The notes under the pieces: generated by a model
Database searches by the model: none
Told to the model about the DNA's origin: nothing
Seen by the model: the letters and a program-made list of their open reading frames with translations, nothing else
Position numbers and translations under genes: made by a program
Shown: in pieces, positions 1 to 64,000 of the stretch
How positions within the stretch are numbered: position 1 is the first letter of the stretch
How the letters are laid out: the number at the start of each line of letters is the position of its first letter
Assembly: GCF_050920415.1 (NCBI RefSeq)
Contig: NZ_CP169309.1
Source of the DNA: Escherichia coli
GTDB taxonomy: Bacteria > Pseudomonadota > Gammaproteobacteria > Enterobacterales > Enterobacteriaceae
Length of the DNA stretch: 64,000 nt
Strand: one strand, 5' to 3'

Positions 1-586
1 CGTTTATATCGGTCAGTACTGTATCAACGCCCTGACTTACTTCTTCATTACCTGGTTTCCGGTTTATCTGGTGCAGGCACGCGGGATGTCGATTCTGAAA
101 GCGGGCTTTGTGGCTTCCGTACCGGCGGTTTGCGGTTTTATCGGCGGCGTGTTGGGGGGGATTATTTCAGACTGGCTGATGCGCCGCACAGGTTCGCTGA
201 ACATTGCGCGTAAAACACCGATCGTAATGGGCATGTTGCTGTCGATGGTGATGGTGTTCTGCAACTACGTCAACGTTGAGTGGATGATCATCGGCTTTAT
301 GGCGCTGGCCTTCTTCGGTAAGGGCATCGGGGCGCTGGGTTGGGCAGTAATGGCAGATACCGCGCCAAAAGAGATCAGCGGTCTTTCCGGTGGCCTGTTC
401 AACATGTTCGGTAACATTTCTGGCATCGTCACGCCAATCGCAATTGGTTATATCGTTGGCACGACTGGCTCGTTTAATGGGGCGCTGATTTATGTTGGTG
501 TTCATGCCTTAATCGCGGTACTGAGCTACCTGGTGCTGGTGGGCGATATCAAGCGTATCGAGCTGAAACCTGTTGCGGGGCAATAA
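1..586 (+). CDS. gudP: D-glucarate/galactarate MFS permease, C-terminal part (5' end outside window)
   Basis: ORF 71..586 translation is hydrophobic multi-TM MFS-like; reading frame is open back to the window edge; followed directly by gudX and gudD as in E. coli. Confidence 0.8.
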
Positions 587-587
587 G

Positions 588-1928
588 ATGACGACACAAT
601 CCAGTCCTGTTATTACTGATATGAAGGTTATTCCGGTCGCCGGGCACGACAGCATGTTGCTTAATATTGGTGGTGCACATAACGCATATTTCACCCGCAA
701 TATTGTGGTACTCACCGATAACGCCGGGCATACCGGTATTGGTGAAGCGCCGGGCGGAGAGGTGATTTATCAAACACTGGTCGATGCTATTCCGATGGTG
801 TTGGGCCAGGAAGTTGCGCGCCTGAATAAAGTGGTTCAGCAGGTGCATAAAGGTAATCAGGCAGCCGATTTTGATACCTTCGGCAAAGGTGCCTGGACTT
901 TTGAATTGCGCGTTAATGCCGTGGCGGCGCTGGAAGCCGCCTTGCTAGACCTGCTAGGTAAGGCGCTGAATGTTCCGGTCTGCGAACTGTTAGGGCCAGG
1001 CAAGCAACGCGATGCTATTACCGTCCTCGGTTATCTGTTTTATATCGGTGATCGGACCAAAACCGATCTTCCTTATCTGGAAAATACGCTGGGCAACCAT
1101 GAGTGGTATCAATTGCGGCATCAGAAAGCGATGAACAGCGAAGCCGTTGTGCGTCTGGCGGAAGCTTCACAGGATCGCTATGGCTTTAAAGATTTCAAAC
1201 TTAAGGGCGGCGTGTTACCTGGCGAGCAAGAAATCGACACTGTTCGTGCATTGAAGAAACGCTTCCCGGATGCGCGAATTACCGTTGATCCCAACGGTGC
1301 ATGGCTGCTTGATGAAGCCATTTCTCTGTGCAAAGGGCTGAATGATGTTCTTACCTATGCCGAAGATCCATGCGGAGCAGAACAGGGCTTCTCCGGACGT
1401 GAAGTGATGGCGGAGTTTCGGCGGGCGACCGGCTTGCCCGTCGCGACTAATATGATCGCCACCAACTGGCGCGAAATGGGCCATGCGGTGATGCTCAATG
1501 CGGTAGATATTCCACTTGCCGATCCGCACTTCTGGACGCTTTCCGGTGCAGTTCGCGTGGCGCAGCTTTGCGACGACTGGGGGCTGACCTGGGGCTGCCA
1601 TTCCAACAACCATTTCGATATCTCTCTGGCGATGTTTACCCATGTGGGCGCGGCGGCACCGGGTAATCCTACCGCTATCGATACCCACTGGATTTGGCAG
1701 GAGGGCGATTGTCGCCTGACCCAAAATCCGCTGGAGATTAAAAACGGAAAAATTGCCGTTCCTGATGCGCCCGGTCTGGGCGTGGAACTGGACTGGGAAC
1801 AGGTACAAAAGGCACATGAGGCCTATAAACGTCTGCCTGGCGGTGCGCGTAACGACGCAGGCCCGATGCAGTACCTGATCCCCGGCTGGACCTTTGACCG
1901 TAAACGTCCCGTTTTCGGCCGTCATTGA
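588..1928 (+). CDS. gudX: glucarate dehydratase-related protein (enolase superfamily)
   Basis: ORF 573..1928; likely start at the internal ATG giving [21 protein letters not shown]; paralogous to the next ORF. Confidence 0.9.
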
Positions 1929-1948
1929 TTTTGAAAAAGGACATAAAG

Positions 1949-3289
1949 ATGAGTTCTCAATTTACGACGCCTGTTGTTACTGAAATGCAGGTCATCCCGG
2001 TGGCGGGCCATGACAGTATGCTGATGAATCTGAGTGGTGCACACGCACCGTTCTTCACGCGTAATATTGTGATTATCAAAGATAATTCTGGTCACACTGG
2101 CGTAGGGGAAATTCCCGGCGGCGAGAAAATCCGTAAAACGCTGGAAGATGCGATTCCGCTGGTGATGGGTAAAACGCTGGGTGAATACAAAAACGTTCTG
2201 ACGCTGGTGCGTAATACTTTTGCCGATCGTGATGCTGGTGGGCGCGGTTTGCAGACATTTGATTTGCGTACCACTATTCATGTAGTTACCGGGATAGAAG
2301 CGGCAATGCTGGATCTGCTGGGGCAGCATCTGGGGGTTAACGTGGCATCCCTGCTGGGCGATGGTCAACAGCGTAGCGAAGTCGAAATGCTCGGTTATCT
2401 GTTCTTCGTCGGTAATCGCAAAGCCACACCACTGCCGTATCAAAGCCAGCCGGATGACTCATGCGACTGGTATCGCCTGCGTCATGAAGAAGCGATGACG
2501 CCGGATGCGGTAGTGCGCCTGGCGGAAGCAGCATATGAAAAATATGGCTTCAACGATTTCAAACTGAAGGGCGGTGTACTGGCCGGAGAAGAAGAGGCCG
2601 AATCTATTGTAGCACTGGCGCAACGCTTCCCGCAGGCGCGTATTACCCTCGATCCTAACGGTGCCTGGTCGCTGAACGAAGCGATTAAAATCGGTAAATA
2701 CCTGAAAGGTTCGCTGGCTTATGCAGAAGATCCGTGTGGTGCGGAGCAAGGTTTCTCCGGGCGTGAAGTGATGGCAGAGTTCCGTCGCGCAACTGGCCTG
2801 CCGACCGCAACCAATATGATCGCCACCGACTGGCGGCAGATGGGCCATACGCTCTCGTTACAATCCGTTGATATCCCGCTGGCGGATCCGCATTTCTGGA
2901 CGATGCAAGGTTCGGTACGTGTGGCGCAAATGTGCCATGAGTTTGGCCTGACCTGGGGTTCACACTCTAACAACCACTTCGATATTTCCCTGGCGATGTT
3001 TACCCATGTAGCCGCTGCTGCACCGGGTAAAATTACTGCTATTGATACGCACTGGATCTGGCAGGAAGGCAATCAGCGTCTGACCAAAGAACCGTTTGAG
3101 ATCAAAGGCGGGCTGGTACAGGTGCCGCAAAAACCAGGATTGGGCGTAGAAATCGATATGGATCAGGTGATGAAAGCCCACGAGCTGTATCAGAAACACG
3201 GGCTTGGCGCGCGTGACGATGCAATGGGAATGCAGTATCTGATTCCTGGCTGGACGTTCGATAACAAGCGTCCGTGCATGGTGCGTTAA
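1949..3289 (+). CDS. gudD: D-glucarate dehydratase
   Basis: ORF 1925..3289; likely start at [22 protein letters not shown]; enolase-superfamily fold, close paralog of gudX. Confidence 0.9.
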
Positions 3290-3300
3290 GACAGAAAACC

Positions 3301-3329
3301 AAAACCGGCTCTGTCAGGAGCCGGTTTTT
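3301..3329. terminator. bidirectional rho-independent terminator between convergent gudD and barA
   Basis: aaaaCCGGCTC-tgtcag-GAGCCGGtttt: 7-bp GC stem flanked by A run upstream and T run downstream. Confidence 0.6.
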
Positions 3330-3346
3330 ACTGGATAACATATTTA

Positions 3347-6103
3347 TTACCCAAGAATTTTGCTGGCTTCGCGCGCCACATTATCCATCTCGTCCAGCAG
3401 TTCCAGAAGCTCTGGCTCCAAATCTTCTTCTTTAGTACCGCTGCGTAGCTGTTGTTCAATCAGTTGGCAGAGATTCTTCATACGCGGCACACCGCTATAG
3501 CCGCAACTGCCATGCAGTTTATGAATCAAATCAACCAGGCCTTCCGGGTTTTCTCCAACCAGCTGTTCCTCAACTTTGTTGCGAACTTCAGGCAGGAAAT
3601 CGAGTAACATTTGCAGCATATCGCGCGCTAAATCGGTTTTTCCTGCTGCCTGGCGTAGTGCCAGTTGCCAGTCGAGGGTCGCATTCGGGTTCACCACAAT
3701 TTCATTGACTTCGGGGGTCACGACGCGAGAGGAAATACCGCTGCCAGGCTTGTAGCGCAACAGCAAATTATGCAATCGTTCTTCTTCAATCGGTTTCGCC
3801 AGATAATCGCTCATCCCTGCGCCAAGCAGCTTCTCTTTTTGCCCGGCCATTGCATGCGCCGTTACCGCGATAACCGGCGTTTGTTGCTGATGTGGGAGCT
3901 GGTGGATGAGTTCGCAGGCCCGAATTCCGTCCATGTCCGGCATTTGAATATCCATTAAGATCAGATCGAACGGCATCTGTTTCGCCCGTTCAACGGCCTG
4001 ATGCCCGCTATCGCAAAGCTCTACATGTTGCACCATATCTTCCAGCAATGCGCCGATAAGTTTCAGGTTAGCGGGGTTGTCATCAACCGCCATGACTGTC
4101 ATTGCCAGCTTACTTTCATCGGTTACAGGCAAAAGCGTGTTTTGTTTGTGATGACAAAATTCCGTCAGGGCAGGGAACAGGCGCGTAGGTGTTAATGGTT
4201 TCAGCAGACACGCGCCGATACCATCTTGCTTAAGTTTTTCAGCATTGACTTGTGCATGGCAAGGAAGTGCCAGCATCAGAAAATCGGTCATCGATACCGC
4301 TTTCGCTAATCGCTCATGTTGCATTGTTAGCGGCTCGCGGAAGGTCACCGCAATGCCTAATAACATCATGTCGTAATGCGCGGGAGGCAGCGCGGAGAAC
4401 GTTGGGCTATAAACCACTTCCAGCGGCGTTTCACTTAAAATATCCAGCGTGCATTGCGCTGCTGCGGAGTTTGGTTCGACATAGGCCAGGCGCTTGCCGG
4501 CGAGGCACTGGGTGGATGGCCCTTCGATAATAATGTTCGGATTCAGATCGAGATTAATGTGGAACCAGAAAGTTGAACCGCGATTCGGCTGGCTATGGAA
4601 CGAAATATCGCCGCCCATTTCATTAACCAGTTTTTGTGTAATCACCAGCCCCAGCCCGGTGCCACCATGACGGCGGGAAATACTGGCATCAGCCTGTCGG
4701 AAGGCCTGGAATAAGCGCGATTGATCGCGTTCAGGAATACCAATGCCGGTATCCCGAATCTGCACTTCAATCTGCACTTTGGTATTACTCAGCGCACGTT
4801 TTTCTACCAGAATATCAATGTTGCCATTCTCGGTGAATTTAATTGCATTCCCTACCAGGTTAGTGATGATTTGCTGTAATCGCAGTGGGTCGCCAATTAC
4901 GTTATCGGGCACGTCGCTCTTAATATTGAGCGTCAGTTCCAGCCCTTTATCGTGAGAAGAATGTGCCAGCAGGGTAACGACTTCATCCAGCGTGCTGCGT
5001 AGTGGGAATGGAATACTTTCCAGAATCAGCTTACCTGCTTCCAGTTTCGAGAAGTCGAGAACATCATTAATAATTGCCAGCAAATTATTTGCCGAACGTT
5101 CAATCGTATTCAGGTGATCGCGCTGCGTTGGCGTTAATTCTGTTTTCAGCGTCAGGCGGGTAAAGCCAATAACACCATTCAGTGGTGTACGCAGCTCGTG
5201 TGACATATTTGCCAGAAACTCGGATTTAATACGCGCCGCTTCCTGGGCGCGCTTTTTCGCCAGATCCAACTCAACGTTCTGAATTTCCATCTGCTCCAGC
5301 GTTTCACGTAGATCGGACGTCGCCTGGTCGATATTGTGCTGCATCTCTTCGTGATAAGCTGCCAGCGACATTGCCATCGAGTTGATACCGTTTTTCAGCA
5401 TATCCAGCTCGCCGAGCATAAATCCTTCCACCCGGCTGTCGAGTTGCCCGCGACGGATGCGGTCGACGGTATTCACCATGTTGCGAATCGGACCGGTTAC
5501 ATCGCGCATTAAGCGCCAGCCAAAAATAAGCGCAATACCGATACAAAACAGCATCATCACGCTGGAAATAAAGATCTCTTTATATTGCTGCAAGCGAACC
5601 GATTTAAGATCCAGCTCAAGCGCAATATATCCCAACATATTTTGACTATTTTTGGCATCGCTACTGGGCGATTCGTCGGGGGAGTAACTCTCAGAAATAA
5701 TCGGCGTGCGGAGGATCATAATATCGCCGTCACGAGTGACAGTGAGCTGGCGAGGAAACGGCACGTTGCTGCCGAGCTGCATTGATGAGGGATCAAGATG
5801 AAAATTGGAGGTGACAAAGAGTCGGTTATTTTCATCATAAACCGAAATCGCGCGAACAATATCGGAATGGCGACGATGCAGTACGCTTATTAACTGACCG
5901 ATAGATTCGCGATTTTGCAGGCTCATGCCATATTCAGTAGAAACTGCAAGCGGCTCAATAATGCTGGCTCCGGCATCTTCCAGTTGACGCTGCAAGTCGT
6001 TATAGCGATGCACAACGAAAAAGATACTCAGCAATAAACCAATAAGGACGGTCGGTGCCAGGATCAGAATCATCATGCGTGCGCGCAGGCTGTAGTTGGT
6101 CAT
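3347..6103 (-). CDS. barA: hybrid sensor histidine kinase BarA (HAMP, HisKA/HATPase, receiver, Hpt)
   Basis: 918-aa ORF; H-box SHELRTPLN, receiver [14 protein letters not shown]-terminal Hpt region. Confidence 0.95.
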
Positions 6104-6159
6104 GGAGTTCCGTTATGGGACAATTAAGGTCACACTGTTAAATTGAGAAAGTCTCGCCA

Positions 6160-7461
6160 ATGGCGCAATTCTACTCTGCAAAACGACGCACGACGACGCG
6201 TCAGATCATAACTGTTTCAGTCAACGACCTCGACTCTTTTGGTCAGGGCGTGGCACGACATAACGGCAAAGCGTTATTTATTCCTGGATTATTGCCACAG
6301 GAAAACGCGGAAGTTACTGTTACTGAAGATAAAAAACAGTACGCCCGCGCTAAAGTCGTACGCCGGTTAAGCGATAGCCCGGAACGCGAAACGCCACGCT
6401 GCCCTCATTTTGGCGTATGCGGTGGCTGTCAGCAACAACACGCCAGCGAGGATTTACAGCAGCGAAGCAAAAGTGCGGCACTCGCCCGATTAATGAAACA
6501 CGAAGTCTCTGAAGTGATCGCCGATGTTCCCTGGGGCTATCGCCGTCGCGCGCGTTTAAGTTTGAACTACTTACCGAAAACACAGCAACTTCAGATGGGG
6601 TTTCGCAAAGCGGGCTCCAGTGACATTGTCGACGTTAAACAATGCCCCATTTTAGTGCCCCAACTTGAAGCATTGCTGCCCAAAGTCAGGGCATGCCTGG
6701 GCAGCTTACAAGCTATGCGCCATCTTGGTCATGTTGAACTGGTACAGGCAACCAGCGGCACGCTGATGATTTTGCGCCATACCGCATCGCTAAGTTCGGC
6801 AGATCGCGAAAAACTGGAACGCTTTTCGCATTCTGAAGGCCTGGATCTGTATCTCGCCCCCGATAGTGAGATACTCGAAACCGTCTCTGGTGAGATGCCC
6901 TGGTATGAGTCAAACGGGTTGCGCTTAACTTTTAGCCCGCGCGATTTTATTCAGGTCAATGCGGGTGTGAACCAAAAAATGGTAGCGCGTGCGTTGGAAT
7001 GGCTGGATGTACAACCTGAAGATCGCGTACTGGATCTGTTCTGCGGTATGGGCAACTTTACACTGCCATTGGCGACACAAGCTGCCAGTGTGGTGGGTGT
7101 AGAAGGCGTTCCGGCGCTGGTTGAAAAAGGCCAGCAGAATGCGCGTCTTAATGGCTTACACAATGTGACGTTTTATCACGAAAATCTTGAAGAAGATGTC
7201 ACAAAGCAGCCGTGGGCGAAAAACGGCTTCGATAAAGTGTTGCTGGACCCGGCGCGAGCAGGTGCCGCAGGTGTTATGCAGCAAATTATAAAACTGGAAC
7301 CTATTCGTATAGTTTATGTATCCTGTAATCCTGCAACGCTGGCTCGGGATAGCGAAGCGTTATTAAAAGCAGGATATACCATTGCGCGACTGGCGATGCT
7401 GGATATGTTCCCACACACGGGACATCTGGAATCGATGGTACTTTTCTCGCGCGTTAAATAG
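6160..7461 (+). CDS. rlmD: 23S rRNA (uracil1939-C5)-methyltransferase
   Basis: 433-aa ORF; TRAM-like N-terminus, Cys cluster [17 protein letters not shown]-binding [10 protein letters not shown]. Confidence 0.9.
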
Positions 7462-7508
7462 TTACGATTTGCCGATTTCGGCAGGTCTGGTCCCTAAAGG
7501 AGAGGACG

Positions 7509-9743
7509 ATGGTTGCGGTAAGAAGTGCACATATCAATAAGGCTGGTGAATTTGATCCGGAAAAATGGATCGCAAGTCTGGGTATTACCAGCCAGAAGTC
7601 GTGTGAGTGCTTAGCCGAAACCTGGGCGTATTGTCTGCAACAGACGCAGGGGCATCCGGATGCCAGTCTGTTATTGTGGCGTGGTGTTGAGATGGTGGAG
7701 ATCCTCTCGACATTAAGTATGGACATTGACACGCTGCGGGCGGCGCTGCTGTTCCCTCTGGCGGATGCCAACGTAGTTAGCGAAGATGTGCTGCGTGAGA
7801 GCGTCGGTAAGTCGGTCGTTAACCTTATTCACGGCGTGCGTGATATGGCGGCGATCCGCCAGCTGAAAGCGACGCATACCGATTCTGTTTCCTCCGAACA
7901 GGTCGATAACGTTCGCCGGATGTTATTGGCGATGGTCGATGATTTCCGCTGTGTGGTTATCAAACTGGCAGAGCGTATTGCTCATCTGCGAGAAGTGAAA
8001 GACGCGCCGGAAGATGAACGCGTACTGGCGGCAAAAGAGTGCACCAATATCTACGCGCCGTTGGCGAACCGTCTTGGGATTGGGCAACTGAAATGGGAGC
8101 TGGAAGATTACTGCTTCCGTTATCTCCACCCGACCGAATACAAACGCATCGCAAAACTGCTGCATGAACGCCGTCTCGACCGCGAACACTATATCGAAGA
8201 GTTTGTCGGTCATCTGCGCGCTGAGATGAAAGCTGAAGGCGTTAAAGCTGAAGTGTATGGTCGTCCGAAACACATCTACAGTATCTGGCGCAAAATGCAG
8301 AAAAAGAACCTCGCCTTCGATGAGCTGTTTGATGTGCGTGCGGTACGTATTGTCGCCGAGCGTTTACAGGATTGTTATGCCGCACTGGGGATAGTGCACA
8401 CTCACTATCGCCACCTGCCGGATGAGTTTGACGATTACGTTGCTAACCCGAAACCAAACGGTTATCAGTCTATTCATACCGTGGTTCTGGGGCCGGGTGG
8501 CAAAACCGTTGAGATCCAAATCCGCACCAAACAGATGCATGAAGATGCAGAGTTGGGTGTTGCTGCGCACTGGAAATATAAAGAAGGCGCGGCAGCTGGC
8601 GGCGCACGTTCGGGACATGAAGACCGAATTGCCTGGCTGCGTAAACTGATTGCGTGGCAGGAAGAGATGGCTGATTCCGGCGAAATGCTCGACGAAGTAC
8701 GCAGCCAGGTTTTTGACGACCGGGTGTATGTCTTTACGCCGAAAGGCGATGTCGTTGATTTGCCTGCGGGATCAACGCCGCTGGACTTCGCTTACCACAT
8801 CCACAGTGATGTCGGACACCGCTGCATCGGGGCAAAAATTGGCGGGCGCATTGTGCCGTTCACCTACCAGTTGCAGATGGGCGACCAGATTGAAATTATC
8901 ACCCAGAAACAGCCGAACCCCAGCCGTGACTGGTTAAACCCAAACCTCGGTTACGTCACAACCAGCCGTGGGCGTTCGAAAATTCACGCCTGGTTCCGTA
9001 AACAGGATCGTGACAAAAATATTCTGGCAGGGCGGCAAATCCTTGACGACGAGCTGGAACATCTGGGGATCAGCCTGAAAGAAGCAGAAAAACATCTGCT
9101 GCCGCGTTACAACTTCAATGATGTCGACGAGTTGTTAGCAGCGATTGGTGGCGGGGATATCCGTCTCAATCAGATGGTGAACTTCCTGCAATCGCAATTT
9201 AATAAGCCGAGTGCCGAAGAGCAGGATGCCGCCGCGCTGAAGCAACTTCAGCAAAAAAGCTATACGCCGCAAAACCGCAGTAAAGATAACGGTCGTGTGG
9301 TGGTAGAAGGTGTCGGCAACCTGATGCACCACATCGCGCGCTGCTGTCAGCCGATTCCTGGAGATGAGATTGTCGGTTTCATTACCCAGGGGCGCGGTAT
9401 TTCAGTACACCGCGCCGATTGCGAACAACTGGCGGAACTGCGCTCCCATGCGCCAGAACGCATTGTTGACGCGGTATGGGGCGAGAGTTACTCCGCCGGA
9501 TATTCGCTGGTGGTCCGCGTGGTGGCTAATGATCGTAGTGGGTTGTTACGTGATATCACGACCATTCTCGCCAACGAGAAGGTGAACGTGCTTGGCGTTG
9601 CCAGCCGTAGCGACACCAAACAGCAACTGGCAACCATCGACATGACTATTGAGATTTACAACCTGCAAGTGCTGGGCCGCGTGCTGGGTAAACTCAACCA
9701 GGTGCCGGATGTTATCGACGCGCGTCGACTGCATGGGAATTAA
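7509..9743 (+). CDS. relA: GTP pyrophosphokinase ((p)ppGpp synthetase I)
   Basis: 744-aa ORF; RelA/SpoT synthetase domain, TGS and ACT C-terminal domains. Confidence 0.95.
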   Translation: MVAVRSAHINKAGEFDPEKWIASLGITSQKSCECLAETWAYCLQQTQGHPDASLLLWRGVEMVEILSTLSMDIDTLRAALLFPLADANVVSEDVLRESVGKSVVNLIHGVRDMAAIRQLKATHTDSVSSEQVDNVRRMLLAMVDDFRCVVIKLAERIAHLREVKDAPEDERVLAAKECTNIYAPLANRLGIGQLKWELEDYCFRYLHPTEYKRIAKLLHERRLDREHYIEEFVGHLRAEMKAEGVKAEVYGRPKHIYSIWRKMQKKNLAFDELFDVRAVRIVAERLQDCYAALGIVHTHYRHLPDEFDDYVANPKPNGYQSIHTVVLGPGGKTVEIQIRTKQMHEDAELGVAAHWKYKEGAAAGGARSGHEDRIAWLRKLIAWQEEMADSGEMLDEVRSQVFDDRVYVFTPKGDVVDLPAGSTPLDFAYHIHSDVGHRCIGAKIGGRIVPFTYQLQMGDQIEIITQKQPNPSRDWLNPNLGYVTTSRGRSKIHAWFRKQDRDKNILAGRQILDDELEHLGISLKEAEKHLLPRYNFNDVDELLAAIGGGDIRLNQMVNFLQSQFNKPSAEEQDAAALKQLQQKSYTPQNRSKDNGRVVVEGVGNLMHHIARCCQPIPGDEIVGFITQGRGISVHRADCEQLAELRSHAPERIVDAVWGESYSAGYSLVVRVVANDRSGLLRDITTILANEKVNVLGVASRSDTKQQLATIDMTIEIYNLQVLGRVLGKLNQVPDVIDARRLHGN

Positions 9744-9752
9744 TCATGCATA

Positions 9753-9790
9753 GCTGGATATGGCATCAGCCGTATCCAGCGGTATCTTTT
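9753..9790 (+). terminator. hairpin downstream of relA (possible terminator)
   Basis: GCTGGATA-12 nt loop-TATCCAGC followed by ggtatctttt; the T tract is weak. Confidence 0.4.
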
Positions 9791-9838
9791 ACTCGAAGGT
9801 ATTACACCTGACAGACCCGCAATTTTCAGGACATTCTA

Positions 9839-10630
9839 ATGAATCAAATCGACCGTTTGCTCACTATTATGCAGCGCCTGCGCGACCCGGAAAACGGCTG
9901 CCCGTGGGATAAAGAGCAGACATTTGCCACCATTGCACCTTACACCCTTGAAGAAACCTACGAGGTGCTGGACGCCATTGCCCGTGAAGATTTTGACGAT
10001 CTGCGCGGTGAACTCGGCGATCTGCTGTTCCAGGTGGTGTTTTACGCACAAATGGCCCAGGAAGAAGGGCGCTTTGACTTTAATGATATTTGCGCTGCGA
10101 TTAGCGATAAATTAGAGCGTCGCCATCCGCATGTTTTTGCTGACAGTTCTGCCGAAAACAGTCGTGAAGTGCTTGCCCGTTGGGAGCAAATCAAAACCGA
10201 AGAGCGCGCGCAGAAAGCGCAGCATTCGGCGCTGGACGATATTCCTCGTAGTTTACCGGCTTTAATGCGTGCGCAAAAAATCCAGAAACGTTGCGCCAAC
10301 GTTGGCTTCGATTGGACGACGCTTGGTCCGGTAGTCGATAAAGTCTACGAAGAGATCGACGAGGTGATGTACGAGGCGCGGCAGGCTGTTGTCGACCAGG
10401 CTAAACTGGAGGATGAAATGGGTGACCTGCTGTTTGCCACGGTCAACATGGCCCGCCATTTAGGGACAAAAGCAGAGATTGCACTACAAAAAGCCAATGA
10501 AAAATTCGAGCGCCGTTTTCGCGAAGTGGAGCGTATTGTTGCCGCGCGTGGACTGGAAATGACAGGTGTAGACCTCGAAACAATGGAAGAAGTCTGGCAA
10601 CAGGTAAAACGGCAGGAAATTGATCTCTAA
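9839..10630 (+). CDS. mazG: nucleoside triphosphate pyrophosphohydrolase MazG
   Basis: 263-aa ORF; tandem MazG domains with EExYE-type motifs (LEETYEVLDAI, YEEIDEVMYE). Confidence 0.9.
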   Translation: MNQIDRLLTIMQRLRDPENGCPWDKEQTFATIAPYTLEETYEVLDAIAREDFDDLRGELGDLLFQVVFYAQMAQEEGRFDFNDICAAISDKLERRHPHVFADSSAENSREVLARWEQIKTEERAQKAQHSALDDIPRSLPALMRAQKIQKRCANVGFDWTTLGPVVDKVYEEIDEVMYEARQAVVDQAKLEDEMGDLLFATVNMARHLGTKAEIALQKANEKFERRFREVERIVAARGLEMTGVDLETMEEVWQQVKRQEIDL

Positions 10631-10842
10631 GGGAATTACGTGGTCAAGCGCGATTTGTGTCATTTTTTAAATGACAAGCGCTTGATTTGCGTCAAAAACA
10701 TTTACCCCAAAGGGGCTATTTTCTCACTCCTGATTTCAATGGTGAGCTGGCGAAGAGGAGGGATAATGAAAGTTTGTGGCACAGGTCATGTTCGGGTATA
10801 CTGCTTTCCCGTCCTGGTTATTCCATCGTCTTTTCAACCTAA

Positions 10843-12495
<1,653 letters not shown>

Positions 12496-12514
12496 GTAAA
12501 AAAGTTAGAACGGC

Positions 12515-12545
12515 AACGCGTACCCAGGGTACGCGTTGTTTGTCT
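12515..12545 (+). terminator. hairpin in pyrG-eno spacer (possible attenuator or processing site)
   Basis: AACGCGTAC-ccagg-GTACGCGTT followed by gtttgt. Confidence 0.35.
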
Positions 12546-12567
12546 GGAGTTTCAGTTTAACTAGTGA

Positions 12568-13881
<1,314 letters not shown>

Positions 13882-13900
13882 GCCTGACTTTATCTGATTT

Positions 13901-13931
13901 AAAAATGCCAGCCTTCGGGCTGGCATTTTTT
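13901..13931. terminator. bidirectional rho-independent terminator between eno and the convergent TPM gene
   Basis: aaaaaTGCCAGCC-ttcg-GGCTGGCAtttttt. Confidence 0.65.
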
Positions 13932-13940
13932 ATGGTTGAG

Positions 13941-14813
13941 TTACCAGCGACCGGAAGCACCGCCACCGCCAGAAGAACCGTCACCTCCGCTAAATCCGCC
14001 ACCACTTGAGCCGCCACCAGAACCGCCGCTGTCTGAATGATAACTTCTACCTGATGCTTTTTTCTGTGGGACACATAACCAGGTAAAGACCATAATGATG
14101 GTGAAAGTAAAAAAGAAGGAAAATACAGCAATGGAAAAAGTTTGATCGGAGAACAGGAATAAATCTATAAGATAGACTGTTGAAATACAAACACTGCTTT
14201 TAAATGCCCGACAAAAATTATTGCCTTGATGAAAAAACCAGAAAGGGAAGAACATCACTGCAAATACCCAAAAAATAGCAAAGTAGTAATGATCACTGGA
14301 AGACGCTGATTCACTTTCTGAAGGATTAGACGAATATTGGTGTTGTGAAGTGAGTTGGTTATTCAAAGCGATTATAGCTAACTCTCATCCCTTAGCTAAT
14401 TTTTGTTTTTTAAAGGCGGGTATCATGATGTTACGGATGATATTGCCAGCCAGAGCATCGGTTACCTTTTCTTCCAGCCCATAACCTACCTGAATGCGGA
14501 CAGTTCGATCCGACCAGGCAACAACGATCAGTATCCCATCATTACGTTTGGCATCTCCTAAACGCCAATTGTCAAAAACCCTTGTAGCATATTGTTCAAT
14601 AGAATCGCCTCCGGTGGATGGCACTATTAATACAGCGACCTGTGCCCGTGTTTTTTGTGTAATATCCTGCAGCTGTTGTGTCAGTGATTGTTGTTCAGAC
14701 GTGCTTAAGGTACCAGTAATATCGGTCACCTGTTGGCGCAGCTCCGGCACAGCAATTTGCTGGGCAAGCACAGGAAGGCACCATAAAGTGAGTAGAAAAA
14801 GGATTATACGCAT
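13941..14813 (-). pseudogene. YgcG-like TPM-domain membrane protein, copy 3, interrupted by an in-frame TGA
   Basis: ORFs 14385..14825 (signal peptide + TPM domain) and 13941..14366 (TM helices + Gly/Ser tail ...GGGGASGRW) are in the same frame, separated only by TGA at 14385..14387 and 6 sense codons; the downstream ORF begins with TTG, not ATG. Confidence 0.6.
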
Positions 14814-14818
14814 AACGA

Positions 14819-15966
14819 TCACCAACGGTCGGATGAACCGCCACCGCCAGAAGAACCGCCGCCACCGCGGAAAGAGTTTTTCGACGAAGAACGAGAATGA
14901 GCATTACGATTCCCCGTTTTCTTGTTGCTTTTATGCCCTGATCCCAGTTTAAGATTGCCAGTAAATTTGGCCACAATGATCAGCAGAACGATGCCAGCAA
15001 TGGTTATTGGGCCGATAAAATGATCAATTAGCCCAATAATTGTTGAGATGAACGCAATATCTTTATTACTGGCGAATACCAGGCACCATCCCACAACAAT
15101 TATCAGCAGCACGACAAACAATGAATTTCGTCCTGATTCACGAACCTGCGGAGCCTTCTTTTGTTTTTTCACTTTAGCGTTTTTATTTTGGGGGGCCAGC
15201 ATCATAGGAAATGTGCGGCATATATTAAAAACTACCGCGAGACGCTGCCAGCAGATTGCTGCGAAAAATAAACTAAAACAAACGACCGATACCCGCCGAA
15301 TGATGACATCGTCCTGAAAGGAGAAAAACCAGACCATAGGAGTAATCATCGATATCATCCATATGCCAGGCCCGGGACGGCTGGTAAATCGCCAGAGGAC
15401 AACGATGGCAACGATCATCAGTAATGTCCAGGCAAGACATGGCAGCGAGCGTTGCGGATTAGCAAACAGATGATTGGCTAAAGCATCCAAAGGGCTAAGA
15501 TTCGCTTTTATATAGGTAAACTGTGCGATGCCTTCAATTCCCTGCGTTAACCCGGAGAAGAGATTATTTTTTTGAATTCCGGTTGCATATGGTAATGAAC
15601 AATTTGCGCAGCTTGTTCCGGTGGCAGCATCTCTTCCAGTCCATGCCCAATCTTCATTGACGCCAGCCCTTCCGGCCAAACGACGAGAATTAAGATACCT
15701 TCGCCGTACCGCTTCTCTCCAACAGGTTTCCAGTGATATAACCCGTAGCTTTGCGAGGCTGCAAGTTTAATGTCTTTACCCCCAGTGGTCAGCGTTACCA
15801 ACACGGCAACCTGAAAGTGGTTTTGCTGCTCGAGAGTCTGTAATTGTTGAGTTAAAGCAGTTTGTTCTTCTGTCGTTAATGTCCCGGTTAAGTCAGTTAC
15901 TGAAGGCAATTGTTCAGCGAATGCCTGGAAACCACATAGCATCAGAAGTAAGAGAAAAATACGCAT
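14819..15966 (-). pseudogene. YgcG-like TPM-domain membrane protein, copy 2, frame-shifted at an A7 run
   Basis: ORF 15547..15966 (signal + TPM domain) and ORF 14819..15679 (5 TM helices + tail ...[15 protein letters not shown]) overlap in different frames; similarity to the intact paralog continues across the shift (LFSGLTQGIEGI vs LAGGLQKGISDI); switch point is the T7/A7 tract at 15567..15573. Confidence 0.6.
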
Positions 15967-15980
15967 TTCAATTCCTTTTG

Positions 15981-16919
15981 TTACCAGCGCCCGGAGGCGC
16001 CACCGCCGCCAGATGAACCGCCGCCGCCGCTGAAATTATCATTGTCAAAAGAGGATGAAGAGGAAGATGACGACGATGATGAAGAACGCCTGGAGGCCGA
16101 GTTACTTCTTTCGTAATGTGACGGTCGGTTGGCACTGCGCATCGAATCCCGAACCTTTTTGCCGAAGGGGGTAAAAGCGATGGCGACAGCCAGGAACGGT
16201 GTGGCGAAGCAGAGTAATGTTGCGAGTACTCCCCAGCTTCCGCTGAAACCTGCTATAGGTAAAACAAAGGCCAGTACAATAGCTGTGAAGCAAATTAGTC
16301 CCAGCGTTTTGACATATCCTCTGGCGGAAATAAAGGTCAGTACTATTGCCCAGACTAACAAAGCCCACCAACCGCTAAAGGGCAAAGGGTGATCGGTCGG
16401 TGTTATCGCTTCTAAATTATTCCCCGTCAGACGATTATCAATATCGCTTATTCCCTTTTGCAAGCCGCCAGCAAGGTCGCCATTTTTAAATGCCGGAATA
16501 ATACTGTTGCGAATAATTTTCCCGGACTGCGCATCCGTAATAACGCCTTCCAGTCCGTAACCGATTTCAATACGCACGGTATGATCCTGCCAGGCGACTA
16601 ACAGTAGAACGCCATCATCGCGGTCTTTATCTCCGGGTTTCCAGCTATCGAATACCCGCGTTGCGTACTGCTCGATGGTTTCATCGCCTGTGGTTTCAAC
16701 CACTAACACGACCAGTTGTGCGTGGCTTTTTTGCGTCAGCTCTTTAATCTGATTGGTCAACGTATTTACTTCATCGTTCGTCAATTTGCCGGTTAAGTCA
16801 TTCACATACCTGGGTGATTCAGGCACTGGAATTTGTATGGCAAACACAGATGAACAAAAGAAAGCCATAAGGAAGATAAAATTTCGCACAGGACTTCCTC
16901 GCTTAATGAGCATTAGCAT
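15981..16919 (-). CDS. YgcG-family TPM-domain membrane protein, intact copy (312 aa)
   Basis: signal peptide, TPM domain, 3 TM helices, poly-Ser tract, C-terminal [15 protein letters not shown]; probably the ygcG ortholog but which copy is orthologous cannot be decided from sequence alone. Confidence 0.8.
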   Translation of the reverse strand: MLMLIKRGSPVRNFIFLMAFFCSSVFAIQIPVPESPRYVNDLTGKLTNDEVNTLTNQIKELTQKSHAQLVVLVVETTGDETIEQYATRVFDSWKPGDKDRDDGVLLLVAWQDHTVRIEIGYGLEGVITDAQSGKIIRNSIIPAFKNGDLAGGLQKGISDIDNRLTGNNLEAITPTDHPLPFSGWWALLVWAIVLTFISARGYVKTLGLICFTAIVLAFVLPIAGFSGSWGVLATLLCFATPFLAVAIAFTPFGKKVRDSMRSANRPSHYERSNSASRRSSSSSSSSSSSSFDNDNFSGGGGSSGGGGASGRW

Positions 16920-17505
16920 TCTGGCTAAAATCTATTGTTGGGGTTTTACTCACAGCGGCGACATCATCCGGTAAATAATTTTTCTTCGGTGTGTAATCCA
17001 TGACTTTTGCGGTTAACACTGCGGGGAATTTGCGGATAGTGACATTATATTGTTCGATGGCTTTAATATATCTTCCTCGCGCAACGGCAATTCGATTTTC
17101 ACTTCCTTCGAGCTGTACCATCAAATTTTGATAGAGTTCCTGGGCCTTTAGCTCAGGGTAACGTTCACTAATTATCGTTAACTGACCGAGAGTGCGAGAC
17201 ACCTGCGCCTGGGCCTGTTGCCAGACTTGTAATTTTTGTTCATCCCCCGGAGTTTGCTGAAGATCGCTACTGGCGCGATTAGCCTGACTACGTGCCAATG
17301 TTACGGCTTCCAGTACCTCTTGTTCATGGCTGGAATAACCTTTAATACTAGCGACAAGATTAGGAATAAGATCGGCGCGACGTTGATATTGATTTAATAC
17401 CTCAGACCAGGAAGCGTTAACCTGCTCATCATAGGTTTGAATATCGTTATATCCACAGCCTGATAAATTGAAAATAAATATAATTACGATGAATATTCTG
17501 AGCAT
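16903..17505 (-). CDS. LemA-family lipoprotein
   Basis: 200-aa ORF with lipobox (FNLSGCGY) and LemA-like coiled region; its 3' end overlaps the start of the TPM gene (translational coupling). Confidence 0.8.
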   Translation of the reverse strand: MLRIFIVIIFIFNLSGCGYNDIQTYDEQVNASWSEVLNQYQRRADLIPNLVASIKGYSSHEQEVLEAVTLARSQANRASSDLQQTPGDEQKLQVWQQAQAQVSRTLGQLTIISERYPELKAQELYQNLMVQLEGSENRIAVARGRYIKAIEQYNVTIRKFPAVLTAKVMDYTPKKNYLPDDVAAVSKTPTIDFSQNANAH

Positions 17506-17677
17506 GGTTAAATTCCTTTTAATTAATTCCTTAAAACATAATACGCCACTTCATTTTATTCTTTATGATCTAATCCACTTTTTGCCTTAAACCTGCCTGT
17601 AACAGAATGTTAATAAGACATGATTGTTGTGGCAGGATCTGCAATAATTAACAATTATCCACTTCACAGAGAATGCT

Positions 17678-18349
17678 ATGCAGTACCCGATTAACGAGAT
17701 GTTCCAGACCCTGCAAGGTGAGGGTTACTTTACCGGCGTCCCCGCCATTTTTATTCGTTTACAGGGATGCCCGGTCGGCTGTGCCTGGTGCGACACCAAA
17801 CACACCTGGGAAAAGCTTGAGGATCGGGAAGTCTCCCTTTTCAGCATTCTGGCGAAGACCAAAGAGAGTGATAAGTGGGGGGCGGCGAGCAGTGAAGATT
17901 TGCTGGCTGTCATTGGTCGTCAGGGATACACCGCGCGGCATGTGGTGATTACGGGTGGTGAGCCTTGCATTCATGATTTGCTGCCACTGACTGACCTGCT
18001 CGAAAAGAACGGTTTTAGCTGCCAGATCGAAACCAGCGGTACTCATGAAGTACGCTGCACGCCGAATACCTGGGTTACCGTATCGCCAAAGCTGAACATG
18101 CGCGGCGGCTATGAAGTGTTGTCACAGGCACTGGAGCGAGCCAACGAAATCAAGCATCCAGTGGGACGCGTACGTGATATTGAAGCACTGGATGAACTAC
18201 TGGCAACGCTGACCGATGATAAACCACGAGTCATTGCACTGCAGCCAATTAGCCAGAAGGACGATGCCACACGTTTGTGCATTGAAACCTGTATTGCGCG
18301 TAACTGGCGTTTATCGATGCAAACACATAAATATTTAAATATTGCCTGA
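17678..18349 (+). CDS. queE: 7-carboxy-7-deazaguanine synthase (radical SAM)
   Basis: 223-aa ORF; Cys motif CPVGCAWC; MQYPINEMFQTLQGEGYFTG. Confidence 0.92.
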   Translation: MQYPINEMFQTLQGEGYFTGVPAIFIRLQGCPVGCAWCDTKHTWEKLEDREVSLFSILAKTKESDKWGAASSEDLLAVIGRQGYTARHVVITGGEPCIHDLLPLTDLLEKNGFSCQIETSGTHEVRCTPNTWVTVSPKLNMRGGYEVLSQALERANEIKHPVGRVRDIEALDELLATLTDDKPRVIALQPISQKDDATRLCIETCIARNWRLSMQTHKYLNIA

Positions 18350-18539
18350 TTAAACATTTATAAGCGTTATAAATGGGTGGAACCTGTAAAGACTTCCACT
18401 CATTTATATTCTTTGTCGCCTCTGAAAAAACTCCATTTTGCCCATTCTGGACTAATCATTATCATTCTCTACAAATTCTCTGGCGTTAATTTTTCGTTGG
18501 AGTGAAAATTATTGCAGTGAAGTTTGGTAGATTTTAGTG

Positions 18540-18687
18540 GGTATAGAGTTATTTTAAATATTTACTTTTTTAATCAATGGATTAAGTGTTCTTTAACATA
18601 ATGGATGTGTTGTTTGTGTGATCCTGTAAAGTTGGTAGATTGTGACTGGCTTAAAAAATCATTAATTAATAATAGGTTATGTTTAGA
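18540..18687 (+). promoter_or_regulatory. putative leader of the queE-proximal CRISPR array
   Basis: AT-rich sequence immediately 5' of the first repeat, same polarity as the repeats. Confidence 0.4.
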
Positions 18688-18899
18688 GAGTTCCCCACGT
18701 CAGCGGGGATAAACCGCTATACGAAGTTATTAGGTCCGAAGAGGAGTTGAGTTCCCCACGTCAGCGGGGATAAACCGTTTACGTGTTATCGCGCACCGGC
18801 GACGGTGTGGAGTTCCCCGCGCCAGCGGGGATAAACCGATTCAGCAAATAGCGAATTTCATAAATATGATGTGTTCCCCGCGCCAGCGGGGATAAACCA
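18688..18899 (+). CRISPR. type I-E CRISPR array, 4 repeats / 3 spacers (ygcE-queE array)
   Basis: 29-bp repeats at 18688, 18749, 18810, 18871 with 32-bp spacers (period 61); repeats 1-2 are the variant GAGTTCCCCaCGtCAGCGGGGATAAACCG, repeat 3 is canonical, repeat 4 is degenerate (GtG..., terminal a). Confidence 0.9.
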
Positions 18900-19352
18900 C
18901 CATATAACCCGTTATCTCTTTCTCAAGTTTTTATATTAGCTGTACTTGTAATAAGCAACATATCCACATAACACCTCATGTTCAAAATAGTTCCCCATGC
19001 CAGATAAGTTCACAATTATCGATACAAAAAATCAAATTTAATCAAAGTGTTATATGTATAATCCTTAAACCGTTAAGAAATTTTAATATATTATTTTTTT
19101 AATATTAATTAATGCCTGTTAATTTTTTCTTTAGAATAACAGTGTATTTTTTAAGCTTGTTATTCATTGATTAAGTAATAAATCTGGAAGTTTGTCTTTG
19201 TTTTGAGGCTAATGAGTGGTTTTACATAACCGCCTCTATACGCTGTTGATGAATAGTTCTTATGAATAAAGATATCCAGTTCATACTTTAAGTGAAAATT
19301 GATAAAGTGCGATTCGTATTGTCTTTTATTCTAAAGACATCGAGTGTAGTTA

Positions 19353-19490
19353 ATATTCCTTGTAAAAACAGGGATAAACCGAACTAGTTAAAGTTTTTAT
19401 TATGTTCCCTGCATCAGCGGGGATAAACCGGACTTGTTATCATTTTTTAAGTTGTCGAACTTATGTTCCCCGCGCCAGCGGGGATAACCA
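19353..19490 (+). CRISPR. degenerate CRISPR remnant (2-3 decayed repeats)
   Basis: repeat-like units ending at 19381, 19430 and 19490 (atGTTCCCtGCatCAGCGGGGATAAACCG; atGTTCCCCGCGCCAGCGGGGATAACCA) with one 32-bp spacer 19431..19462. Confidence 0.6.
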
Positions 19491-19536
19491 TTCAGGTATG
19501 TTCAGGCCGGGCAGTTTCCCGCCCGGTCTTCCTCAC

Positions 19537-21015
19537 TTACGCATTCGACCAGCTCTGGATCGAATCTGCATTCCCCAACTCACCATGCATCACTTCATAC
19601 GATTTTTTCAGGATCACATCAGTGTGTTTGGTTAGGTCTTTGAAAATGCCTTTATTCATCGCGTCGTAGCGTTTGGCATTGCTCTCAATCGGCATAAAGA
19701 TATCTTTCACGCGAACCATTTTGTCGACAGCCGTTGCGTAATCCGGGTATAGCCCCAGACCTACCGCTGTATTAATCGCGGCCCCCAGACTTGCGCAACC
19801 ATTAATGGCGTTACGGCGTGCCGGAAGGTTGAACACGTCGGCAAAAATCTGCATAAACAGATCGCTGTTCGAACCACCGCCAGTAATGATCACATGTTTC
19901 GCAAAGTGATTCATTTCATGACACATATTGTCGTAATTGTTCTTCAGCGTCAGCGCCACGCTTTCCAGTATCGAACGATAAATCCATGCGTAATCCATGC
20001 TGGAATCAAAGCCGATCATAATCCCGCGTTTGTAGGGTTCCCACGGGTTGGTCAGCCAGTCCAGCACCGTCATCAGACCATTACAGCCAGGCGGCACACA
20101 ACAAGCTTTTTTGTTGAGCAAATCTTCCGGTGAAAGATCCTGCGCCCTGGCATCCTGAATTAACGACTCGCCTAACATGTCGCGTAGCCAGCTCACCGTC
20201 CACATGCCTTTGCGAATACCGTAACCTTCATACAGCAAGGTTTGCGGAATAGAAGACATAATCGGCCAGTACGCTACCGGATCTTTCGGCAGTGCTTTGC
20301 CGTTCATCATCAGCGCGATGTAGGTACCAAGAGAAATTACCGCAGTTTCATCATCCAGTAACCCGGCTCCCAGTGCTTCTACCGGTTTATCACTGGTGGT
20401 ACAAACAACCGGCAGCCCAGCCGGGAAATGTGTCGCCAGCGCGGCTTGTGGTGTGATATGCCCAAGAACAGTGCCCGGCATTTGCACATCAAAAAGCATC
20501 TGTCGGGGAATATTAAACTTCTCCATTACCGCGGTATCTTCGCTCCATGCCCAGGTCTTATAATCCACCGGCCACTGACCAAAATAGTTGGCGATATTGT
20601 CTTTAAACTCGCCGGTTAAACGGTGTGTCAGATAACCTGAAAAAGAGGTGACATATGCCACATCAGGATTGGTGTGCTCGTAGGGACGTGTTACGCGTGC
20701 ATCCTGCCAGCTAATCAACGGCGCAGCTGGCGTGCCATCGGCTTTCAATAACGCACGGCAGCAACGGATAGATCCCAGACCAATGCCGACAATATCTTCT
20801 TTATTCCCGGCAAACTGGCTCATCAAATCGTGACCGGCAAAACATAATGATGCCCATAAATCGTCATCAGGATGTTCTGCGGTATCGGCATCTGGCGTGC
20901 GCATCGGCTGCAATAAGCCTTTGCCTTCGCATACCACATTACCTTCCAGATCGTACATCACCACTTTTGTGCTCTGACTTCCGCCATCAATCCCTATGAT
21001 GTATTTTTTCGACAT
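19537..21015 (-). CDS. ygcE: FGGY-family carbohydrate kinase
   Basis: 492-aa ORF; N-terminal IGIDGGSQSTKVV sugar-kinase motif. Confidence 0.85.
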   Translation of the reverse strand: MSKKYIIGIDGGSQSTKVVMYDLEGNVVCEGKGLLQPMRTPDADTAEHPDDDLWASLCFAGHDLMSQFAGNKEDIVGIGLGSIRCCRALLKADGTPAAPLISWQDARVTRPYEHTNPDVAYVTSFSGYLTHRLTGEFKDNIANYFGQWPVDYKTWAWSEDTAVMEKFNIPRQMLFDVQMPGTVLGHITPQAALATHFPAGLPVVCTTSDKPVEALGAGLLDDETAVISLGTYIALMMNGKALPKDPVAYWPIMSSIPQTLLYEGYGIRKGMWTVSWLRDMLGESLIQDARAQDLSPEDLLNKKACCVPPGCNGLMTVLDWLTNPWEPYKRGIMIGFDSSMDYAWIYRSILESVALTLKNNYDNMCHEMNHFAKHVIITGGGSNSDLFMQIFADVFNLPARRNAINGCASLGAAINTAVGLGLYPDYATAVDKMVRVKDIFMPIESNAKRYDAMNKGIFKDLTKHTDVILKKSYEVMHGELGNADSIQSWSNA

Positions 21016-21041
21016 GATTTTTCTCCTGTAATTTTCTGGAC

Positions 21042-22319
21042 TTACTTGTTGCTAGCCATTGCGGGGGCGCTATCAGCAGTACGAATTTTTTGGAACAGCA
21101 AAAAGGTAAAGACGATCACCATGGCAAGCGCCGCCATGCCCATCAGCCACATATTGCGGTAGGCTTCTGCCGCGGGCAGGGTGTCTTGCCAGTGGCCGAT
21201 AATTGGGTAAACGAAGACATCCGGCAGAAATCCAATCACCGAACAAATACCTACCGTGGTGCCCATAATGTAAGACGGTGTTCTCGCTTCGCCAGGGCAG
21301 GCCCAGTACAGCCCGCGTGAGGCGTAACAGGTGAATCCCAGAAGTAAAATCAGACCAATCCCCATCGCGACCGATTGCGGGTTAGAGTTCGTGATGAGCA
21401 GGGCAGTTAACGCCAGCAGGCCGAGTACGGAAAGGATTTGGATCACGCGGGTAGGGGATTTCACTTTGCTGTAGGTGGTGATAATGCCACCAAGTGGGCC
21501 GCACAGTGCGCGGAAGATTTTGTTGATCACAATCCCCATGTAGCTCGCCGCCACCAGCGACATGCCGTACATTTCGGTCAGATAGTTGGTGGAGTAACTC
21601 AGAATGGCGTAGATGGTGAAGACGCCAAAAATCACCATGCTGCAGTACCATGTGGTGCTGATGCGCAAAACGGCAAGGATGTCGCTAAGCTGGAATGACT
21701 GTTTTTCTTCGTTATTGGCATTGCGCAGGTTGTTGTTATCGCTAACAAAAAACCAGCACAGAATCCCCAATAAAATGTAGACCACACTATAGATGATAAT
21801 GACCGTTTTCAGGCTGGCGCTGTCATCCGGTGCAAAGCGAGAAAAGACCCACATGGTAAACACCGCCAGCGACATTACACCGACGCCGCGCAGCCCTTCC
21901 ATCCAGCCCATAATTTTCCCCTGCTCGCTATGATCGCCAAGCAACGATGCGGCTTTAATCGACACCGACCACAGCATTAAAATCGTCGTTATCGCAAAGG
22001 CGACCTGAATACAGAGCATTACCCACAGCGGTGGATACGTTGCCATTAACAGACCCAGCAATCCGGTAATGATCATCGCGGAAGTAATCATTTTGCGGTG
22101 TGAAAATTTATCGGCAATAACGCCGCTGGGGGCATAAAGAATAATAGCCGCAATACCAAAGGTACTCATTATTAAACCTATCTCGGTATTGCTGAATCCC
22201 ATAAATTTCGCCATGGGAATTTGATAAATATAACGTAAATAAGCCAGGTCGAAACTAACGCCGCCGCTAAAACTAATTATCGCGAGGGTTATCCAACGGC
22301 GATATGAGTTGTGTTGCAT
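21042..22319 (-). CDS. yqcE: MFS transporter
   Basis: 425-aa ORF, about 12 predicted TM segments; position between ygcE and ygcW. Confidence 0.8.
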   Translation of the reverse strand: MQHNSYRRWITLAIISFSGGVSFDLAYLRYIYQIPMAKFMGFSNTEIGLIMSTFGIAAIILYAPSGVIADKFSHRKMITSAMIITGLLGLLMATYPPLWVMLCIQVAFAITTILMLWSVSIKAASLLGDHSEQGKIMGWMEGLRGVGVMSLAVFTMWVFSRFAPDDSASLKTVIIIYSVVYILLGILCWFFVSDNNNLRNANNEEKQSFQLSDILAVLRISTTWYCSMVIFGVFTIYAILSYSTNYLTEMYGMSLVAASYMGIVINKIFRALCGPLGGIITTYSKVKSPTRVIQILSVLGLLALTALLITNSNPQSVAMGIGLILLLGFTCYASRGLYWACPGEARTPSYIMGTTVGICSVIGFLPDVFVYPIIGHWQDTLPAAEAYRNMWLMGMAALAMVIVFTFLLFQKIRTADSAPAMASNK

Positions 22320-22440
22320 ATCGTATTCCCATTTGTAATAGACAAAAAAAAGAGAAAAGTAAGCCGCCCTTTCAGGTGGATTACTTTTCTCAGGTCTCTA
22401 GTAATTGCAGTAAGAAATAACATGGAAAGCAGTGGTGTTG

Positions 22441-22456
22441 TGTGAGAGTAATCACG
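22441..22456. promoter_or_regulatory. candidate CRP site (TGTGA-N6-TCACg)
   Basis: tgtgagagtaatcacg in the divergent yqcE/ygcW intergenic region. Confidence 0.45.
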
Positions 22457-22497
22457 CTTCTGCTTTTTAAAATTATTTGACAATTCGAATATCACAC

Positions 22498-22513
22498 TGT
22501 GATTACGATCACA
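22498..22513. promoter_or_regulatory. candidate CRP site (perfect TGTGA-N6-TCACA)
   Basis: tgtgattacgatcaca about 125 bp upstream of the ygcW start. Confidence 0.5.
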
Positions 22514-22637
22514 TTAGCACTTATTCCCTTATGATAAAAATTATCTCCAGTTACCAGAGATAATGAGAAAGGTAACTTCCCTCTCGCGGGGGAAGTTACC
22601 TTTCTTTTTTTTTGCCTTACGGAAATTGGAGCTAACT

Positions 22638-23423
22638 ATGTCAATCGAATCTCTCAATGCGTTCTCAATGGATTTTTTCTCCCTGAAAGGTAAAACCGCA
22701 ATTGTTACCGGCGGGAATAGCGGTTTAGGCCAGGCATTTGCCATGGCGCTGGCAAAAGCAGGCGCAAATATCTTTATTCCAAGTTTCGTTAAAGATAATG
22801 GCGAAACAAAGGAAATGATTGAAAAACAGGGTGTTGAGGTGGACTTCATGCAGGTGGATATCACCGCAGAAGGCGCGCCGCAGAAGATAATTACCGCCTG
22901 TTGTGAACGTTTCGGCACCGTCGATATTCTGGTTAACAATGCCGGTATATGTAAGCTGAATAAGGTGCTGGATTTCGGTCGTGCCGACTGGGACCCGATG
23001 ATTGACGTGAACCTGACCGCCGCATTCGAGTTAAGCTACGAAGCGGCAAAAATTATGATCCCGCAGAAAAGCGGTAAAATCATTAATATCTGTTCACTGT
23101 TTTCTTACTTAGGTGGTCAATGGTCACCTGCTTATTCTGCCACTAAACACGCCCTTGCCGGATTTACCAAAGCCTATTGCGATGAATTAGGTCAATATAA
23201 TATTCAGGTAAATGGTATTGCCCCAGGATATTACGCTACCGATATCACCCTGGCGACACGCAGTAATCCAGAAACCAATCAGCGCGTTCTTGATCATATT
23301 CCAGCAAACCGTTGGGGCGATACTCAGGATTTAATGGGCGCAGCCATATTTCTCGCAAGTCCGGCATCGAATTATGTCAACGGGCATTTATTAGTGGTTG
23401 ATGGCGGTTATTTAGTGCGCTAA
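22638..23423 (+). CDS. ygcW: short-chain dehydrogenase/reductase (KduD/gluconate-dehydrogenase-like)
   Basis: ORF 22563..23423; start moved to the ATG preceded by GGAG (MSIESLNAF); TGGNSGLGQ Rossmann motif and YSATKHAL catalytic motif. Confidence 0.85.
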   Translation: MSIESLNAFSMDFFSLKGKTAIVTGGNSGLGQAFAMALAKAGANIFIPSFVKDNGETKEMIEKQGVEVDFMQVDITAEGAPQKIITACCERFGTVDILVNNAGICKLNKVLDFGRADWDPMIDVNLTAAFELSYEAAKIMIPQKSGKIINICSLFSYLGGQWSPAYSATKHALAGFTKAYCDELGQYNIQVNGIAPGYYATDITLATRSNPETNQRVLDHIPANRWGDTQDLMGAAIFLASPASNYVNGHLLVVDGGYLVR

Positions 23424-23492
23424 TCCATAACGGTGGTTTCTGATTTCTTTTATTAATGACTATTCCATTTTTATTATCAGGAAGGAATTACT

Positions 23493-24947
23493 ATGTCTTT
23501 ATCTCGCGCAGCGATTGTCGACCAGCTAAAGGAAATTGTTGGTGCAGATCGCGTAATTACCGATGAAACGGTATTGAAGAAAAACAGTATTGATCGTTTT
23601 CGTAAATTTCCGGATATTCATGGTATTTATACTTTGCCTATTCCGGCAGCGGTCGTAAAACTCGGTTCCACAGAGCAAGTGTCCCGTGTGCTGAATTTTA
23701 TGAATGCACACAAAATTAACGGTGTGCCGCGTACCGGGGCTTCCGCTACCGAAGGTGGGCTGGAAACCGTTGTGGAAAACTCGGTGGTGCTCGACGGCTC
23801 TGCCATGAATCAAATCATTAATATTGATATTGAGAATATGCAGGCCACGGCGCAATGCGGTGTTCCGCTGGAAGTGCTGGAAAACGCGTTGCGTGAAAAA
23901 GGTTACACCACGGGGCACTCTCCGCAGTCAAAACCGTTGGCACAGATGGGTGGACTGGTGGCGACCCGTAGTATTGGGCAGTTCTCCACACTCTACGGCG
24001 CAATCGAGGATATGGTCGTTGGCCTGGAAGCAGTACTGGCTGATGGCACCGTGACACGCATTAAAAACGTGCCACGACGCGCGGCGGGTCCGGACATTCG
24101 TCACATCATCATCGGCAACGAAGGCGCATTGTGCTATATCACTGAAGTCACTGTGAAAATCTTTAAATTCACTCCGGAAAACAACCTCTTCTACGGCTAT
24201 ATCCTGGAAGACATGAAAACCGGCTTCAACATCCTGCGTGAAATCATGGTGGAAGGATATCGTCCGTCGATCGCTCGTTTGTATGACGCTGAAGATGGCA
24301 CCCAACACTTCACCCATTTTGCCGACGGAAAATGCGTGCTGATCTTTATGGCTGAAGGTAACCCTCGCATTGCGAAGGCGACGGGCGAAGGGATTGCTGA
24401 AATCGTGGCACGTTACCCGCAATGCCAGCGCGTGGACAGCAAGCTGATCGAAACCTGGTTTAACAACCTGAACTGGGGACCGGATAAAGTGGCTGCCGAA
24501 CGTGTGCAGATCCTCAAAACCGGCAACATGGGCTTTACCACCGAAGTGTCCGGATGCTGGAGTTGCATACACGAAATCTACGAAAGCGTTATTAACCGTA
24601 TTCGTACCGAGTTCGCGCACGCCGACGACATCACCATGCTGGGCGGTCACTCCTCTCATAGCTATCAGAACGGCACCAACATGTACTTCGTCTACGACTA
24701 CAACGTCGTTGACTGTAAGCCGGAAGAGGAAATCGACAAGTACCACAATCCGCTCAACAAAATCATCTGCGAAGAAACCATTCGCCTCGGCGGTTCGATG
24801 GTGCACCACCACGGTATCGGTAAACATCGCGTTCACTGGAGCAAACTGGAACACGGCAGCGCGTGGGCATTGCTGGAAGGGCTGAAAAAACAGTTCGATC
24901 CTAACGGTATTATGAATACGGGTACTATCTATCCGATTGAAAAATAA
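23493..24947 (+). CDS. ygcU: FAD-linked oxidase (PCMH-type FAD-binding domain)
   Basis: 484-aa ORF with FAD-binding-4-like N-terminal domain. Confidence 0.85.
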   Translation: MSLSRAAIVDQLKEIVGADRVITDETVLKKNSIDRFRKFPDIHGIYTLPIPAAVVKLGSTEQVSRVLNFMNAHKINGVPRTGASATEGGLETVVENSVVLDGSAMNQIINIDIENMQATAQCGVPLEVLENALREKGYTTGHSPQSKPLAQMGGLVATRSIGQFSTLYGAIEDMVVGLEAVLADGTVTRIKNVPRRAAGPDIRHIIIGNEGALCYITEVTVKIFKFTPENNLFYGYILEDMKTGFNILREIMVEGYRPSIARLYDAEDGTQHFTHFADGKCVLIFMAEGNPRIAKATGEGIAEIVARYPQCQRVDSKLIETWFNNLNWGPDKVAAERVQILKTGNMGFTTEVSGCWSCIHEIYESVINRIRTEFAHADDITMLGGHSSHSYQNGTNMYFVYDYNVVDCKPEEEIDKYHNPLNKIICEETIRLGGSMVHHHGIGKHRVHWSKLEHGSAWALLEGLKKQFDPNGIMNTGTIYPIEK

Positions 24948-25040
24948 TGTGTCAGGCAGCGTTTCGCGATGACGGGGCGTTGTCTTTTCGGCTTCTCAAC
25001 CGGGAAGCCGTTCTTATTACCGGACAATGAAGGGGTAAAG

Positions 25041-26378
25041 ATGAACACTTCACCGGTGCGAATGGATGATTTACCGCTTAACCGTTTTCACTGTCGAATT
25101 GCTGCGCTGACTTTCGGCGCACACCTGACCGACGGTTATGTTCTCGGCGTCATTGGTTACGCCATAATTCAGCTTACTCCAGCCATGCAACTGACGCCGT
25201 TTATGGCGGGAATGATTGGTGGCTCGGCGCTACTTGGCCTGTTTATCGGCAGCCTGGTTTTGGGGTGGATCTCCGACCATATCGGGCGGCAAAAAATCTT
25301 CACCTTCAGCTTTATGCTGATTACGCTCGCCTCGTTCCTGCAATTTTTTGCCACCACGCCAGAGCATCTTATTGGACTGCGCATTTTGATCGGCATTGGG
25401 CTGGGAGGTGATTACTCAGTAGGTCACACCTTGCTGGCTGAATTTTCCCCGCGCCGCCATCGCGGTATTTTGCTGGGCGCTTTCAGCGTGGTGTGGACCG
25501 TAGGTTATGTGTTGGCAAGTCTTGCCGGACATCACTTAATTAGCGAAAGCCCCGAAGCCTGGCGATGGTTACTTGCATCGGCGGCATTTCCTGCCCTGTT
25601 GATTACGTTGTTACGTTGGGGAACGCCAGAATCGCCACGCTGGCTACTGCGCCAGGGGCGTTTTGCAGAAGCTCACGCTATCGTGCATCGCTATTTTGGT
25701 CCCCATGTTTTACTGGGCGATGAAGTGGCAACGGCGACCCATAAACACATCAAAACCTTGTTCTCTTCGCGCTACTGGCGGCGCACGGCGTTTAACAGCA
25801 TCTTCTTTGTCTGCCTCGTGATCCCGTGGTTTGTGATTTATACCTGGCTGCCAACTATCGCCCAGACTATTGGACTGGAAGATGCGCTGACTGCCAGCCT
25901 GATGCTTAATGCGTTGTTAATTGTGGGCGCGCTGCTGGGATTAGTTCTGACGCACCTGCTGGCACATCGCAAATTTTTGCTGGGAAGTTTTTTGCTGCTG
26001 GCGGCAACGCTGGTAGTGATGGCCTGTTTGCCTTCTGGCAGTTCATTAACGCTGCTGCTTTTTGTTCTCTTCAGCACCACCATTTCGTCAGTCAGTAATC
26101 TGGTGGGCATTTTGCCTGCGGAAAGTTTTCCTACTGACATTCGCTCGCTGGGTATCGGTTTTGCCACTGCCATGAGTCGGTTGGGGGCGGCGGTAAGTAC
26201 TGGCCTGCTGCCGTGGGTGCTGGCGCAGTGGGGAATGCAAGTCACCTTATTGCTCCTGGCGGCAGTGTTGTTGGTTGGTTTTGTTGTGACCTGGCTATGG
26301 GCACCAGAAACCAAAGCACTCCCGCTGGTGGCGGCGGGAAATGTAGGAGGTACGAATGAACATTCTGTTAGCGTTTAA
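25041..26378 (+). CDS. ygcS: MFS transporter
   Basis: ORF 24969..26378; likely start at MNTSPVRMDD preceded by GAAGGGG; 12-TM profile. Confidence 0.8.
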   Translation: MNTSPVRMDDLPLNRFHCRIAALTFGAHLTDGYVLGVIGYAIIQLTPAMQLTPFMAGMIGGSALLGLFIGSLVLGWISDHIGRQKIFTFSFMLITLASFLQFFATTPEHLIGLRILIGIGLGGDYSVGHTLLAEFSPRRHRGILLGAFSVVWTVGYVLASLAGHHLISESPEAWRWLLASAAFPALLITLLRWGTPESPRWLLRQGRFAEAHAIVHRYFGPHVLLGDEVATATHKHIKTLFSSRYWRRTAFNSIFFVCLVIPWFVIYTWLPTIAQTIGLEDALTASLMLNALLIVGALLGLVLTHLLAHRKFLLGSFLLLAATLVVMACLPSGSSLTLLLFVLFSTTISSVSNLVGILPAESFPTDIRSLGIGFATAMSRLGAAVSTGLLPWVLAQWGMQVTLLLLAAVLLVGFVVTWLWAPETKALPLVAAGNVGGTNEHSVSV

Positions 26379-27135
26379 AGCCGAACCGGATGCCGGAATG
26401 CTGGCGGAAAAAGAGTGGCAGGCAGCGGCTCAGGGTAATAGCGGACCGGATGTTTCGCTTCTGCGAAGTTTACTCGGTGCTGATGAACAGGCTGCCGCCG
26501 CGCTGCTGTTGGCGCAGAGAAAAAACGGTATGTCGATGTCTTTAACCGCGTTGAGCATGGGGGATGAACGGGCGTTGCACTGGCTGCGCTATCTCATGGC
26601 TCTTGGGTTTGAGGAAGCTGTATTGCTGGAGACGGCGGCAGATCTGCGCTTTGCGCCGGAATTTGTCGCTCGCCATATTGCCGAATGGCAGCGCCAGAAT
26701 CCGCTGGATCTGATCATTACTGGCTGCCAGAGCAGCGAAGGGCAGAACGGGCAAACGCCATTTTTGCTGGCGGAAATGCTGACTTGGCCCTGCTTTACCC
26801 AGGTGGAGCGTTTTACTCTCGACGCACCGTTTATCTCGCTCGAACAGCGTACTGAACATGGATTACGCTGTTGTCGGGTTCGCTTGCCTGCGGTGATTGC
26901 CGTGCGCCAGTGTGGCGAGGTGGCCTTGCCAGTACCGGGAATGCGCCAGCGAATGGCTGCGGGGAAAGCTGAAATTATCCGCAAAACTGTTACTGCTGAA
27001 TCGCCAGCGATGCAGTGCCGGCAACTGGAAAGGCCAGAGCAACGACGCGGTGCAACGCTTCTTGATGGGCAAACGGTAGCAGAAAAAGCGCAAAAGCTAT
27101 GGCAGGACTATTTACGCCAAAGGATGCAGCCATGA
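26356..27135 (+). CDS. ygcR: electron-transfer flavoprotein beta-subunit-like (FixA-like)
   Basis: 259-aa ORF; overlaps the end of ygcS and the start of ygcQ. Confidence 0.8.
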   Translation: MNILLAFKAEPDAGMLAEKEWQAAAQGNSGPDVSLLRSLLGADEQAAAALLLAQRKNGMSMSLTALSMGDERALHWLRYLMALGFEEAVLLETAADLRFAPEFVARHIAEWQRQNPLDLIITGCQSSEGQNGQTPFLLAEMLTWPCFTQVERFTLDAPFISLEQRTEHGLRCCRVRLPAVIAVRQCGEVALPVPGMRQRMAAGKAEIIRKTVTAESPAMQCRQLERPEQRRGATLLDGQTVAEKAQKLWQDYLRQRMQP

Positions 27136-27992
27136 ATATCGCCATTGTGACAATAAATCAGGACCATGCCGCAATAGCGGGCTGGCTGGCGGAGCAGGAT
27201 TTCAGCGGCAGCACATTAACGCACTGGCAAATCGAGCCGCAGCCGATGGTCGCGGAACAGGTGCTGGATGCGCTGGTAGAACAGTGGCAGCGAACGCCTG
27301 CGGACGTTGTTCTCTTTCCGCCGGGAACGTTTGGTGATGAACTGTCGACACGGTTGGCCTGGCGATTACATGGTGCAAGCATCAGCCAGGTGACTTCGTT
27401 AGATATTTCAACCGGAAGCGTACGCAAATCCCACTGGGGAAATGCGCTAACGGCGACGCTGCAAACAGAAAAACGCCCGCTATGCCTCTCCCTGGCGCGT
27501 CAGGCGGGAGCAGATAAAAACGCCTCGTTGCCCCCGGGTATGCAGCAACTGAACATTGTCCCAGGTGCGCTTCCCAGCTGGCTGGTTAGCATAGTGAACC
27601 TGAAAAATGTTACCCGCGACCCATTAGCTGAGGCCAGACGGGTGCTGGTGGTGGGGCAGGGCGGAGAGGCAGATAACCAGGAAATCGCTATGCTGGCAGA
27701 AAAGCTGGGAGCCGAAGTGGGCTACAGTCGGGCACGAGTGATGAACGGTGGCGTTGATGCTGAAAAAGTGATTGGTATTTCAGGACATCTGCTGGCACCT
27801 GAGGTGTGCATTGTTGTTGGCGCTTCCGGCGCAGCAGCGTTAATGGCGGGCGTACGCAATAGCAAGTTTGTGGTGGCGATTAATCATGACGCCAGCGCAG
27901 CGGTATTTTCACAGGCAGATGTTGGCGTGGTTGATGACTGGAAAGTGGTGCTGGAGGCACTGGTGACAAACATTCACGCAGATTGCCAATAA
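27132..27992 (+). CDS. ygcQ: electron-transfer flavoprotein alpha-subunit-like (FixB-like)
   Basis: ORF 27099..27992; start taken at MNIAIVTINQD. Confidence 0.8.
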   Translation: MNIAIVTINQDHAAIAGWLAEQDFSGSTLTHWQIEPQPMVAEQVLDALVEQWQRTPADVVLFPPGTFGDELSTRLAWRLHGASISQVTSLDISTGSVRKSHWGNALTATLQTEKRPLCLSLARQAGADKNASLPPGMQQLNIVPGALPSWLVSIVNLKNVTRDPLAEARRVLVVGQGGEADNQEIAMLAEKLGAEVGYSRARVMNGGVDAEKVIGISGHLLAPEVCIVVGASGAAALMAGVRNSKFVVAINHDASAAVFSQADVGVVDDWKVVLEALVTNIHADCQ

Positions 27993-27994
27993 CG

Positions 27995-28105
27995 TGTTGC
28001 CGGATGATCCTGCCTACGGTTCTTGCCAGGGGACTTGTAGGCCTGATAAGACGCGTCAAGCGTCGCATCAGGCGCTGAATGTCGGATGTGGCGTGCAGCC
28101 TACAA
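27995..28105. repeat. REP/BIME palindromic elements
   Basis: GCCGGATG... and GTAGGCCTGATAAGACGCG...CGCATCAGGC motifs typical of E. coli REP units. Confidence 0.65.
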
Positions 28106-28138
28106 ATCACACAAATTCAATTCGTTACGATTATCTCG

Positions 28139-28714
28139 TCAAAGCAATTTTTTCGCTAACGTCCAGACCCCGGTATTCGTGGTAGAAAGCGCCACTACAC
28201 CGGCGTTAATCGCATTACGCGCATCTTCTTCATCGCACACCAGCCCGCCAGCAATCAGCGGCTGGTGGATTTTCTCCGTTACCCAGCCCAGCACTTTAGG
28301 CATACAGCCTGGCAGAATTTCAATACAATCAGGATTCGATTGCGCAACCTGCTTATCAATGTTGTGAAAAGAAATCGAGTCGACAATAAACAAGCGATGA
28401 ATACAGAAAAAGCCTTCCGCTCTCGCCGCTTTTAGCATTGACGCTTTGGTACTGATAATGCCGTCCGCCTCGGTCACCAGTTTCAGAAACTGAATTACTA
28501 CTTCTTTATTTGACGCGCCTTCCAGCAAATCGACATGAATAAAAGCATATTTTCCGGCGTTCTTAATCTTTTTGACGATATGACTGATGGTGCAAATATT
28601 GCCGTATAACACGGAAATAAACTGGCATTCAGAATCGATTGCCAACTGCAGGCTGGCATTATCTTTAACGGCAGCAATCACCGGATTCTGGCGGAGCAGG
28701 TGTAAGAGGGGCAT
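28139..28714 (-). CDS. ygcP: GlpP-like antiterminator-family protein
   Basis: 191-aa ORF; position and size match ygcP. Confidence 0.8.
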   Translation of the reverse strand: MPLLHLLRQNPVIAAVKDNASLQLAIDSECQFISVLYGNICTISHIVKKIKNAGKYAFIHVDLLEGASNKEVVIQFLKLVTEADGIISTKASMLKAARAEGFFCIHRLFIVDSISFHNIDKQVAQSNPDCIEILPGCMPKVLGWVTEKIHQPLIAGGLVCDEEDARNAINAGVVALSTTNTGVWTLAKKLL

Positions 28715-28730
28715 AAATTATCCTTATTAT

Positions 28731-28991
28731 TTATCCAAAGCGGTAGATGATGCCGAATCCGGAAGGCGGATAGCGCCACTGTTGCAGTGTTTTTTCATCG
28801 CACAGCAAACGGCAGGTGCCACACTCCAGACAATTACGATAATCAACGTGCAAATCACCTTCCGGTGTGAGCGAAAAAAGACCAGCCGGACAAGCGTTAA
28901 TCAACCGTTCTGCCGTCTGGCGCTCAACGGAGTCAGCCGGAACAATATGTGGCGCATCAGCAGCGCGCCAGAGATTACGGGCTACAGACAT
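28731..28991 (-). CDS. ygcO: ferredoxin-like protein (FixX-like)
   Basis: ORF 28731..29027; Cys cluster CLECGTCRLLC; start taken at MSVARNL. Confidence 0.75.
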   Translation of the reverse strand: MSVARNLWRAADAPHIVPADSVERQTAERLINACPAGLFSLTPEGDLHVDYRNCLECGTCRLLCDEKTLQQWRYPPSGFGIIYRFG

Positions 28992-30253
28992 CGAATACTC
29001 CTGACAACATCGCCCGCCAGATGCCACAGGCCATGACGACGTAAATGACGCCAGAGCAACTGGCGCAGCGGCGGAACAGGTTTATCACCCTGATCCCATA
29101 AATCGCGGGAAATATCCTGCATTAACGCAGGCCACTTACGGTACCAGCCCGGGCGTTGCAAAAGCGCCGGAACATGCTGATAGCGCTGTAGAACATCCCA
29201 CAGCAGGCTGCGCTCTACGTTGTAATGATAAAGCGGAAACAGATTTTGCGGCTCGCGGTGCTGGCAGGCGCTTATCAGCGTTTGTGCCGCCGCCTGTGCG
29301 CCAGCCAGCGCCATATCCATGCCGCGCACGGAAATTCCGGTATTGACGCAACTGCGCAACGCATCGCCCAGCAGCAGCCAGCCGTTACCGGCGTATTGCA
29401 CCGGCATACTGTGCAAGCCACCTTCTGGCACCAGATGCGCACCATACTCCAGTGATTCCGTGTTTTTGATAAGCGGGCGCACTGCCGGATGCGTTTTAAA
29501 GCGAGCCAGCAGCTCGCTTGCCGGAACACGACTTTGCGTAAGTGAAGAGAGCGGGCAAACAATCCCTAACGAGAGCGTTTGTTGATTAGTATAAAGAAAT
29601 GCGCCGTCGGGTAAGTCATCACAGATTCCGCCGCTGAACAGCAACGCTGCGCCTTCGTTATTCTCCAGATGAAAACGTTCTTCAATAGCGGATGTTTCCA
29701 GTGACAGAACTTCTTTAATCCCCAACGCCATCACTTCGCCAGCAGGACGAGTCACTAACCCGTGACGCTCAGACAGGACGCTGTTGGCACCTTCTGCCAG
29801 CACCACATAACGGGCGCGGAGAATATCGTCACCACAAATAACGCCGCAAACTCTGCCTTTTTCTTCATACAGTGCATCCACCGTCGTACCGGGGATGCAT
29901 TCGACACCTTCTTTTTCGGCTTCGGCAACCAGCCACGGATCGAATCGCGCACGTAATACACTCCAGGATTCACCGCCGGGCTGTAAGCTGGAAAACGTCG
30001 TTGCGCCATCCGGCGTTAGCAGAGAAAGACTTTCGTGAGTGATGCGTCGTTCAAGAGGCGCGGTCAGGTGAAACTGAGGGAGGAGTTCCGCGAGCGCATG
30101 GGTGTATAAACGCCCGCCGGAAAGGTTTTTACTGCCGGGAATTTCAGCGCGTTCCAGTAACAGAACGGATAAACCTGCCCGCGCGCAGCGTAAAGAACAA
30201 GCGGTGCCTGCTATACCCGCACCAATAATAATAATGTCGCAGTCGTCTTCCAT
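28982..30253 (-). CDS. ygcN: FAD-dependent oxidoreductase (FixC/ETF-QO-like)
   Basis: ORF 28982..30283; dinucleotide-binding motif IIIIGAGIAG right after the internal Met chosen as start. Confidence 0.8.
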   Translation of the reverse strand: MEDDCDIIIIGAGIAGTACSLRCARAGLSVLLLERAEIPGSKNLSGGRLYTHALAELLPQFHLTAPLERRITHESLSLLTPDGATTFSSLQPGGESWSVLRARFDPWLVAEAEKEGVECIPGTTVDALYEEKGRVCGVICGDDILRARYVVLAEGANSVLSERHGLVTRPAGEVMALGIKEVLSLETSAIEERFHLENNEGAALLFSGGICDDLPDGAFLYTNQQTLSLGIVCPLSSLTQSRVPASELLARFKTHPAVRPLIKNTESLEYGAHLVPEGGLHSMPVQYAGNGWLLLGDALRSCVNTGISVRGMDMALAGAQAAAQTLISACQHREPQNLFPLYHYNVERSLLWDVLQRYQHVPALLQRPGWYRKWPALMQDISRDLWDQGDKPVPPLRQLLWRHLRRHGLWHLAGDVVRSIRCL

Positions 30254-30330
30254 GTCATGCCCCAGATATCCAGAGCGCAACACCCTAACATAGCGTTACT
30301 TAAGGGAAATTGACCGCCGACACACTCTTA

Positions 30331-30696
30331 TCATTCGCCGCGATAGATGCAACCTGCGGTGCAGGTTTCTTTCACCATAACCGCACTTAACAGCGGAACA
30401 ACCGGTTTAACCTGATCCCAAATCCATTTTGCTAAAACCTCGCTGGTCGGGTTTTCCAGGCCAGGAATATCATTGAGATAATAGTGATCGAGGCGATCAT
30501 AGGTTGGTTTAAATGCCGCTTTCAGTTCAGCGAAATCGATAATCCAGCCCGTATGCGGATCGACTTCCCCGGTAATTTCCAGTCGCACCATAAAGGAATG
30601 CCCGTGCAGGCGACCACATTTATGTCCTTCCGGGACGTGTGGTAAGCGGTGAGCGGCTTCGAAGGTGAAATCTTTAAATAACGTGGTGGACATCAT
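30331..30696 (-). CDS. queD: 6-carboxy-5,6,7,8-tetrahydropterin synthase
   Basis: ORF 30331..30780; start taken at [35 protein letters not shown] (PTPS fold, CxxxHGH zinc motif). Confidence 0.88.
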
Positions 30697-31011
30697 AATT
30701 TCTCTACATGACGATAAAACCGCCGTAGAGTACCGGAAAGGCTGTTTTTTCGCATTATCTAAAACGACTTTGTTGCGCAAAATCGCTGATTTATCTTAAT
30801 GATTGGTTAAATTCATTTGTTTTTCATTGGGTTGGTTAATCTGTTTTGTTGTTAAAGACTATTGCTAAAACAGGTTAGTCGATTTGGTTATTAGTTATCG
30901 CTATCCCGTCTTTAATCCACACCGTTCACCCCGTTAACCTTACCTTCTCTTCTGTTTTATGGGCGCTGACAGGGCGCAGAAACAGCTTTGCTTACTGGAA
31001 CATAACGACGC

Positions 31012-32817
31012 ATGACGACACAGGTCCCACCTTCCGCGTTGCTTCCGTTGAACCCGGAGCAACTGGCACGCCTTCAGGCGGCCACGACCGATTTAACTCC
31101 CACCCAGCTTGCCTGGGTTTCTGGCTATTTCTGGGGCGTGCTCAACCAACAGCCTGCTGCGCTTACAGCGACGCCAGCGCCCGCCCCCGCCGCAGAAATG
31201 CCGGGTATAACTATTATCTCCGCTTCGCAAACCGGCAATGCGCGCCGGGTTGCTGAAACATTACGCGATGATTTATTAGCGGCAAAACTGAACGTTAAGC
31301 TGGTGAACGCGGGCGACTATAAATTCAAACAAATCGCCAGCGAAAAACTGCTCATCGTGGTGACGTCAACGCAAGGTGAAGGGGAACCGCCGGAGGAGGC
31401 CGTCGCGCTGCATAAGTTCCTGTTCTCCAAAAAAGCGCCGAAGCTGGAAAACACCGCGTTTGCCGTGTTTAGTCTCGGCGATAGCTCTTATGAATTTTTC
31501 TGCCAGTCCGGAAAAGATTTCGATAGCAAGCTGGCGGAACTGGGCGGTGAACGCCTGCTCGACCGTGTCGATGCCGATGTTGAATACCAGGCCGCTGCCA
31601 GCGAGTGGCGCGCCCGCGTGGTAGATGCTCTTAAATCGCGTTCGCCTGTCGCGGCACCTTCGCAATCCGTCGCTACTGGCGCGGTAAATGAAATCCACAC
31701 CAGCCCGTACAGCAAAGACGCGCCGCTGGTGGCGAGCCTTTCGGTTAACCAGAAAATTACTGGGCGTAACTCTGAAAAAGACGTTCGCCATATCGAAATT
31801 GACCTGGGCGACTCTGGCCTGCGTTACCAGCCTGGCGATGCGCTGGGCGTCTGGTATCAGAACGATCCGGCGCTGGTGAAAGAACTTGTCGAATTGCTGT
31901 GGCTGAAAGGCGATGAACCTGTCACCGTCGAGGGCAAAACGTTGCCTCTGAACGAGGCCCTACAGTGGCACTTCGAACTGACCGTCAACACCGCCAACAT
32001 CGTTGAGAACTACGCCACGCTTACCCGCAGCGAAACACTGCTGCCGCTGGTGGGCGATAAAGCGAAGTTACAGCATTACGCCGCGACCACGCCGATTGTC
32101 GATATGGTGCGTTTCTCTCCTGCGCAGCTTGACGCTGAAGCCCTGATTAACTTGCTGCGCCCGCTGACCCCGCGCCTGTACTCCATCGCCTCCTCGCAGG
32201 CGGAAGTCGAGAACGAAGTACACGTCACCGTTGGTGTGGTGCGTTATGACATTGAAGGCCGCGCCCGTGCTGGCGGTGCCTCCAGCTTTCTTGCGGACCG
32301 TGTGGAAGAAGAGGGCGAAGTCCGCGTATTTATCGAACATAACGACAACTTCCGCCTGCCCGCTAACCCGGAAACGCCGGTGATTATGATTGGCCCAGGC
32401 ACCGGCATCGCGCCATTCCGCGCCTTTATGCAGCAACGCGCCGCTGACGAAGCGCCGGGCAAAAACTGGCTGTTCTTCGGCAACCCACACTTTACCGAAG
32501 ATTTCCTCTACCAGGTGGAGTGGCAGCGCTACGTCAAAGAGGGCGTGCTGACGCGTATCGATCTTGCCTGGTCGCGCGATCAAAAAGAAAAAATTTACGT
32601 ACAAGACAAAATGCGCGAACAGGGCGCAGAGCTGTGGCGCTGGATCAATGACGGTGCCCACATTTATGTCTGCGGCGACGCTAATCGCATGGCGAAAGAC
32701 GTTGAACAGGCACTTCTGGAAGTGATTGCCGAATTTGGTGGCATGGACACCGAAGCGGCGGATGAATTTTTAAGTGAGCTGCGCGTAGAGCGCCGTTATC
32801 AGCGAGATGTCTACTAA
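31012..32817 (+). CDS. cysJ: sulfite reductase [NADPH] flavoprotein alpha subunit
   Basis: 601-aa ORF; flavodoxin and FAD/NADPH reductase domains; [17 protein letters not shown]. Confidence 0.96.
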
Positions 32818-34529
32818 TGAGCGAAAAACATCCAGGGCCTTTAGTGGTCGAAGGTAAACTGACAGACGCCGAGCGCATGAAGCTTGAGAGCAACTACCTG
32901 CGCGGGACCATTGCGGAAGATTTAAACGACGGTCTGACCGGCGGCTTTAAGGGCGACAACTTCCTGCTGATCCGTTTCCACGGTATGTATCAGCAGGATG
33001 ACCGCGATATCCGCGCCGAACGTGCTGAACAGAAGCTGGAACCGCGTCATGCGATGCTGCTGCGCTGCCGTCTGCCGGGTGGGGTGATCACCACTAAACA
33101 GTGGCAGGCAATTGATAAATTCGCCGGTGAAAACACCATTTATGGCAGCATTCGCCTGACCAACCGCCAGACGTTCCAGTTCCACGGCATTCTGAAAAAG
33201 AACGTCAAACCGGTGCACCAGATGCTGCACTCGGTCGGTCTTGATGCGCTGGCGACCGCCAACGACATGAACCGTAATGTACTCTGCACCTCGAACCCAT
33301 TTGAATCTCAGTTGCACGCGGAAGCGTATGAGTGGGCGAAGAAAATCTCTGAACATCTGCTGCCGCGTACCCGCGCCTACGCGGAGATCTGGCTCGATCA
33401 GGAAAAAGTCGCCACCACTGACGAAGAACCGATCCTCGGTCAGACCTATCTGCCGCGTAAATTCAAAACCACGGTAGTGATCCCGCCGCAGAACGATATC
33501 GATCTGCACGCCAACGACATGAACTTTGTGGCGATCGCGGAAAACGGCAAGCTGGTGGGCTTCAACCTGCTGGTGGGTGGTGGGCTTTCTATCGAACACG
33601 GCAACAAGAAAACCTACGCCCGCACGGCGAGCGAGTTTGGCTATCTGCCACTGGAGCATACGCTGGCGGTGGCGGAAGCGGTCATTACCACTCAGCGTGA
33701 CTGGGGTAATCGTACTGACCGTAAAAACGCCAAAACCAAATACACGCTGGAGCGCGTGGGGGTCGAGACGTTTAAAGCAGAAGTGGAACGTCGCGCGGGG
33801 ATCAAGTTCGAACCGATCCGTCCGTATGAATTTACCGGTCGCGGCGATCGTATCGGCTGGGTAAAAGGGATCGACGACAAATGGCACTTGACGCTGTTTA
33901 TCGAAAATGGCCGAATTCTTGATTATCCGGGACGTCCGCTGAAAACCGGCCTGTTGGAGATCGCAAAGATCCACAAAGGTGATTTCCGCATTACGGCGAA
34001 CCAGAATCTGATCATCGCCGGTGTACCGGAAAGCGAGAAAGCGAAGATTGAGAAGATCGCCAAAGAGAGCGGATTGATGAATGCCGTCACGCCGCAGCGC
34101 GAAAACTCAATGGCCTGCGTGTCATTCCCGACTTGCCCGTTGGCGATGGCGGAAGCGGAGCGTTTCCTGCCGTCGTTTATCGATAACATCGATAATTTAA
34201 TGGCGAAACATGGTGTCAGCGATGAGCATATCGTGATGCGTGTAACAGGCTGCCCGAACGGTTGTGGTCGCGCGATGCTGGCGGAAGTGGGCCTGGTGGG
34301 TAAAGCGCCTGGGCGCTACAACCTGCATCTTGGTGGCAACCGCATTGGGACACGTATCCCACGGATGCATAAAGAAAACATCACCGAGCCGGAAATCCTG
34401 GCGACGCTTGATGAACTGATAGGGCGCTGGGCGAAAGAACGTGAAGCGGGTGAAGGCTTCGGCGACTTTACGGTGCGTGCGGGCATCATTCGCCCGGTGC
34501 TCGATCCGGCGCGTGATTTGTGGGATTAA
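32817..34529 (+). CDS. cysI: sulfite reductase hemoprotein beta subunit
   Basis: 570-aa ORF; siroheme/4Fe-4S Cys motifs ([21 protein letters not shown]). Confidence 0.96.
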
Positions 34530-34554
34530 TATGAATTGCCGCTTCAACTCGGTT

Positions 34555-34640
34555 TTGTTGGCCTGATAAGCGAAGCGCCATCAGGCACTGTGACACCTTT
34601 TGCCGGATGTGGCATAAACGTCTTATCCGGCCTACTTAAC
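34555..34640. repeat. REP/BIME palindromic elements
   Basis: GGCCTGATAAGCGAAGCGCCATCAGGC and TGCCGGATGTGGCATAAACGTCTTATCCGGCCTAC. Confidence 0.65.
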
Positions 34641-34665
34641 CCGCAAGGCAAACAGTGAGGAATCT

Positions 34666-35400
34666 ATGTCCAAACTCGATCTAAATGCGCTGAACGAACT
34701 GTCGAAGGTAGATCGCATTCTGGCGCTGGCGGAAACTAACGCCGAGCTTGAAAAACTGGATGCTGAAGGCCGCGTCGCCTGGGCGCTGGATAATCTGCCC
34801 GGTGAATATGTGCTTTCTTCCAGCTTCGGCATTCAGGCGGCGGTGAGCCTGCATCTGGTGAATCAGGTTCGCCCGGATATTCCGGTGATCCTCACCGATA
34901 CGGGTTATCTGTTCCCTGAAACCTACCGCTTTATTGACGAGTTAACGGACAAACTCAAGCTCAACCTGAAAGTGTACCGCGCTACCGAAAGCGCTGCCTG
35001 GCAGGAAGCACGCTACGGCAAACTGTGGGAACAGGGCGTTGAAGGCATTGAAAAGTACAACGATATCAACAAAGTCGAACCGATGAACCGGGCGCTGAAA
35101 GAACTAAACGCGCAAACGTGGTTTGCTGGCCTGCGCCGTGAACAATCCGGCAGCCGCGCTAATTTACCGGTGCTGGCAATTCAGCGTGGTGTATTCAAAG
35201 TGCTGCCGATTATCGACTGGGATAACCGAACTATTTATCAGTACCTGCAAAAACATGGCCTGAAATATCATCCATTATGGGACGAAGGATATTTATCGGT
35301 CGGTGATACCCATACAACCCGTAAATGGGAACCTGGTATGGCGGAAGAAGAAACGCGTTTCTTTGGCTTAAAAAGGGAATGTGGGCTGCACGAAGGGTAA
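34666..35400 (+). CDS. cysH: phosphoadenosine phosphosulfate reductase
   Basis: 244-aa ORF; PAPS reductase family, C-terminal ECGLH motif. Confidence 0.95.
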
Positions 35401-35417
35401 ATATTGCCGGATAAAAT

Positions 35418-35455
35418 AAACGCCTCTGTCAGAAATGATGGGGGCGTTTTTATTT
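35418..35455 (+). terminator. putative cysH terminator
   Basis: AAACGCC...GGCGTTTTTATTTT hairpin with T tract. Confidence 0.5.
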
Positions 35456-35757
35456 TGCGAGCCGCATTCCGGCATTTAAACGTGAATATAGCAGGGGAAA
35501 TCAACAGTTATAGAATGGCGTCGGGTGCTTGAGGCTGTCTGGCGTTAAGCATTCGCGAGGTTCCAGATGGACAAAAGCCCCAGGCGATATATCTATCAAC
35601 CTGAGGCTCGCGTTCGAACGTAGCAATTCGGATGTTAGTCTCTTCTTTGCAGGGAGGCAAGACATGTGTATATCACTGTAATTCGATATTTATGAGCAGC
35701 ATCGAAAAATAGTCCACTGATATCATCGATAATACTAAAAAAACAGGGAGGCTATTA

Positions 35758-38424
35758 ATGGAACCTTTTAAATATATATGTCATTACTGGGGGAAATCCT
35801 CAAAAAGCCTGACGAAAGGAAATGATATTCATCTGTTGATTTATCATTGCCTGGATGTTGCAGCTGTTGCAGATTGCTGGTGGGATCAATCAGTCGTACT
35901 ACAAAATGCTTTTTGCCGAAATGAAATGCTATCAAAACAGAAGGTGAAAGCCTGGCTGTTATTTTTCATTGCCCTTCATGATATCGGAAAGTTTGATATA
36001 CGATTCCAATATAAATCAGCAGAAAGTTGGCTGAAATTAAATCCTGCAACGTCATCACTTAATGGTCCATCAACACAAATGTGCCGTAAATTTAATCATG
36101 GTGCAGCCGGTCTGTATTGGTTTAACCAGGATTCACTTTCAGAGCAATCTCCCGGGGATTTTTTCAGTTTTTTTGATGCCGCTCCTCATCCTTATGAGTC
36201 CTGGTTTCCTTGGGTAGAGGCCGTTACAGGACATCATGGTTTTATATTACATTCCCAGGATCAAGATAAGTCGCGTTGGGAAATGCCAGCTTCTCTGGCA
36301 TCTTATGCTGCGCAAGATAAACAGGCTCGTGAGGAGTGGATATCTGTACTCGAAGCATTATTTTTAACACCAGCCGGGTTATCTATAAACGATATACCAC
36401 CTGATTGTTCATCATTGTTAGCAGGTTTTTGCTCGCTTGCTGACTGGTTAGGTTCCTGGACCACAACGGATACCTTTCTATTCAAAGAAGATGCACCTTC
36501 AGGCATACAAGCGCTAAGAAAATATTTTCAGGATAGACAACAGGATGCGTGTCGGGTACTGGAGTTGAGTGGCCTTGTATCAAATAAGCGTAGTTATGAC
36601 GGCGTACATGCCTTACTGGACAATGGCTATCAACCAAGACAATTACAGGTGTTGGTTGATGCTCTTCCTACAGCTCCCGGGCTGACGGTGATTGAGGCAC
36701 CTACGGGATCAGGTAAAACCGAAACAGCGCTGGCCTATGCCTGGAAACTTATTGACCAACAACTTGCGGATAGTGTTATTTTTGCCCTCCCTACACAAGC
36801 TACTGCAAATGCAATGCTCAGCAGAATGGAAGCGAACGCGAGCCGTTTATTTACCTCCCCAAATCTTATTCTTGCTCATGGTAATTCACGTTTTAACCAC
36901 CTTTTTCAATCAATAAAATCACGCGCATTTACTGAGCAGGGGCAAGAAGAAGCGTGGGTTCAGTGTTGCCAATGGTTGTCACAAAGCAATAAGAAAGTGT
37001 TTCTTGGGCAAATAGGAGTTTGCACGATTGATCAGGTGTTGATATCGGTATTGCCAGTTAAACACCGCTTTATCCGTGGTTTGGGAATTGGTCGAAGTGT
37101 TTTAATTGTTGATGAAGTTCATGCTTACGACACGTATATGAACGGCTTGCTGGAGGCTGTGCTCAAGGCTCAGGCTGATGTGGGGGGGAGTGTTATTCTT
37201 CTTTCCGCAACTCTACCAATGAAACAAAAACAGAAACTTCTGGATACTTATGGTCTGCATACAGATCCAGAGGAAAATAACTCCGCATATCCACTCATTA
37301 ACTGGCGAGGTGTGAATGGTGCGCAACGTTTTGATCTGTTAGCTCATCCAGAACAACTCCCGCCCCGCTTTTCAATTCAGCTAGAACCTATTTATTTAGC
37401 TGACATGTTACCTGACCTTACGATGTTAGAGCGAATGATCGCAGCGGCAAACGCGGGTGCACAAGTCTGTCTTATTTGCAATTTGGTTGACGTTGCACAA
37501 GTATGCTACCAACGGCTAAAGGAGCTAAATAACACGCAAGTAGATATAGATTTGTTTCATGCACGCTTTACGCTGAACGATCGTCGAGAAAAAGAGAATC
37601 GTGTTATTAGCGATTTCGGAAAAAATGGGGATCGAAATGTTGGACGAATACTTGTCGCCACGCAAGTCGTGGAACAATCGCTCGACGTTGATTTTGATTG
37701 GTTAATTACCCAGCATTGTCCCGCAGATTTGCTTTTCCAACGATTGGGCCGTTTACATCGTCATCATCGCAAATATCGTCCCGCTGGTTTTGAGATTCCT
37801 GTTGCCACCATTTTGCTGCCTGATGGCGAGGGTTACGGACGACATGAGCATATTTATAGCAACGTTAGAGTCATGTGGCGGACGCAGCAACATATTGAGG
37901 AACTTAATGGAGCATCCTTATTTTTCCCTGATGCTTACCGGCAATGGCTGGATAGCATTTACGATGATGCGGAAATGGATGAGCCAGAATGGGTCGGCAA
38001 TGGCATGGATAAATTTGAAAGCGCCGAGTGTGAAAAAAGGTTCAAGGCTCGTAAGGTTCTGCAGTGGGCTGAAGAATATAGCTTGCAGGATAACGATGAA
38101 ACCATTCTTGCGGTAACGAGGGATGGGGAAATGAGCCTGCCATTATTGCCTTATGTACAAACGTCTTCAGGTAAACAACTGCTCGATGGCCAGGTCTACG
38201 AGGACCTAAGTCATGAACAGCAGTATGAGGTGTTAGCACTTAATCGCGTCAATGTACCCTTCACTTGGAAACGTAGTTTTTCTGAAGTAGTAGATGAAGA
38301 TGGGTTACTTTGGCTGGAAGGGAAACAGAATCAGGATGGATGGATCTGGCAGGGTAATAATATTGTTATTACCTACACTCGGGATGAAGGGATGACCAGA
38401 GTCATCCCTGCAAATCCCAAATAA
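35758..38424 (+). CDS. cas3: type I-E Cas3 HD nuclease / SF2 helicase
   Basis: 888-aa ORF; HD motif (LHDIGKF), Walker A APTGSGKTE, DEVH box (IVDEVHAYD). Confidence 0.96.
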   Translation: MEPFKYICHYWGKSSKSLTKGNDIHLLIYHCLDVAAVADCWWDQSVVLQNAFCRNEMLSKQKVKAWLLFFIALHDIGKFDIRFQYKSAESWLKLNPATSSLNGPSTQMCRKFNHGAAGLYWFNQDSLSEQSPGDFFSFFDAAPHPYESWFPWVEAVTGHHGFILHSQDQDKSRWEMPASLASYAAQDKQAREEWISVLEALFLTPAGLSINDIPPDCSSLLAGFCSLADWLGSWTTTDTFLFKEDAPSGIQALRKYFQDRQQDACRVLELSGLVSNKRSYDGVHALLDNGYQPRQLQVLVDALPTAPGLTVIEAPTGSGKTETALAYAWKLIDQQLADSVIFALPTQATANAMLSRMEANASRLFTSPNLILAHGNSRFNHLFQSIKSRAFTEQGQEEAWVQCCQWLSQSNKKVFLGQIGVCTIDQVLISVLPVKHRFIRGLGIGRSVLIVDEVHAYDTYMNGLLEAVLKAQADVGGSVILLSATLPMKQKQKLLDTYGLHTDPEENNSAYPLINWRGVNGAQRFDLLAHPEQLPPRFSIQLEPIYLADMLPDLTMLERMIAAANAGAQVCLICNLVDVAQVCYQRLKELNNTQVDIDLFHARFTLNDRREKENRVISDFGKNGDRNVGRILVATQVVEQSLDVDFDWLITQHCPADLLFQRLGRLHRHHRKYRPAGFEIPVATILLPDGEGYGRHEHIYSNVRVMWRTQQHIEELNGASLFFPDAYRQWLDSIYDDAEMDEPEWVGNGMDKFESAECEKRFKARKVLQWAEEYSLQDNDETILAVTRDGEMSLPLLPYVQTSSGKQLLDGQVYEDLSHEQQYEVLALNRVNVPFTWKRSFSEVVDEDGLLWLEGKQNQDGWIWQGNNIVITYTRDEGMTRVIPANPK

Positions 38425-38838
38425 CTTCGGGAATGATTGGTATCAATGACGATAACAAGACCAATAACGGTTTATCCCTACTTAAGTAGGGAAGGTGCAC
38501 AATGTACATCTTCTTTTAATTTCCCGGTATGAGATTTTATATTCACAGTATGAATATTTTATGTAATAAAATTTATGGTAATTATTATAACTAAAAATTT
38601 CTTTGATAATAAAACGAATAACTTGCAGATTTGAAATGCATGCATTATTGTCTTTAAACAATTCAACACATCTTAATATATGCATAGGTTAATTGTATTA
38701 AACCAATGAATATATTTTTGCAGTGAATGTGATTATTGAATTAATTACGCCGTATTTTTTCTTTGTTTTTACCGATAACGGAAGTGTGCCGACGTATAGA
38801 AATGCAGGAGAAATGTCGGAGCATATGAAGGAGAACAA
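38425..38838. promoter_or_regulatory. cas3-casA intergenic region holding the casA operon promoter (H-NS/LeuO-controlled in K-12)
   Basis: very AT-rich 414-bp spacer directly upstream of casA; the regulatory role is from established K-12 knowledge, not read from the sequence. Confidence 0.55.
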
Positions 38839-40347
38839 ATGAATTTGCTTATTGATAACTGGATCCCTGTACGCCCGCGAAACGGGGGGAAAGTCCAAAT
38901 CCTAAATCTGCAATCGCTATACTGCAGTAGAGATCAGTGGCGGTTAAGTTTGCCCCGTGACGATATGGAACTGGCCGCTTTAGCACTGCTGGTTTGCATT
39001 GCACAAATTATCGCCCCGGCAAAAGATGACGTTGAATTTCGACATCGCATAATGAATCCGCTCACTGAAGATGAGTTTCAACGACTCATCGCGCCGTGGA
39101 TAGATATGTTCTACCTTAATCACGCAGAACATCCCTTTATGCAGACCAAAGGTGTCAAAGCAAATGATGTGACTCCAATGGAAAAACTATTGGCAGGGGT
39201 AAGCGGCGCGACGAATTGTGCATTTGTCAATCAACCGGGGCAGGGTGAAGCATTATGTGGTGGATGCACTGCGATTGCGTTATTCAACCAGGCGAATCAG
39301 GCACCTGGTTTTGGTGGTGGCTTTAAAAGCGGTTTACGTGGAGGAACACCTATAACCACCTTCGTATGTGGGATCGATCTTCGCTCGACGGTGTTACTCA
39401 ATGTCCTCACAATACCTCGTCTTCAAAAACAATTTCCCAATGAATCAAATACGGAAAACCAACCTACCTGGATTAAGCCTGTCAAGCCCAATGAATCTGT
39501 GCCAGCTTCGTCAATTGGGTTTGTCCGTGGCTTATTCTGGCAACCAGCGCATATTGAATTATGCGATCCCATTGGGATTGGTAAATGTTCTTGCTGTGGA
39601 CAGGAAAGCAATTTGCGTTATACAGGTTTTCTTAAGGAAAAATTTACCTTTACAGTTAATGGGCTATGGCCCCATCCGCATTCCCCTTGTCTGGTAACAG
39701 TCAAGAAAGGGGAGGTTGAGGAAAAATTTCTTGCTTTCACCACCTCCGCACCATCATGGACGCAAATCAGCCGAGTTGTGGTAGATAAGATTATTCAAAA
39801 TGAAAATGGAAATCGCGTGGCGGCGGTTGTGAATCAATTCAGAAATATTGCGCCGCAAAGTCCTCTTGAATTGATTATGGGGGGATATCGTAATAATCAA
39901 GCATCTATTCTTGAACGACGTCATGATGTGCTGATGTTTAATCAGGGGTGGCAACAATACGGCAATGTTATAAACGAAATAGTGACTGTTGGTTTGGGGT
40001 ATAAAACAGCCTTACGCAAGGCGTTATATACTTTTGTGGAAGGTATTAAAAATAAAGACTTTAAAGGGGCTGGAGTCTCTGTTCATGAGACTGCAGAAAG
40101 GCATTTCTATCGACAGAGTGAATTATTAATTCCCGATGTATTGGCGAATGTTAATTTTTCCCAGGCTGATGAGGTAATAGCTGATTTACGAGACAAACTT
40201 CATCAATTGTGTGAAATGCTATTTAATCAATCTGTAGCTCCCTATGCACATCATCCTAAATTAATAAGCACATTAGCACTCGCCCGCGCCACGCTATACA
40301 AACATTTACGGGAGTTAAAACCGCAAGGAGGGCCATCAAATGGCTGA
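38839..40347 (+). CDS. casA: Cascade large subunit Cse1
   Basis: 502-aa ORF, first gene of casABCDE-cas1-cas2. Confidence 0.95.
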   Translation: MNLLIDNWIPVRPRNGGKVQILNLQSLYCSRDQWRLSLPRDDMELAALALLVCIAQIIAPAKDDVEFRHRIMNPLTEDEFQRLIAPWIDMFYLNHAEHPFMQTKGVKANDVTPMEKLLAGVSGATNCAFVNQPGQGEALCGGCTAIALFNQANQAPGFGGGFKSGLRGGTPITTFVCGIDLRSTVLLNVLTIPRLQKQFPNESNTENQPTWIKPVKPNESVPASSIGFVRGLFWQPAHIELCDPIGIGKCSCCGQESNLRYTGFLKEKFTFTVNGLWPHPHSPCLVTVKKGEVEEKFLAFTTSAPSWTQISRVVVDKIIQNENGNRVAAVVNQFRNIAPQSPLELIMGGYRNNQASILERRHDVLMFNQGWQQYGNVINEIVTVGLGYKTALRKALYTFVEGIKNKDFKGAGVSVHETAERHFYRQSELLIPDVLANVNFSQADEVIADLRDKLHQLCEMLFNQSVAPYAHHPKLISTLALARATLYKHLRELKPQGGPSNG

Positions 40348-40822
40348 TGAAATTGATGCAATGGCTTTATATCGAGCCTGGCAACAGCTGGATAACGGAG
40401 CATGTGCGCAAATTAGACGTGTTTCAGAACCTGATGATTTACGCGATATCCCTGCGTTTTATCGGTTGGTGCAACCTTTTGGTTGGGAAAACCTGCGTCA
40501 CCAACAGGCTCTTTTGCGCATGGTGTTTTGCCTGAGCGCAGGAAAGAATGTCATCCGACATCAGGATAAAAAACCGGAGCAAACAATAGGTATCTCGTTG
40601 GGAAGAGCTTTAGCCAATAGTGGAAGAATTAACGAGCGCCGTATCTTCCAATTGATTCGGGCTGACAGAACAGCCGATATGGTCCAGTTACGTCGATTGC
40701 TTGCTCACGCCGAACCCGTACTTGACTGGTCATTAATGGCCCGGATGTTGACCTGGTGGGGAAAGCGCGAACGCCAGCAACTTCTGGAAGATTTTGTATT
40801 GACCACAAACAAAAATGCGTAA
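40340..40822 (+). CDS. casB: Cascade small subunit Cse2
   Basis: 160-aa ORF overlapping casA by 8 bp. Confidence 0.95.
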   Translation: MADEIDAMALYRAWQQLDNGACAQIRRVSEPDDLRDIPAFYRLVQPFGWENLRHQQALLRMVFCLSAGKNVIRHQDKKPEQTIGISLGRALANSGRINERRIFQLIRADRTADMVQLRRLLAHAEPVLDWSLMARMLTWWGKRERQQLLEDFVLTTNKNA

Positions 40823-40834
40823 GGAAACCTCTCA

Positions 40835-41926
40835 ATGTCTAATTTTATTAATATCCATGTCCTGATCTCTCACAGCCCTTCATGTCTGAACCGCGACGAT
40901 ATGAACATGCAGAAAGACGCTATTTTCGGCGGGAAAAGGCGAGTAAGAATTTCAAGTCAAAGCCTTAAACGTGCGATGCGTAAAAGTGATTATTACGCAC
41001 AAAATATTGGTGAATCCAGTCTCAGAACAATTCATCTTGCACAATTACGTGATGTTCTTCGGCAAAAACTTGGTGAACGTTTTGAGCAAAAAATCATCGA
41101 TAAGACATTAGCTCTGCTCTCCGGTAAATCAGTTGATGAAGCTGAAAAGATTTCTGCCGATGCGGTTACTCCCTGGGTTGTGGGAGAAATAGCCTGGTTC
41201 TGTGAGCAGGTTGCAAAAGCAGAGGCAGATAATCTGGATGATAAAAAGCTGCTCAAAATTCTTAAGGAAGATATTGCCGCTATCCGTGTGAATTTACAGC
41301 AGGGGGTTGATATTGCGCTTAGCGGAAGAATGGCAACCAGCGGCATGATGAGTGAGTTGGGAAAAGTTGATGGTGCAATGTCCATTGCGCACGCGATCAC
41401 GACCCATCAGGTTGATTCTGATATTGACTGGTTCACCGCCGTAGATGATTTACAGGAACAAGGTTCTGCACATCTGGGAACACAGGAATTTTCATCGGGT
41501 GTTTTTTATCGTTATGCCAACATTAACCTTGCTCAACTTCAGGAAAATTTAGGCGGCGCCTCCTGGGAGCAGGCTCTGGAAATTGCAACCCATGTTGTTC
41601 ATATGCTGGCAACAGAGGTCCCTGGAGCAAAACAGCGTACTTATGCCGCTTTTAACCCTGCGGAGATGGTAATGGTTAATTTCTCCGATATGCCACTTTC
41701 TATGGCAAATGCTTTTGAAAAAGCGGTGAAAGCGAAAGATGGCTTTTTGCAACCGTCTATACAGGCGTTTAATCAATATTGGGATCGCGTTGCGAATGGC
41801 TATGGTCTGAACGGAGCTGCTGCGCAATTTAGCTTGTCTGACATGGACCCAATTACTGCTCAGGTTAAACAAATGCCTACTTTAGAACAGTTAAAATCCT
41901 GGGTTCGTAATAATGGCGAGGCGTGA
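40835..41926 (+). CDS. casC: Cascade backbone subunit Cas7e
   Basis: 363-aa ORF; [22 protein letters not shown]. Confidence 0.95.
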
Positions 41927-41928
41927 AC

Positions 41929-42603
41929 ATGAGATCTTATTTGATCTTGCGGCTTGCTGGGCCAATGCAAGCCTGGGGGCTGCCGACCTTTGAAGGAACG
42001 CGACCTACCGGAAGATTTCCGACCCGAAGCGGGTTATTAGGGCTACTCGGGGCTTGTCTTGGGATCCAACGTGATGATACTTCTTCATTACAGGTGTTAT
42101 CAGAGAGTGTGCAATTTGCAGTGCGTTGCGATGAACTCATTCTTGACGATCGTCGTGTGTCTGTAACGGGGTTGCGTGATTACCATACAGTCCTTGGAGC
42201 GCGAGAAGATTACCGTGGTTTGAAAAGTCATGAAACGATTCAAACATGGCGCGAATATTTATGTGATGCCTCCTTTACCGTCGCTATCTGGTTAACACCA
42301 CAGGCAACGATGGTTATGTCAGAACTTGAAAAAGCAGTATTAAAGCCTCGGTATACACCGTATCTGGGGCGGAGGAGTTGTCCGCTAACACAACCGCTTT
42401 TTCTCGGGACATGTCAGGCGTCGGATCCTCAGAAGGCGCTATTAAATTATGAGCCCGTTGGCGGCGATATTTATAGTGAGGAATCAGTTGACGGGCATCA
42501 TTTAAAATTTACGGTGCGCGACGAACCGATGATCACCTTACCTCGACAATTTGCTTCCCGGGAATGGTATGTGATTAAAGGAGGTATGGATGTATCTCAG
42601 TAA
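41929..42603 (+). CDS. casD: Cascade subunit Cas5e
   Basis: ORF 41923..42603; start taken at MRSYLILRLAGPMQAWG. Confidence 0.92.
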   Translation: MRSYLILRLAGPMQAWGLPTFEGTRPTGRFPTRSGLLGLLGACLGIQRDDTSSLQVLSESVQFAVRCDELILDDRRVSVTGLRDYHTVLGAREDYRGLKSHETIQTWREYLCDASFTVAIWLTPQATMVMSELEKAVLKPRYTPYLGRRSCPLTQPLFLGTCQASDPQKALLNYEPVGGDIYSEESVDGHHLKFTVRDEPMITLPRQFASREWYVIKGGMDVSQ

Positions 42604-43189
42604 AATCATCATTGCCAGGGCCTGTAGCAGGGATCTTTACCAACTTCACCAGGGATTATGGCATTTATTTCCAAATAGACCAGATGCTGCTCGTGATTTT
42701 CTTTTTCATGTTGAGAAGCGAAACACACCAGAAGGCTGTCATGTTTTATTGCAGTCAGCGCAAATGCCTGTTTCAACTGCCGTTGCGACAGTCATTAAAA
42801 CTAAACAGGTTGAATTTCAACTTCAGGTTGGTGTTCCACTCTATTTTCGGCTTCGGGCAAATCCGATCAAAACTATTCTCGACAATCAAAAGCGTCTGGA
42901 CAGTAAAGGGAATATTAAACGCTGTCGGGTTCCGTTAATAAAAGAAGCAGAACAAATCGCGTGGTTGCAACGTAAATTGGGCAATGCGGCGCGCGTTGAA
43001 GATGTGCATCCCATATCGGAACGGCCACAGTATTTTTCTGGGGAAGGTAAAAATGGAAAAATCCAAACGGTTTGCTTTGAAGGTGTGCTCACCGTCAATG
43101 ACGCATCAGCGTTAATGGATCTTATACAGCAAGGTATTGGGCCAGCCAAATCGATGGGATGTGGTTTGCTATCTTTGGCTCCACTGTGA
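42590..43189 (+). CDS. casE: Cas6e crRNA endoribonuclease
   Basis: 199-aa ORF; MYLSKIIIARA... Confidence 0.95.
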   Translation: MYLSKIIIARACSRDLYQLHQGLWHLFPNRPDAARDFLFHVEKRNTPEGCHVLLQSAQMPVSTAVATVIKTKQVEFQLQVGVPLYFRLRANPIKTILDNQKRLDSKGNIKRCRVPLIKEAEQIAWLQRKLGNAARVEDVHPISERPQYFSGEGKNGKIQTVCFEGVLTVNDASALMDLIQQGIGPAKSMGCGLLSLAPL

Positions 43190-43204
43190 TTGAGGTGTAA
43201 TAAA

Positions 43205-44408
<1,204 letters not shown>

Positions 44409-44513
44409 AAACAAAGAATTAGCTGATCTTTAATAATAAGGAAATGTTACATTAAGGTTGGTGGGTTGTTTTTATGGGAAAAAATGCTTTAAGAACAAAT
44501 GTATACTTTGAGA
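44409..44513 (+). promoter_or_regulatory. CRISPR leader
   Basis: AT-rich about 105 bp between the cas2 stop and the first repeat. Confidence 0.7.
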
Positions 44514-45701
44514 GAGTTCCCCGCGCCAGCGGGGATAAACCGCTCGCGTATACTCTCTGCCAACGTCTCCAGATGAGTTCCCCGCGCCAGCGGGGATAAA
44601 CCGGCGGGATTATCGGCACTGACGTCGGCGCTGTGGAGTTCCCCGCGCCAGCGGGGATAAACCGGGTCGCTTCCATATATGAACCTTGAGGATTAGGAGT
44701 TCCCCGCGCCAGCGGGGATAAACCGGTTCCATGCACTGCCCGCAGTGTCAGCCGTACGAGTTCCCCGCGCCAGCGGGGATAAACCGGTAAATCATACGTT
44801 GGCATCAGTATTTTTCTCGAGTTCCCCGCGCCAGCGGGGATAAACCGACTCCGCGCCATTTGAGAATTCTCAGTTCTGCGAGTTCCCCGCGCCAGCGGGG
44901 ATAAACCGCTACTGCTGTCAGACGGCAGGGCAAAACAGCGGAGTTCCCCGCGCCAGCGGGGATAAACCGGACGTGCGGATGCTGTTTCTGGTTTTACCTC
45001 CGAGTTCCCCGCGCCAGCGGGGATAAACCGTTTTTTCTCAGCGTCTGGCAGAGCTAATCGCCGAGTTCCCCGCGCCAGCGGGGATAAACCGGTGTCAAAT
45101 TTCATGTAATTGATGATCCAGCTGAGTTCCCCGCGCCAGCGGGGATAAACCGGGTATTTCTCGTTAACACGGTCGTATCAAAACGAGTTCCCCGCGCCAG
45201 CGGGGATAAACCGAGGGGTTGCAACCATAGCCCTTAGTTGATTGCGAGTTCCCCGCGCCAGCGGGGATAAACCGCCAGTGGATTTTAATAAACTCTCCAG
45301 CGAGCAGAGTTCCCCGCGCCAGCGGGGATAAACCGTTCGCCACGTCAGGCGTGATTTCCTGCACTGAGAGTTCCCCGCGCCAGCGGGGATAAACAGGGCG
45401 CGTCTGCGCCCGCTAGGACTCGTGTCAAGAGTTCCCCGCGCCAGCGGGGATAAACCGGGAGTTCAGACATAGGTGGAATGATGGACTACGAGTTCCCCGC
45501 GTTAGCGGGGATAAACCGCCCGGTAGCCAGGTTTGCAACGCCTGAACCGAGAGTTCCCCGCGCCAGCAGGGATAAATCGGCAACGACGGTGAGATTTCAC
45601 GCCTGACGCTGGTGTTCCCCGCATCAGCGGGGATAAACCGGGCGCACTGGATGCGATGATGGATATCACTTAGAATTCCCCGCCCCTGCGGTAGAACTCC
45701 C
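44514..45701 (+). CRISPR. type I-E CRISPR array, 20 repeats / 19 spacers
   Basis: 29-bp repeat GAGTTCCCCGCGCCAGCGGGGATAAACCG at 44514 and every 61 bp to 45673; 32-bp spacers; variants in repeats 15 (AAACaG), 17 (GCGttAGC), 18, 19 and a degenerate terminal repeat. Confidence 0.97.
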
Positions 45702-45721
45702 AGCTCCCATTTTCAACCCCA

Positions 45722-46759
45722 TCAAGACGCCTTCGCCAGTTCCTTCACTAGCGGTAGCATTATCCGCATAACGTCACGGCAGCGACGTTCTATTCTTCCA
45801 GGAAGCGCCTTATCAATATGCTGTTGATTATCAAGCCTTACATCATGCCAGCTATTTCCCGCCGGGAAGGCCGGTGTTTTTGCGCGTTGCTGATAACCAT
45901 CCTTATTTCCAAGATTCCAGTTGGTCGCCTCCACCGAAAGTACCGCAATACCGGCTTTGTCGAAAACTTCTGCATCGTTACAACACCCAGTGCCTTTCGG
46001 ATAGTTTTTATTCAAACCTGGATTTGTTGTCGCTGCAATCCCATGATTATGCGCAATTGCCAGCGCTCGATCACGGGTTAATTTCCTGACAGCCTCTGGT
46101 GTATTTACACCACTATTAAAATACAATTTATCGCCAACAATTAAGTTATCGAGATTAATCACCAGCAGCGTATTTTTCTTTTCAGTATCGCTCATGCGCT
46201 TGAGTAAATTCTCAGCGCCTAATTTCCCTTCTTCTTCTCCACTGGTTGCCACAAAACGAATACCATACTCGGTAGGCGTATTTTTCAGACGTTCAGCCAG
46301 TTCCAGCATGACACCTAAACCTGCGGCGTTATCATCCATTCCTTGTAATGTCAGCCCGCCGAGATTGGCATCGGCGTCGGCATCGCTCAGTGGAGCGTAC
46401 GTATCAAGATGCGCCATAATAATGATCTGCTGCGGCGCTTTGCCTTCATGAGCGGCAATCACCGTACTTCCCGTCACGTTGTGCCAGTTTTTGCGGTTAT
46501 CGCGGGCGGTGTAAATATATCGGCTATTAAATGTCCGAATATCACTGCGATAACCCATCTGTTGAAACTGTTGGCGAATATAATCGGCAGATAACATTTC
46601 TGCAGGAGTTCCGGTCATGCGTCCCGGAAAGAAAGTAGCAATATGTCGTGCCTGTGTATTAGCAAAATCACCAGGTTTAGGTGACGAGGCGTGTACGGGG
46701 AGAATAAAGCATACGCCGAGCGCCAGGGCAGCGGTACGGTGGCGCAATGCGGAAAACAT
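45722..46759 (-). CDS. iap: alkaline phosphatase isozyme conversion aminopeptidase
   Basis: 345-aa ORF with signal peptide and M28-type peptidase region; located between the CRISPR array and cysD. Confidence 0.9.
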   Translation of the reverse strand: MFSALRHRTAALALGVCFILPVHASSPKPGDFANTQARHIATFFPGRMTGTPAEMLSADYIRQQFQQMGYRSDIRTFNSRYIYTARDNRKNWHNVTGSTVIAAHEGKAPQQIIIMAHLDTYAPLSDADADANLGGLTLQGMDDNAAGLGVMLELAERLKNTPTEYGIRFVATSGEEEGKLGAENLLKRMSDTEKKNTLLVINLDNLIVGDKLYFNSGVNTPEAVRKLTRDRALAIAHNHGIAATTNPGLNKNYPKGTGCCNDAEVFDKAGIAVLSVEATNWNLGNKDGYQQRAKTPAFPAGNSWHDVRLDNQQHIDKALPGRIERRCRDVMRIMLPLVKELAKAS

Positions 46760-47010
46760 AGTGAGTCCTTAAATACCATGCAAATTTTTTTACCGCCATA
46801 GTATGAAACTGCCGCTGCGCTAAAACAATTTCAAATCTTCCTAAACGCCCGAAATCCGGTGCCTTAAGCACTTTTTGATATTAGCTTTGCCAAATCGTTA
46901 TTCCGTTAAGGAACTACTCATTCTAATTGGTAATTTCATTCGTTCTCTTACGCTCCCTATAGTCGAAACATCTGATGGCAAGAAAATAGCGGTATTGCAA
47001 AGGAACGGTT

Positions 47011-47919
47011 ATGGATCAAAAACGACTTACTCACCTGCGGCAACTGGAGGCGGAAAGCATCCACATTATTCGCGAGGTGGCGGCAGAATTCTCAAATCCG
47101 GTGATGCTCTACTCTATCGGTAAAGATTCCAGCGTCATGCTGCATCTGGCGCGCAAGGCGTTTTATCCGGGTACGCTGCCTTTCCCTCTGCTGCATGTTG
47201 ATACTGGCTGGAAATTCCGCGAGATGTATGAGTTTCGCGATCGTACGGCTAAAGCCTATGGCTGCGAGTTGCTGGTGCATAAAAACCCGGAAGGCGTGGC
47301 GATGGGGATTAATCCATTCGTACACGGCAGCGCAAAACATACCGATATTATGAAAACCGAAGGTTTGAAGCAGGCGTTGAACAAGTACGGTTTTGATGCC
47401 GCCTTCGGTGGCGCACGTCGTGACGAAGAGAAATCCCGCGCTAAGGAGCGAATCTACTCTTTCCGTGACCGCTTCCATCGCTGGGACCCGAAAAATCAGC
47501 GCCCGGAGCTGTGGCACAACTACAACGGGCAAATTAACAAAGGCGAAAGTATCCGCGTTTTCCCGCTCTCTAACTGGACCGAGCAGGATATCTGGCAATA
47601 CATCTGGCTGGAAAATATCGACATTGTCCCGCTGTATCTCGCTGCTGAACGTCCGGTTCTGGAACGCGACGGTATGTTGATGATGATTGATGACAACCGT
47701 ATCGACCTGCAACCGGGCGAAGTGATTAAAAAACGGATGGTGCGTTTCCGTACGCTGGGCTGCTGGCCGCTGACCGGCGCGGTGGAGTCAAATGCGCAAA
47801 CACTACCGGAAATCATCGAAGAGATGCTGGTTTCCACCACCAGTGAACGTCAGGGGCGCGTGATTGACCGCGACCAGGCGGGATCCATGGAGCTGAAAAA
47901 ACGTCAGGGGTATTTTTAA
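47011..47919 (+). CDS. cysD: sulfate adenylyltransferase subunit 2
   Basis: 302-aa ORF; PAPS-reductase-like fold. Confidence 0.95.
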
Positions 47920-47920
47920 G

Positions 47921-49348
47921 ATGAACACCGCACTTGCACAACAAATCGCCAATGAAGGCGGCGTCGAAGCCTGGATGATTGCGCAACAACATAAAAGCCT
48001 GCTGCGTTTTCTGACCTGTGGTAGCGTCGATGACGGCAAAAGTACCCTGATTGGTCGCCTGCTGCACGATACCCGCCAAATCTACGAAGATCAGCTCTCA
48101 TCACTGCATAACGACAGTAAACGTCACGGCACCCAGGGCGAAAAGCTGGATCTGGCACTGCTGGTGGACGGCCTGCAAGCTGAGCGCGAACAGGGCATCA
48201 CTATTGATGTGGCCTACCGCTATTTCTCTACCGAGAAGCGTAAATTTATTATCGCCGACACCCCAGGGCACGAGCAGTACACCCGCAATATGGCGACTGG
48301 CGCATCGACATGCGAACTGGCGATCTTACTGATCGATGCCCGTAAAGGCGTGCTCGATCAAACGCGTCGTCACAGTTTTATCTCCACGCTGTTGGGTATC
48401 AAACATCTGATCGTGGCGATCAACAAAATGGATCTGGTGGATTACAGCGAAGAGACGTTCACCCGCATTCGTGAAGATTATCTGACCTTTGCCGAGCAGT
48501 TGCCGGGTAATCTGGATATTCGCTTTGTGCCGCTCTCCGCGCTGGAAGGCGACAACGTGGCTTCGCAAAGTGAAAGCATGCCGTGGTACAGCGGTCCGAC
48601 ACTACTCGAAGTACTGGAAACCGTGGAGATACAGCGAGTGGTGGATGCCCAGCCAATGCGCTTTCCGGTGCAGTACGTTAACCGCCCGAATCTTGATTTT
48701 CGTGGCTACGCCGGAACGCTGGCATCCGGTCGCGTGGAAGTCGGGCAACGAGTCAAAGTGTTGCCTTCGGGAGTGGAGTCAAACATTGCGCGGATCGTGA
48801 CTTTTGATGGCGATCGCGAAGAAGCCTTTGCCGGAGAAGCGATCACCCTGGTGCTAACGGATGAGATCGACATCAGCCGTGGTGATCTGCTGCTGGCGGC
48901 AGACGAAGCGCTACCGGCAGTGCAGAGCGCGTCGGTGGATGTGGTGTGGATGGCGGAACAGCCACTTTCCCCTGGACAAAGCTACGACATCAAAATTGCC
49001 GGTAAGAAGACGCGTGCCCGTGTTGATGGTATTCGCTATCAGGTTGATATTAATAACCTTACTCAACGCGAAGTTGAAAATCTGCCGCTAAACGGCATTG
49101 GTTTGGTGGATCTCACTTTTGACGAGCCGCTGGTGTTAGATCGTTATCAGCAAAACCCGGTTACTGGTGGGCTGATTTTTATCGATCGCCTGAGCAATGT
49201 GACCGTGGGTGCCGGTATGGTGCACGAGCCAGTTAGCCAGGCTACTGCTGTGACATCTGAATTCAGTGCATTCGAACTGGAATTGAATGCCCTGGTCCGT
49301 CGTCATTTCCCGCACTGGGGCGCTCGCGATTTACGGGGAGATAAATAA
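47921..49348 (+). CDS. cysN: sulfate adenylyltransferase subunit 1 (GTPase)
   Basis: 475-aa ORF; GTP-binding motifs [18 protein letters not shown]. Confidence 0.95.
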
Positions 49349-49953
49349 TGGCGCTGCATGACGAAAACGTCGTCTGGCATAGCCACCCAGTAACTCCGCA
49401 ACAACGCGAACAGCACCACGGTCATCGTGGTGTTGTGCTGTGGTTTACCGGCCTCTCTGGTTCCGGTAAATCAACCGTCGCGGGGGCGCTGGAGGAGGCG
49501 TTACATAACCTTGGTGTCAGTACGTATTTGCTGGATGGCGACAACGTCCGCCACGGCTTATGCAGCGATCTCGGTTTTAGCGATGCCGATCGTAAAGAGA
49601 ATATCCGTCGCGTCGGTGAAGTGGCGAATTTAATGGTTGAAGCTGGACTGGTGGTGCTGACCGCGTTTATCTCGCCACACCGCGCCGAACGCCAGATGGT
49701 CCGCGAACGCGTAGGAGAAGGGCGTTTTATCGAAGTGTTTGTCGATACGCCGCTGGCGATTTGCGAGGCCCGCGATCCAAAAGGCTTATATAAGAAAGCA
49801 CGTGCCGGTGAACTGCGTAACTTTACGGGAATAGATTCCGTTTACGAAGCACCTGAATCGGCAGAAATTCATCTCAATGGTGAACAATTAGTAACAAATT
49901 TGGTACAGCAATTATTAGATCTGTTGAGACAGAACGATATTATCAGATCCTGA
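49348..49953 (+). CDS. cysC: adenylyl-sulfate kinase
   Basis: 201-aa ORF; P-loop GLSGSGKST; start overlaps the cysN stop. Confidence 0.95.
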
Positions 49954-50002
49954 GACACCACCGGGTTTCCATGCCCGGTTCGTCAAAGTAACAGGATCAA
50001 AT

Positions 50003-50326
50003 ATGCGTAATAGCCATAACATTACACTAACAAATAACGACAGCCTTACTGAGGATGAAGAAACCACATGGTCACTGCCAGGTGCTGTGGTTGGTTTTGT
50101 CTCCTGGTTATTTGCGCTGGCGATGCCGATGTTGATTTATGGCTCTAACACGCTGTTCTTCTTTATCTACACCTGGCCTTTCTTTCTGGCACTGATGCCT
50201 GTCGCGGTGGTGGTGGGGATTGCACTGCATTCATTGATGGACGGAAAGCTACGCTACAGTATTGTTTTCACCCTTGTGACAGTCGGCATTATGTTTGGCG
50301 CACTGTTTATGTGGCTACTGGGCTAA
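50003..50326 (+). CDS. ygbE: inner-membrane protein YgbE
   Basis: 107-aa ORF with 3 TM helices. Confidence 0.8.
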   Translation: MRNSHNITLTNNDSLTEDEETTWSLPGAVVGFVSWLFALAMPMLIYGSNTLFFFIYTWPFFLALMPVAVVVGIALHSLMDGKLRYSIVFTLVTVGIMFGALFMWLLG

Positions 50327-50519
50327 TTTGTACTTTCCCGTCTCCTCTGTTCATAATTCAAACCGTAACGAATAATGAGATTATGTTCTGCACGCCCTGG
50401 GTATACGTAACAATGGACAAATGTGGTACATTTGCCCGCGTTGTCGCGGTATCCCCAACAGAGGATGTAGAGTCGTCTTCGGATGCATGGGATGATGATG
50501 CCGTTTTTCAGGGGGCAGG

Positions 50520-50831
50520 ATGGGTAAACTAACGCTGCTGTTGCTGGCTATTCTGGTCTGGCTACAGTATTCGCTGTGGTTCGGTAAGAACGGTATACAT
50601 GACTATACCCGCGTCAATGATGATGTGGCGGCACAGCAAGCTACAAACGCGAAACTTAAAGCGCGAAACGATCAACTTTTTGCCGAAATTGACGATCTCA
50701 ATGGCGGCCAGGAGGCGCTCGAAGAGCGTGCGCGTAATGAACTCAGCATGACCAGGCCGGGCGAAACTTTTTATCGTCTGGTGCCTGACGCGTCGAAACG
50801 CGCACAGTCTGCGGGGCAAAACAATCGATAA
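50520..50831 (+). CDS. ftsB: cell division protein FtsB
   Basis: 103-aa ORF; N-terminal TM helix plus coiled coil. Confidence 0.9.
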
Positions 50832-50849
50832 ATCAGCCCGGGAATTAAC

Positions 50850-51560
50850 ATGGCAACCACTCATTTGGATGTTTGCGCCGTGGTTCCGGCGGCCGGATTT
50901 GGCCGTCGAATGCAAACGGAATGTCCTAAGCAATATCTCTCAATCGGTAATCAAACCATTCTTGAACACTCGGTGCATGCGCTGCTGGCGCATCCCCGGG
51001 TGAAGCATGTCGTCATTGCCATAAGTCCTGGCGATAGCCGTTTTGCACAACTTCCTCTGGCGAATCATCCGCAAATCACCGTTGTAGATGGCGGTGATGA
51101 GCGTGCCGATTCGGTACTGGCAGGTCTGAAAGCCGCTGGCGATGCGCAGTGGGTATTGGTGCATGACGCCGCTCGTCCTTGTCTGCATCAGGATGACCTT
51201 GCGCGATTGTTGGCGTTGAGCGAAACCAGTCGCACAGGGGGGATCCTCGCCGCACCGGTGCGCGATACCATGAAACGTGCCGAACCTGGCAAAAATGCCA
51301 TTGCTCATACCGTTGATCGCAACGGCTTATGGCACGCGCTGACGCCGCAATTTTTCCCTCGTGAGCTGTTACATGACTGTCTGACGCGCGCTTTAAATGA
51401 AGGTGCGACTATTACCGACGAAGCCTCGGCGCTGGAATATTGCGGATTCCATCCGCAGTTGGTCGAAGGCCGTGCGGATAACATTAAAGTCACGCGTCCG
51501 GAAGATTTGGCACTGGCCGAGTTTTACCTCACCCGAACCATCCATCAGGAGAATACATAA
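50850..51560 (+). CDS. ispD: 2-C-methyl-D-erythritol 4-phosphate cytidylyltransferase
   Basis: 236-aa ORF; [12 protein letters not shown]. Confidence 0.95.
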
Positions 51561-52039
51561 TGCGAATTGGACACGGTTTTGACGTACACGCCTTTGGCGG
51601 TGAAGGCCCAATTATCATTGGTGGCGTACGCATTCCTTACGAAAAAGGGTTGCTGGCGCATTCTGATGGCGACGTGGCGTTACATGCACTGACCGATGCA
51701 TTGCTTGGTGCAGCGGCGTTGGGGGATATCGGCAAGCTGTTCCCGGATACCGATCCATCATTTAAAGGGGCCGACAGCCGCGAATTGCTGCGCGAAGCCT
51801 GGCGTCGTATTCAGGCGAAGGGGTATACCCTCGGTAACGTCGATGTCACTATCATCGCTCAGGCACCGAAGATGTTGCCGCATATTCCACAAATGCGCGT
51901 GTTTATTGCCGAAGATCTCGGCTGCCATATGGATGATGTTAACGTGAAAGCCACTACTACGGAAAAATTAGGATTTACCGGGCGTGGGGAAGGGATTGCC
52001 TGTGAAGCGGTGGCGCTACTCATTAAGGCAACAAAATGA
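51560..52039 (+). CDS. ispF: 2-C-methyl-D-erythritol 2,4-cyclodiphosphate synthase
   Basis: 159-aa ORF; [12 protein letters not shown]. Confidence 0.95.
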
Positions 52040-53065
52040 TTGAGTTTGATAATCTCACTTACCTCCACGGTAAACCGCAAGGTACCGGGCTGCTGAAAGC
52101 CAATCCGGAAGACTTTGTGGTGGTGGAAGATTTGGGCTTTGAGCCTGATGGTGAAGGTGAGCATATTCTGGTTAGAATCCTCAAAAACGGCTGTAATACC
52201 CGTTTTGTGGCGGATGCACTGGCGAAATTCCTGAAAATTCATGCCCGTGAAGTCAGCTTCGCTGGGCAAAAAGACAAACATGCTGTTACGGAACAGTGGT
52301 TATGCGCTCGCGTGCCAGGCAAAGAGATGCCCGATCTCAGTGCTTTTCAACTGGAAGGTTGTCAGGTGCTGGAGTATGCGCGGCACAAGCGTAAGCTGCG
52401 TTTAGGGGCGCTGAAAGGTAACGCTTTTACCCTGGTACTCCGCGAAGTGAGCAATCGTGATGACGTTGAACAACGTCTGATCGATATTTGCGTAAAAGGT
52501 GTACCGAACTACTTTGGTGCCCAACGTTTTGGTATTAGCGGCAGCAACTTGCAGGGTGCGCTGCGCTGGGCGCAAACCAATACTCCGGTGCGTGATCGCA
52601 ATAAACGGAGTTTTTGGTTGTCGGCAGCCCGCAGTGCGTTGTTTAATCAGATTGTTGCTGAGCGCCTCAAAAAAGCAGACGTTAATCAAGTTGTTGACGG
52701 CGATGCGCTACAATTAGCCGGACGTGGCAGCTGGTTTGTTGCCTCCAATGAAGAACTGGCGGAATTACAGCGTCGCGTCAACGATAAAGAGCTGATGATT
52801 ACTGCTGCATTGCCGGGCAGTGGCGAATGGGGAACTCAGCGTGAAGCGCTGGCATTCGAACAAGCAGCTGTCGCCGAAGAAACTGAATTGCAAGCCTTAC
52901 TGGTGCGCGAAAAAGTTGAAGCCGCGCGCAGAGCGATGCTGCTGTATCCGCAACAATTAAGCTGGAACTGGTGGGATGACGTCACCGTAGAAATCCGTTT
53001 CTGGCTTCCGGCAGGCAGTTTTGCGACCAGCGTTGTCAGGGAACTTATCAACACAACAGGTGATT

Positions 53066-53085
<20 letters not shown>
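52036..53085 (+). CDS. truD: tRNA pseudouridine13 synthase
   Basis: 349-aa ORF. Confidence 0.9.
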
Positions 53086-54447
<1,362 letters not shown>

Positions 54448-54586
54448 AACGTGAGGAAATACCTGGATTTTTCCTGGTTATTTTGCCGCAGGTCAGCGTA
54501 TCGTGAACATCTTTTCCAGTGTTCAGTATGGTGCCTTGCACGGTAATTATGTCACTGGTTATTAACCAATTTTTCTTGGGGGATAA

Positions 54587-55726
54587 ATGAGCGCGGGAAG
54601 CCCAAAATTCACCGTTCGCCGCATTGCGGCTTTGTCACTGGTTTCGCTATGGCTGGCAGGCTGTTCTGACACTTCAAATCCACCGGCACCGGTCAGCTCC
54701 GTTAATGGCAATGCGTCTGCAAACACCAATTCTGGTATGTTGATTACGCCGCCGCCGAAAATGGGGACGACGTCTACAACGCAGCAACCGCAAATTCAGC
54801 CGGTACAGCAGCCACAAATTCAATCTGCACAACAACCGCAAATCCAGCCGGTGCAGCCAGTTGCTCAGCCGCCGGTACAGATGGAAAACGGACGCATCGT
54901 CTACAACCGTCAGTATGGGAACATTCCGAAAGGCAGTTATAGCGGCAGTACATACACCGTGAAAAAAGGCGACACACTTTTCTATATCGCCTGGATTACT
55001 GGCAATGATTTCCGTGACCTTGCTCAGCGCAACAATATTCAGGCACCATACGCGCTGAATGTAGGTCAGACCTTACAGGTGGGTAATGCTTCCGGTACGC
55101 CAATCACTGGTGGAAATGCCATTACCCAGGCCGATGCAGCAGAGCAAGGAGTTGTGATCAAGCCTGCACAAAATTCCACCGTTGCTGTTGCGTCGCAACC
55201 GACAATTACGTATTCTGAGTCTTCGGGTGAACAGAGTGCTAACAAAATGTTGCCGAACAACAAGCCAACTGGGACCACGGTCACAGCGCCTGTAACGGTA
55301 CCAACAGCAAGCACAACCGAGCCGACTGTCAGCAGTACATCAACCAGTGCGCCTATCTCCACCTGGCGCTGGCCGACTGAGGGCAAAGTGATCGAAACCT
55401 TTGGTGCTTCTGAGGGGGGCAACAAGGGGATTGATATCGCAGGCAGCAAAGGACAGGCAATTATCGCGACCGCAGATGGCCGCGTTGTTTATGCCGGTAA
55501 CGCGCTGCGCGGCTACGGTAATCTGATTATCATCAAACATAATGATGATTACCTGAGTGCCTACGCCCATAACGACACAATGCTGGTCCGGGAACAACAA
55601 GAAGTGAAGGCGGGGCAAAAAATAGCGACTATGGGTAGCACCGGAACCAGTTCAACACGCTTGCATTTTGAAATTCGTTACAAGGGGAAATCCGTAAACC
55701 CGCTGCGCTATTTGCCGCAGCGATAA
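54587..55726 (+). CDS. nlpD: murein hydrolase activator NlpD (LysM + M23)
   Basis: 379-aa ORF; lipobox LAGCS, QQPQIQ repeats, LysM and degenerate M23 domain; known to harbour the rpoS promoter in E. coli. Confidence 0.92.
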
Positions 55727-55788
55727 ATCGGCGGAACCAGGCTTTTGCTTGAATGTTCCGTCAAGGGATCACGGGTAGGAGCCACCTT

Positions 55789-56781
55789 ATGAGTCAGAAT
55801 ACGCTGAAAGTTCATGATTTAAATGAAGATGCGGAATTTGATGAGAACGGAGTTGAGGTTTTTGACGAAAAGGCCTTAGTAGAAGAGGAACCCAGTGATA
55901 ACGATTTGGCCGAAGAGGAACTGTTATCGCAAGGGGCCACACAGCGTGTGTTGGACGCGACTCAGCTTTACCTTGGTGAGATTGGTTATTCACCACTGTT
56001 AACGGCCGAAGAAGAAGTTTATTTTGCGCGTCGCGCACTGCGAGGAGATGTTGCCTCCCGCCGCCGGATGATCGAGAGTAACTTGCGTCTGGTGGTAAAA
56101 ATTGCCCGCCGTTATGGCAATCGTGGTCTGGCTTTGCTGGATCTTATCGAAGAGGGCAACCTGGGGCTGATCCGCGCGGTAGAGAAGTTTGACCCGGAAC
56201 GTGGTTTCCGCTTCTCAACATACGCAACCTGGTGGATTCGCCAAACGATCGAACGGGCGATTATGAACCAAACCCGTACTATTCGTTTGCCGATTCACAT
56301 CGTAAAGGAGCTGAACGTTTACCTGCGAACCGCACGTGAGTTGTCCCATAAGCTGGACCACGAACCAAGTGCGGAAGAGATCGCAGAGCAGCTGGATAAG
56401 CCAGTTGATGACGTCAGCCGTATGCTTCGTCTTAACGAGCGCATTACCTCGGTAGACACCCCGCTGGGTGGAGATTCCGAAAAAGCGTTGCTGGACATCC
56501 TGGCCGATGAAAAAGAAAACGGCCCGGAAGATACCACGCAAGATGACGATATGAAACAAAGCATCGTCAAATGGCTGTTCGAACTGAACGCCAAACAGCG
56601 TGAAGTGCTGGCACGTCGATTCGGTTTGCTGGGGTACGAAGCGGCAACACTGGAAGATGTAGGTCGTGAAATTGGCCTCACCCGTGAACGTGTTCGCCAG
56701 ATTCAGGTTGAAGGCCTGCGCCGTTTGCGCGAAATCCTGCAAACGCAGGGGCTGAATATCGAAGCGCTGTTCCGCGAATAA
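55789..56781 (+). CDS. rpoS: RNA polymerase sigma factor RpoS (sigma-38)
   Basis: ORF 55753..56781; start taken at [18 protein letters not shown] (330 aa); full length with no internal stop; codon 33 encodes Glu. Confidence 0.96.
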
Positions 56782-56796
56782 GTAAGCATCTGTCAG

Positions 56797-56832
56797 AAAG
56801 GCCAGTCTCTTATGAGGCTGGCCTTTTTCTTT
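56797..56832 (+). terminator. rpoS rho-independent terminator
   Basis: AAAGGCCAG-loop-CTGGCCTTTttcttttg. Confidence 0.7.
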
Positions 56833-56901
56833 TGTATGGGGAGTTGGTGTGTTTCGTCGCCTGGATAAGACACGTCAGCGTCCCATCCGGCAATCAACAT
56901 C

Positions 56902-57309
56902 CTATTTGCTCATCATCTTGCGCACCAGCTGCATAAACAGCTCCTGCTCTTCTCCACTCAAACGCCCCAAAAATTCCTCATCCACACTGTCGCCAATCGG
57001 TATCGCCGCAGCAAGTACCTTTTCTCCTTCGGCAGTCAGCCAGACAAAGCGTCGCCGCTTATCAGCGGTGTCATGTTCACGTCTGACTAAGCCACGATTT
57101 TCCATTCTTGCCAACATTTCTGCCAGCGTTGCTTTGGTGCTGACGGCTGCTTCCATCAGTGCCACCTGTTCGATACCAGGTTTATCAGCAATGGCGCGCA
57201 TCACCGCGTACTGTGGTTTGGTCAGGTCAGGTAACTCGTGCTGCCAGCGGGCCGTATGCTGCTGAAAAAGCTGTCGTAACTGATGGAACGCTTTATTTCG
57301 TAACGCCAT
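56902..57309 (-). CDS. MarR/SlyA-family transcriptional regulator
   Basis: 135-aa ORF with winged-helix MarR signature; divergent from the decarboxylase operon. Confidence 0.8.
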   Translation of the reverse strand: MALRNKAFHQLRQLFQQHTARWQHELPDLTKPQYAVMRAIADKPGIEQVALMEAAVSTKATLAEMLARMENRGLVRREHDTADKRRRFVWLTAEGEKVLAAAIPIGDSVDEEFLGRLSGEEQELFMQLVRKMMSK

Positions 57310-57424
57310 GTAAACTCCGGGCTAATTCTCTGTCGCTATCATAGCGGTTTTTCAGTGACGAAGAAGATGTTGTTACTTTTCAATCCTTGCCGCTGTGGAA
57401 ATGAAGGAGTATGTTAATAATAAC

Positions 57425-57438
57425 GTTCGTATACGAAC
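57425..57438. promoter_or_regulatory. perfect 14-bp palindrome, candidate MarR operator
   Basis: GTTCGTATACGAAC about 18 bp upstream of the ubiX-like start, in the divergent promoter region. Confidence 0.45.
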
Positions 57439-57455
57439 AATTAAGATAGTAAGCA

Positions 57456-58049
57456 ATGAAACTGATCGTCGGGATGACAGGGGCTACCGGTGCGCCTCTT
57501 GGTGTGGCATTACTGCAAGCGCTGCGGGAGATGCCGAATGTCGAGACTCATCTGGTGATGTCGAAGTGGGCGAAAACCACTATTGAACTGGAAACGCCTT
57601 ACAGCGCTCGCGATGTTGCCGCCCTCGCTGACTTCAGCCATAACCCGGCGGATCAGGCTGCGACCATCTCTTCCGGCTCCTTTCGTACCGACGGCATGAT
57701 CGTTATTCCATGCAGTATGAAAACGCTCGCCGGTATCCGCGCTGGTTACGCCGATGGTCTCGTAGGGCGCGCGGCGGACGTCGTGCTCAAAGAAGGCCGC
57801 AAACTGGTGCTGGTGCCGCGTGAAATGCCGCTTAGCACCATCCATCTCGAAAATATGCTCGCACTTTCGCGCATGGGCGTGGCGATGGTGCCGCCGATGC
57901 CTGCCTTTTATAACCATCCCGAAACGGTAGATGACATTGTCCACCACGTGGTAGCCCGCGTGCTGGATCAATTTGGCCTCGAACATCCTCACGCCAGGCG
58001 CTGGCAAGGGTTGCCGCAGGCCCGGAATTTTTCTCAGGAGAATGAATAA
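57456..58049 (+). CDS. ecdB: UbiX/Pad1-family flavin prenyltransferase (decarboxylase subunit B)
   Basis: 197-aa ORF; MKLIVGMTGATGAPLG flavoprotein motif. Confidence 0.85.
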   Translation: MKLIVGMTGATGAPLGVALLQALREMPNVETHLVMSKWAKTTIELETPYSARDVAALADFSHNPADQAATISSGSFRTDGMIVIPCSMKTLAGIRAGYADGLVGRAADVVLKEGRKLVLVPREMPLSTIHLENMLALSRMGVAMVPPMPAFYNHPETVDDIVHHVVARVLDQFGLEHPHARRWQGLPQARNFSQENE

Positions 58050-59476
58050 TGGCATTTGATGATTTACGCAGCTTTTTACAGGCGCTCGACGACCAGGGGC
58101 AATTGCTGAAAATCAGCGAAGAGGTGAATGCCGAGCCGGATCTGGCTGCCGCTGCCAACGCCACCGGGCGTATCGGCGACGGCGCGCCCGCGCTGTGGTT
58201 TGATAATATTCGCGGCTTTACCGATGCGCGCGTGGCGATGAACACCATCGGCTCCTGGCAGAACCACGCGATTTCCCTCGGGCTGCCACCGAACACACCG
58301 GTTAAAAAACAGATTGATGAGTTTATCCGCCGCTGGGATAACTTTCCCATTGCCCCGGAACGCCGCGCCAATCCTGCCTGGGCGCAGAACACCGTCGATG
58401 GCGACGAGATCAATTTGTTCAATATCCTGCCGCTGTTTCGTTTAAACGATGGCGATGGCGGTTTCTATCTCGACAAAGCGTGCGTGGTTTCCCGCGATCC
58501 GCTCGATCCGGATAACTTCGGCAAGCAGAACGTCGGCATCTATCGCATGGAAGTGAAGGGTAAGCGTAAGCTCGGCCTGCAACCGGTGCCGATGCACGAT
58601 ATCGCCCTGCATCTGCATAAAGCAGAAGAGCGCGGTGAAGATCTGCCGATTGCGATCACGCTCGGTAACGATCCGATCATCACCCTGATGGGCGCCACCC
58701 CGCTGAAATATGATCAATCGGAGTACGAAATGGCGGGCGCACTACGCGAAAGCCCGTACCCGATCGCCACCGCCCCGCTGACCGGTTTTGATGTGCCGTG
58801 GGGCTCGGAGGTGATCCTCGAAGGGGTAATCGAAAGCCGTAAACGCGAGATTGAAGGGCCGTTCGGTGAATTTACCGGCCACTACTCCGGCGGGCGCAAC
58901 ATGACCGTGGTGCGCATCGATAAAGTCTCTTACCGCACCAAACCGATTTTTGAATCGCTCTATCTCGGTATGCCGTGGACCGAAATCGACTACCTGATGG
59001 GGCCAGCCACCTGTGTGCCGCTGTATCAGCAACTGAAAGCCGAGTTCCCGGAAGTGCAGGCGGTGAACGCTATGTACACCCACGGCCTGCTGGCGATTAT
59101 CTCCACCAAAAAACGCTATGGCGGCTTTGCCCGCGCAGTGGGCCTGCGTGCGATGACCACGCCGCACGGTCTGGGTTATGTGAAGATGGTGATTATGGTC
59201 GATGAAGACGTTGACCCGTTCAACCTGCCGCAGGTGATGTGGGCGCTCTCGTCGAAAGTGAACCCGGCAGGCGATCTGGTGCAACTGCCGAATATGTCCG
59301 TGCTGGAACTCGACCCAGGCTCAAGCCCGGCGGGGATCACCGATAAGCTGATTATCGACGCCACCACGCCTGTCGCCCCGGACAACCGTGGCCACTACAG
59401 CCAGCCGGTGGTGGACTTACCGGAAACCAAAGCCTGGGCTGAAAAACTGACCGCTATGCTGGCCGCACGTAAATAA
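58049..59476 (+). CDS. ecdC: UbiD-family (hydroxyarylic acid) decarboxylase subunit C
   Basis: 475-aa ORF with UbiD family signature; start overlaps the ubiX-like stop. Confidence 0.85.
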   Translation: MAFDDLRSFLQALDDQGQLLKISEEVNAEPDLAAAANATGRIGDGAPALWFDNIRGFTDARVAMNTIGSWQNHAISLGLPPNTPVKKQIDEFIRRWDNFPIAPERRANPAWAQNTVDGDEINLFNILPLFRLNDGDGGFYLDKACVVSRDPLDPDNFGKQNVGIYRMEVKGKRKLGLQPVPMHDIALHLHKAEERGEDLPIAITLGNDPIITLMGATPLKYDQSEYEMAGALRESPYPIATAPLTGFDVPWGSEVILEGVIESRKREIEGPFGEFTGHYSGGRNMTVVRIDKVSYRTKPIFESLYLGMPWTEIDYLMGPATCVPLYQQLKAEFPEVQAVNAMYTHGLLAIISTKKRYGGFARAVGLRAMTTPHGLGYVKMVIMVDEDVDPFNLPQVMWALSSKVNPAGDLVQLPNMSVLELDPGSSPAGITDKLIIDATTPVAPDNRGHYSQPVVDLPETKAWAEKLTAMLAARK

Positions 59477-59486
59477 GGAGAACAAG

Positions 59487-59723
59487 ATGATTTGTCCACG
59501 TTGTGCCGATGAACAGATTGAAGTGATGGCGAAATCGCCGGTGAAAAATGTCTGGACGGTCTACCAGTGCCAGCATTGCCTTTATACCTGGCGCGATACT
59601 GAACCGCTACGCCGCACCAGCCGCGAACATTATCCCGAAGCCTTCCGCATGACGCAGAAAGATATTGATGACGCGCCGATGGTGCCGAGCATCCCGCCGC
59701 TGCTGGCGGAAGGTAAGCGCTAA
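59487..59723 (+). CDS. ecdD: small decarboxylase subunit D (zinc-ribbon-like)
   Basis: 78-aa ORF with CPRC...CQHC motif, third gene of a B-C-D decarboxylase operon. Confidence 0.7.
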   Translation: MICPRCADEQIEVMAKSPVKNVWTVYQCQHCLYTWRDTEPLRRTSREHYPEAFRMTQKDIDDAPMVPSIPPLLAEGKR

Positions 59724-59726
59724 ATA

Positions 59727-59757
59727 AAAGGTCCGATGCCCATCGGACCTTTTTATT
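59727..59757. terminator. bidirectional terminator between ecdD and ygbN
   Basis: AAAGGTCCGATG-cc-CATCGGACCTTTttatt. Confidence 0.6.
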
Positions 59758-59761
59758 AAGG

Positions 59762-61126
59762 TCAAATTACCGCCCATACGCACCAGGTAATTAAGAATCC
59801 GGTAAAACCGAGAATGGTCGTTAACACTGTCCAGGTTTTCAGACCGTCTGCTACCGACAACCCCAGATATTTGGTCACAATCCAGAACCCTGAGTCATTA
59901 ATATGTGACGCGCCAAGCCCACCAAAGCAGGCTGCCAGCGTCACCAATACGCACTGAATCGGATTCAATCCCATCACCGCTTCTGAGAGTAACCCGCCGG
60001 TTGTCAGGATTGCTACGGTTGCTGACCCCTGCGATGCACGCAGCGCCAGTGAAATAATAAATGCGGCTGGTAACAGAGGCAGGTCAATCATTTGTAGCAT
60101 GTTGGCAAGGGCTTTGCCGACGCCCGATTCCACCAGCACTTTGCCAAATACCCCTCCAGCACCAGTAACCAAAATCACTACCGCCGCAGTGGGAAGGGCT
60201 GAGCCCATAATGTCGCTGGTGTGTTGTAAGCTCCAGCCGCGACGTAAAGCCAATAACCAGAATGCCAGCACCAGCGCAATCATTAGAGCTACCATTGGTG
60301 AGCCGATCAGCTGTAGCGTACCAAGCAGGGGATGCGAAGGCGGCATCAGTGTTGCGGAAACCGTACCCGCCATGATAATCGCGATAGGAATAACAATTAG
60401 CGAGGTGACCAGCGCGACGCCCGGTGGATTTATTTTATCGCTTAATTTTGTCGCGCCTTCCTCACTGGCCGGAGCCAGTTGCATCTGTTCCAGTACTTCC
60501 ACCGACATCGCATATTGGCGCTTATTGATTATTTTCGCTGCAAAGTAGCCAACAATCCCTACGGGAATAGAAATCGCAATACCGATGATGGTTAGCCAGC
60601 CGATGTCTGCGTGGAGTAACCCCGCTGCGGCGACAGGGCCTGGATGCGGCGGTACCGCCACATGAACAGTTAGCATGATTCCAGCGACAGGCAGGCCAAA
60701 TTTGAGTGGCGATATTTTGGCAACCTTGGCAAAACCGTAAATGATTGGCGCAAGAATAATAAAGCCGACATCAAAGAAGACGGGAATACCGAGGAAGAAC
60801 GCTGCCAGAGTCAGCGCAGCGATAGTTCGTTTGTCACCTAACTTGCGACTGAAATAATTAGCCAGTGACTCTGCACCACCAGAGTGTTCGATCATACGCC
60901 CCAGCATAGCGCCCAGACCAATAATAATAGTGACGGAACCAAGCACACCGCCCATCCCGGCGATCATCACTTTACCCACTTCGCCCGCCGGTATACCCGC
61001 CGCAAGTGCGACTAACAGGCTGACGAGGAGCAGAGCAACGAATGGTTGTACCTTTGCCTTGATGACCAGCAGCAACAGCATGATTACGCCAGTTAACGCA
61101 ATGCATAACAATGTAATTGTGGACAT
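59762..61126 (-). CDS. ygbN: GntP-family permease
   Basis: 454-aa ORF, multi-TM GntP profile. Confidence 0.85.
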   Translation of the reverse strand: MSTITLLCIALTGVIMLLLLVIKAKVQPFVALLLVSLLVALAAGIPAGEVGKVMIAGMGGVLGSVTIIIGLGAMLGRMIEHSGGAESLANYFSRKLGDKRTIAALTLAAFFLGIPVFFDVGFIILAPIIYGFAKVAKISPLKFGLPVAGIMLTVHVAVPPHPGPVAAAGLLHADIGWLTIIGIAISIPVGIVGYFAAKIINKRQYAMSVEVLEQMQLAPASEEGATKLSDKINPPGVALVTSLIVIPIAIIMAGTVSATLMPPSHPLLGTLQLIGSPMVALMIALVLAFWLLALRRGWSLQHTSDIMGSALPTAAVVILVTGAGGVFGKVLVESGVGKALANMLQMIDLPLLPAAFIISLALRASQGSATVAILTTGGLLSEAVMGLNPIQCVLVTLAACFGGLGASHINDSGFWIVTKYLGLSVADGLKTWTVLTTILGFTGFLITWCVWAVI

Positions 61127-61213
61127 GGGAAACCCTGTCTGAAAGTTATAGTTAACCTACCCCTCCGTAGATGGGGGGATGTATGGGTACGTTGTAATTA
61201 GGGATTTAACGAA

Positions 61214-61990
61214 TTAGCGCCAGGCGTCAAACCAGCCAAGCCCTTCTTCGGTGAGGCCACGAGGTTTATATTCACAACCGATCCAGCCCTGATATCCCAC
61301 CTCATCGAACAGGCGGAACAGCCACGGATAGTTGATTTCTCCATCGTCCGGTTCATGTCGATCAGGTAGTCCGGCAATTTGTACGTGCGCATATTTCCCG
61401 GCGTAGTCGCGGATTAAATGCGTCAGGTTGCCATCTACTTTTTGCGCATGAAAAGTATCTAGTTGAATAAACACGTTATCTCGCGCAACTTCTTCAACAA
61501 TAGCCAGTGCCTGATACTGGCTGGAGAAGAGATAATGAGGCTTAACGCCGGGGCTGAGTGCTTCAACTAATATTCGCTTGCCGTGTGGCGCAAAGCGGTC
61601 GGCAGCGTAGCGGAGATTATCGATAAATACTGCCCTGTACCGTTCAGCATCTTCGCCAGCGGGCACGACGCCTGCCATCACATGGACTTGTTCACAATTG
61701 AGCGCCAATGCATATTCCAGTGCCAGGTCGATGTCTGCGTGTGCTTCGTGCTCACGTCCGGGAAGGGCGGATAATCCCCATTCCCCCGCATTAATATCTC
61801 CGGGAGCGGTATTGAACAGCGCCAGTGTCAGATGGTTTTGCTCCAGTTGCTTTTGGATTTGCAGGGTGGAGTAGTTATAGGGAAACAGAAATTCCACAGC
61901 ATCGAACCCGGCTTTTCGCGCTGCGGCGAAGCGTTCAATAAAAGGCACTTCGGTGAACATCATGGATAAATTAGCTGCAAAACGAGGCAT
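61214..61990 (-). CDS. ygbM: hydroxypyruvate-isomerase-like TIM-barrel isomerase
   Basis: 258-aa ORF; [21 protein letters not shown]. Confidence 0.85.
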
Positions 61991-61994
61991 TGCA

Positions 61995-62633
61995 TTAACT
62001 CCTTAATTCCGCAATTTCACCTGCGGTCAGATAACGGATCGGGCGGTCACCGAGAATAAAAATCAGCTTTGCCGTTTCCTCCAGCTCTTCCATATTGTTG
62101 GCGGCTTCTTGCAGGCTTTCACCGCAAACCACTGGGCCATGATTTGCCAGTAAAAAAGCCTGATTGTCTGCTGCCAGTTCCGCCAGATCCTGTGCGATGC
62201 GTTTATCGCCCGGTCGGTAATAAGGCACCAGCGGGATATTTCCCATCCGCATCACCACGTATGGTGTGAACGGACGAATAACGTTGCTGCTGTCCAGCCC
62301 TTGCAGGCAGGAAAGCGCCGTCGACCATGTGCTGTGCAAATGCACCACCGCTTTACAGCGCGGATTGTTGCGATACAGCGCCAGATGAAAGAGCACCTCT
62401 TTCGAGGGTTTGTCACCACTTAACCATTCGCCATCCGCGGCGACTTTGGAAAGCCGCTGCGGATCGAGATTGCCCAGGCATGAACCTGTCGGTGTCGCCA
62501 GTAAATTCCCGTCAGGTAAAAGCAGCGACAGATTGCCAGCCGAACCGGTTGCATAGCCGCGCTGAAAGAATGAACTGGCAATCCGCGTCATCTCCTCTCG
62601 CAAAGACTGCTCTACTTTTGCGAAATCGCTCAT
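61995..62633 (-). CDS. ygbL: class II aldolase/adducin-family protein
   Basis: 212-aa ORF. Confidence 0.85.
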
Positions 62634-63892
62634 GATAAAAACTCTCTTTGGGCTCGTGAAAAAAAGGCTTCATCACCGAAGTTGCCAGATTTAAGGGCGA
62701 GTGAGACAGGCTTATCCAGTGCGTTTACCCACGGCACGCCGGGGGAAATGGTTGGGCCAATATGAAACCCTTTTATTCTCAGGCTCTGTGTGACTACGCC
62801 GGAGGTCTCACCGCCTGCGACAATAAAGCGTGTCACGCCTTCCGCTGCTAACCGCGCCGCTAGTTGAGAAAACAGTGTTTCTACTGCCTGACTGGCTTTT
62901 TGTGCACCGTATTGCTGTTGAATTGCTGCCAATGCGTCAGTGCTGGCGGTGGCAAAAACCAGTGGAGCAAGTACACCTTCCTGGCCCAGAACCCACTCTG
63001 CCAGCTCGTGTGCATAAGCGGCCAGAGTTTCGGTTGAGAGGCAGCGTGCCACATCAACTTCACGGGCTGGTGCAATTTGACGGTAATGTGCTACCTGGCG
63101 GTTGGTCATTTGAGAGCATGAACCGGAGAGCACTACGCCGCGCCCAGCGAGCGGATGCCCTGCTTTGCGAGCCTGGTTACCGTTTTCTTGCGCCCACTGC
63201 CGGGCAAGGCCAATCGCCAGACCAGAACCGCCCGTTACCAGTGGGGCATCGCGCAAGGCTTCCCCCTGAATTTCCAGATGGTGTTCGGTCAGCGCATCAA
63301 GCACCGCGTAGCGGTAGCCCTCTTGCTGTAAGCGAGCCAGCTCTTGACGAACGGCATCCACACCTTGTTCGAAAACATGTGCCGAAACGACGCCGCAGCG
63401 CCCTGTGGATTGCGCTTCAACCAGACGGGGAAGATAGCTGTCGGTCATGGGATTTACCGGGTGATGGCGCATCCCGGATTCGGCCAGCAGTTGATTCATT
63501 ACGAACAAATACCCCTGATAAACCGTACGTCCGTTGACCGGCAGGGCCGGAGAGAAGACCGTAAACGGCGTGTCGAGAGCATCCATTAATGCATCGGTAA
63601 CCGGGCCGATATTACCTTTCGCCGTACTGTCGAAAGTAGAGCAGTATTTGAAATAGATCTGTTTGCAACCTTGCTGTTGCAACCAGCTCAGAGCCGCCAG
63701 CGATTGCTGTGTGGCTTCAACCACCGGACAGGAACGCGTTTTCAGGCTGATCACCAGTGCGTCGATTGCTTCCGGCATTTTACCTGTTGGAACACCGTTA
63801 ATTTGTACCGTTGGTAGACCGTTTTCCACCAGAAAACTGGCGATATCCGTCGCGCCGGTAAAATCATCGGCGATAACGCCAATCTTGATCAT
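62630..63892 (-). CDS. ygbK: four-carbon acid sugar kinase family protein
   Basis: 420-aa ORF; MIKIGVIADDFTGATD. Confidence 0.85.
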   Translation of the reverse strand: MIKIGVIADDFTGATDIASFLVENGLPTVQINGVPTGKMPEAIDALVISLKTRSCPVVEATQQSLAALSWLQQQGCKQIYFKYCSTFDSTAKGNIGPVTDALMDALDTPFTVFSPALPVNGRTVYQGYLFVMNQLLAESGMRHHPVNPMTDSYLPRLVEAQSTGRCGVVSAHVFEQGVDAVRQELARLQQEGYRYAVLDALTEHHLEIQGEALRDAPLVTGGSGLAIGLARQWAQENGNQARKAGHPLAGRGVVLSGSCSQMTNRQVAHYRQIAPAREVDVARCLSTETLAAYAHELAEWVLGQEGVLAPLVFATASTDALAAIQQQYGAQKASQAVETLFSQLAARLAAEGVTRFIVAGGETSGVVTQSLRIKGFHIGPTISPGVPWVNALDKPVSLALKSGNFGDEAFFSRAQREFLS

Positions 63893-64000
63893 GATTTCGC
63901 TCCCGGTAGAGTGATGCCAGAGAAAATCTTGATAACTGCGCTATCGTCTTCTTTCCCGTAACCCGCGTTACTGGCGCTGGTGAACATATTCAATGCTGTT
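63889..64000 (-). CDS. ygbJ: NAD-dependent dehydrogenase, C-terminal fragment (5' end outside window)
   Basis: open frame on minus strand ending in TGA that overlaps the ygbK ATG (ATGA); too short for a firm call. Confidence 0.5.
   Translation of the reverse strand, partial: TALNMFTSASNAGYGKEDDSAVIKIFSGITLPGAKS

Follow-up and report, generated by a model that had tools for sequence, protein, structure and literature searches.

A mazEF-free relA-mazG junction of probably ancestral type in Escherichia coli, with a REP-like hairpin in its spacer

The DNA analyzed here, a stretch of 64,000 nucleotides from Escherichia coli (hereafter the window), matches the complete RefSeq chromosome NZ_CP169399.1 of E. 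coli MFDS1022581 at 100% identity, with window position 1 corresponding to position 1,027,191 of that record. It carries relA and mazG on the same strand with a gap of only 95 bp, as a putative bicistronic operon. The junction is made up of the following features, given in window coordinates:

7509-9743, + strand: relA (GTP diphosphokinase), 744 aa, TAA stop codon at 9741-9743; NCBIfam equivalog NF008124 at 1678 bits; present in the ORF list and in RefSeq
9744-9838, + strand: relA-mazG intercistronic spacer, exactly 95 bp, without coding capacity as judged from its letters
9744-9804, + strand: allele-specific segment, 61 bp; the K-12 counterpart is 697 bp long (L002:1245-1941)
9753-9780, + strand: REP-like palindrome, 12-bp stem including one U-G pair, 4-nt loop, followed by GGTATCTTTT
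9781-9803, + strand: second hairpin, weak and G-U-rich, adjoining the first; predicted from the minimum free energy structure of the spacer
9805-9838, + strand: mazG leader common to K-12, 34 bp, Shine-Dalgarno AGGA at 9828-9831; near-identical in the window, strain AVS0744, and K-12
9839-10630, + strand: mazG (nucleoside triphosphate pyrophosphohydrolase), 263 aa; TIGR00444 at 416 bits and NF007113 at 369 bits; present in the ORF list and in RefSeq

Matches of both gene products to their NCBIfam models far exceed the cut-offs, and sequence, ORF list, and RefSeq annotation agree on the immediate succession of relA and mazG at a distance of 95 bp that a preliminary description of this DNA had reported. 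That description had also denied the spacer any ORF, and none indeed lies within 9744-9838: the sole ORF touching it (9760-9912, 50 aa) only overlaps the spacer, enters mazG out of frame, and is unannotated. RefSeq annotation of NZ_CP169399.1 places no feature between the two genes, and an Rfam scan of positions 9400-10100 at E ≤ 1 yielded no match in the spacer; a viral Rfam match at 9407-9477 lies inside relA and was set aside as a chance hit. Among the Citrobacter and Salmonella spacers compared, most retain the motif TTTCAGGA ahead of the mazG ATG.

The junction was aligned with that of K-12 and with that of a second mazEF-free strain, AVS0744. Two K-12 records display the gene order relA-mazE-mazF-mazG, as given in the preliminary description. 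Homology between window and K-12 runs through relA to the second base of the stop codon (TAA in the window, TAG in K-12) and resumes at CACCTGACAGACCCGCAATTTTCAGGA, 34 bp ahead of the mazG ATG. Enclosed between these points, the 61 bp of the window face the 697 bp of K-12 that contain the mazEF promoter/operator, mazE, and mazF, so that the junction alignment proposed in the preliminary description is not gap-free. The alleles thus differ by a net 636 bp, exactly the amount by which BLAST spans are longer at mazEF-positive (2337 bp) than at mazEF-free loci (1701 bp). A leftward extension of the right-hand homology from CACCTGAC, suggested by weak MAFFT matches at 9781-9803, was rejected, as 1501 of 5000 shuffles score equally; since matches left of CACCTGAC are not significant, the boundary was put at 9804/9805. 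The two alleles hence differ by replacement, 61 against 697 bp, and not by a clean indel. Common to both are relA, the last 34 bp of the mazG leader, mazG, and the neighborhood barA-rlmD-relA...mazG-pyrG-eno, whereas the palindromic mazEF promoter/operator together with mazE and mazF in K-12 contrasts with a 61-bp segment bearing a REP-like hairpin in the window. Identity to K-12 amounts to 97.0-97.6% on both sides of the junction and across the surrounding 14 kb; identity to ST131 is ~97%, evenly along the region, comparable to that between K-12 and ST131 (97.2-97.8%).

Further segments of the window were noted in the course of these comparisons. Downstream of eno, positions 13941-17505 hold three tandem TPM-domain pseudogenes (with an internal stop, a frameshift, and a truncation) and a LemA-family gene; the K-12 counterpart comprises ygcG and yqcG, and ~14600-17470 corresponds to nothing in the compared loci of K-12 and ST131. 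The adjacent queE segment (17471-18839) is ~92% identical to K-12 and ST131 versus ~97% for the rest, a local rise in divergence. Type I-E-like CRISPR repeats (GTTCCCCGCGCCAGCGGGGATAAACCG, 61-bp period, 4 + 2 copies) lie between queE and ygcE at 18682-18902 and 19396-19494. They are unannotated in RefSeq, where only the larger array after cas2e (44453-45274) is annotated, and K-12 has an annotated CRISPR array at the corresponding place. Just downstream of rpoS, at positions 56536-59357, lie genes for three subunits (B, C, D) of hydroxyarylic acid decarboxylase, along with one for a MarR-type regulator.

The junction alignment and tblastn searches both bear out that mazEF is missing from its canonical site, which was the central claim of the preliminary description. 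Using the K-12 proteins as queries against the 64-kb window, the best E-values were 3.1 for MazF and 1.2 for MazE, and nothing similar to either protein was retrieved at E ≤ 0.1 from another 130 kb of this chromosome. The mazE promoter/operator palindrome (TCTACAATGTAGA... in K-12) is likewise not in the spacer, falling wholly within alignment columns occupied by K-12 only. Every defining feature of a MazEF type II toxin-antitoxin module was thus tested at the site and none was found, so that it does not belong to this family. An ectopic K-12-type mazEF copy in the source genome is very unlikely, because such copies almost never occur elsewhere in the genome collection described below. As a separate observation, the MazEF paralog pair chpS-chpB is missing from its K-12 position on the window's own chromosome, where ppa stands next to ytfP; the 377-bp gap between them (L088:11696-12072; record positions 4,621,695-4,622,071) holds no annotated gene and no MazE/MazF-like coding sequence.

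The distribution of the two alleles was determined over 5,426 complete E. coli genomes, with a 63-bp segment serving as probe for the empty site. The locus from the relA 3' end to mazG is present in 5,425 genomes. K-12-type mazEF segments were identified in 4,419 genomes (~81%) at 4,422 places, none of them on plasmids, leaving only three places beyond one per genome, and the empty-site probe matched 1,006 genomes (18.5%), at one place in each. Since 4,419 and 1,006 add up to the 5,425 genomes with the locus, each of these genomes in effect carries one allele or the other, and not both. The mazEF-free junction is thus no peculiarity of this strain; genomes carrying it include O25b:H4-ST131, O2:K2:H1, O139:H1, and PCN033. 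Alignments with AVS0744, ST131, and E69 place the window squarely in this class, with relA and mazG side by side on one strand, a 95-bp spacer, and the same junctions relative to K-12. Gene order, spacer length, boundaries, and hairpin are shared with mazEF-free E. coli such as UTI89 and ST131 (PMC7167474), but 4-5 of the 63 positions in the window copy deviate from the common empty allele (92-94% identity). Over 11 kb, only one other complete genome, N96, attains 99% identity or more (99.7%), and the next reach 98.2% with no break in the alignment; by this measure MFDS1022581 belongs to a rare lineage.

The 61-bp segment contains a hairpin whose arms, GCTGGATA (9753-9760) and TATCCAGC (9773-9780), had been recognized beforehand and extend to a 12-bp stem with seven G-C pairs. 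Folded as RNA, it reaches a predicted -22.5 kcal/mol (z = -6.3), and none of 200 shuffles was as stable; for the whole 95-bp spacer, the predicted value is -31.9 kcal/mol (z = -4.7). The stem is retained in ST131, E69, and SCPM-O-B-8794, the last with a compensatory change from T-A to C-G. The palindrome of SCPM-O-B-8794, GTAGCCGGATACGG...CCGTATCCGG, is nearer to REP than that of the window, and the tetranucleotide at this point reads GTAG, followed by CCGGATA, in SCPM-O-B-8794 and ATAG in the window. REP elements are imperfect palindromes of ~30-35 bp with GTAG/CTAC at one end, situated extragenically within an operon or at its 3' end; the palindrome and its position fit, and in alignment the hairpin coincides with the first REP of Citrobacter spacers. 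It shares with the REP/BIME sequences of Citrobacter and Salmonella relA-mazG spacers the position, a few bases past the relA stop, and the orientation, (G/A)TAG followed by a CNGGATA...TATCCNG palindrome; unlike in those spacers, the palindrome of the window is degenerate and a second REP is no longer recognizable. A search for the canonical REP 17-mer GTAGGCCGGATAAGGCG with up to three mismatches identified two real REPs, at 28037 and 34619 in the window, but gave no match at the hairpin, and the 63-bp segment carrying the hairpin occurs once per genome, where REP elements are multicopy. Full membership of the REP family is not claimed on account of these two results, and the hairpin is best called a decayed REP-like relic, rather than an active family member.

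For an outgroup view, a MazG scan with one genome per species was used, which yielded 80 Enterobacterales loci among the matches listed. This sample is limited, and the matches listed included none bearing the names E. fergusonii, E. marmotae, or E. ruysiae. About 70 of the 80 species representatives, again among the matches listed, have relA directly before mazG with a spacer of 40-145 bp. REP palindromes, GTAGGCCGGATAAGGCG...CATCCGGC and GCCYGATG...ATCRGGCCTAC, make up these spacers in Citrobacter and S. enterica subsp. arizonae. The 95-bp spacer of C. gillenii, which has two REPs, aligns over its full length with the 95 bp of the window, whose hairpin falls on the first of them. The likeness to Salmonella drawn in the preliminary description is valid for S. 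enterica subsp. arizonae, where a single representative has a 74-bp relA-mazG spacer; some Salmonella are reported to carry parDE at this spot (PMC7167474). Within Escherichia, two divergent species representatives labeled E. coli possess the same 95-bp allele, SCPM-O-B-8794 with 94.4% and E69 with 95.8% identity to the window.

A different picture emerged from the E. albertii type strain (NBRC 107761), whose spacer measures 261 bp (L008:2240-2500) and displays REP/BIME palindromes between K-12-type cassette ends. On the left, the relA end and ~33 bp of the mazE promoter side are preserved with 88% identity to the K-12-type cassette; on the right, the mazF 3' end and the mazG leader are preserved with 92% identity. 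Like the window, this locus has REP sequences in the spacer and no intact mazE or mazF between relA and mazG, but it keeps both cassette ends, and the window keeps neither. The locus as a whole is mosaic, with relA ~91% and mazG-pyrG ~95.5% identical to E. coli. Judged by these scars, the E. albertii locus represents a true secondary loss of mazEF, and the relic shows that the cassette either is old or crosses species by recombination.

With outgroup collinearity, the end-to-end alignment with C. gillenii, the presence of the allele in two divergent Escherichia lineages, and the absence of E. albertii-type scars, the most economical reading of the sequences is that the empty allele is ancestral and that mazEF is an insertion which replaced the REP-bearing 61 bp, a polarity derived by parsimony over the outgroup sample. 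We therefore consider it very probable that the window presents the ancestral, unoccupied relA-mazG junction, its spacer stemming from a REP/BIME-filled ancestor and its mazG being uncoupled from a toxin-antitoxin module. The 95-bp spacer would descend from the REP/BIME-filled spacer of related enterobacteria, and the mazEF cassette would either never have entered this allele or have been removed long ago by allelic replacement.

This last route, in which a lineage that once had mazEF recombined homologously with an empty-site donor and so recovered an empty allele of ancestral type, deserves separate weighing. Presence and absence of the cassette cut across lineages: ST131 and UTI89, assigned to B2 by the cited sources, lack it, and the adherent-invasive (AIEC) strain NRG857c carries a classic mazEF copy beside relA (PMC7232551), so that the polymorphism is not strictly lineage-bound. 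Such a pattern suggests either recombination or an old polymorphism, and the mosaic structure of the E. albertii locus likewise speaks for exchange in this region. Yet divergence does not jump at the junction of the window, where identity to K-12 stays at the level given above on either side, and the alignments to the nearest other genomes, at 98.2% over 11 kb, run through it unbroken. We thus regard replacement in this lineage as improbable; if true, it would alter the history of the site while leaving the nature of the feature unchanged, as the end state is the same. An ancient loss of mazEF may also have been followed by a spread of the empty allele through recombination.

Less probable still is a secondary deletion, that is, excision of mazEF from an ancestor with relA-mazEFG that left the 95-bp spacer behind. 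The prevalence of the cassette in E. coli could be taken to favor such an event, and E. albertii provides a proven case of loss at this position. However, the 61 bp of the window do not occur in K-12, so a simple deletion would not generate them; they align instead with the REP spacer of Citrobacter, and neither cassette end can be traced, in contrast to E. albertii. The same allele with the same boundaries is moreover present in 1,005 other E. coli and in the two divergent Escherichia lineages, and the window copy, with 4-5 of 63 bases unlike those of the common empty allele, has accordingly been resident for long. An assembly or annotation artefact, with mazEF collapsed or missed, has a negligible chance of being correct and was rejected in view of the identity to a complete RefSeq chromosome, the near-identical N96 locus, the occurrence of the junction in 1,006 independent complete genomes, and the empty six-frame search of the window for MazE and MazF.

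The ancestral, unoccupied junction would have consequences for mazG expression. In K-12, mazG is transcribed together with mazEF from promoters autoregulated by MazE/MazF, and REP elements in general stabilize the upstream message against 3' exonucleases and allow partial read-through. A sigma-70 consensus scan of positions 9500-10900 returned no promoter-like site, so there is no case for a mazG promoter within the spacer. In the proposed arrangement, transcription starting at the relA promoters would read through into mazG, whose own conserved Shine-Dalgarno sequence would serve its translation. The hairpin is probably an mRNA-stabilizing element or a partial terminator; acting as both on the relA-mazG transcript, it would shield the relA message against 3' exonucleases. 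A simple terminator scan called the hairpin with its GGTATCTTTT tract terminator-like, but the T-run is short, weak, interrupted, and set back from the stem, which makes terminator activity uncertain. Expression of mazG would not be coupled to a toxin-antitoxin module, given the mode of transcription in K-12, and the cell would be devoid of the MazF endoribonuclease. An undisturbed relA-mazG bicistronic operon has been described for many strains without these systems, e.g., UTI89 (Fraikin, Goormaghtigh & Van Melderen 2020, PMC7167474).

Other genera have unrelated genes at the same place. Superficieibacter sp. 1612_C1 carries parDE between relA and mazG (L021:1674-2286; ParD TIGR02606 at 86.5 bits, ParE PF05016 at 1.5e-11), a different cassette at the very spot of mazEF in E. 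coli. Buttiauxella agrestis ATCC 33320 has a 1.8-kb insert with ORFs at L045:841-2428, comprising an Hcp/TssD gene (TIGR03344 at 190 bits), a 261-aa ORF, and a 109-aa membrane ORF without NCBIfam match, which may constitute a type VI effector/immunity islet. The Superficieibacter and Buttiauxella data agree with the relA-mazG spacer being a hotspot. Going further, one could take the intact spacer for the ancestral integration site of mazEF, a REP/BIME-marked region entered repeatedly by unrelated cassettes (mazEF, parDE, and the Hcp-linked set); we put this forward tentatively, as an idea that we hold to be rather unlikely. If true, toxin-antitoxin cassettes would be moved by a mechanism that has REP palindromes as its target or substrate. 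Independently, a similar, hydrophobic ORF of ~110 aa without NCBIfam family was observed directly upstream of mazG in three genera, represented by Superficieibacter, Klebsiella spallanzanii, and Buttiauxella (L019:2066-2404, L037:2125-2460, and L045:2099-2428); in K. spallanzanii, fimbrial-type ORFs rather than relA precede it.

Collectively, the mazEF-free junction of MFDS1022581 is a real, common, and already known allele. The presence/absence polymorphism has been published, as has its uneven distribution among lineages; for phylogroups, the latter is attributed to Fiedoruk et al. 2015 as cited in PMC7167474. What is added here are the exact boundaries of the allele, its frequency of 18.5% among 5,426 complete genomes, and sequence evidence in favor of an ancestral empty site, and beyond annotation the importance of the finding is slight. 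For the biology of the strain, it means that ideas on MazF derived from K-12, such as roles in stress response, phage defense, and persistence, would not be applicable, because the strain very probably is without MazF and also lacks ChpS/ChpB at the K-12 position, and that its mazG would be free of MazE/MazF autoregulation.

Follow-up and report, generated by a model that had tools for sequence, protein, structure and literature searches.

The DNA between eno and queE in Escherichia coli contig NZ_CP169309.1 is best explained, as a whole, as an ancestral Escherichia LemA-TPM envelope operon that has entered an early stage of decay in this strain, a reading to which we give a probability of roughly 0.78. 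The window, i.e. the whole 64-kb stretch of DNA analysed, carries in the eno-queE gap lemA and three TPM-domain paralogues, all on the minus strand (Table 1). The open reading frame list puts them where an earlier reading of the sequence alone had placed four same-strand genes filling this gap, and the gene content and architecture described there are borne out by the open reading frames and domain matches. The locus is 100% identical to that of NZ_CP169399.1 (E. coli MFDS1022581), in which RefSeq annotates four matching genes and labels TPM-1, TPM-2 and TPM-3 all as pseudogenes.

The four genes are separated by gaps of 5–14 nt. On the basis of this tight packing, of the promoter region between queE and lemA and of the terminator shared with eno, lemA, TPM-1, TPM-2 and TPM-3 are read as a single putative operon. 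The terminator hairpin (RNA fold of −20.3 kcal/mol, z −6.0) would mark its 3′ end.

Table 1. Features of the lemA-TPM locus, in window coordinates
Feature	Position	Strand	Description
queE/lemA divergent intergenic region	17506..17677	.	presumed operon promoter; homologous to the K-12 queE-yqcG intergenic region
lemA	16903..17505	-	intact, 200 aa, LemA-family periplasmic lipoprotein; RefSeq product 'LemA family protein'
TPM-1	15981..16889	-	intact long-type (YgcG-like) TPM, 302 aa from GTG 16889 (RefSeq start)
TPM-2	14819..15966	-	frameshifted pseudogene of a 382-aa TPM paralogue; two overlapping ORFs
A7 homopolymer	15567..15573	-	site of the TPM-2 frameshift, a 1-nt deletion; A8 in nearest relatives
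TPM-3	13941..14813	-	K-12 ygcG orthologue (class '3a'), 290 codons, one nonsense codon; RefSeq note 'internal stop'
Premature TGA in TPM-3	14385..14387	-	TTA (Leu) in intact alleles (comparison with SCU-301)
Intrinsic-terminator hairpin	13901..13930	.	bidirectional; A-run, 13-bp stem, T-run; common to convergent eno and TPM-3

The lemA product has the N-terminus MLRIFIVIIFIFNLSGC, with a canonical lipobox. A signal peptide, the lipobox L-S-G-C and CGYN at the mature N-terminus predict lipidation, and the lipobox-CGYN motif is found in 78 of 80 proteobacterial LemA homologues. Residues 22–178 match PDB entry 2ETD, 'lemA protein' (phmmer, E 9.9e-33). By homology the product appears to be a member of the LemA family (Pfam PF04011), and its predicted lipoprotein signal would provide the membrane anchor expected of that family. 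The LemA helical-bundle family is common to the E. coli product, T. maritima LemA (2ETD) and the magnetosome protein MamQ (MamQ model, E 1e-25); the E. coli protein differs from the other two in that it is a lipoprotein, not TM-anchored, and has no magnetosome context. Identification as MamQ itself was rejected, the score being 90.3 bits against a cutoff of 250 (NCBIfam NF040966 equivalog).

The TPM proteins are mutually 33–40% identical in amino acid sequence, and the pairwise blastp E-values (2e-64 for TPM-1/TPM-3, 2e-26 for TPM-1/TPM-2 and 5e-27 for TPM-2/TPM-3) indicate paralogy far beyond chance. Each belongs to the TPM domain family (Pfam PF04536, TLP18.3/Psb32/MOLO-1), TPM-2 with an E-value of 3.3e-21. 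All three are predicted to start with a signal peptide, to carry a TPM domain and TM helices, and to finish with a Gly/Ser tail whose last residues are GRW or DRW, an architecture that would class them as YgcG-type (long) TPMs. In each, the number of TM helices would be odd, the TPM domain would be exported and the Trp-terminated Gly/Ser tail would lie in the cytoplasm. Across 70 homologues there is no variation in the tail columns G288-291, G295-297, S299 and W302, or in D31 and E114 of the TPM domain. AF2 models place the invariant C-terminal tail against the TPM sheet, at odds with the topology predicted; an AF2 test of tail docking onto the cytoplasmic short TPM described below was negative. 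A Psb32 assignment was rejected (NCBIfam NF047379 equivalog, cutoff 160 bits): two copies scored 33.4 and 38.3 bits, with a sub-threshold match of 1e-9 for TPM-3, and TPM-2 gave no match.

TPM-1 has a predicted signal peptide, periplasmic TPM domain, three TM helices, poly-Ser linker and Gly-rich tail, and its C-terminus is GGGGASGRW. An alternative start, the upstream ATG at 16919, would yield 312 aa. The protein is 89% identical over its full length to the intact SCU-301 orthologue. The RefSeq 'partial' flag looks like an annotation artefact, because nothing is missing from the open reading frame, which can be aligned with intact orthologues over its whole length. TPM-1 matches the PDB TPM domains 7TBR (1.9e-21), 5ANP (6.5e-19) and 2KW7, and its AF2 model (pLDDT 79; above 90 in the TPM domain) superposes on PDB TPM domains, with a TM-score of 0.88–0.90 (on target) on 5ANP. 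Foldseek matches for the model include BA41, Psb32 and TLP18.3.

That one TPM copy is intact and the other two are disrupted in different ways had been noticed earlier and is confirmed here, the lesions being a 1-nt deletion in TPM-2 and a TGA codon in TPM-3. TPM-2 has a longer polytopic membrane part, and restoration of one A gives an uninterrupted protein of 382 aa with the tail GGGGSSDRW. All of its nearest relatives are 1 nt longer than the window allele, the nearest intact one being 98.9% identical; in more distant alleles the run is interrupted, GAAAAAAG (alignment of seven alleles). Intact TPM-2 is present in SCU-301, 95-3192, 2013C-4282 and N96. TPM-3 ends in ASGRW and is full length (290 aa) apart from the stop, which falls between the TPM domain and the membrane part. 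Its nearest intact allele is 98.1% identical, and among complete genomes the identical TGA allele is found in only one other, N96. Both inactivations, the private A8>A7 change in TPM-2 and the TTA>TGA change in TPM-3 that is shared with that one genome, are very probably recent in the extreme, and for this reason the two genes still look full length.

It is conceivable that the disruptions are not true losses, in that the frameshift reflects assembly error or slippage on the A-run, the TGA is read through and all three proteins are made. TPM-2 and TPM-3 do retain full-length coding potential and have no secondary lesions. Long-read assemblies commonly miscall homopolymers, and the TPM-2 A8>A7 frameshift could be such an error; UGA is also the leakiest stop codon in E. 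coli. However, there are no further pseudogenes or frameshifted genes across 50 kb of the assembly carrying the A7 allele, and the presence of the identical TGA allele in the independently sequenced N96 means that the stop is not an error. No known recoding signal occurs at either site, nor is there any Rfam element. In addition, unrelated inactivating lesions in the same genes elsewhere fit genuine decay. Strain BH100N has another, distinct TPM-2 frameshift; 2009C-3554 has a TPM-1 nonsense codon together with a TPM-2 deletion; in 19M19, TPM-2 and TPM-3 are replaced; and HZDC01 displays an IS1-mediated deletion at the locus. Intact expression of all three copies is thus unlikely. Decay of the lemA-TPM array is recurrent, this strain being a further example. 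In comparisons with other alleles, dN/dS is 0.03–0.08 for lemA and 0.18–0.39 for the TPM genes; the genes have been under past purifying selection where they are kept. That the module has been lost repeatedly in E. coli shows that many niches do not require it.

Beyond Escherichia, a LemA/long TPM/short TPM cassette is widespread in proteobacteria, and the module is a form of it that is without the short TPM. Essentially all of 80 proteobacterial loci have a LemA lipoprotein and a long TPM, followed in 56 of them by a short TPM, defined as a cytoplasmic protein of ∼170 aa, encoded downstream of the long TPM, that has no signal peptide or TM helix and has the tail NELPDxPxxL. No other conserved neighbours were found among the 80 loci. 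We take the cassette families to be COG1704 with YgcG-type proteins. The resemblance to the window extends to the CGYN mature end of the LemA lipoprotein, the gene order, and a long TPM with signal peptide, TPM domain, TM helices and an invariant GGGGxSGxW C-terminus. Escherichia differs in having three long TPM paralogues (four types across strains) and no cytoplasmic short TPM; neither the 64-kb window nor any sampled Escherichia, Entomohabitans or Erwinia locus has one. Sampled loci of Erwinia persicina, the Pseudomonas nitroreducens group and Burkholderia also lack it. Bizionia argentinensis BA41 (5ANP) has the long TPM architecture of the window proteins, including the tail, and BA41 and BA42 look like the two cassette TPM types.

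The statement in the sequence-only reading that LemA/TPM modules have no established function still stands: no paper establishing one was found, and a literature search did not find a paper on a LemA-TPM operon. Perhaps LemA and the TPM domains act jointly at the periplasmic face of the inner membrane, induced by stress and without enzymatic activity, either as an accessory or assembly factor of membrane protein complexes or in membrane integrity. This role is proposed tentatively and by analogy, since TPM proteins elsewhere work as assembly factors for photosystem II and respiratory supercomplexes or are subunits of them. The TPM-1 fold matches Psb32 (8C7I), TLP18.3 (3PVH), LMTP1 and the TPM subunits of the mycobacterial CIII2CIV2 supercomplex. 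Psb32, TLP18.3 and LMTP1, which participate in photosystem II assembly and repair, have the TPM fold, P-side export and TM anchoring in common with the window TPMs. They are, however, only 14–19% identical to these, have neither a LemA partner nor a Gly-rich Trp-ended tail, and act in a photosystem context, whereas E. coli has no photosystem. The mycobacterial subunits (6ADQ_J, 8OVC_V) and Campylobacter CcoZ, a TPM protein on which cbb3 oxidase activity depends, have their TPM domains on the periplasmic side of respiratory complexes, but show 13–18% identity and a different architecture; no link of the E. coli module to any respiratory complex was found.

With respect to regulation, the K-12 region homologous to the queE/lemA intergenic region is bound by sigma-S holoenzyme and by PhoP-P, and the RefSeq name for K-12 YqcG is 'cell envelope stress response protein'. 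Stress regulation of the window operon may be extrapolated from K-12 as a lead, although in its lemA-proximal half the K-12 intergenic sequence has diverged.

A catalytic role has been claimed for TLP18.3, BA42 and BA41, and the invariance of D31 and E114 in 70 homologues would suit periplasmic phosphatases or nucleotidases that hydrolyse phosphoesters or nucleotides. We consider this quite doubtful for the window TPMs. Conservation is highest in the Gly-rich tail, which is not enzymatic, the TPM structures whose context is known are non-catalytic partners of membrane complexes, and a binding role is a better fit for three diverged paralogues and a lipoprotein. Phosphatase activity was also judged unlikely by Ravi et al. 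2024 (PMC11237479), who argue that TPM is chaperone-like, and by Burroughs et al. 2025.

The eno-queE array might also be viewed as an envelope module that varies from strain to strain and has long been under diversifying or balancing pressure, perhaps as a target or sensor in conflicts with phages or between bacteria, or as a new type of envelope defence, an idea that we hold to be improbable. Features that leave it open are the four diverged paralogue types, the recurrent loss and the adjacent CRISPR array. Also behind it are the deep split of TPM-3 into two classes whose 5′ ends are gene-converted, and a within-species dS near the E. coli/E. albertii distance.

A related view, that the locus is a mobile conflict island carrying an uncharacterised anti-phage or inter-bacterial module in a variable hotspot beside a CRISPR array, is very unlikely. 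Its variable presence and recurrent loss, the deep allele classes (within-species dS 0.2–0.3), and the division of TPM-3 into two classes with ∼40% nucleotide identity in the membrane part and mosaic 5′ ends are in its favour, as are a GC content of 0.38–0.48 against 0.50–0.54 in the flanks, the CRISPR array just beyond queE in many strains, and a LemA match to a PHROG annotated as a virion structural protein. Yet none of LemA, TPM-1, TPM-2 and TPM-3 matches a known defence system in PADLOC-DB v2 at E ≤ 0.01, no integrase, IS element, tRNA or repeats bound the module, and E. coli plasmid copies are absent. The same chromosomal slot is occupied across genera, and the cassette is a widespread self-contained unit in beta- and gammaproteobacteria. 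Finally, dN/dS is well below 1, and positive selection is not seen at the whole-gene level.

The ancestry of the array is apparent from its distribution. Of 5426 complete E. coli genomes, 1454 have lemA, 1104 have TPM-2 and 1102 have at least 80% of the whole interval; carriers include 536, CFT073, ATCC 11775 and O157:H7. Alignment to K-12 and other E. coli, a check that the earlier reading had suggested, thus shows that the four-gene array, present in ∼20–27% of complete genomes, is not ordinary core sequence. E. albertii has the order ygcE-queE-lemA-TPM1-TPM2-TPM3-eno-pyrG, with 85–88% nucleotide identity to the window locus, and Entomohabitans has lemA and two TPM genes in the same ygcE-queE/eno-pyrG slot, with 67–73% identity. 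Among the best 80 LemA matches there are no close orthologues from representatives of Salmonella, Klebsiella, Citrobacter or E. fergusonii. For the Enterobacteriaceae, ancestral status is suggested by a single genus, Entomohabitans, and acquisition by recombination through the conserved flanks is conceivable.

The earlier reading gave K-12 a single ygcG between queE and eno. This is correct for a K-12-type genome, which also has the 46-codon yqcG; lemA, TPM-1 and TPM-2, all present in the window, are missing. K-12 ygcG (b2778, a UPF0603/TPM protein) is the positional orthologue of TPM-3, adjoins eno and has the same terminator. The two genes are ∼91% identical at the nucleotide level over the 3′ 80%, whereas the first ∼200 nt are very divergent (53–60% identical), and the window orthologue, unlike the K-12 gene, has a stop codon. 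At the amino acid level TPM-3 is 77% identical to K-12 YgcG and 97% to SCU-301 TPM-3.

At the other end of the gap, a BLAST HSP aligns the 5′ half of K-12 yqcG and its upstream DNA with the lemA upstream region and the first 35 nt of lemA in the window. Identity across the queE/lemA intergenic region is 85% and extends over these 35 nt, and the IIFIF...ND codons are common to yqcG and lemA. There is no yqcG gene in the window: the yqcG start aligns 33 nt upstream of lemA in untranslated DNA, where the window reads ATG-TTT-TAA. The yqcG open reading frame is frameshifted in ST131 and in one O166:H15 strain. The K-12 small protein YqcG is very probably a vestige of lemA, in which the former lemA 5′ UTR would be joined to degraded lemA signal-peptide codons. 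Most E. coli, including K-12, would accordingly have had lemA, TPM-1 and TPM-2 deleted while ygcG (TPM-3) and the short open reading frame yqcG were kept. The conclusion that Escherichia ancestrally had the four-gene form and that K-12 has a deletion is well supported, because the paralogues are only 33–40% identical, synteny is found in E. albertii and Entomohabitans, and a relic of the lemA 5′ end persists in yqcG.

The same three observations contradict the earlier proposal of a lineage-specific expansion; a recent duplication, twice, of a single K-12-like ygcG with addition of lemA is highly improbable. In its favour, K-12-type genomes have one TPM gene here, lemA is absent from ∼73% of interval-matching genomes, and the single long-type TPM per cassette in other proteobacteria means that copy number rose at some point. 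Against it, the carriers include both B2 strains and O157:H7, and the nucleotide identities to E. albertii and Entomohabitans argue against recent transfer from this E. coli lineage. A TPM expansion did occur, much earlier than this lineage, since the Escherichia and Entomohabitans copies group in a single clade when set against the long-type TPMs of other proteobacteria, which have one long copy per cassette.

In itself the locus is ordinary: its genes are annotated and their families known, its presence or absence is polymorphic and its pseudogenes are fresh. If YqcG is a vestige of lemA, laboratory E. coli are natural deletion mutants of a module that is kept by CFT073, 536 and O157:H7, and yqcG, the K-12 'small protein' used in queE regulation studies, is an apparent gene remnant and not a dedicated gene. 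Few bacterial envelope proteins without an assigned role are as widespread as LemA and TPM proteins. For their study E. coli offers a ready-made genetic system: the full operon is present in about a fifth of strains, well-studied pathogens among them, K-12 naturally lacks lemA, TPM-1 and TPM-2 but has kept the promoter region, and strains like the present one are natural TPM-2/TPM-3 knock-outs.

Four minus-strand genes, a lemA and three TPM-domain genes termed TPM-1, TPM-2 and TPM-3, occupy the space between eno and queE, head to tail and 5-14 nt apart (see table). Over 13882-17677, the window and E. coli MFDS1022581 (NZ_CP169399.1) are 100% identical. Because of the tight spacing, the one upstream intergenic region and the one terminator, the layout is that expected of a single operon. 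The terminator hairpin folds at -20.3 kcal/mol (z = -6, RNA folding). A consensus promoter/terminator scan gave no more sites than shuffled sequence and missed this hairpin, an Rfam scan of 12.5-19.6 kb showed no RNA element, and a PADLOC scan of LemA and the three TPM proteins gave no match to a known defence system.

Coordinates of the lemA/TPM array and of features in its surroundings
Feature	Position	Strand	Remarks
relA-mazG gap	9744-9838		only ~95 nt; no mazEF toxin-antitoxin pair
eno	12583-13881	+	
terminator hairpin	13901-13930		bidirectional; 13-bp stem, A-run and T-run flanks; between convergent eno and TPM-3
TPM-3	13941-14813	-	one in-frame stop
TPM-2	14819-15966	-	two overlapping ORFs
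A run in TPM-2	15567-15573		A7
TPM-1	15981-16889	-	302 aa from RefSeq's GTG; longer 312-aa ORF from 16919
Gly-rich tail of TPM-1	15984-16010		GGGGxSGxW
lemA	16903-17505	-	200 aa
queE	17678-18349	+	
CRISPR repeat runs	18682-18902, 19396-19480		type I-E, short; between queE and ygcE
type I-E CRISPR-Cas locus	35697-45274		complete: cas3, casA-E, cas1e, cas2e; 822-bp array

In a K-12-type genome, this slot holds nothing but ygcG (290 aa) and yqcG (46 codons). The sequence-only reading had placed a single ygcG here in K-12, which is correct apart from yqcG, and from this had proposed a lineage-specific expansion in the window. However, the three TPM paralogs display pairwise identities of 33-40% and are therefore old. 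The same slot in E. albertii reads ygcE-queE-lemA-TPM-TPM-TPM-eno-pyrG, and in Entomohabitans teleogrylli queE and eno flank lemA and two TPM genes. Carriers of the array within E. coli include 536, CFT073, ATCC 11775 and O157:H7.

K-12 DNA itself appears to retain a trace of lemA. Its queE-yqcG intergenic DNA and the queE-lemA region are homologous up to a point 35 nt inside lemA. In the alignment, the start codon of yqcG falls 33 nt upstream of that of lemA, at a point where the window has ATG-TTT-TAA. In K-12, a 1-nt deletion directly past the old lemA ATG brings the signal-peptide codons of lemA into this upstream frame, and thus the YqcG segment ...KIIFIFSVLVFND corresponds to LemA ...VIIFIFNLSGCGYND, with the lipobox destroyed. 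K-12 is accordingly read as keeping a lemA relic, with yqcG a probable lemA vestige. Frameshifts interrupt the yqcG open reading frame of ST131 and that of an O166:H15 strain.

Among 5426 complete E. coli genomes, lemA is found in 1454, TPM-2 in 1104, and at least 80% of the interval in 1102. The possibility raised in the sequence-only reading, that most E. coli carry the identical arrangement, therefore does not hold; the eno-queE locus is a presence/absence polymorphism, with the array in about a fifth to a quarter of E. coli. Paralog age, the E. albertii and Entomohabitans slots, the K-12 relic and the range of carriers reverse the direction of the proposed expansion. Based on these and the census, the four-gene form is most probably ancestral in Escherichia and the K-12 form a deletion remnant, at a probability of roughly 0.85.

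In a neighbor-joining (NJ) tree of TPM domains, the Escherichia and Entomohabitans copies all fall in one clade, and the duplications thus took place inside this enterobacterial lineage and long predate E. coli. Four paralog types are present across strains: TPM-1, TPM-2 and, in the last position, 3a and 3b. Type 3a (the ygcG class) is found in the window, SCU-301 and K-12, and type 3b in 95-3192, 2013C-4282, 2009C-3554 and E. albertii. The first ~200 nt of 3a and 3b are nearly identical, whereas the membrane part has only ~40% nucleotide identity. The K-12 ygcG has a third, divergent 5' end, unlike the 3a/3b start; a simple TPM-1/TPM-3 fusion as its origin was rejected, as these divergent 5' 200 nt match no paralog of the window. 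The array of SCPM-O-B-8794 is lemA-TPM1-3b-3a, and a four TPM-row test for 3b adjoining 3a, as in that strain, gave 0 of the 5426 complete E. coli genomes.

Two of the three TPM genes in the window are disrupted. TPM-2 has seven A residues where the nearest alleles, 98.5-98.9% identical, have eight, and addition of one A gives a clean 382-aa reading frame. This lesion is private to the genome among the 5426 complete assemblies, and a single homopolymer miscall may account for it. Wholesale homopolymer error is unlikely, since 50 kb of the same record contain no second gene with a frameshift flag. A recurrent slippage hotspot at the A run was rejected, as the BH100N frameshift is located elsewhere. 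TPM-3 has TGA in place of the TTA of intact alleles. Its nonsense lesion is real, since an identical copy of the allele is found in one other genome, N96 (Tibetan pig), and the nearest intact alleles are 98.1% identical. Both lesions are recent, and TPM-2 and TPM-3 therefore retain full-length coding potential, as the sequence-only reading had stated for its two interrupted copies. In RefSeq, TPM-1 too bears a flag, 'partial, missing C-terminus', the window stretch concerned being 16218-16889. However, its open reading frame is complete and aligns over the full length with intact orthologs, and the same flag is on intact 301-302-aa TPM-1 reading frames of several other strains; it looks like an annotation artefact.

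Other strains show lesions of their own. BH100N has a TPM-2 frameshift different from that of the window. In 2009C-3554, TPM-2 has a deletion and TPM-1 a nonsense codon, and the resulting 224-aa truncated allele (WP_001243487.1) is annotated as a normal protein. TPM-2 and TPM-3 are replaced by an unrelated open reading frame in 19M19, and HZDC01 has an IS1-mediated deletion in the array. Judged from these alleles, the array is decaying, with abundant independent lesions across strains. The replacing reading frame of 19M19 (locus 3603-3965), beside eno, encodes a 120-aa hydrophobic hypothetical protein, WP_000034929.1, which takes this place in strains that have lemA and TPM-1 only. The array genes that are retained have been under past purifying selection, dN/dS being 0.03-0.08 in lemA and 0.18-0.39 in the TPM genes. 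Synonymous divergence between E. coli array alleles is 0.2-0.3, several times that of the flanking eno, and for TPM-1 and TPM-2 approaches E. coli/E. albertii values; the alleles are thus old or imported. No plasmid carriage was found in E. coli, the single 97% match being a 4.9-Mb record.

Beyond queE, the short repeat runs in the window are GTTCCCCGCGCCAGCGGGGATAAACCG-like with 61-nt spacing; they are unannotated in this strain's RefSeq record, and other strains have an annotated array there. The complete type I-E locus is ~18 kb from the lemA/TPM array. In one ST131 genome (locus 1-1276), sucrose-utilization genes adjoin queE, namely those for a sucrose-6-phosphate hydrolase and for a LacI-family regulator interrupted by an internal stop, whereas ygcE and a CRISPR array take this place in other strains. 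A variable hotspot is therefore present on the far side of queE as well. Between relA and mazG, HZDC01 has mazE-mazF.

At the translated amino acid level, the array anatomy described from the sequence is confirmed by open reading frames and by domain matches of the LemA and TPM proteins. The N-terminus of LemA, MLRIFIVIIFIFNLSGC, is a canonical lipobox, and the protein has a match in 2ETD, the solved structure of T. maritima LemA (E 1e-32). LemA also matches phrog_1383 (E 2e-22), with the PHROG annotation 'virion structural protein'; LemA-like proteins are thus present in phage genomes. TPM-1, TPM-2 and TPM-3 each have a signal peptide, a TPM domain, hydrophobic helices and a Gly/Ser tail. The signal peptides look cleavable (VFA before I, AFA before E and VLA before Q, respectively), and the tails end in GRW, DRW and GRW. 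TPM-1 matches the solved TPM domains 7TBR (2e-21), BA41/5ANP (6e-19) and PG0361/2KW7; TPM-2 matches Pfam PF04536 (3e-21), and TPM-3 shares 37% identity with TPM-1 (E 2e-64). Export of LemA and of all three TPM domains is, where not shown, strongly predicted. An AF2 model of TPM-1, built on 70 homologs (mean pLDDT 79), gives the TPM domain with confidence, along with three TM helices and a disordered linker rich in Ser, and the positively charged loops RGYVKT and GKKVRDSMR fit a predicted topology of three TM helices and a cytoplasmic tail. Foldseek neighbors of the domain are BA41, 7TBR, PG0361, Psb32, TLP18.3, BA42 and LMTP1, as well as TPM-fold subunits of the mycobacterial CIII2CIV2 supercomplex.

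A LemA scan with one genome per species yielded 80 loci. The lipobox-CGYN motif is found in LemA of 78, and a single long, YgcG-type TPM with the tail GGGGxSGxW comes after lemA in essentially all loci. In 56 of the 80 the next gene encodes a ~170-aa TPM with the tail NELPDxPxxL, which has no signal peptide or TM and is therefore cytoplasmic. Clustering of all open reading frames of the 80 loci showed no further conserved neighbor, the next cluster reaching only 15. The Escherichia operon, a variant of this canonical cassette, has several long-type copies and no short TPM; the latter is also absent at sampled loci of Erwinia persicina, the Pseudomonas nitroreducens group and Burkholderia.

Across 70 aligned long TPMs, D31, G93, E114 and P132 of the TPM domain are invariant, as are G288-291, G295-297, S299 and W302 of the C-terminal tail. 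By this alignment, no element of the long-TPM family is more conserved than the Gly-rich tail. The TPM-2 ortholog of E. albertii NBRC 107761 (locus 3844-4983) ends in ...GGGGASGR and two stop codons, and thus is without the otherwise invariant terminal Trp. In the AF2 model, the last ~10 residues of TPM-1 form a beta-strand (pLDDT 80-96). The sole sheet for this strand is that of the TPM domain, but the predicted topology places the tail in the cytoplasm, on the opposite side of the membrane. Docking of the tail in trans, on the short TPM of the cytoplasm, found no support: with a paired fusion alignment of short TPM and cognate tail from canonical cassettes, AF2 left the tail disordered (pLDDT < 50).

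The array genes are annotated and of known families, and these families are functionally uncharacterized; a literature search (LemA with TPM, ygcG, yqcG) found no functional study of the LemA-TPM operon. Solved TPM relatives with a known context are PSII assembly/repair factors and respiratory-supercomplex subunits. The Campylobacter TPM protein CcoZ is required for cbb3 oxidase activity, and Ravi et al. (2024) argue that TPM domains are chaperone-like and not phosphatases. By analogy with these, a tentative and rather doubtful model is that LemA and the TPM proteins would assemble into a complex at the periplasmic side of the inner membrane, which would act as a non-enzymatic accessory or assembly factor.

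The homologous K-12 intergenic DNA shows sigma-S holoenzyme binding in ChIP-seq and SELEX and is bound by PhoP-P. By extrapolation from K-12, the array may be regulated by sigma-S and PhoP-P. Deletion of yqcG in K-12 raises queE expression, and the RefSeq name of YqcG is cell-envelope stress response protein. Useful by-products of the comparison are that yqcG can be read as a vestige of lemA and that the natural variation in E. coli provides a genetic handle on the LemA-TPM module.

Follow-up and report, generated by a model that had tools for sequence, protein, structure and literature searches.

Very probable inactivation of ygcG by a nonsense mutation specific to Escherichia cryptic clade I

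Results

A LemA gene and three TPM-domain paralogs lie between eno and queE

The window, that is, the whole 64,000-nucleotide stretch of Escherichia coli DNA that was analysed, carries relA, mazG, pyrG and eno on its plus strand, and a cluster of four minus-strand genes lies between eno and queE. The cluster consists of a LemA family gene and three paralogous TPM-domain genes, referred to hereafter as copies 1, 2 and 3. Its features, including the parts into which copy 3 is divided by a stop codon, are listed here in coding order.

16903-17505, minus strand: LemA family gene, which opens the cluster of LemA and three TPM genes
15981-16919, minus strand: copy 1, an open 312-codon reading frame with TPM domain, membrane part and Gly-rich tail; Leu, encoded by TTG, lies opposite the stop of copy 3
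14819-15966, minus strand: copy 2, carrying a frameshift in the window; its intact form has 382 codons
15567-15573, minus strand: run of seven A in coding sense (seven T on the plus strand), eight in intact alleles; site of the copy 2 frameshift
13941-14813, minus strand: the whole ygcG-type gene (copy 3), 290 codons plus stop; pseudogene by internal stop, from PGAP, alignments and Pfam
14388-14813, minus strand: the part of copy 3 still translated, 142 codons, with the signal peptide and the TPM domain minus its last approximately nine Pfam-matched residues
14385-14387, minus strand: the in-frame TGA, at codon 143 of copy 3 (the ygcG ortholog), where intact orthologs have TTA (Leu)
14367-14384, minus strand: six sense codons (ELAIIA) separating the TGA from the earliest possible restart codon, in the ancestral frame; they align to LELAII or LELAIN in orthologs
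13944-14366, minus strand: the stranded C-terminal part of copy 3, from TTG codon 150 to the end, with the linker, both hydrophobic segments (176-196 and 224-250) and the Gly-rich tail

The GC content of the cluster (13941-17505) was 42–49%, as compared with 51–52% in the flanking eno, pyrG and queE genes, an AT-richness in keeping with a variable and possibly horizontally exchanged island. A scan of the locus for promoters and terminators returned no more sites than shuffled sequence did. Copy 1 is described by PGAP, in this and most genomes, as 'incomplete; partial in the middle of a contig; missing C-terminus' (16218-16889). In the window it is an uninterrupted 312-codon frame that includes a hydrophobic stretch, a poly-Ser run and the tail of the family, and its pseudogene call may be an artefact of the PGAP reference protein.

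Copy 3 corresponds to ygcG of E. coli K-12

From its N-terminus on, the copy 3 frame specifies a hydrophobic, signal-peptide-like segment and a TPM domain, then two stretches of strong hydrophobicity (residues 176-196 and 224-250), and finally a Gly-rich tail ending GGGGASGRW. When the stop was replaced by Leu, the protein matched the Pfam family TPM_phosphatase (PF04536) with E = 7.5e-39 over residues 29-151, covering model positions 1-123 of 125. The solved TPM domains 5anp, 7tbr and 2kw7 matched at E = 4e-25 to 1e-19. With NCBIfam there was a sub-threshold match to Psb32 only (38.8 bits against a cut-off of 160).

K-12 YgcG (b2778; WP_001268460.1, 'TPM domain-containing protein / YgcG family protein') is built in the same way, from a signal peptide, a TPM domain, hydrophobic segments and a C-terminal tail. 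Its gene lies directly after eno, facing queE and on the strand opposite to eno, as copy 3 does. Since both have 290 codons, occupy the same eno–queE position and are 77% identical over their full length without gaps, copy 3 is, as judged from these comparisons, the direct ortholog of ygcG. The two proteins are nearly identical from residue 60 on, whereas the first approximately 59 codons are strongly diverged: nucleotides 1-177 gave no blastn match, and identity thereafter was 91%. This suggests a mosaic or recombinant 5' end of ygcG. K-12 YgcG differs from copy 3 of the window in having Leu143 and an intact frame where the latter has TGA.

The closest relative with a solved structure is BA41 of Bizionia argentinensis (PDB 5anp; E = 4.4e-25, residues 4-186). 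It shares the layout of copy 3, with an N-terminal TPM domain, a hydrophobic segment and a Gly-rich tail ending GGGGASGGW, and it has Leu where copy 3 has the stop. Unlike copy 3, it is a distant flavobacterial homolog, intact and single-copy in the 5anp entry. A nucleotide-hydrolysing activity has reportedly been found for BA41. A literature search on the function of YgcG, LemA and TPM proteins returned nothing informative.

The top match of the homology search was P0031, a 459-residue protein from an ENA metagenome contig that resembles two ygcG copies fused head to tail, the junction being at the second hydrophobic segment; either a tandem duplication or a chimeric assembly could account for it.

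A single TGA interrupts an otherwise open frame

Straight translation of 13938-14825 gave a single internal stop in the 290 codons. By direct reading of the minus strand, this stop is codon 143, a TGA at 14385-14387, and codons 139-146 read TTA GCT AAG GGA TGA GAG TTA GCT. Six sense codons (GAG TTA GCT ATA ATC GCT, 14367-14384) follow it, and then TTG AAT AAC from 14366; the TTG (14364-14366) is what the listing of open reading frames had taken as the start of the downstream frame. The upstream (14385-14825) and downstream (13941-14366) open frames are thus parts of one common frame, and the report of the first-pass annotation that an in-frame TGA splits the third TPM copy was borne out, with coordinates and sequence as it had given them on the minus strand.

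Beyond the TGA, 147 further codons are open and span the membrane and Gly-rich part. A run of this length was free of stops in just 9 of 20,000 shuffles of the downstream 441 nucleotides, the remaining two frames of which contain 5 and 9 stops, and, past the stop, copy 3 can be aligned with intact orthologs and homologs at every residue. On these three grounds, the open downstream frame is more than chance.

The same annotation had placed the end of the TPM-domain frame at the stop. The frame does end there, but the domain is not complete before it: the Pfam match extends to residue 151, and the stop removes residues 143-151, so that no single translatable frame holds a complete TPM domain. 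The lost stretch includes the invariant Leu of the G-L motif.

The TGA replaces a Leu codon of intact orthologs

Every intact ortholog examined (SMS-3-5, 2014C-3075, LF82, ECOD1 and ERL06-2442) has TTA (Leu) at codon 143, and K-12 YgcG also has Leu at this position. In each of the five other proteins of the alignment the residue opposite the stop is Leu, and so it is in 5anp and 7tbr, the two solved TPM structures for which the alignment was inspected at this site, where it forms part of the motif G-G-L. Both paralogs in the window have Leu as well, the codon being TTG in copy 1, as against TTA in copy 2. The earlier proposal that the intact paralog has Leu at the stop, and that one base was changed from TTA to TGA, was therefore right as to the residue and the single change; the codon of copy 1, however, is TTG, and the TTA sense codon is that of the orthologs and of copy 2.

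Among the closest counterparts of the window allele are the intact alleles of phylogroup F/B2-type strains such as SMS-3-5 and LF82, in which the locus likewise contains four genes, LemA and three TPM copies. Copy 3 of SMS-3-5 (WP_024175812.1) is 98.1% identical in nucleotide sequence to that of the window, and copy 3 of LF82 (WP_024187973.1) 96.6%, in both cases over all 873 nucleotides and without insertions or deletions. These alleles have TTA at codon 143, and the window allele further differs in having the derived residues G69, V97, N128 and D278. As read from these alignments, the ancestral codon is the Leu codon TTA, and the lesion is one T-to-G change at the second codon position.

The TGA allele is shared by one tight lineage

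Among 5,426 complete RefSeq E. coli genomes, copy 3 was identical to that of the window in just two, MFDS1022581 and N96, the former of which matched the window across the whole 3.8-kb locus. The next closest allele among the complete genomes was 98.1% identical and intact. A 61-nucleotide probe centred on the stop gave exact matches in the same two genomes, out of 1,092 that have the stretch.

Ten carrier assemblies were compared in all: the window (matching NZ_CP169399.1), N96, AP025751, AP025747, E. coli 1.2741, M863, STEC_7v, GCA_000208485.2 and two SRA-derived assemblies. AP025751, AP025747, 1.2741, M863 and STEC_7v were traced through the exact 142-residue product together with downstream fragments of 104 or 105 residues predicted by gene finders, while GCA_000208485.2 and the two SRA assemblies were traced through variants of the truncated product, P14H and S43A. 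TGA is present at codon 143 in all ten. Their eno gene matches that of the window exactly in nine and with a single-base difference in the tenth. Among carriers, 0–5 SNPs were counted in 4 kb of flanking housekeeping sequence, as compared with roughly 1.2–1.5% divergence from other E. coli. Copy 3 itself varies at three sites among the ten (P14H, S43A and a synonymous change at G197).

At least two of the carrier assemblies come from strains regarded as Escherichia cryptic clade I. Membership of this clade is confirmed for strain 10290, and p7v, the plasmid of strain 7v, has been treated as a clade I plasmid (PMC10100065). The names 'Escherichia sp. 10290' and 'HH154_1D' are attached to the truncated protein. 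A literature search pairing M863 with cryptic clade I gave no result. Exact lookup of ten variants in a collection of 15 billion proteins (L, W, S, C, R or G at position 143 with an ATG start, and L, W, S or C with a GTG start) found no intact or revertant haplotype of the clade. The stop is real and inherited, apparently fixed in the sampled lineage, and absent elsewhere, which makes it a clean single-base marker of the sampled cryptic clade I lineage.

Public annotation already flags the gene: RefSeq PGAP calls it an 'internal stop' pseudogene in both complete genomes carrying the TGA, and annotates the orthologs in other strains as ordinary 290-residue 'TPM domain-containing protein' coding sequences. 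The stop is one base from the TTA of the five intact orthologs. Taken together, the ancestral TTA, the confinement to one tight lineage and the PGAP call agree with the original suggestion of a nonsense pseudogene arising by a one-base change, and we regard copy 3 as a ygcG gene very probably turned into a pseudogene by a nonsense mutation, TTA to TGA, that is specific to the cryptic clade I lineage of Escherichia. That suggestion also called the lesion recent, which holds with a qualification: the stop is shared by all ten carriers and predates the frameshift in copy 2, but is young enough for the gene to have escaped further damage.

The stop shows no sign of programmed recoding

The first-pass annotation had offered a read-through site as the other option. 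UGA is the leakiest stop codon in E. coli and shows basal leakage. Insertion of Trp by a near-cognate tRNA, whether by leaky or programmed read-through, would yield a functional L143W protein, leaving the gene down-tuned rather than dead, and the downstream frame is indeed intact in 10 of 10 carriers. None of those carriers has acquired a second disabling mutation in the 147 downstream codons. By itself this could point to a gene still in use, and no other observation could favour that, but with near-zero diversity among them fewer than one change is expected; the low diversity accounts for the intact frame, and its undamaged state is uninformative. Nor does the pattern of substitution help: of the three SNPs in copy 3, one is synonymous and downstream of the stop, too few for any inference on selection after the stop.

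The remaining evidence runs against read-through. The 81 nucleotides from the stop folded at −6.9 kcal/mol, as compared with a mean of −9.2 kcal/mol for 200 dinucleotide shuffles, 162 of which were at least as stable (z = +0.86); the native sequence thus folds no better than shuffles. An Rfam scan of 3.8 kb at E ≤ 1 gave no match at the stop, and nothing elsewhere except two chance matches to snoRNAs. The position is an invariant Leu in the family. Whereas conserved recoding sites are kept across orthologs, this stop is missing from every ortholog outside a single near-clonal lineage, represented by 2 of the 5,426 complete genomes. The read-through option did not hold up against the lack of 3' structure and of an Rfam match and the ancestral Leu, and we consider it highly improbable.

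Decoding of the TGA as selenocysteine through a SECIS element was also considered. Bacterial selenoprotein genes such as E. coli fdhF, like programmed read-through sites, have an in-frame UGA followed by an open frame, as is the case here. In contrast to them, copy 3 has no hairpin downstream, its stop occurs in one lineage, and the ancestral residue is Leu. The fold and the Rfam scan answer the question, raised at the outset, of a SECIS-like structure 3' of the TGA: there is none. Moreover, the ancestral and family-wide residue is not Cys, and the site is part of a structural stretch with which the TPM domain ends. The probability of selenocysteine decoding is negligible. The stop in copy 3 reveals no new recoding mechanism.

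Possible restart and retained function

If translation terminated at the TGA and reinitiated at TTG150, copy 3 would be a functional split gene, producing a soluble periplasmic TPM fragment and a separate membrane and Gly-rich part. An in-frame TTG is available as codon 150, 18 nucleotides past the stop, and the allele is apparently fixed in the sampled lineage. However, the 20 nucleotides before TTG150, GAGAGTTAGCTATAATCGCT, have no Shine-Dalgarno sequence at a usable distance, the sole purine-rich stretch (GAGAG) ending 15 nucleotides upstream. The next in-frame starts, GTG186 and ATG187, both lie in the first hydrophobic segment. The statement that the downstream segment lacks an ATG was thus not exact, as in-frame ATGs exist at codons 187 and 241, but both are within hydrophobic segments; its substance, that this part has no normal start, stands, since the first start is a TTG poorly spaced from purines and the first ATG falls inside transmembrane segment 1. 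In addition, the N-terminal product is missing the conserved final part of its domain, a natural two-gene arrangement was present in no ortholog or paralog examined, and the clade is also losing the sister paralog. A working split gene is extremely unlikely on this evidence. The first-pass annotation had looked to orthologs having the same stop and a well-initiated downstream gene as the pattern that would count against a pseudogene. Relatives in the same clade do share the stop, and the downstream gene was not found.

The TGA could also have been kept as useful, by freeing YgcG from its membrane tether as a periplasmic TPM fragment, whether or not traces of the full-length protein were still made through leakage or reinitiation at TTG150. 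Were this so, the TGA in cryptic clade I would represent an adaptive change of localisation and not simple loss; we give it very little likelihood. The truncated product is probably non-functional. The fragment of signal peptide and TPM domain might keep some activity as a soluble periplasmic protein.

A sequencing or assembly error over a true TTA codon, to which the single-base difference from orthologs could point, was rejected as vanishingly improbable: the same base is common to ten independent, separately accessioned assemblies (complete genomes, drafts and assemblies of SRA runs), and the change is a substitution, not a homopolymer indel.

Discussion

Probable inactivation of ygcG in the sampled lineage

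The nonsense-pseudogene reading leads to the following proposed course of events. In the ancestor of the sampled cryptic clade I strains, a T-to-G transversion (in coding sense) converted Leu143 from TTA to TGA. Translation would then end after Gly142, and the product would be a TPM fragment bearing a signal peptide but lacking everything from the G-L motif on, including the two hydrophobic segments and the Gly-rich tail. The 147 downstream codons would no longer be translated, and would persist as an open frame only because so young a lineage has had too little time for further changes. At most, basal leakiness of UGA would supply a trace of full-length protein.

Erosion of the LemA/TPM locus

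Copy 3 is not the only damaged gene of the cluster. Copy 2 in the window is frameshifted by loss of one base from a homopolymer (A8 to A7 in coding sense) and is called 'frameshifted' by PGAP. The T7 allele is present in 5 of the 10 TGA carriers and T8 in the other five; its recurrence in five TGA-carrying assemblies indicates that it is inherited and not a read error. As the TGA is found in all ten carriers and the frameshift in a subset, the TGA in copy 3 is the older of the two lesions. In AP025747, which has T8, copy 2 is interrupted by an insertion sequence with HTH_Tnp_1 and rve reading frames (4035-5248 of the AP025747 locus). This insertion is an independent second way of losing copy 2, which is therefore broken in six of the ten carriers, five by frameshift and one by insertion.

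K-12-type genomes are without LemA, copy 1 and copy 2, and their eno–queE interval holds just ygcG and yqcG, the latter of 46 codons (K-12 BW25113 region 1558-2584, compared with 13941-17505 of the window). The possibility that K-12 YqcG is a remnant of the LemA N-terminus was dropped, the local alignment score being 40 and only 'IIFIF' being shared. The eno–queE LemA/TPM locus has eroded separately in different Escherichia lineages, here by nonsense mutation, homopolymer frameshift and IS insertion, and in K-12-type strains by a large deletion. This suggests that the LemA/TPM locus is dispensable in many niches.

Divergence along the locus is uneven. The window and N96 differ at 3 sites in approximately 5 kb up to 15566, and then at approximately 55 sites across 15724-17514. 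These approximately 55 SNPs in 1.8 kb (about 3%) span the N-terminus of copy 2, copy 1 and LemA, and are seen in comparison with N96, AP025747 and one more strain that is otherwise near-identical. The jump looks like a recombination tract ending inside copy 2, and by this pattern of divergence the LemA/TPM locus is recombinationally mosaic.

A repeat array beyond queE

Between queE and a gene for an FGGY-type sugar kinase, at 18688-18838, the window contains a short array with a 61-bp period, 2.5 copies and 82% matches. Its unit contains GAGTTCCCCACGTCAGCGGGGATAAACCG, which resembles the E. coli type I-E CRISPR repeat. A CRISPR is annotated at the corresponding place in K-12, and the array is probably a degenerate remnant of a CRISPR array.

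Follow-up and report, generated by a model that had tools for sequence, protein, structure and literature searches.

An A8-to-A7 contraction very probably makes the second TPM-domain gene of one Escherichia cryptic clade I sublineage an ordinary frameshift pseudogene

Results

Genes at the locus

The window, by which we mean the whole 64-kb stretch of DNA that was analysed, carries gudPXD, barA, rlmD, relA, mazG, pyrG and eno, followed by a cluster on the minus strand, queE, a CRISPR array and ygcE, and from there on by type I-E cas genes, a second CRISPR array, iap and cysDNC. The minus-strand cluster between eno and queE consists of a LemA family gene (PF04011; 16903..17505), which is the first gene, and of three TPM genes, in the order LemA, TPM copy 1, TPM copy 2, TPM copy 3. 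Copy 1 (15981..16919, minus strand), which the sequence-only reading had used as the intact paralogue, is an open ORF of 312 aa. In every strain examined, PGAP annotates the segment 16218-16889 of this gene as "incomplete, missing C-terminus"; no stop, however, interrupts the 312-aa ORF of copy 1, which extends to the Ser/Gly-rich tail typical of the family, and the flag looks like an annotation artefact. Copy 3 (13941..14813, minus strand) is the orthologue of K-12 ygcG and is a pseudogene, with a TTA to TGA nonsense mutation at 14385-14387. Searching the literature on ygcG, the TPM domain and LemA yielded no study of what this cluster does.

Between positions 13900 and 17600 the window is 100% identical to the RefSeq complete genome of E. 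coli MFDS1022581 (NZ_CP169399.1). In this identical record RefSeq/PGAP describes copy 2 as "frameshifted" and copy 3 as having an "internal stop", and the 50 kb annotated contain no pseudogene flags beyond those of the three TPM genes. Over the first 50 kb that were compared, the window differs from MFDS1022581 by seven extra spacers in the type I-E arrays (one at ~18717-18778, six at ~44726-45001) and by two SNPs, and the A7 tract described below is common to both. The spacer and SNP differences show that the window and MFDS1022581 come from two distinct isolates of one clone. The exact truncated product of copy 2 is also found in strain 10290, which belongs to Escherichia cryptic clade I (Okuno et al. 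2023, PMC10100065), and on this ground we assign the window to a sublineage of clade I.

The AT-rich intergenic segment at 19100-19152, on the way from queE and the CRISPR array to ygcE, was found to differ in one related assembly, AP025751 (locus L027), where three A runs have other lengths than in the window (A6/A5, A6/A8 and A7/A6, net zero). The other assemblies in which this segment is covered (L024, L025 and L026) agree with the window, and the differences are due either to genuine hypervariability of the segment or to errors in AP025751.

Reading frames and protein features of copy 2

Copy 2 (14819..15966, minus strand) is 1148 nt long, compared with 1149 nt in intact genes. Its upstream ORF (15547..15966) codes for 139 aa, comprising a signal peptide and a truncated TPM domain. 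An A7 run, which reads as T7 on the plus strand, lies at 15567..15573 in the minus-strand context GAATTC-AAAAAAA-TAATCTC, and the codons around it read CCG GAA TTC AAA AAA ATA ATC TCT TCT CCG GGT TAA, hence the upstream ORF ends in EFKKIISSPG and the premature TAA occupies 15547-15549. The downstream part (14819..15566) is open in the -1 frame for about 250 codons, which encode the end of the TPM domain, four to five hydrophobic segments and a Gly-rich tail. The ORF containing it (14819..15679, minus strand) is in the -1 frame relative to the upstream ORF (offset 287 nt, i.e. 2 mod 3); its translation includes KNNLFSGLTQGIEGIAQ and IQKNNLFSGLTQGIEGIAQ and continues to the Gly-rich end. The tryptic peptide NNLFSGLTQGIEGIAQFTYIK belongs to this frame. 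The sequence-only reading had placed the A7 run exactly where copy 2 changes frame, and both the coordinates and the frames are as it had claimed. Only ten homopolymers of at least 7 nt occur in the 64-kb window, and the chance that the junction interval of ~15 nt overlaps one of them is ~0.3%, thus the presence of the A run at the junction is mechanistic rather than accidental.

If one A is added to copy 2, an uninterrupted 382-aa protein is obtained. This repaired protein aligns with copy 1 (312 aa) in a single BLASTP segment covering residues 1-190 (E 3e-28, 33% identity) that crosses the junction at about residue 132, which bears out the proposal that the two ORFs were formerly one gene and that similarity to the paralogue runs across the switch. 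The junction peptide EFKKNNLFSGL, predicted from the two frames, matches intact orthologues exactly. Pfam PF04536 (TPM) covers residues 23-149 of the repaired protein (E 3.3e-21, model positions 1-124 of 125), so that the frameshift falls inside the domain and removes its last ~17 residues, and the 139-aa product lacks every hydrophobic segment as well as the Gly-rich tail. The repaired protein has the layout of YgcG-like TPM membrane proteins: an N-terminal signal, C-terminal hydrophobic segments and a Gly-rich tail. Five TM helices had been proposed; Kyte-Doolittle analysis gives four clear hydrophobic segments, and the fifth, read by eye, is weaker. An NCBIfam search found no family for copy 2, and for its neighbouring genes gave only sub-threshold Psb32 and MamQ matches. 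We also considered separate production of the membrane part from an internal start, and rejected it on the ground that the starts chosen by gene callers are inconsistent (128, 176, 179 and 199 aa) and none of them is conserved.

Ancestral state of the tract

The closest orthologue in a complete genome, that of clade I strain 2013C-4282, is 98.9% identical to copy 2 and intact (382 aa). Its tract, GAATTC-AAAAAAAA-TAATCTC, is A8, and one A is the only length difference between the two genes. The loci with intact 382-aa orthologues include L002, L004 and L026, of which L004 and L026 have A8 at the equivalent place. A still closer relative is L026 (GCA_040837165.1), a sister lineage reached through the exact LemA protein of the window: its copy 2 shows no substitutions, has A8 and is called as a 382-aa gene. 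As the copy 2 of L026 is the same as that of the window apart from A8, the allele of the window is an A8-to-A7 contraction. An exact-sequence protein look-up missed the repaired 382-aa protein although L026, which is in the same collection, encodes it, and negative results of this look-up were therefore not used. In NRG857C the orthologue is likewise intact (382 aa), with a tract of a different kind, GAATTC-G-AAAAAAA-C-AATCTC, referred to as G-A7-C below. Among intact alleles dN/dS is ~0.2 in both halves of copy 2, which indicates that copy 2 is a functional gene elsewhere.

Distribution of tract lengths

With an 87-nt query spanning the tract, this allele was identified in 151 complete E. coli genomes, of which only MFDS1022581 had A7. 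The other 150 showed one difference from the query each, and in all 39 of the matches listed the length was that of A8, read either as 88 nt or, for alignments that cover 86 of the 87 bases of the query, as 87 nt. A further 952 complete genomes carry the in-frame G-A7-C allele, 720 of them exactly; the sampled near-exact matches with full coverage span 87 nt, and thus represent substitutions, not indels. Altogether ~1100 of 5426 complete genomes have copy 2, in frame, and ~4300 do not have it. The absence of copy 2 from most E. coli indicates that the gene is dispensable.

At least eight other assemblies, produced in separate projects, had the A7 tract of the window without change. None of the A7 loci (L009-L013, L024, L025, L027 and L028) differs from the window anywhere in the TPM cluster, and the accession series of the assemblies include GL872043 (the M863 scaffold), AEXD01, AEZI02, JZDN01, AP025751, DACAOM01 and AAXECF01. 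The exact 139-aa product occurs in 63 contigs, including those of Escherichia sp. 10290 and E. coli M863. When contigs with an identical LemA were read, 19 of the 24 were in A7-type places and five in the A8-type place; one representative per place was read directly, and 15 of the 24 were grouped as similar places. All nine loci read from the A7 sublineage, standing for the 19 contigs, had A7, and there were no substitutions in copy 2 among the A7 carriers. L026, the A8 relative, differs from the A7 type by linked SNPs at window positions 14773, 14223 and 13512 and by ~30 in and just upstream of ygcE. Tract length thus tracks the flanking SNPs, i.e. it follows descent and does not behave like a switch. 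The comparison of tract lengths across strains, which had been suggested as a check, confines A7 to one near-clonal sublineage, with A8 or G-A7-C elsewhere. The sequence-only reading had regarded a lack of tract-length variation among isolates, along with the absence of a fused product, as the sign of a simple dead pseudogene, and the lack of variation is essentially what the data show.

These results bear on two of the mechanisms that had been offered for the frame switch. Slipped-strand phase variation would mean that the locus is a contingency locus, switching reversibly and at high frequency between A7 (OFF) and A8 (ON). The product is a predicted membrane protein with a signal peptide and the gene has an in-frame A8 or A7 run, as could be expected of such a locus, and there are two further A-rich frameshift sites elsewhere (G-A6-C, and A10 in BH100, K-15KW01, HB37 and Rb-3; see below). 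Against this, the tract is monomorphic within lineages: all nine A7 loci have A7, all the A8-allele matches listed have A8, there are no exact A6 variants among the 952 G-A7-C genomes, and the one close A8 relative is set apart by several linked SNPs. A run of 7-8 nt is also short for a mononucleotide contingency tract in an enteric bacterium proficient in mismatch repair. With the tract fixed within each sublineage, we consider phase variation very unlikely.

It is even less probable, to the point of being barely credible, that the true genome has A8 and an intact gene, and that A7 is a homopolymer sequencing or assembly error. Homopolymers are classic sites of such errors, and a parallel contraction of another allele, from G-A7-C to G-A6-C, is seen in draft assemblies, about half of whose ten examined loci have other lesions. 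However, A7 recurs unaltered in eight or more additional independent assemblies and in the RefSeq complete genome of a different isolate, there is no other frameshifted gene in the 50 kb, and close A8 relatives do assemble as A8. Reproduction of A7 across projects indicates that the lesion is real and inherited.

Frameshifts of copy 2 in other alleles

The G-A6-C form is the source of a second 139-aa product (P0015), which is present in 54 contigs. The sequences (L014-L023) derive from Logan, ENA and single-contig NCBI assemblies, and the lesions noted in about half of the ten loci examined are additional copy 2 indels, or gene calls for eno or queE that are split. Exact G-A6-C was found in none of the 952 complete RefSeq genomes with the G-A7-C allele. 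The extra indels and split calls, together with the absence from complete genomes, suggest that G-A6-C is at least partly, perhaps largely, a sequencing artefact, in contrast to the well-replicated A7; the clean contigs L014, L021 and L022 might be real.

An independent frameshift of copy 2 was found in another lineage, that of BH100N, K-15KW01, HB37 and Rb-3 (L005-L008), at about nt 804 of the gene (window ~15163). Here a C is lost from GTGAAAAAACAAAAGA and two A runs fuse to form A10, which could be long enough for appreciable transcriptional slippage.

Signals for recoding at the tract

The remaining mechanisms proposed for the A7 run were transcriptional and ribosomal slippage. If programmed, these would make a full-length protein beside the short TPM-only product, either through -1 ribosomal frameshifting on C_AAA_AAA or through transcripts with one additional A. 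Both would yield the exact orthologous peptide EFKKNNLFSGL, and the run consists of AAA Lys codons. Insertions in E. coli transcripts become exponentially more frequent as A/T runs get longer (PMC5574713), which can be cited in favour of the transcriptional route; by the same dependence, A8 transcripts are expected to be rare for a run of 7 nt. Bacterial surveys of functional slippage in transcription dealt with runs of nine A/T, with eight suggested in a few taxa (PMC1088944), and the 7-nt run of copy 2 is shorter than these. The heptamer, formed by the zero-frame codons TTC AAA AAA, is imperfect, with C as its first base: the A-site tRNA can re-pair perfectly, but the P-site tRNA would have a first-position mismatch. 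Reading of the 30 nt upstream of the tract revealed no SD-like element (neither GGAGG nor AGGA), and the 87 nt downstream fold no better than shuffled sequences (-16.3 kcal/mol vs. a shuffle mean of -16.8; z = 0.17, not significant). Furthermore, the two-ORF layout is limited to one clone, and ~1100 complete genomes have the gene in frame. With ancestors in frame, no stimulators and a run of only 7 nt, programmed slippage, be it ribosomal or transcriptional, seems to us extremely improbable.

Discussion

The ancestral state, the distribution of the tract lengths, the reproducibility of A7 and the truncation of the domain were observed directly, and with these in hand we regard it as very probable that copy 2 is an ordinary, stably inherited frameshift pseudogene, which arose by a one-base A8-to-A7 deletion in one clonal lineage. 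Among the five mechanisms offered from the sequence, indel mutation is the one that agrees with the data: the closest intact orthologues have A8, and the window has one A fewer. One A was lost from the coding A8 run, presumably by replication slippage. A near-clonal sublineage of Escherichia cryptic clade I appears to have acquired the contraction in a single event and to have passed it on stably since then. Translation is predicted to stop now eight codons past the tract, giving a 139-aa product without the end of the TPM domain and without the membrane-spanning part, and copy 2 has probably lost its function through this truncation. RefSeq/PGAP already annotates copy 2 as a frameshifted pseudogene.

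It could be argued that the 250 downstream codons, which are free of further lesions, point to retention of the gene by selection. As the A7 carriers show no substitutions at all in copy 2, decay has had no time to set in, and the intact downstream frame is uninformative on selection; that this frame is still open is explained by the recent age of the lesion.

It must be noted that the A7 allele is not necessarily a complete null. In E. coli reporters, unprogrammed -1 events can suppress single-base deletions at levels in the percent range (PMC10861913), thus the A7 allele may still give some full-length protein. It could be a leaky pseudo-pseudogene, in which unprogrammed slippage restores ~0.5-5% of the full-length TPM protein and with it a residual function; RNA polymerase could add one A, or the ribosome could slip by -1 on AAA AAA. 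We think that this is rather unlikely, and nothing suggests that there is selection for leaky rescue.

Copy 2 can be compared with several known systems. In E. coli dnaX programmed -1 frameshifting takes place on A_AAA_AAG, with an upstream SD sequence and a downstream hairpin. Copy 2 shares with it the -1 direction and the presence of AAA codons for Lys where the shift takes place, but its C_AAA_AAA is imperfect and is accompanied by no SD-like element, no significant structure and no conservation. Contingency loci of Neisseria, Haemophilus and Campylobacter resemble copy 2 in that a coding homopolymer sets the frame of a predicted envelope protein, whereas the copy 2 tract is short and has no length polymorphism within lineages. 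Rescue by slippage on poly(A) is known for endosymbiont genes, IS elements, Shigella mxiE and T. thermophilus dnaX (Baranov et al. 2005, PMC1088944). There too the A run is at the junction of two overlapping ORFs, and a protein like the orthologous one is regained when an A is inserted into the mRNA; the runs of these systems, however, are at least nine (occasionally eight) nucleotides long and the layout is conserved in IS-element homologues (PMC1088944), while copy 2 has a run of seven and a layout unique to one clone. The pseudogenes that PGAP reports with homopolymer indels have in common with copy 2 the loss of a single base, the intact relatives, the truncated product and the restriction to one lineage; we see no material difference from these, the lesion of copy 2 being very young.

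Copy 2 is not the only gene of the cluster that has been lost. The LemA-TPM cluster is decaying in the lineage of the window, as the adjacent ygcG orthologue, copy 3, has also fallen to a nonsense mutation. L026, which has A8, does not differ from the window at the nonsense codon of copy 3, and on this comparison the nonsense mutation is probably older than the frameshift of copy 2.

A homopolymer at a frame switch is, by itself, no evidence for phase variation or recoding. The occurrence of a contracted tract of the other allele in draft assemblies, several of which contain evident errors, shows that surveys of tract length need high-accuracy data. The significance of the frameshift beyond annotation is little; A7 could help to recognise one sublineage of Escherichia cryptic clade I, as a marker of this lineage, and copy 2, as part of a dispensable, functionally uncharacterised LemA/TPM cluster that is lost from many E. 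coli, offers a clean case of a coding A8 run that contracted once and was then inherited stably.

Follow-up and report, generated by a model that had tools for sequence, protein, structure and literature searches.

The window analysed here, a stretch of 64,000 nucleotides of Escherichia coli DNA, contains a short type I-E CRISPR array at 18688-18899, in which four 29-nt repeats (starting at 18688, 18749, 18810 and 18871) and three 32-nt spacers follow one another with a 61-nt period. The repeats agree with the E. coli I-E consensus, and a pattern search of the whole window returned 25 repeat matches where 0 were expected. With queE on one side and ygcE on the other, the array has the chromosomal setting of K-12 CRISPR-II, whose homologue it is. 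Its leader, about 120 nt of which are near-identical to the K-12 CRISPR-II leader, ends with ...AATCATTAATTAATAATAGGTTATGTTTAGA immediately 5' of repeat 1; in a promoter consensus scan of this leader, sites were no more numerous than in shuffled sequence. A remnant array follows about 530 bp downstream, and a complete K-12-type cas3-casABCDE-cas1-cas2 operon (35758-44408) lies in the same window. The features are listed below.

17678-18349, plus strand: queE, which borders the array at its leader end (coordinates taken from the annotation of strain MFDS1022581 through a colinear 99.9% alignment).
18567-18687, plus strand: AT-rich leader of the queE-side array (CRISPR-II / CRISPR2.3).
18688-18716, plus strand: repeat 1, variant GAGTTCCCCACGTCAGCGGGGATAAACCG, with two substitutions relative to the consensus.
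18717-18748, plus strand: spacer 1, a P1-family lox arm with the adjacent immC-side flank, assigned by sequence matches to phage and plasmid records.
18749-18777, plus strand: repeat 2, identical in sequence to repeat 1.
18778-18899, plus strand: spacer 2, consensus repeat 3, spacer 3 and a degenerate terminal repeat 4, all 100% identical in MFDS1022581.
19402-19491, plus strand: two-repeat, one-spacer remnant array by ygcE (CRISPR2.2-type); the same remnant is present in K-12.
35758-38424, plus strand: cas3 (NCBIfam NF007248, 1612.8 bits against a cut-off of 569); 96.7% identical to K-12 Cas3, of the same length and free of internal stops.
38839-43189, plus strand: casA, casB, casC, casD and casE (Cascade), above the curated NCBIfam cut-offs; full length and 95.6-98.1% identical to K-12.
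43205-44408, plus strand: cas1 and cas2 (adaptation module), above the cut-offs of TIGR03638 and TIGR01873; 98.7% and 97.9% identical to K-12.
44514-45640, plus strand: CRISPR-I array (iap side) of 19 repeats and 18 spacers, from the repeat listing; iap follows.

All eight Cas proteins thus score above curated NCBIfam cut-offs, have K-12 lengths, contain no internal stops and share 95.6-98.7% identity with their K-12 counterparts. For this reason, what is known experimentally of the K-12 system applies directly.

An earlier note, made from the letters of the window, had placed a leader-proximal spacer at 18717-18748 in the queE-side array and proposed that it resembles the loxP site of phage P1. 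The position and the sequence were as it described: spacer 1 is the 32-mer CTATACGAAGTTATTAGGTCCGAAGAGGAGTT. We compared it with 50,697 phage records (2.3 Gb), where 20 P1-family records matched over the full length with E values from 2e-8 to 1e-6. Three of these matched at 32/32 and the remaining P1-family records at 31/32, including reference P1, P7, phiW39, RCS47 and SJ46; the other phage matches were just two weak partial ones to a cyanophage (E = 3). Among 72,556 plasmids (7.3 Gb), 702 records matched; 184 were identical to the 32-mer and 471 agreed with it at 31/32. Nearly all of the 702 were from Escherichia or Salmonella. A 32-mer scan of GTDB species representatives gave two matches, an 83-kb contig of Escherichia sp. 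and a small contig in a metagenome-assembled genome labelled as Bacillota.

Reading the targets confirmed that the first 14 nt of the spacer are the last base of the loxP core plus one 13-bp arm, as had been proposed, and that the P1 flank given in the earlier note, TAGGTCTGAAGAGGAGTT, is correct for reference P1, with a match of 31/32. The earlier note would have regarded a resemblance confined to the 14-nt arm as coincidental; P1-family genomes match over all 32 nt, and the full-length matches found by BLAST in phages and plasmids are stronger than it had foreseen. Reference P1 departs from the spacer at a single base, spacer position 21, where it has T instead of C. In P1 the protospacer occupies NC_005856 94766-94797 on the minus strand; this stretch is a lox half in the annotation of the record and shares bases with the -10 element of the promoter P4cre. 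In plasmid p91 the lox site reads ATAACTTCGTATAATGTATG, CTATACGAAGTTAT and TAGGTCCGAAGAGGAGTT in succession, and the protospacer there stands in the context ...GATAACTTCGTATAATGTATG, CTATACGAAGTTATTAGGTCCGAAGAGGAGTT, TACG. The source DNA therefore comprises the last base of the loxP core, one Cre-binding arm of 13 bp and 18 bp of the immC-side flank.

Short matches do arise by chance, and this prior is all that speaks for a coincidental resemblance to loxP. Against it, the best matches are 32/32, all but the weakest are P1-family lox sites, and the correct protospacer-adjacent motif (PAM) precedes every target read. Given that the E values of the 32/32 matches are 2e-8 in phage DNA (2.3 Gb) and 6e-8 in plasmid DNA (7.3 Gb), chance is excluded.

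We also considered whether the lox-derived bases at 18717-18730 represent a cryptic lox site in the chromosome. A functional lox consists of two inverted 13-bp arms around an 8-bp core; the whole 64-kb window holds one arm, and the bases upstream of it belong to the CRISPR repeat. This candidate was rejected.

The three bases directly 5' of the protospacer, read on the strand identical to the spacer, are ATG in P1, p91, SJ46 and three more divergent plasmids, that is, in all six targets read, and they belong to the loxP core. This bears out the ATG PAM of the earlier note, which had called it one tolerated by type I-E systems; ATG and AAG are in fact the consensus interference-proficient PAMs of the E. 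coli I-E system (PMC6568314). The target variants in these six differ at positions 10, 15, 16, 21, 24 and 28, leaving seed positions 1-8 unchanged in all. With positions 1-5 and 7-8 taken as the seed of an interference-competent protospacer, complementarity includes the seed and reaches 32/32 or 31/32 in most matches, and an interference-proficient PAM stands directly 5' of the protospacer. Acquisition is another matter. Diez-Villasenor et al. described CTT (equivalent to AAG) as the motif at which the K-12 variant acquires spacers, and CWT as that of the other variant (PMC3737337), and K-12-type Cas1-Cas2 seldom chooses ATG in adaptation (PMC6568314). AAG is by far its preferred motif, with ATG a minority choice (PMC3737337; PMC6568314). 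These data suggest that the ATG found here is functional for interference and a minority choice for acquisition, and the latter counts against the explanation that we favour, namely capture of the spacer from a natural P1-like element.

Could the source have been a laboratory construct, either a Cre-lox vector or cassette or an engineered strain? Many laboratory cassettes carry loxP together with the first native flank bases, and the string CTATACGAAGTTATTAGGTC appears in 12 papers, on yeast, mouse or mammalian-cell constructs among the matches listed. The spacer, however, matches all 18 native flank bases, where cassettes share loxP and only the first few, and its C at position 21 is present in 184 natural plasmids and not in reference P1, the source of laboratory loxP. 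The host, moreover, is closely related to a food isolate. We regard a laboratory origin as extremely improbable; a loxP cassette in particular is ruled out as the source by the match across the native 18-nt flank and by the natural C variant.

Two landmarks near the protospacer in P1 may be recorded here. On the top strand of P1, a Chi octamer (GCTGGTGG) is found at NC_005856 94692-94699, 66 bp beyond the protospacer, in the orientation that would stop RecBCD coming from the lox/cre side, and the pac cleavage site at P1 90804-90813 is about 4 kb away. As a speculation, these positions would fit RecBCD-dependent capture of a naive spacer near a DNA end.

The two repeats that flank spacer 1 differ from the others. 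Repeats 1 and 2 are identical 29-mers of a rare two-base variant, CCCCACGTCAGCGGGG in place of CCCCGCGCCAGCGGGG, and repeat 3 is the consensus. Integration by Cas1-Cas2 duplicates the first, leader-proximal repeat. As both repeats share the variant, it must have been present before spacer 1 was inserted and was copied by the insertion; evidently, spacer integration still worked at the variant repeat.

The closest complete E. coli genome, that of MFDS1022581, is 99.7-99.9% identical to the window as a whole and, as BLAST reports it, 100.0% identical over 9,121 bp in the cas operon region. Its queE-side array is the same base for base except that one 61-bp unit, a repeat plus spacer 1, is missing, and it has a single variant repeat, in the first position. 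The combination of spacers 2 and 3 with the variant repeat is common only to these two strains among the complete E. coli genomes searched. A unit missing in MFDS1022581 and a variant shared by two repeats are what polarised insertion leaves behind when it duplicates the repeat next to the leader. On the simpler reading of these sequences, the one-unit difference would be the footprint of a Cas1-Cas2 insertion at the leader end, with MFDS1022581 displaying the predicted pre-insertion state.

The same difference could have arisen in the opposite direction, if the spacer 1 unit is older and recombination between the two variant repeats removed it from MFDS1022581. The identical 29-mers would lend themselves to a precise deletion of 61 bp, and a direct spacer listing shows that spacers 4-8 of CRISPR-I (44726-45001) are missing in MFDS1022581; the three spacers next to the leader and the ten distal ones are the same in both strains. 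The gap is most simply read as an internal deletion between repeats in MFDS1022581, which would show that such deletions occur in its lineage. On the other hand, a state in which the variant repeat is followed directly by spacer 2 must have preceded the insertion in any case, and MFDS1022581 has exactly this arrangement, so that retention is simpler than reversion. Spacer 1 was also found in no other array, either among 5,426 complete genomes or, by an exact junction scan, in metagenome contigs. We therefore consider loss in MFDS1022581 unlikely and gain in the present strain the better account.

Several other features of the sister strain were recorded. MFDS1022581 has plasmids of 242 kb and 57 kb, and the replication genes in the first 3 kb of each are not P1-like. 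In its annotation, relA is followed directly by mazG at a distance of about 95 bp (window ~7500-10650 after transfer of the coordinates); the mazEF toxin-antitoxin pair, located between these two genes in K-12, appears to be absent from this lineage. Between eno and queE (window ~13900-17500), the same annotation has a LemA-family gene and three TPM-domain pseudogenes (with an internal stop, a frameshift and a truncation), at the place where K-12 has ygcG.

Taken together, the data suggest, with a probability of roughly 0.88, that spacer 1 is a genuine type I-E spacer, which Cas1-Cas2 took from a P1-like phage-plasmid (genus Punavirus) occurring in nature and placed at the leader end, with the first repeat duplicated in the process. 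That such a phage-plasmid was once met and adapted against, in line with the past immunity suggested in the earlier note, is thus well supported by the 32-nt match, the ATG PAM, the intact leader and the complete cas operon. Spacer 1 is an ordinary but clean record of such an encounter.

In the window's three arrays, spacer 1 is the only one of 22 spacers with a phage match or a credible plasmid match. None of the other 21 matched the phage collection, the 18 CRISPR-I spacers included, so there is no sign of the multiple P1 spacers that primed adaptation would leave. Against plasmids, these 21 spacers gave three mislabelled chromosomes that carry the same spacer and one 30/32 match to an Enterobacter megaplasmid. 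The latter involves CRISPR-I spacer 15 (45397-45428) and a hypothetical gene on a 607-kb plasmid of Enterobacter hormaechei (E = 6e-3, a borderline value); it is the only other spacer that matched anything outside E. coli arrays.

Rare as a spacer, the sequence is frequent as a target. A repeat-spacer-repeat query of 5,426 complete E. coli genomes found no other array with spacer 1, the best full-length match being 83% and covering repeats only. The repeat/spacer junction was likewise absent, as an exact string, from 241 M metagenome records. Nor was the spacer found in one supplementary file of PMC10910852. The protospacer, by contrast, was present in 695 of the 5,426 complete genomes (~13%), at 699 places, of which 687 were on plasmids and 12 on chromosome records. 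None of these 12 is a CRISPR array; presumably they are integrated or co-assembled P1-like elements. According to PMC10910852, E. coli spacers match P1, RCS47 and SJ46 more often than any other known phages.

From the established biology of the K-12 I-E system, we infer how the spacer might act in expression, crRNA processing and actual immunity. The array would be transcribed from the leader and cut by CasE within the repeats, and Cascade would carry the spacer 1 crRNA. Cascade would then recognise ATG in the lox core, and pairing of the crRNA with the complementary strand would open an R-loop over the arm and the flank. Cas3, once recruited, would nick the displaced strand and degrade it 3' to 5' towards cra and cre, which lie upstream of the PAM in p91, so that incoming or resident P1-like DNA would be destroyed. 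The mismatch to reference-type P1 at position 21 lies outside the seed and should be tolerated.

Whether spacer 1 protects the cell today is a separate question from its P1 origin. It could be a historical relic, either because H-NS silences the cas operon or because the variant repeats block processing by CasE. The variant substitutions, G to A and C to T (GCGCC to ACGTC), place an A-C mismatch in the CasE hairpin stem. The predicted hairpin weakens accordingly from -15.1 kcal/mol for the consensus to -9.7 kcal/mol for the variant, and the 61-nt spacer 1 crRNA is predicted to favour an alternative fold that sequesters the 3' hairpin. On these models, processing of the spacer 1 crRNA by CasE may be inefficient. 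The cas operon, moreover, is of the K-12 type by its 95.6-98.7% protein identity; H-NS is established to silence the K-12 operon under laboratory conditions (see also PMC4782391), and the K-12-type system is silent in the laboratory (PMC10910852). The lack of any known phage target for the remaining 21 spacers also fits a slow-moving system. Against this, adaptation took place at the variant repeat, which argues that at least Cas1-Cas2 was active in the recent history of the lineage; the interference genes are all intact, and PAM and seed are perfect. On balance, we hold a present-day relic to be a real possibility, at somewhat less than even odds.

The position of the target suggests a further effect, of which we are rather doubtful. 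Both the PAM and the complete seed fall within loxP, on bases of its core and on the core-proximal half of one Cre-binding arm. As the phage-plasmid uses Cre-lox to cyclise and to resolve dimers, point mutations in PAM or seed, the usual way to escape, would also damage this function, which could make the immunity unusually durable. Separately, Cascade bound at lox and at the -10 element of P4cre could, even with limiting Cas3, block Cre binding and cre transcription and so destabilise the P1 plasmid in a CRISPRi-like manner. Both parts of this proposal seem to us improbable.

Accounts of the type I-E system of E. coli usually present it as silent, its arrays changing slowly and their targets being mostly unknown. 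The present array is a clean counter-example, in that one of 22 spacers has an unambiguous, common and clinically relevant target. A near-isogenic sister without the spacer, a variant repeat that was copied, and a PAM and seed within a recombination site add modest extra value. The strain pair could serve as a natural system for asking whether a wild K-12-type CRISPR-Cas restricts phage-plasmids, and could also address the function of the variant repeat and the limits on escape when a recombination site is targeted.

Compared with known systems, the spacer is new, its kind and the system that holds it are already well known, and no new kind of biology is involved. The array resembles K-12 CRISPR-II (ygcE-queE; CRISPR2.3 of Diez-Villasenor) in chromosomal position, in its near-identical leader, in its 29-nt repeat and 32-nt spacers and in the remnant downstream. 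It differs in that its spacers are others, three here and six in K-12, and in that its first two repeats carry the hairpin-weakening G to A and C to T changes. The cas operon is like the K-12 I-E operon in order, gene lengths and 95.6-98.7% protein identity. With loxP, the chromosome shares at 18717-18730 only 14 of 34 bp, one arm and one core base; the second arm and the 8-bp core are missing, and the stretch cannot support Cre recombination. Finally, spacer 1 agrees in host species, CRISPR type and target family with the natural E. coli spacers against P1, RCS47 and SJ46 described in PMC10910852. Its distinguishing feature is that it sits on lox itself, with its PAM and seed inside a functional recombination site.

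What the first reader, a model, noticed from the sequence alone, without database searches (positions are those of the whole stretch)
18688..19490. Short queE-proximal array followed by AT-rich DNA and a decayed second array
The 4-repeat array is followed by about 450 bp of AT-rich sequence containing an isolated repeat-like fragment (AGTTCCCCaTGCCAGataag at 18989..19008) and then 2-3 degenerate repeats (19353..19490) abutting the ygcE 3' end. The first two repeats of the active array carry the same two substitutions (CCaCGtCAG), which preserve neither the canonical stem sequence nor obvious compensation. This looks like array erosion or an internal deletion.
Basis: seen in the sequence. Interest (0 to 1): 0.35.

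Follow-up and report, generated by a model that had tools for sequence, protein, structure and literature searches.

The report
E. coli CRISPR-II locus, growing array
This is the ordinary, species-wide CRISPR-II locus of E. coli (a short live array, a conserved AT-rich stretch and a fossil mini-array), and the two odd repeats mark the growing end of the array, where the newest spacer matches phage P1, not decay.

Summary
Its reading as erosion or internal deletion in this strain is mostly wrong.

- **The layout is known.** It runs queE, leader, CRISPR2.3, about 0.5 kb of AT-rich DNA, three-repeat CRISPR2.2, ygcE. This is the published E. coli CRISPR-II architecture. K-12 has it, and 4123 of 5426 complete genomes have the AT-rich/CRISPR2.2 part, mostly at 95-99% identity.
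- **The leader is on the queE side.** It spans 18350-18687. Its last 61 bp are identical to K-12's. The two variant repeats are therefore the newest ones.
- **The variant is shared.** The change G10A + C13T turns GCGC into ACGT. It occurs in 118 complete genomes. In 11 arrays from 10 other genomes plus this window it forms a contiguous leader-proximal block of 1-11 copies at exact 61-bp spacing. That is the pattern expected if the first repeat is copied at each acquisition.
- **The hairpin is weakened, not lost.** It keeps six of seven pairs, with an A·C mismatch (-9.7 against -15.1 kcal/mol).
- **The newest spacer is phage-derived.** It matches P1-like phage-plasmids 32/32 at loxP, with an ATG PAM.
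- **The cas operon is complete.** A K-12-type I-E set lies in the window.

Real erosion is limited to one lost oldest unit and an ancient half-repeat relic. Interest is low.

The parts
17678..18349 (+). queE (ygcF), the flanking gene on the leader side
   Evidence: ORF. The same position is annotated queE in the 99.9%-identical strain MFDS1022581.
18350..18687 (+). Leader of CRISPR2.3 (AT-rich). The last 61 bp carry the IHF-binding and Cas1-2 anchoring region.
   Evidence: The last 61 columns are invariant in 10 strains including K-12. The IHF site at -9 to -35 and the essential 60 bp are described in PMC5224486. GC is 25-35%.
18688..18716 (+). Repeat R1, variant allele (G10A, C13T), leader-proximal and newest
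   Evidence: Folds as a 6-pair hairpin with an A·C mismatch, -9.7 kcal/mol.
18717..18748 (+). Spacer S1 (newest), derived from the loxP right arm plus flank of a P1-like phage-plasmid
   Evidence: 32/32 to three P1-like phage records and 31/32 to P1 and P7. The PAM is ATG. Exact protospacers occur in 161 E. coli genomes, 159 of them on plasmids. The spacer is absent from the nearest relative.
18749..18777 (+). Repeat R2, the same variant allele
18778..18809 (+). Spacer S2, source unknown
   Evidence: No match in phages or plasmids. In E. coli genomes it occurs only inside CRISPR arrays.
18810..18838 (+). Repeat R3, canonical
   Evidence: 0 mismatches.
18839..18870 (+). Spacer S3 (oldest retained), shared with strain EC42405
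18871..18899 (+). Terminal repeat of CRISPR2.3 (GTGTT...AAACCA), a conserved degenerate end
   Evidence: The terminal repeat ends in CCA and is followed by the same flank in K-12 and in every other CRISPR2.3 array read; several carry further substitutions.
18900..19352 (.). Conserved AT-rich inter-array segment of about 0.5 kb. No ORF of 40 aa or more and no significant leader similarity.
   Evidence: GC 16-34%. The query 18900-19536 is covered at 80% or more in 4123 of 5426 genomes, and 4013 records match at 95-99% identity. Similarity to leader2.3 and leader2.1 is within the shuffle range. ORFs.
18989..19008 (+). Relic of a repeat 5' half (AGTTCCCCATGCCAG...)
   Evidence: 13/15 match, reached by 0 of 5000 shuffles. 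It does not fold. The other seven strains compared, including K-12, carry T at 18994.
19353..19491 (+). CRISPR2.2, a fossil array of three degenerate repeats (19353-19381, 19402-19430, 19463-19491) and two invariant spacers (19382-19401, 19431-19462)
   Evidence: The two clearer repeats and the 32-nt spacer recur in all 14 CRISPR2.3-bearing strains read. The third repeat is seen in the window and lies in the conserved segment. 'Three repeats and two invariable spacers' is from PMC4489801. All three repeats still fold as 7-pair hairpins.
19537..21015 (-). ygcE (FGGY-family sugar kinase), the flanking gene
35758..44408 (+). Complete type I-E cas operon (cas3, casA, casB, casC, casD, casE, cas1, cas2), K-12 type
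   Evidence: All eight score above NCBIfam cut-offs. They are 95.6-98.7% identical in amino acids to MG1655, with no internal stops.
44514..45640 (+). CRISPR2.1 array: 19 repeats, of which 15 match the 27-nt core exactly

Best explanation
The region is the standard E. coli CRISPR-II locus.

- **Live array.** CRISPR2.3 has three spacers and is read from a leader next to queE. It is served in trans by the intact K-12-type I-E cas operon 17 kb downstream in the same window.
- **Inherited DNA.** The 0.5-kb AT-rich segment and the three degenerate repeats next to ygcE (CRISPR2.2) are ancient and invariant. The whole species carries them.
- **Origin of the variant repeats (inferred).** The leader-proximal repeat acquired, or received by recombination, the allele GCGC to ACGT (G10A + C13T). 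Cas1-Cas2 copies the first repeat each time a spacer is integrated. The next acquisition was a 32-nt fragment of a P1-like phage-plasmid covering the loxP right arm, with an ATG PAM. That event produced a second, identical variant repeat.
- **Meaning.** The shared substitutions therefore mark growth at the leader end, not decay.
- **Function (inferred, untested).** The variant RNA keeps the five basal pairs and the loop-closing pair of the Cas6e hairpin. It is probably still processed, perhaps less efficiently.
- **Real losses are small.** One oldest repeat-spacer unit is gone compared with EC42405. A half-repeat relic from the distant past lies in the AT-rich segment.
For: **Architecture**
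- The layout in K-12 and 12 other strains is identical: leader, array, terminal CCA repeat, 531-532 bp, then the degenerate CRISPR2.2 repeats with the same spacer.
- The AT-rich/CRISPR2.2 query is covered at 80% or more in 4123 of 5426 genomes.
- The literature describes exactly this arrangement (PMC3903273; PMC4489801).

**Leader**
- The last 61 bp are identical across 10 strains.

**Variant allele**
- It is present in 118 genomes, with a median of 4 copies.
- In 11 arrays from 10 other genomes plus this window it forms a contiguous leader-proximal block of 1-11 copies at exact 61-bp spacing, with canonical repeats distal.
- Strain 2020CK-00188 shows a further nested mutation confined to the five most proximal copies. 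The KE55 CRISPR2.1 array shows the same nesting with a different mutation.
- Duplication of the first repeat at integration is established (PMC5224486; PMC5039180).

**Newest spacer**
- S1 matches P1-like phages 32/32 and has an ATG PAM.
- Its exact protospacer occurs in 161 E. coli genomes, 159 of them on plasmids.
- The nearest relative, 99.9% identical over 45 kb, has one variant repeat and lacks S1.

**Machinery and hairpin**
- The cas operon is intact.
- The hairpin is retained with one mismatch.
Against: - **Direction of the S1 difference is unresolved.** The relative also carries a 5-spacer internal deletion in CRISPR2.1, so it may have lost S1 rather than the window having gained it. 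Either way S1 must have been acquired on a variant first repeat.
- **G10 lies inside the CCCCGCG anchor motif.** Multi-base mutation of that motif cut adaptation about 100-fold (PMC5039180). Efficiency may therefore be reduced.
- **ATG is unusual for K-12-type Cas1-2.** It corresponds to CAT in the notation of PMC3737337. That machinery prefers AAG (CTT).
- **A single origin is not established.** The allele sits on at least three leader haplotypes. It occurs with unrelated anchor spacers, in a genome with the other cas type, and in one that has lost cas. It occurs once in a terminal repeat. Simple vertical descent from one mutation does not explain this, so recombination or recurrence must be invoked.
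- **No expression or processing data exist.**
Confidence: 0.82

Rival explanations
1. Strain-level erosion or internal deletion. On this view a longer single array was broken up. The AT-rich DNA, the isolated fragment and the distal repeats are its wreckage, and the variant repeats are decaying copies.
For: - The array is short, with three spacers.
- The oldest unit present in EC42405 is missing here.
- The close relative shows that repeat-mediated deletions happen in this lineage.
- The half-repeat at 18989 is a real relic.
- Some strains are reported to carry a single fused CRISPR2.2-3 array (PMC3903273).
Against: - The AT-rich segment and CRISPR2.2 are about 97.5% identical to K-12. They are present in 4123 of 5426 genomes at the same 531-532 bp spacing.
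- The variant repeats lie at the leader (young) end and are identical to each other.
- The spacer between them matches living P1-like elements perfectly.
Confidence: 0.08
2. The variant repeats are a functional dead end. The uncompensated stem mismatch prevents Cas6e processing, so S1 and S2 give no immunity. The blocks seen in other genomes are neutral hitch-hikers in silent arrays.
For: - The A·C mismatch costs 5.4 kcal/mol.
- The variant repeat R2 hairpin has only 0.05 probability in a whole-array equilibrium fold.
- MDR_56 has a frameshifted cas3 and 2020CK-00188 has lost the cas operon.
- K-12-type cas operons are known to be H-NS-silenced (PMC5965381).
Against: - The whole-array fold does not discriminate. 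Canonical repeats in control arrays also score 0.00-0.95.
- The five basal pairs and the cleavage-site sequence are intact.
- Repeated, length-exact acquisitions (up to 11) show that the DNA-level function is retained.
- The window's cas genes are all intact.
Confidence: 0.2
3. The two identical variant repeats arose by gene conversion or inter-strain recombination that imported a leader-proximal cassette, not by templated duplication in this lineage.
For: - The same allele lies on at least three leader haplotypes and with unrelated anchor spacers.
- It occurs once in a terminal repeat.
- S2 also exists in the CRISPR2.1 arrays of other strains.
- Exchange at E. coli CRISPR loci is documented (PMC3903273).
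Against: - No other genome in the collection carries S1 in an array, so no donor is visible.
- The closest relative has exactly the one-unit-shorter array that a single acquisition or loss step would predict.
- Recombination would explain how the allele spreads between lineages. It does not explain why the allele always forms contiguous leader-proximal blocks.
Confidence: 0.15

Closest known systems
E. coli K-12 CRISPR-II locus (ygcE-ygcF/queE intergenic region: CRISPR2.3 plus CRISPR2.2; Díez-Villaseñor/Almendros/Mojica nomenclature)
   Same: - Same flanking genes and orientation.
- The last 61 bp of the leader are identical.
- The terminal repeat likewise ends in CCA.
- The 0.5-kb AT-rich segment is about 97.5% identical.
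- CRISPR2.2 repeats and its invariant spacer are the same.
- The cas operon is 96-99% identical in amino acids.
(PMC3903273, PMC4489801)
   Different: - Spacer content: three spacers here against six in K-12, none shared.
- The body repeats here begin GAGTT, whereas K-12 CRISPR2.3 repeats begin GTGTT.
- The two newest repeats carry the G10A/C13T allele, which K-12 lacks.
CRISPR2.3 arrays of MFDS1022581, of the MDR_56/strain 104 group (many isolates from poultry), of 2014C-3075 and of 2020CK-00188, all carrying the same variant repeat
   Same: The repeat GAGTTCCCCACGTCAGCGGGGATAAACCG is identical. It forms leader-proximal blocks at a 61-bp period with canonical repeats distal.
   Different: - Only MFDS1022581 shares spacers (S2, S3).
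- The others have different spacers, leader haplotypes and cas status: the other cas type with a frameshifted cas3, or no cas operon at all.
- None carries the P1-lox spacer.
Engineered repeat mutants in the type I-E adaptation assay (Goren et al. 2016, two molecular rulers)
   Same: The natural allele changes one base of the IR1 anchor motif CCCCGCG and one base between the inverted repeats. Like the tolerated mutants, it is copied faithfully into new repeats of normal length.
   Different: It is a natural allele and its efficiency has not been measured. The published IR mutants that abolished adaptation changed several bases at once.

Membership tests
Type I-E CRISPR array (E. coli CRISPR2 repeat family) | 29-nt repeats matching GAGTTCCCCGCGCCAGCGGGGATAAACCG, alternating with 32-nt spacers at a 61-bp period | tested here: met
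   Four repeats with 0-2 mismatches at exact 61-bp spacing. None is expected by chance.
Type I-E CRISPR array (E. coli CRISPR2 repeat family) | AT-rich leader with the IHF and Cas1-2 anchoring region directly upstream of the first repeat | tested here: met
   18350-18687. The last 61 bp are identical to the K-12 CRISPR2.3 leader and to eight other strains. The motif region is described in PMC5224486. Binding itself was not tested.
Type I-E CRISPR array (E. coli CRISPR2 repeat family) | Cognate cas genes (cas1, cas2, cas6e, Cascade genes, cas3) in the genome | tested here: met
   All eight lie at 35758-44408 and score above NCBIfam cut-offs. They are 96-99% identical to K-12.
Type I-E CRISPR array (E. 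coli CRISPR2 repeat family) | Repeat RNA forms the 7-bp stem and 4-nt loop bound by Cas6e | tested here: inconclusive
   R3 and R4 form the full hairpin (-15.1 kcal/mol). R1 and R2 keep six of seven pairs with an A·C mismatch (-9.7 kcal/mol). Whole-array folding was not discriminating. Cas6e cleavage cannot be tested here.
Type I-E CRISPR array (E. coli CRISPR2 repeat family) | Spacers derived from mobile elements next to an interference-proficient PAM | tested here: met
   S1 matches P1-like elements 32/32 with an ATG PAM. No source was found for S2. S3 was not searched.
Type I-E CRISPR array (E. coli CRISPR2 repeat family) | Transcription and processing into 61-nt crRNAs, and interference | not testable with these tools
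   This needs RNA and phenotype data. The promoter scan was not above shuffles.
CRISPR2.2 (invariant fossil array of the E. coli CRISPR-II locus) | Three degenerate repeats with two invariable spacers next to ygcE, about 0.5 kb from CRISPR2.3 | tested here: met
   Repeats at 19353, 19402 and 19463. The 32-nt spacer is the same in all 14 CRISPR2.3-bearing strains read, at a 531-532 bp offset. The definition is from PMC4489801 and PMC3903273.
CRISPR leader (as a reading of the AT-rich segment 18900-19352) | Sequence similarity to the CRISPR2.3 or CRISPR2.1 leaders | tested here: not met
   Local alignment scores were 32 and 23. Shuffles gave means of 23.4 and 20.0 and maxima of 39 and 34. The literature assigns leaders only to CRISPR2.1 and CRISPR2.3.

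The most novel reading that the evidence does not exclude
The GCGC to ACGT repeat allele may be more than a passive marker. It is found in about 2% of complete E. coli genomes. It occurs on different leader haplotypes, with unrelated spacer sets, and in genomes with K-12-type cas genes, with O157-type cas genes, or with none. It sits in the growth zone in every array read, though one array also has it in its terminal repeat. This would mean either that the same symmetric double change arises repeatedly, or that leader-proximal CRISPR cassettes are swapped between lineages by recombination. It would also mean that neither the perfect Cas6e stem nor base G10 of the IR1 ruler anchor is required for adaptation in nature. 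A full-text search for the variant sequence found no paper.
Probability: 0.3. Interest if true: 0.4.

Novelty: already known. Interest (0 to 1): 0.18.

Why it matters
For genome annotation, this is a textbook locus and should not be flagged as damaged. It has two modest points of value.

- **A natural record of repeat copying.** The array shows first-repeat templating in the wild. A mutated first repeat is copied faithfully into each new unit. Repeat polymorphisms can therefore be read as a timeline of acquisitions.
- **A natural test of repeat requirements.** An allele that weakens the Cas6e hairpin and touches the IR1 anchor motif still supports repeated, length-exact acquisitions. This complements the plasmid mutagenesis data.

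The newest spacer targets the loxP/cre-promoter region of P1-like phage-plasmids. These are common carriers of accessory genes in E. coli.

Tried and rejected
- **Leader similarity.** Local alignment of the AT-rich segment against both leaders was not above shuffles.
- **Rfam.** A scan of 18300-19600 gave only a sub-threshold chance hit.
- **Promoters and terminators.** Counts equalled the shuffle expectation, so the scan was uninformative.
- **Small ORFs.** The AT-rich DNA holds only ORFs of 20-31 aa and nothing credible.
- **Whole-array RNA folding.** I used it to ask whether the variant hairpins still form. R2 scored 0.05. Control arrays with canonical repeats scored equally low in places, so I rejected the measure as non-discriminating.
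- **Other species.** An exact search for the variant repeat in one genome per bacterial species found nothing.
- **Literature.** A full-text search for the variant sequence found nothing.
- **Source of S2.** No protospacer was found in phages, plasmids or E. coli genomes.
- **PAM fit.** I first assumed the ATG PAM fitted an O157-type system. The window's cas genes turned out to be K-12 type, for which ATG is the less usual choice.
- **Origin of the variant by conversion.** I considered gene conversion from CRISPR2.2 or from the CRISPR2.1 terminal repeats. Their substitutions differ from the variant's.
- **Engineered loxP.** I considered an engineered origin for S1. I rejected it because 18 nt of native P1 flank also match.

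Full report
**What is there**

The finding lies between queE (17678-18349, + strand) and ygcE (19537-21015, - strand). A search for the E. coli type I-E repeat finds 25 copies in the window, against none in shuffles. Six lie in this region. Nineteen form a second array at 44514-45640.

- **CRISPR2.3.** Four repeats start at 18688, 18749, 18810 and 18871 with a 61-bp period.
- **AT-rich stretch.** 18900-19352 has 16-34% GC.
- **Degenerate repeats.** These start at 19353, 19402 and 19463. They match 18, 24 and 24 of 29 bases, and are spaced 49 and 61 bp apart.
- **Isolated fragment.** The fragment at 18989 matches 13 of 15 bases of the repeat's 5' half. None of 5000 shuffles reached even 12 of 15.

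**The layout belongs to the species, not the strain**

K-12 MG1655 and twelve other E. coli strains show the same order:
- the leader;
- an array of variable length;
- a terminal repeat ending in CCA, followed by CCATATAACCCG...;
- 531-532 bp of AT-rich DNA;
- the degenerate CRISPR2.2 repeats around the same spacer GACTTGTTATCATTTTTTAAGTTGTCGAACTT;
- ygcE.

The segment 18900-19536 is covered at 80% or more in 4123 of 5426 complete genomes, mostly at 95-99% identity. It differs from K-12 at 16 of 643 aligned columns.

The literature describes this arrangement. The CRISPR-II locus lies between ygcE and ygcF and holds CRISPR2.2 and CRISPR2.3 separated by 0.5 kb, with leaders next to CRISPR2.1 and CRISPR2.3 only (PMC3903273). 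CRISPR2.2 consists of three repeats and two invariable spacers (PMC4489801).

The AT-rich segment is not a recognisable leader. Its best local alignments to both leaders fall within the shuffle range. It holds no credible ORF.

**Orientation changes the meaning of the variant repeats**

The repeats read GAGTTCCCC...ATAAACCG on the + strand. The leader is therefore the 338 bp on the queE side. Its last 61 bp are identical in all ten strains compared, K-12 included. This stretch contains the IHF site and the Cas1-2 anchoring region needed for integration (PMC5224486). New spacers enter at the leader-repeat junction, and the first repeat is duplicated each time (PMC5039180). R1 and R2, the two variant repeats, are thus the youngest.

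**The variant allele is shared and propagated**

- **Frequency.** The exact variant repeat occurs in 118 of 5426 complete genomes, with a median of four copies. It is absent from the representative genomes of other species.
- **Position.** In eleven arrays from ten other genomes, plus the window, it forms a contiguous leader-proximal block of 1 to 11 copies at exact 61-bp spacing. Canonical repeats lie distal to it.
- **Nested mutations.** In strain 2020CK-00188 a further substitution is confined to the five most proximal copies. In the KE55 CRISPR2.1 array a different substitution (C13T alone) fills eleven proximal repeats, with a nested change in the top two.

This is the pattern expected if each acquisition copies the current first repeat.

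The closest relative is MFDS1022581. It is 99.9% identical over 45 kb. It has the same array with one variant repeat and without S1. Whether the window gained S1 or the relative lost it cannot be settled. The relative also lacks five internal CRISPR2.1 spacers, so deletions do occur there. In either case S1 was acquired when the first repeat was already variant.

**The newest spacer**

- **Source.** S1 (18717-18748) matches three P1-like phage records 32/32. It matches P1, P7 and relatives 31/32.
- **What it covers.** It spans the last base of the loxP core, the right 13-bp arm and 18 nt of native flank. That flank reaches the -10 element of a cre promoter.
- **PAM.** The base triplet before the protospacer is ATG.
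- **Distribution.** Exact protospacers occur in 161 E. coli genomes, 159 of them on plasmids of roughly 80-250 kb. No other genome in the collection has S1 in an array.
- **Caveat.** ATG is reported as interference-proficient. It is the less usual acquisition motif for K-12-type Cas1-2, which prefers AAG (PMC3737337).
- **Other spacers.** No source was found for S2.

**Machinery**

The window holds a complete cas3-casABCDE-cas1-cas2 operon. All eight genes score above NCBIfam cut-offs. They are 96-99% identical to K-12 proteins and have no internal stops.

**The hairpin**

The canonical repeat folds into a 7-pair stem with a 4-nt loop at -15.1 kcal/mol. The variant keeps six pairs, with an A·C mismatch second from the loop, at -9.7 kcal/mol. 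C13T lies in the loop.

G10 also lies in the CCCCGCG motif that anchors one of the two Cas1-2 rulers. Base 13 lies in the tolerant region between the inverted repeats. The natural blocks show that repeat length is still measured correctly.

Folding the whole pre-crRNA gave a low probability (0.05) for the R2 hairpin. Canonical repeats in control arrays scored equally low in places. I therefore do not use that result.

**What remains of the erosion idea**

- Strain EC42405 shares spacer S3 but has one older unit that the window lacks. One distal unit has therefore been lost here.
- CRISPR2.2 and the half-repeat relic are genuine fossils. They are old and shared by the species.

**What is unexplained**

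- The same double change sits on at least three leader haplotypes and with unrelated anchor spacers.
- It occurs in genomes with K-12-type cas genes, with the other cas type (cas3 frameshifted), and with no cas operon.
- It occurs once in a terminal repeat.
- Recurrent mutation of the GCGC palindrome or recombinational spread of leader-proximal cassettes would each explain this. I could not distinguish between them.

**Verdict**

This is a known locus, correctly observed but misread as decay. The variant repeats mark growth of the array. Interest is low, with a small side interest in the repeat allele.

Noticed in passing
window 18778-18809; L016 1530-1622; L017 1601-1632: Spacer S2 of this CRISPR2.3 array also occurs in the CRISPR2.1 (cas2-iap) arrays of three other strains, KE55, GMF054 and GMF065. 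In KE55 it is flanked by canonical GT-type repeats and occurs twice in tandem. No protospacer was found anywhere. This points to independent capture of the same protospacer, or to transfer between arrays.
   Followed up: partly
window 18697/18700 and 18758/18761: The variant converts the 4-bp palindrome GCGC into the palindrome ACGT through symmetric transitions at both outer positions. C13T alone is a common polymorphism elsewhere: the KE55 CRISPR2.1 block, and the last CRISPR2.2 repeat of K-12. The cause of the symmetric double change is unknown.
   Followed up: partly
window 19353-19462: The most degenerate CRISPR2.2 repeat (19353-19381) has 11 substitutions. It still folds as a 7-pair hairpin through two compensatory pairs (C-G to U-A) and one wobble. 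A simple count gives p of about 0.2, so this is weak evidence. Its 20-nt spacer resembles the start of the next spacer, which suggests the unit arose by duplication with a 12-bp loss.
   Followed up: partly
window 44514-45640 versus L006 44644-45467: The window's CRISPR2.1 has 19 repeats. The 99.9%-identical strain MFDS1022581 has 14. It lacks five internal spacers while sharing the three newest and the ten oldest, which indicates an internal deletion in that strain.
   Followed up: yes
window 18871-18899; K-12 L003: The terminal CRISPR2.3 repeat begins GTGTT in the window, while the body repeats begin GAGTT. In K-12 it is the reverse: the body begins GTGTT and the terminal repeat GAGTT. The A/T repeat types are thus mixed within single arrays.
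   Followed up: no
window 18742-18784; L004 86-100: In P1-like DNA the bases from position 31 of the S1 protospacer onward read TTTACGT. This equals the first 7 nt of the neighbouring spacer S2. S1 also ends in GAGTT, the first 5 nt of the repeat. Both are probably coincidences, because S2 exists without S1 in other strains.
   Followed up: no
window 19503-19529: A GC-rich inverted repeat (CCGGGC...GCCCGG) lies between CRISPR2.2 and the ygcE stop codon. It could act as a terminator for ygcE or for read-through CRISPR transcripts. The terminator scan did not call it because there is no T run.
   Followed up: no
L018 (MDR_56) and L019 (2020CK-00188): Genomes with the longest variant-repeat blocks have a damaged or absent interference module. 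MDR_56 has a frameshifted cas3 next to an IS421. 2020CK-00188 keeps only a cas3 remnant between CRISPR2.1 and cysH.
   Followed up: partly
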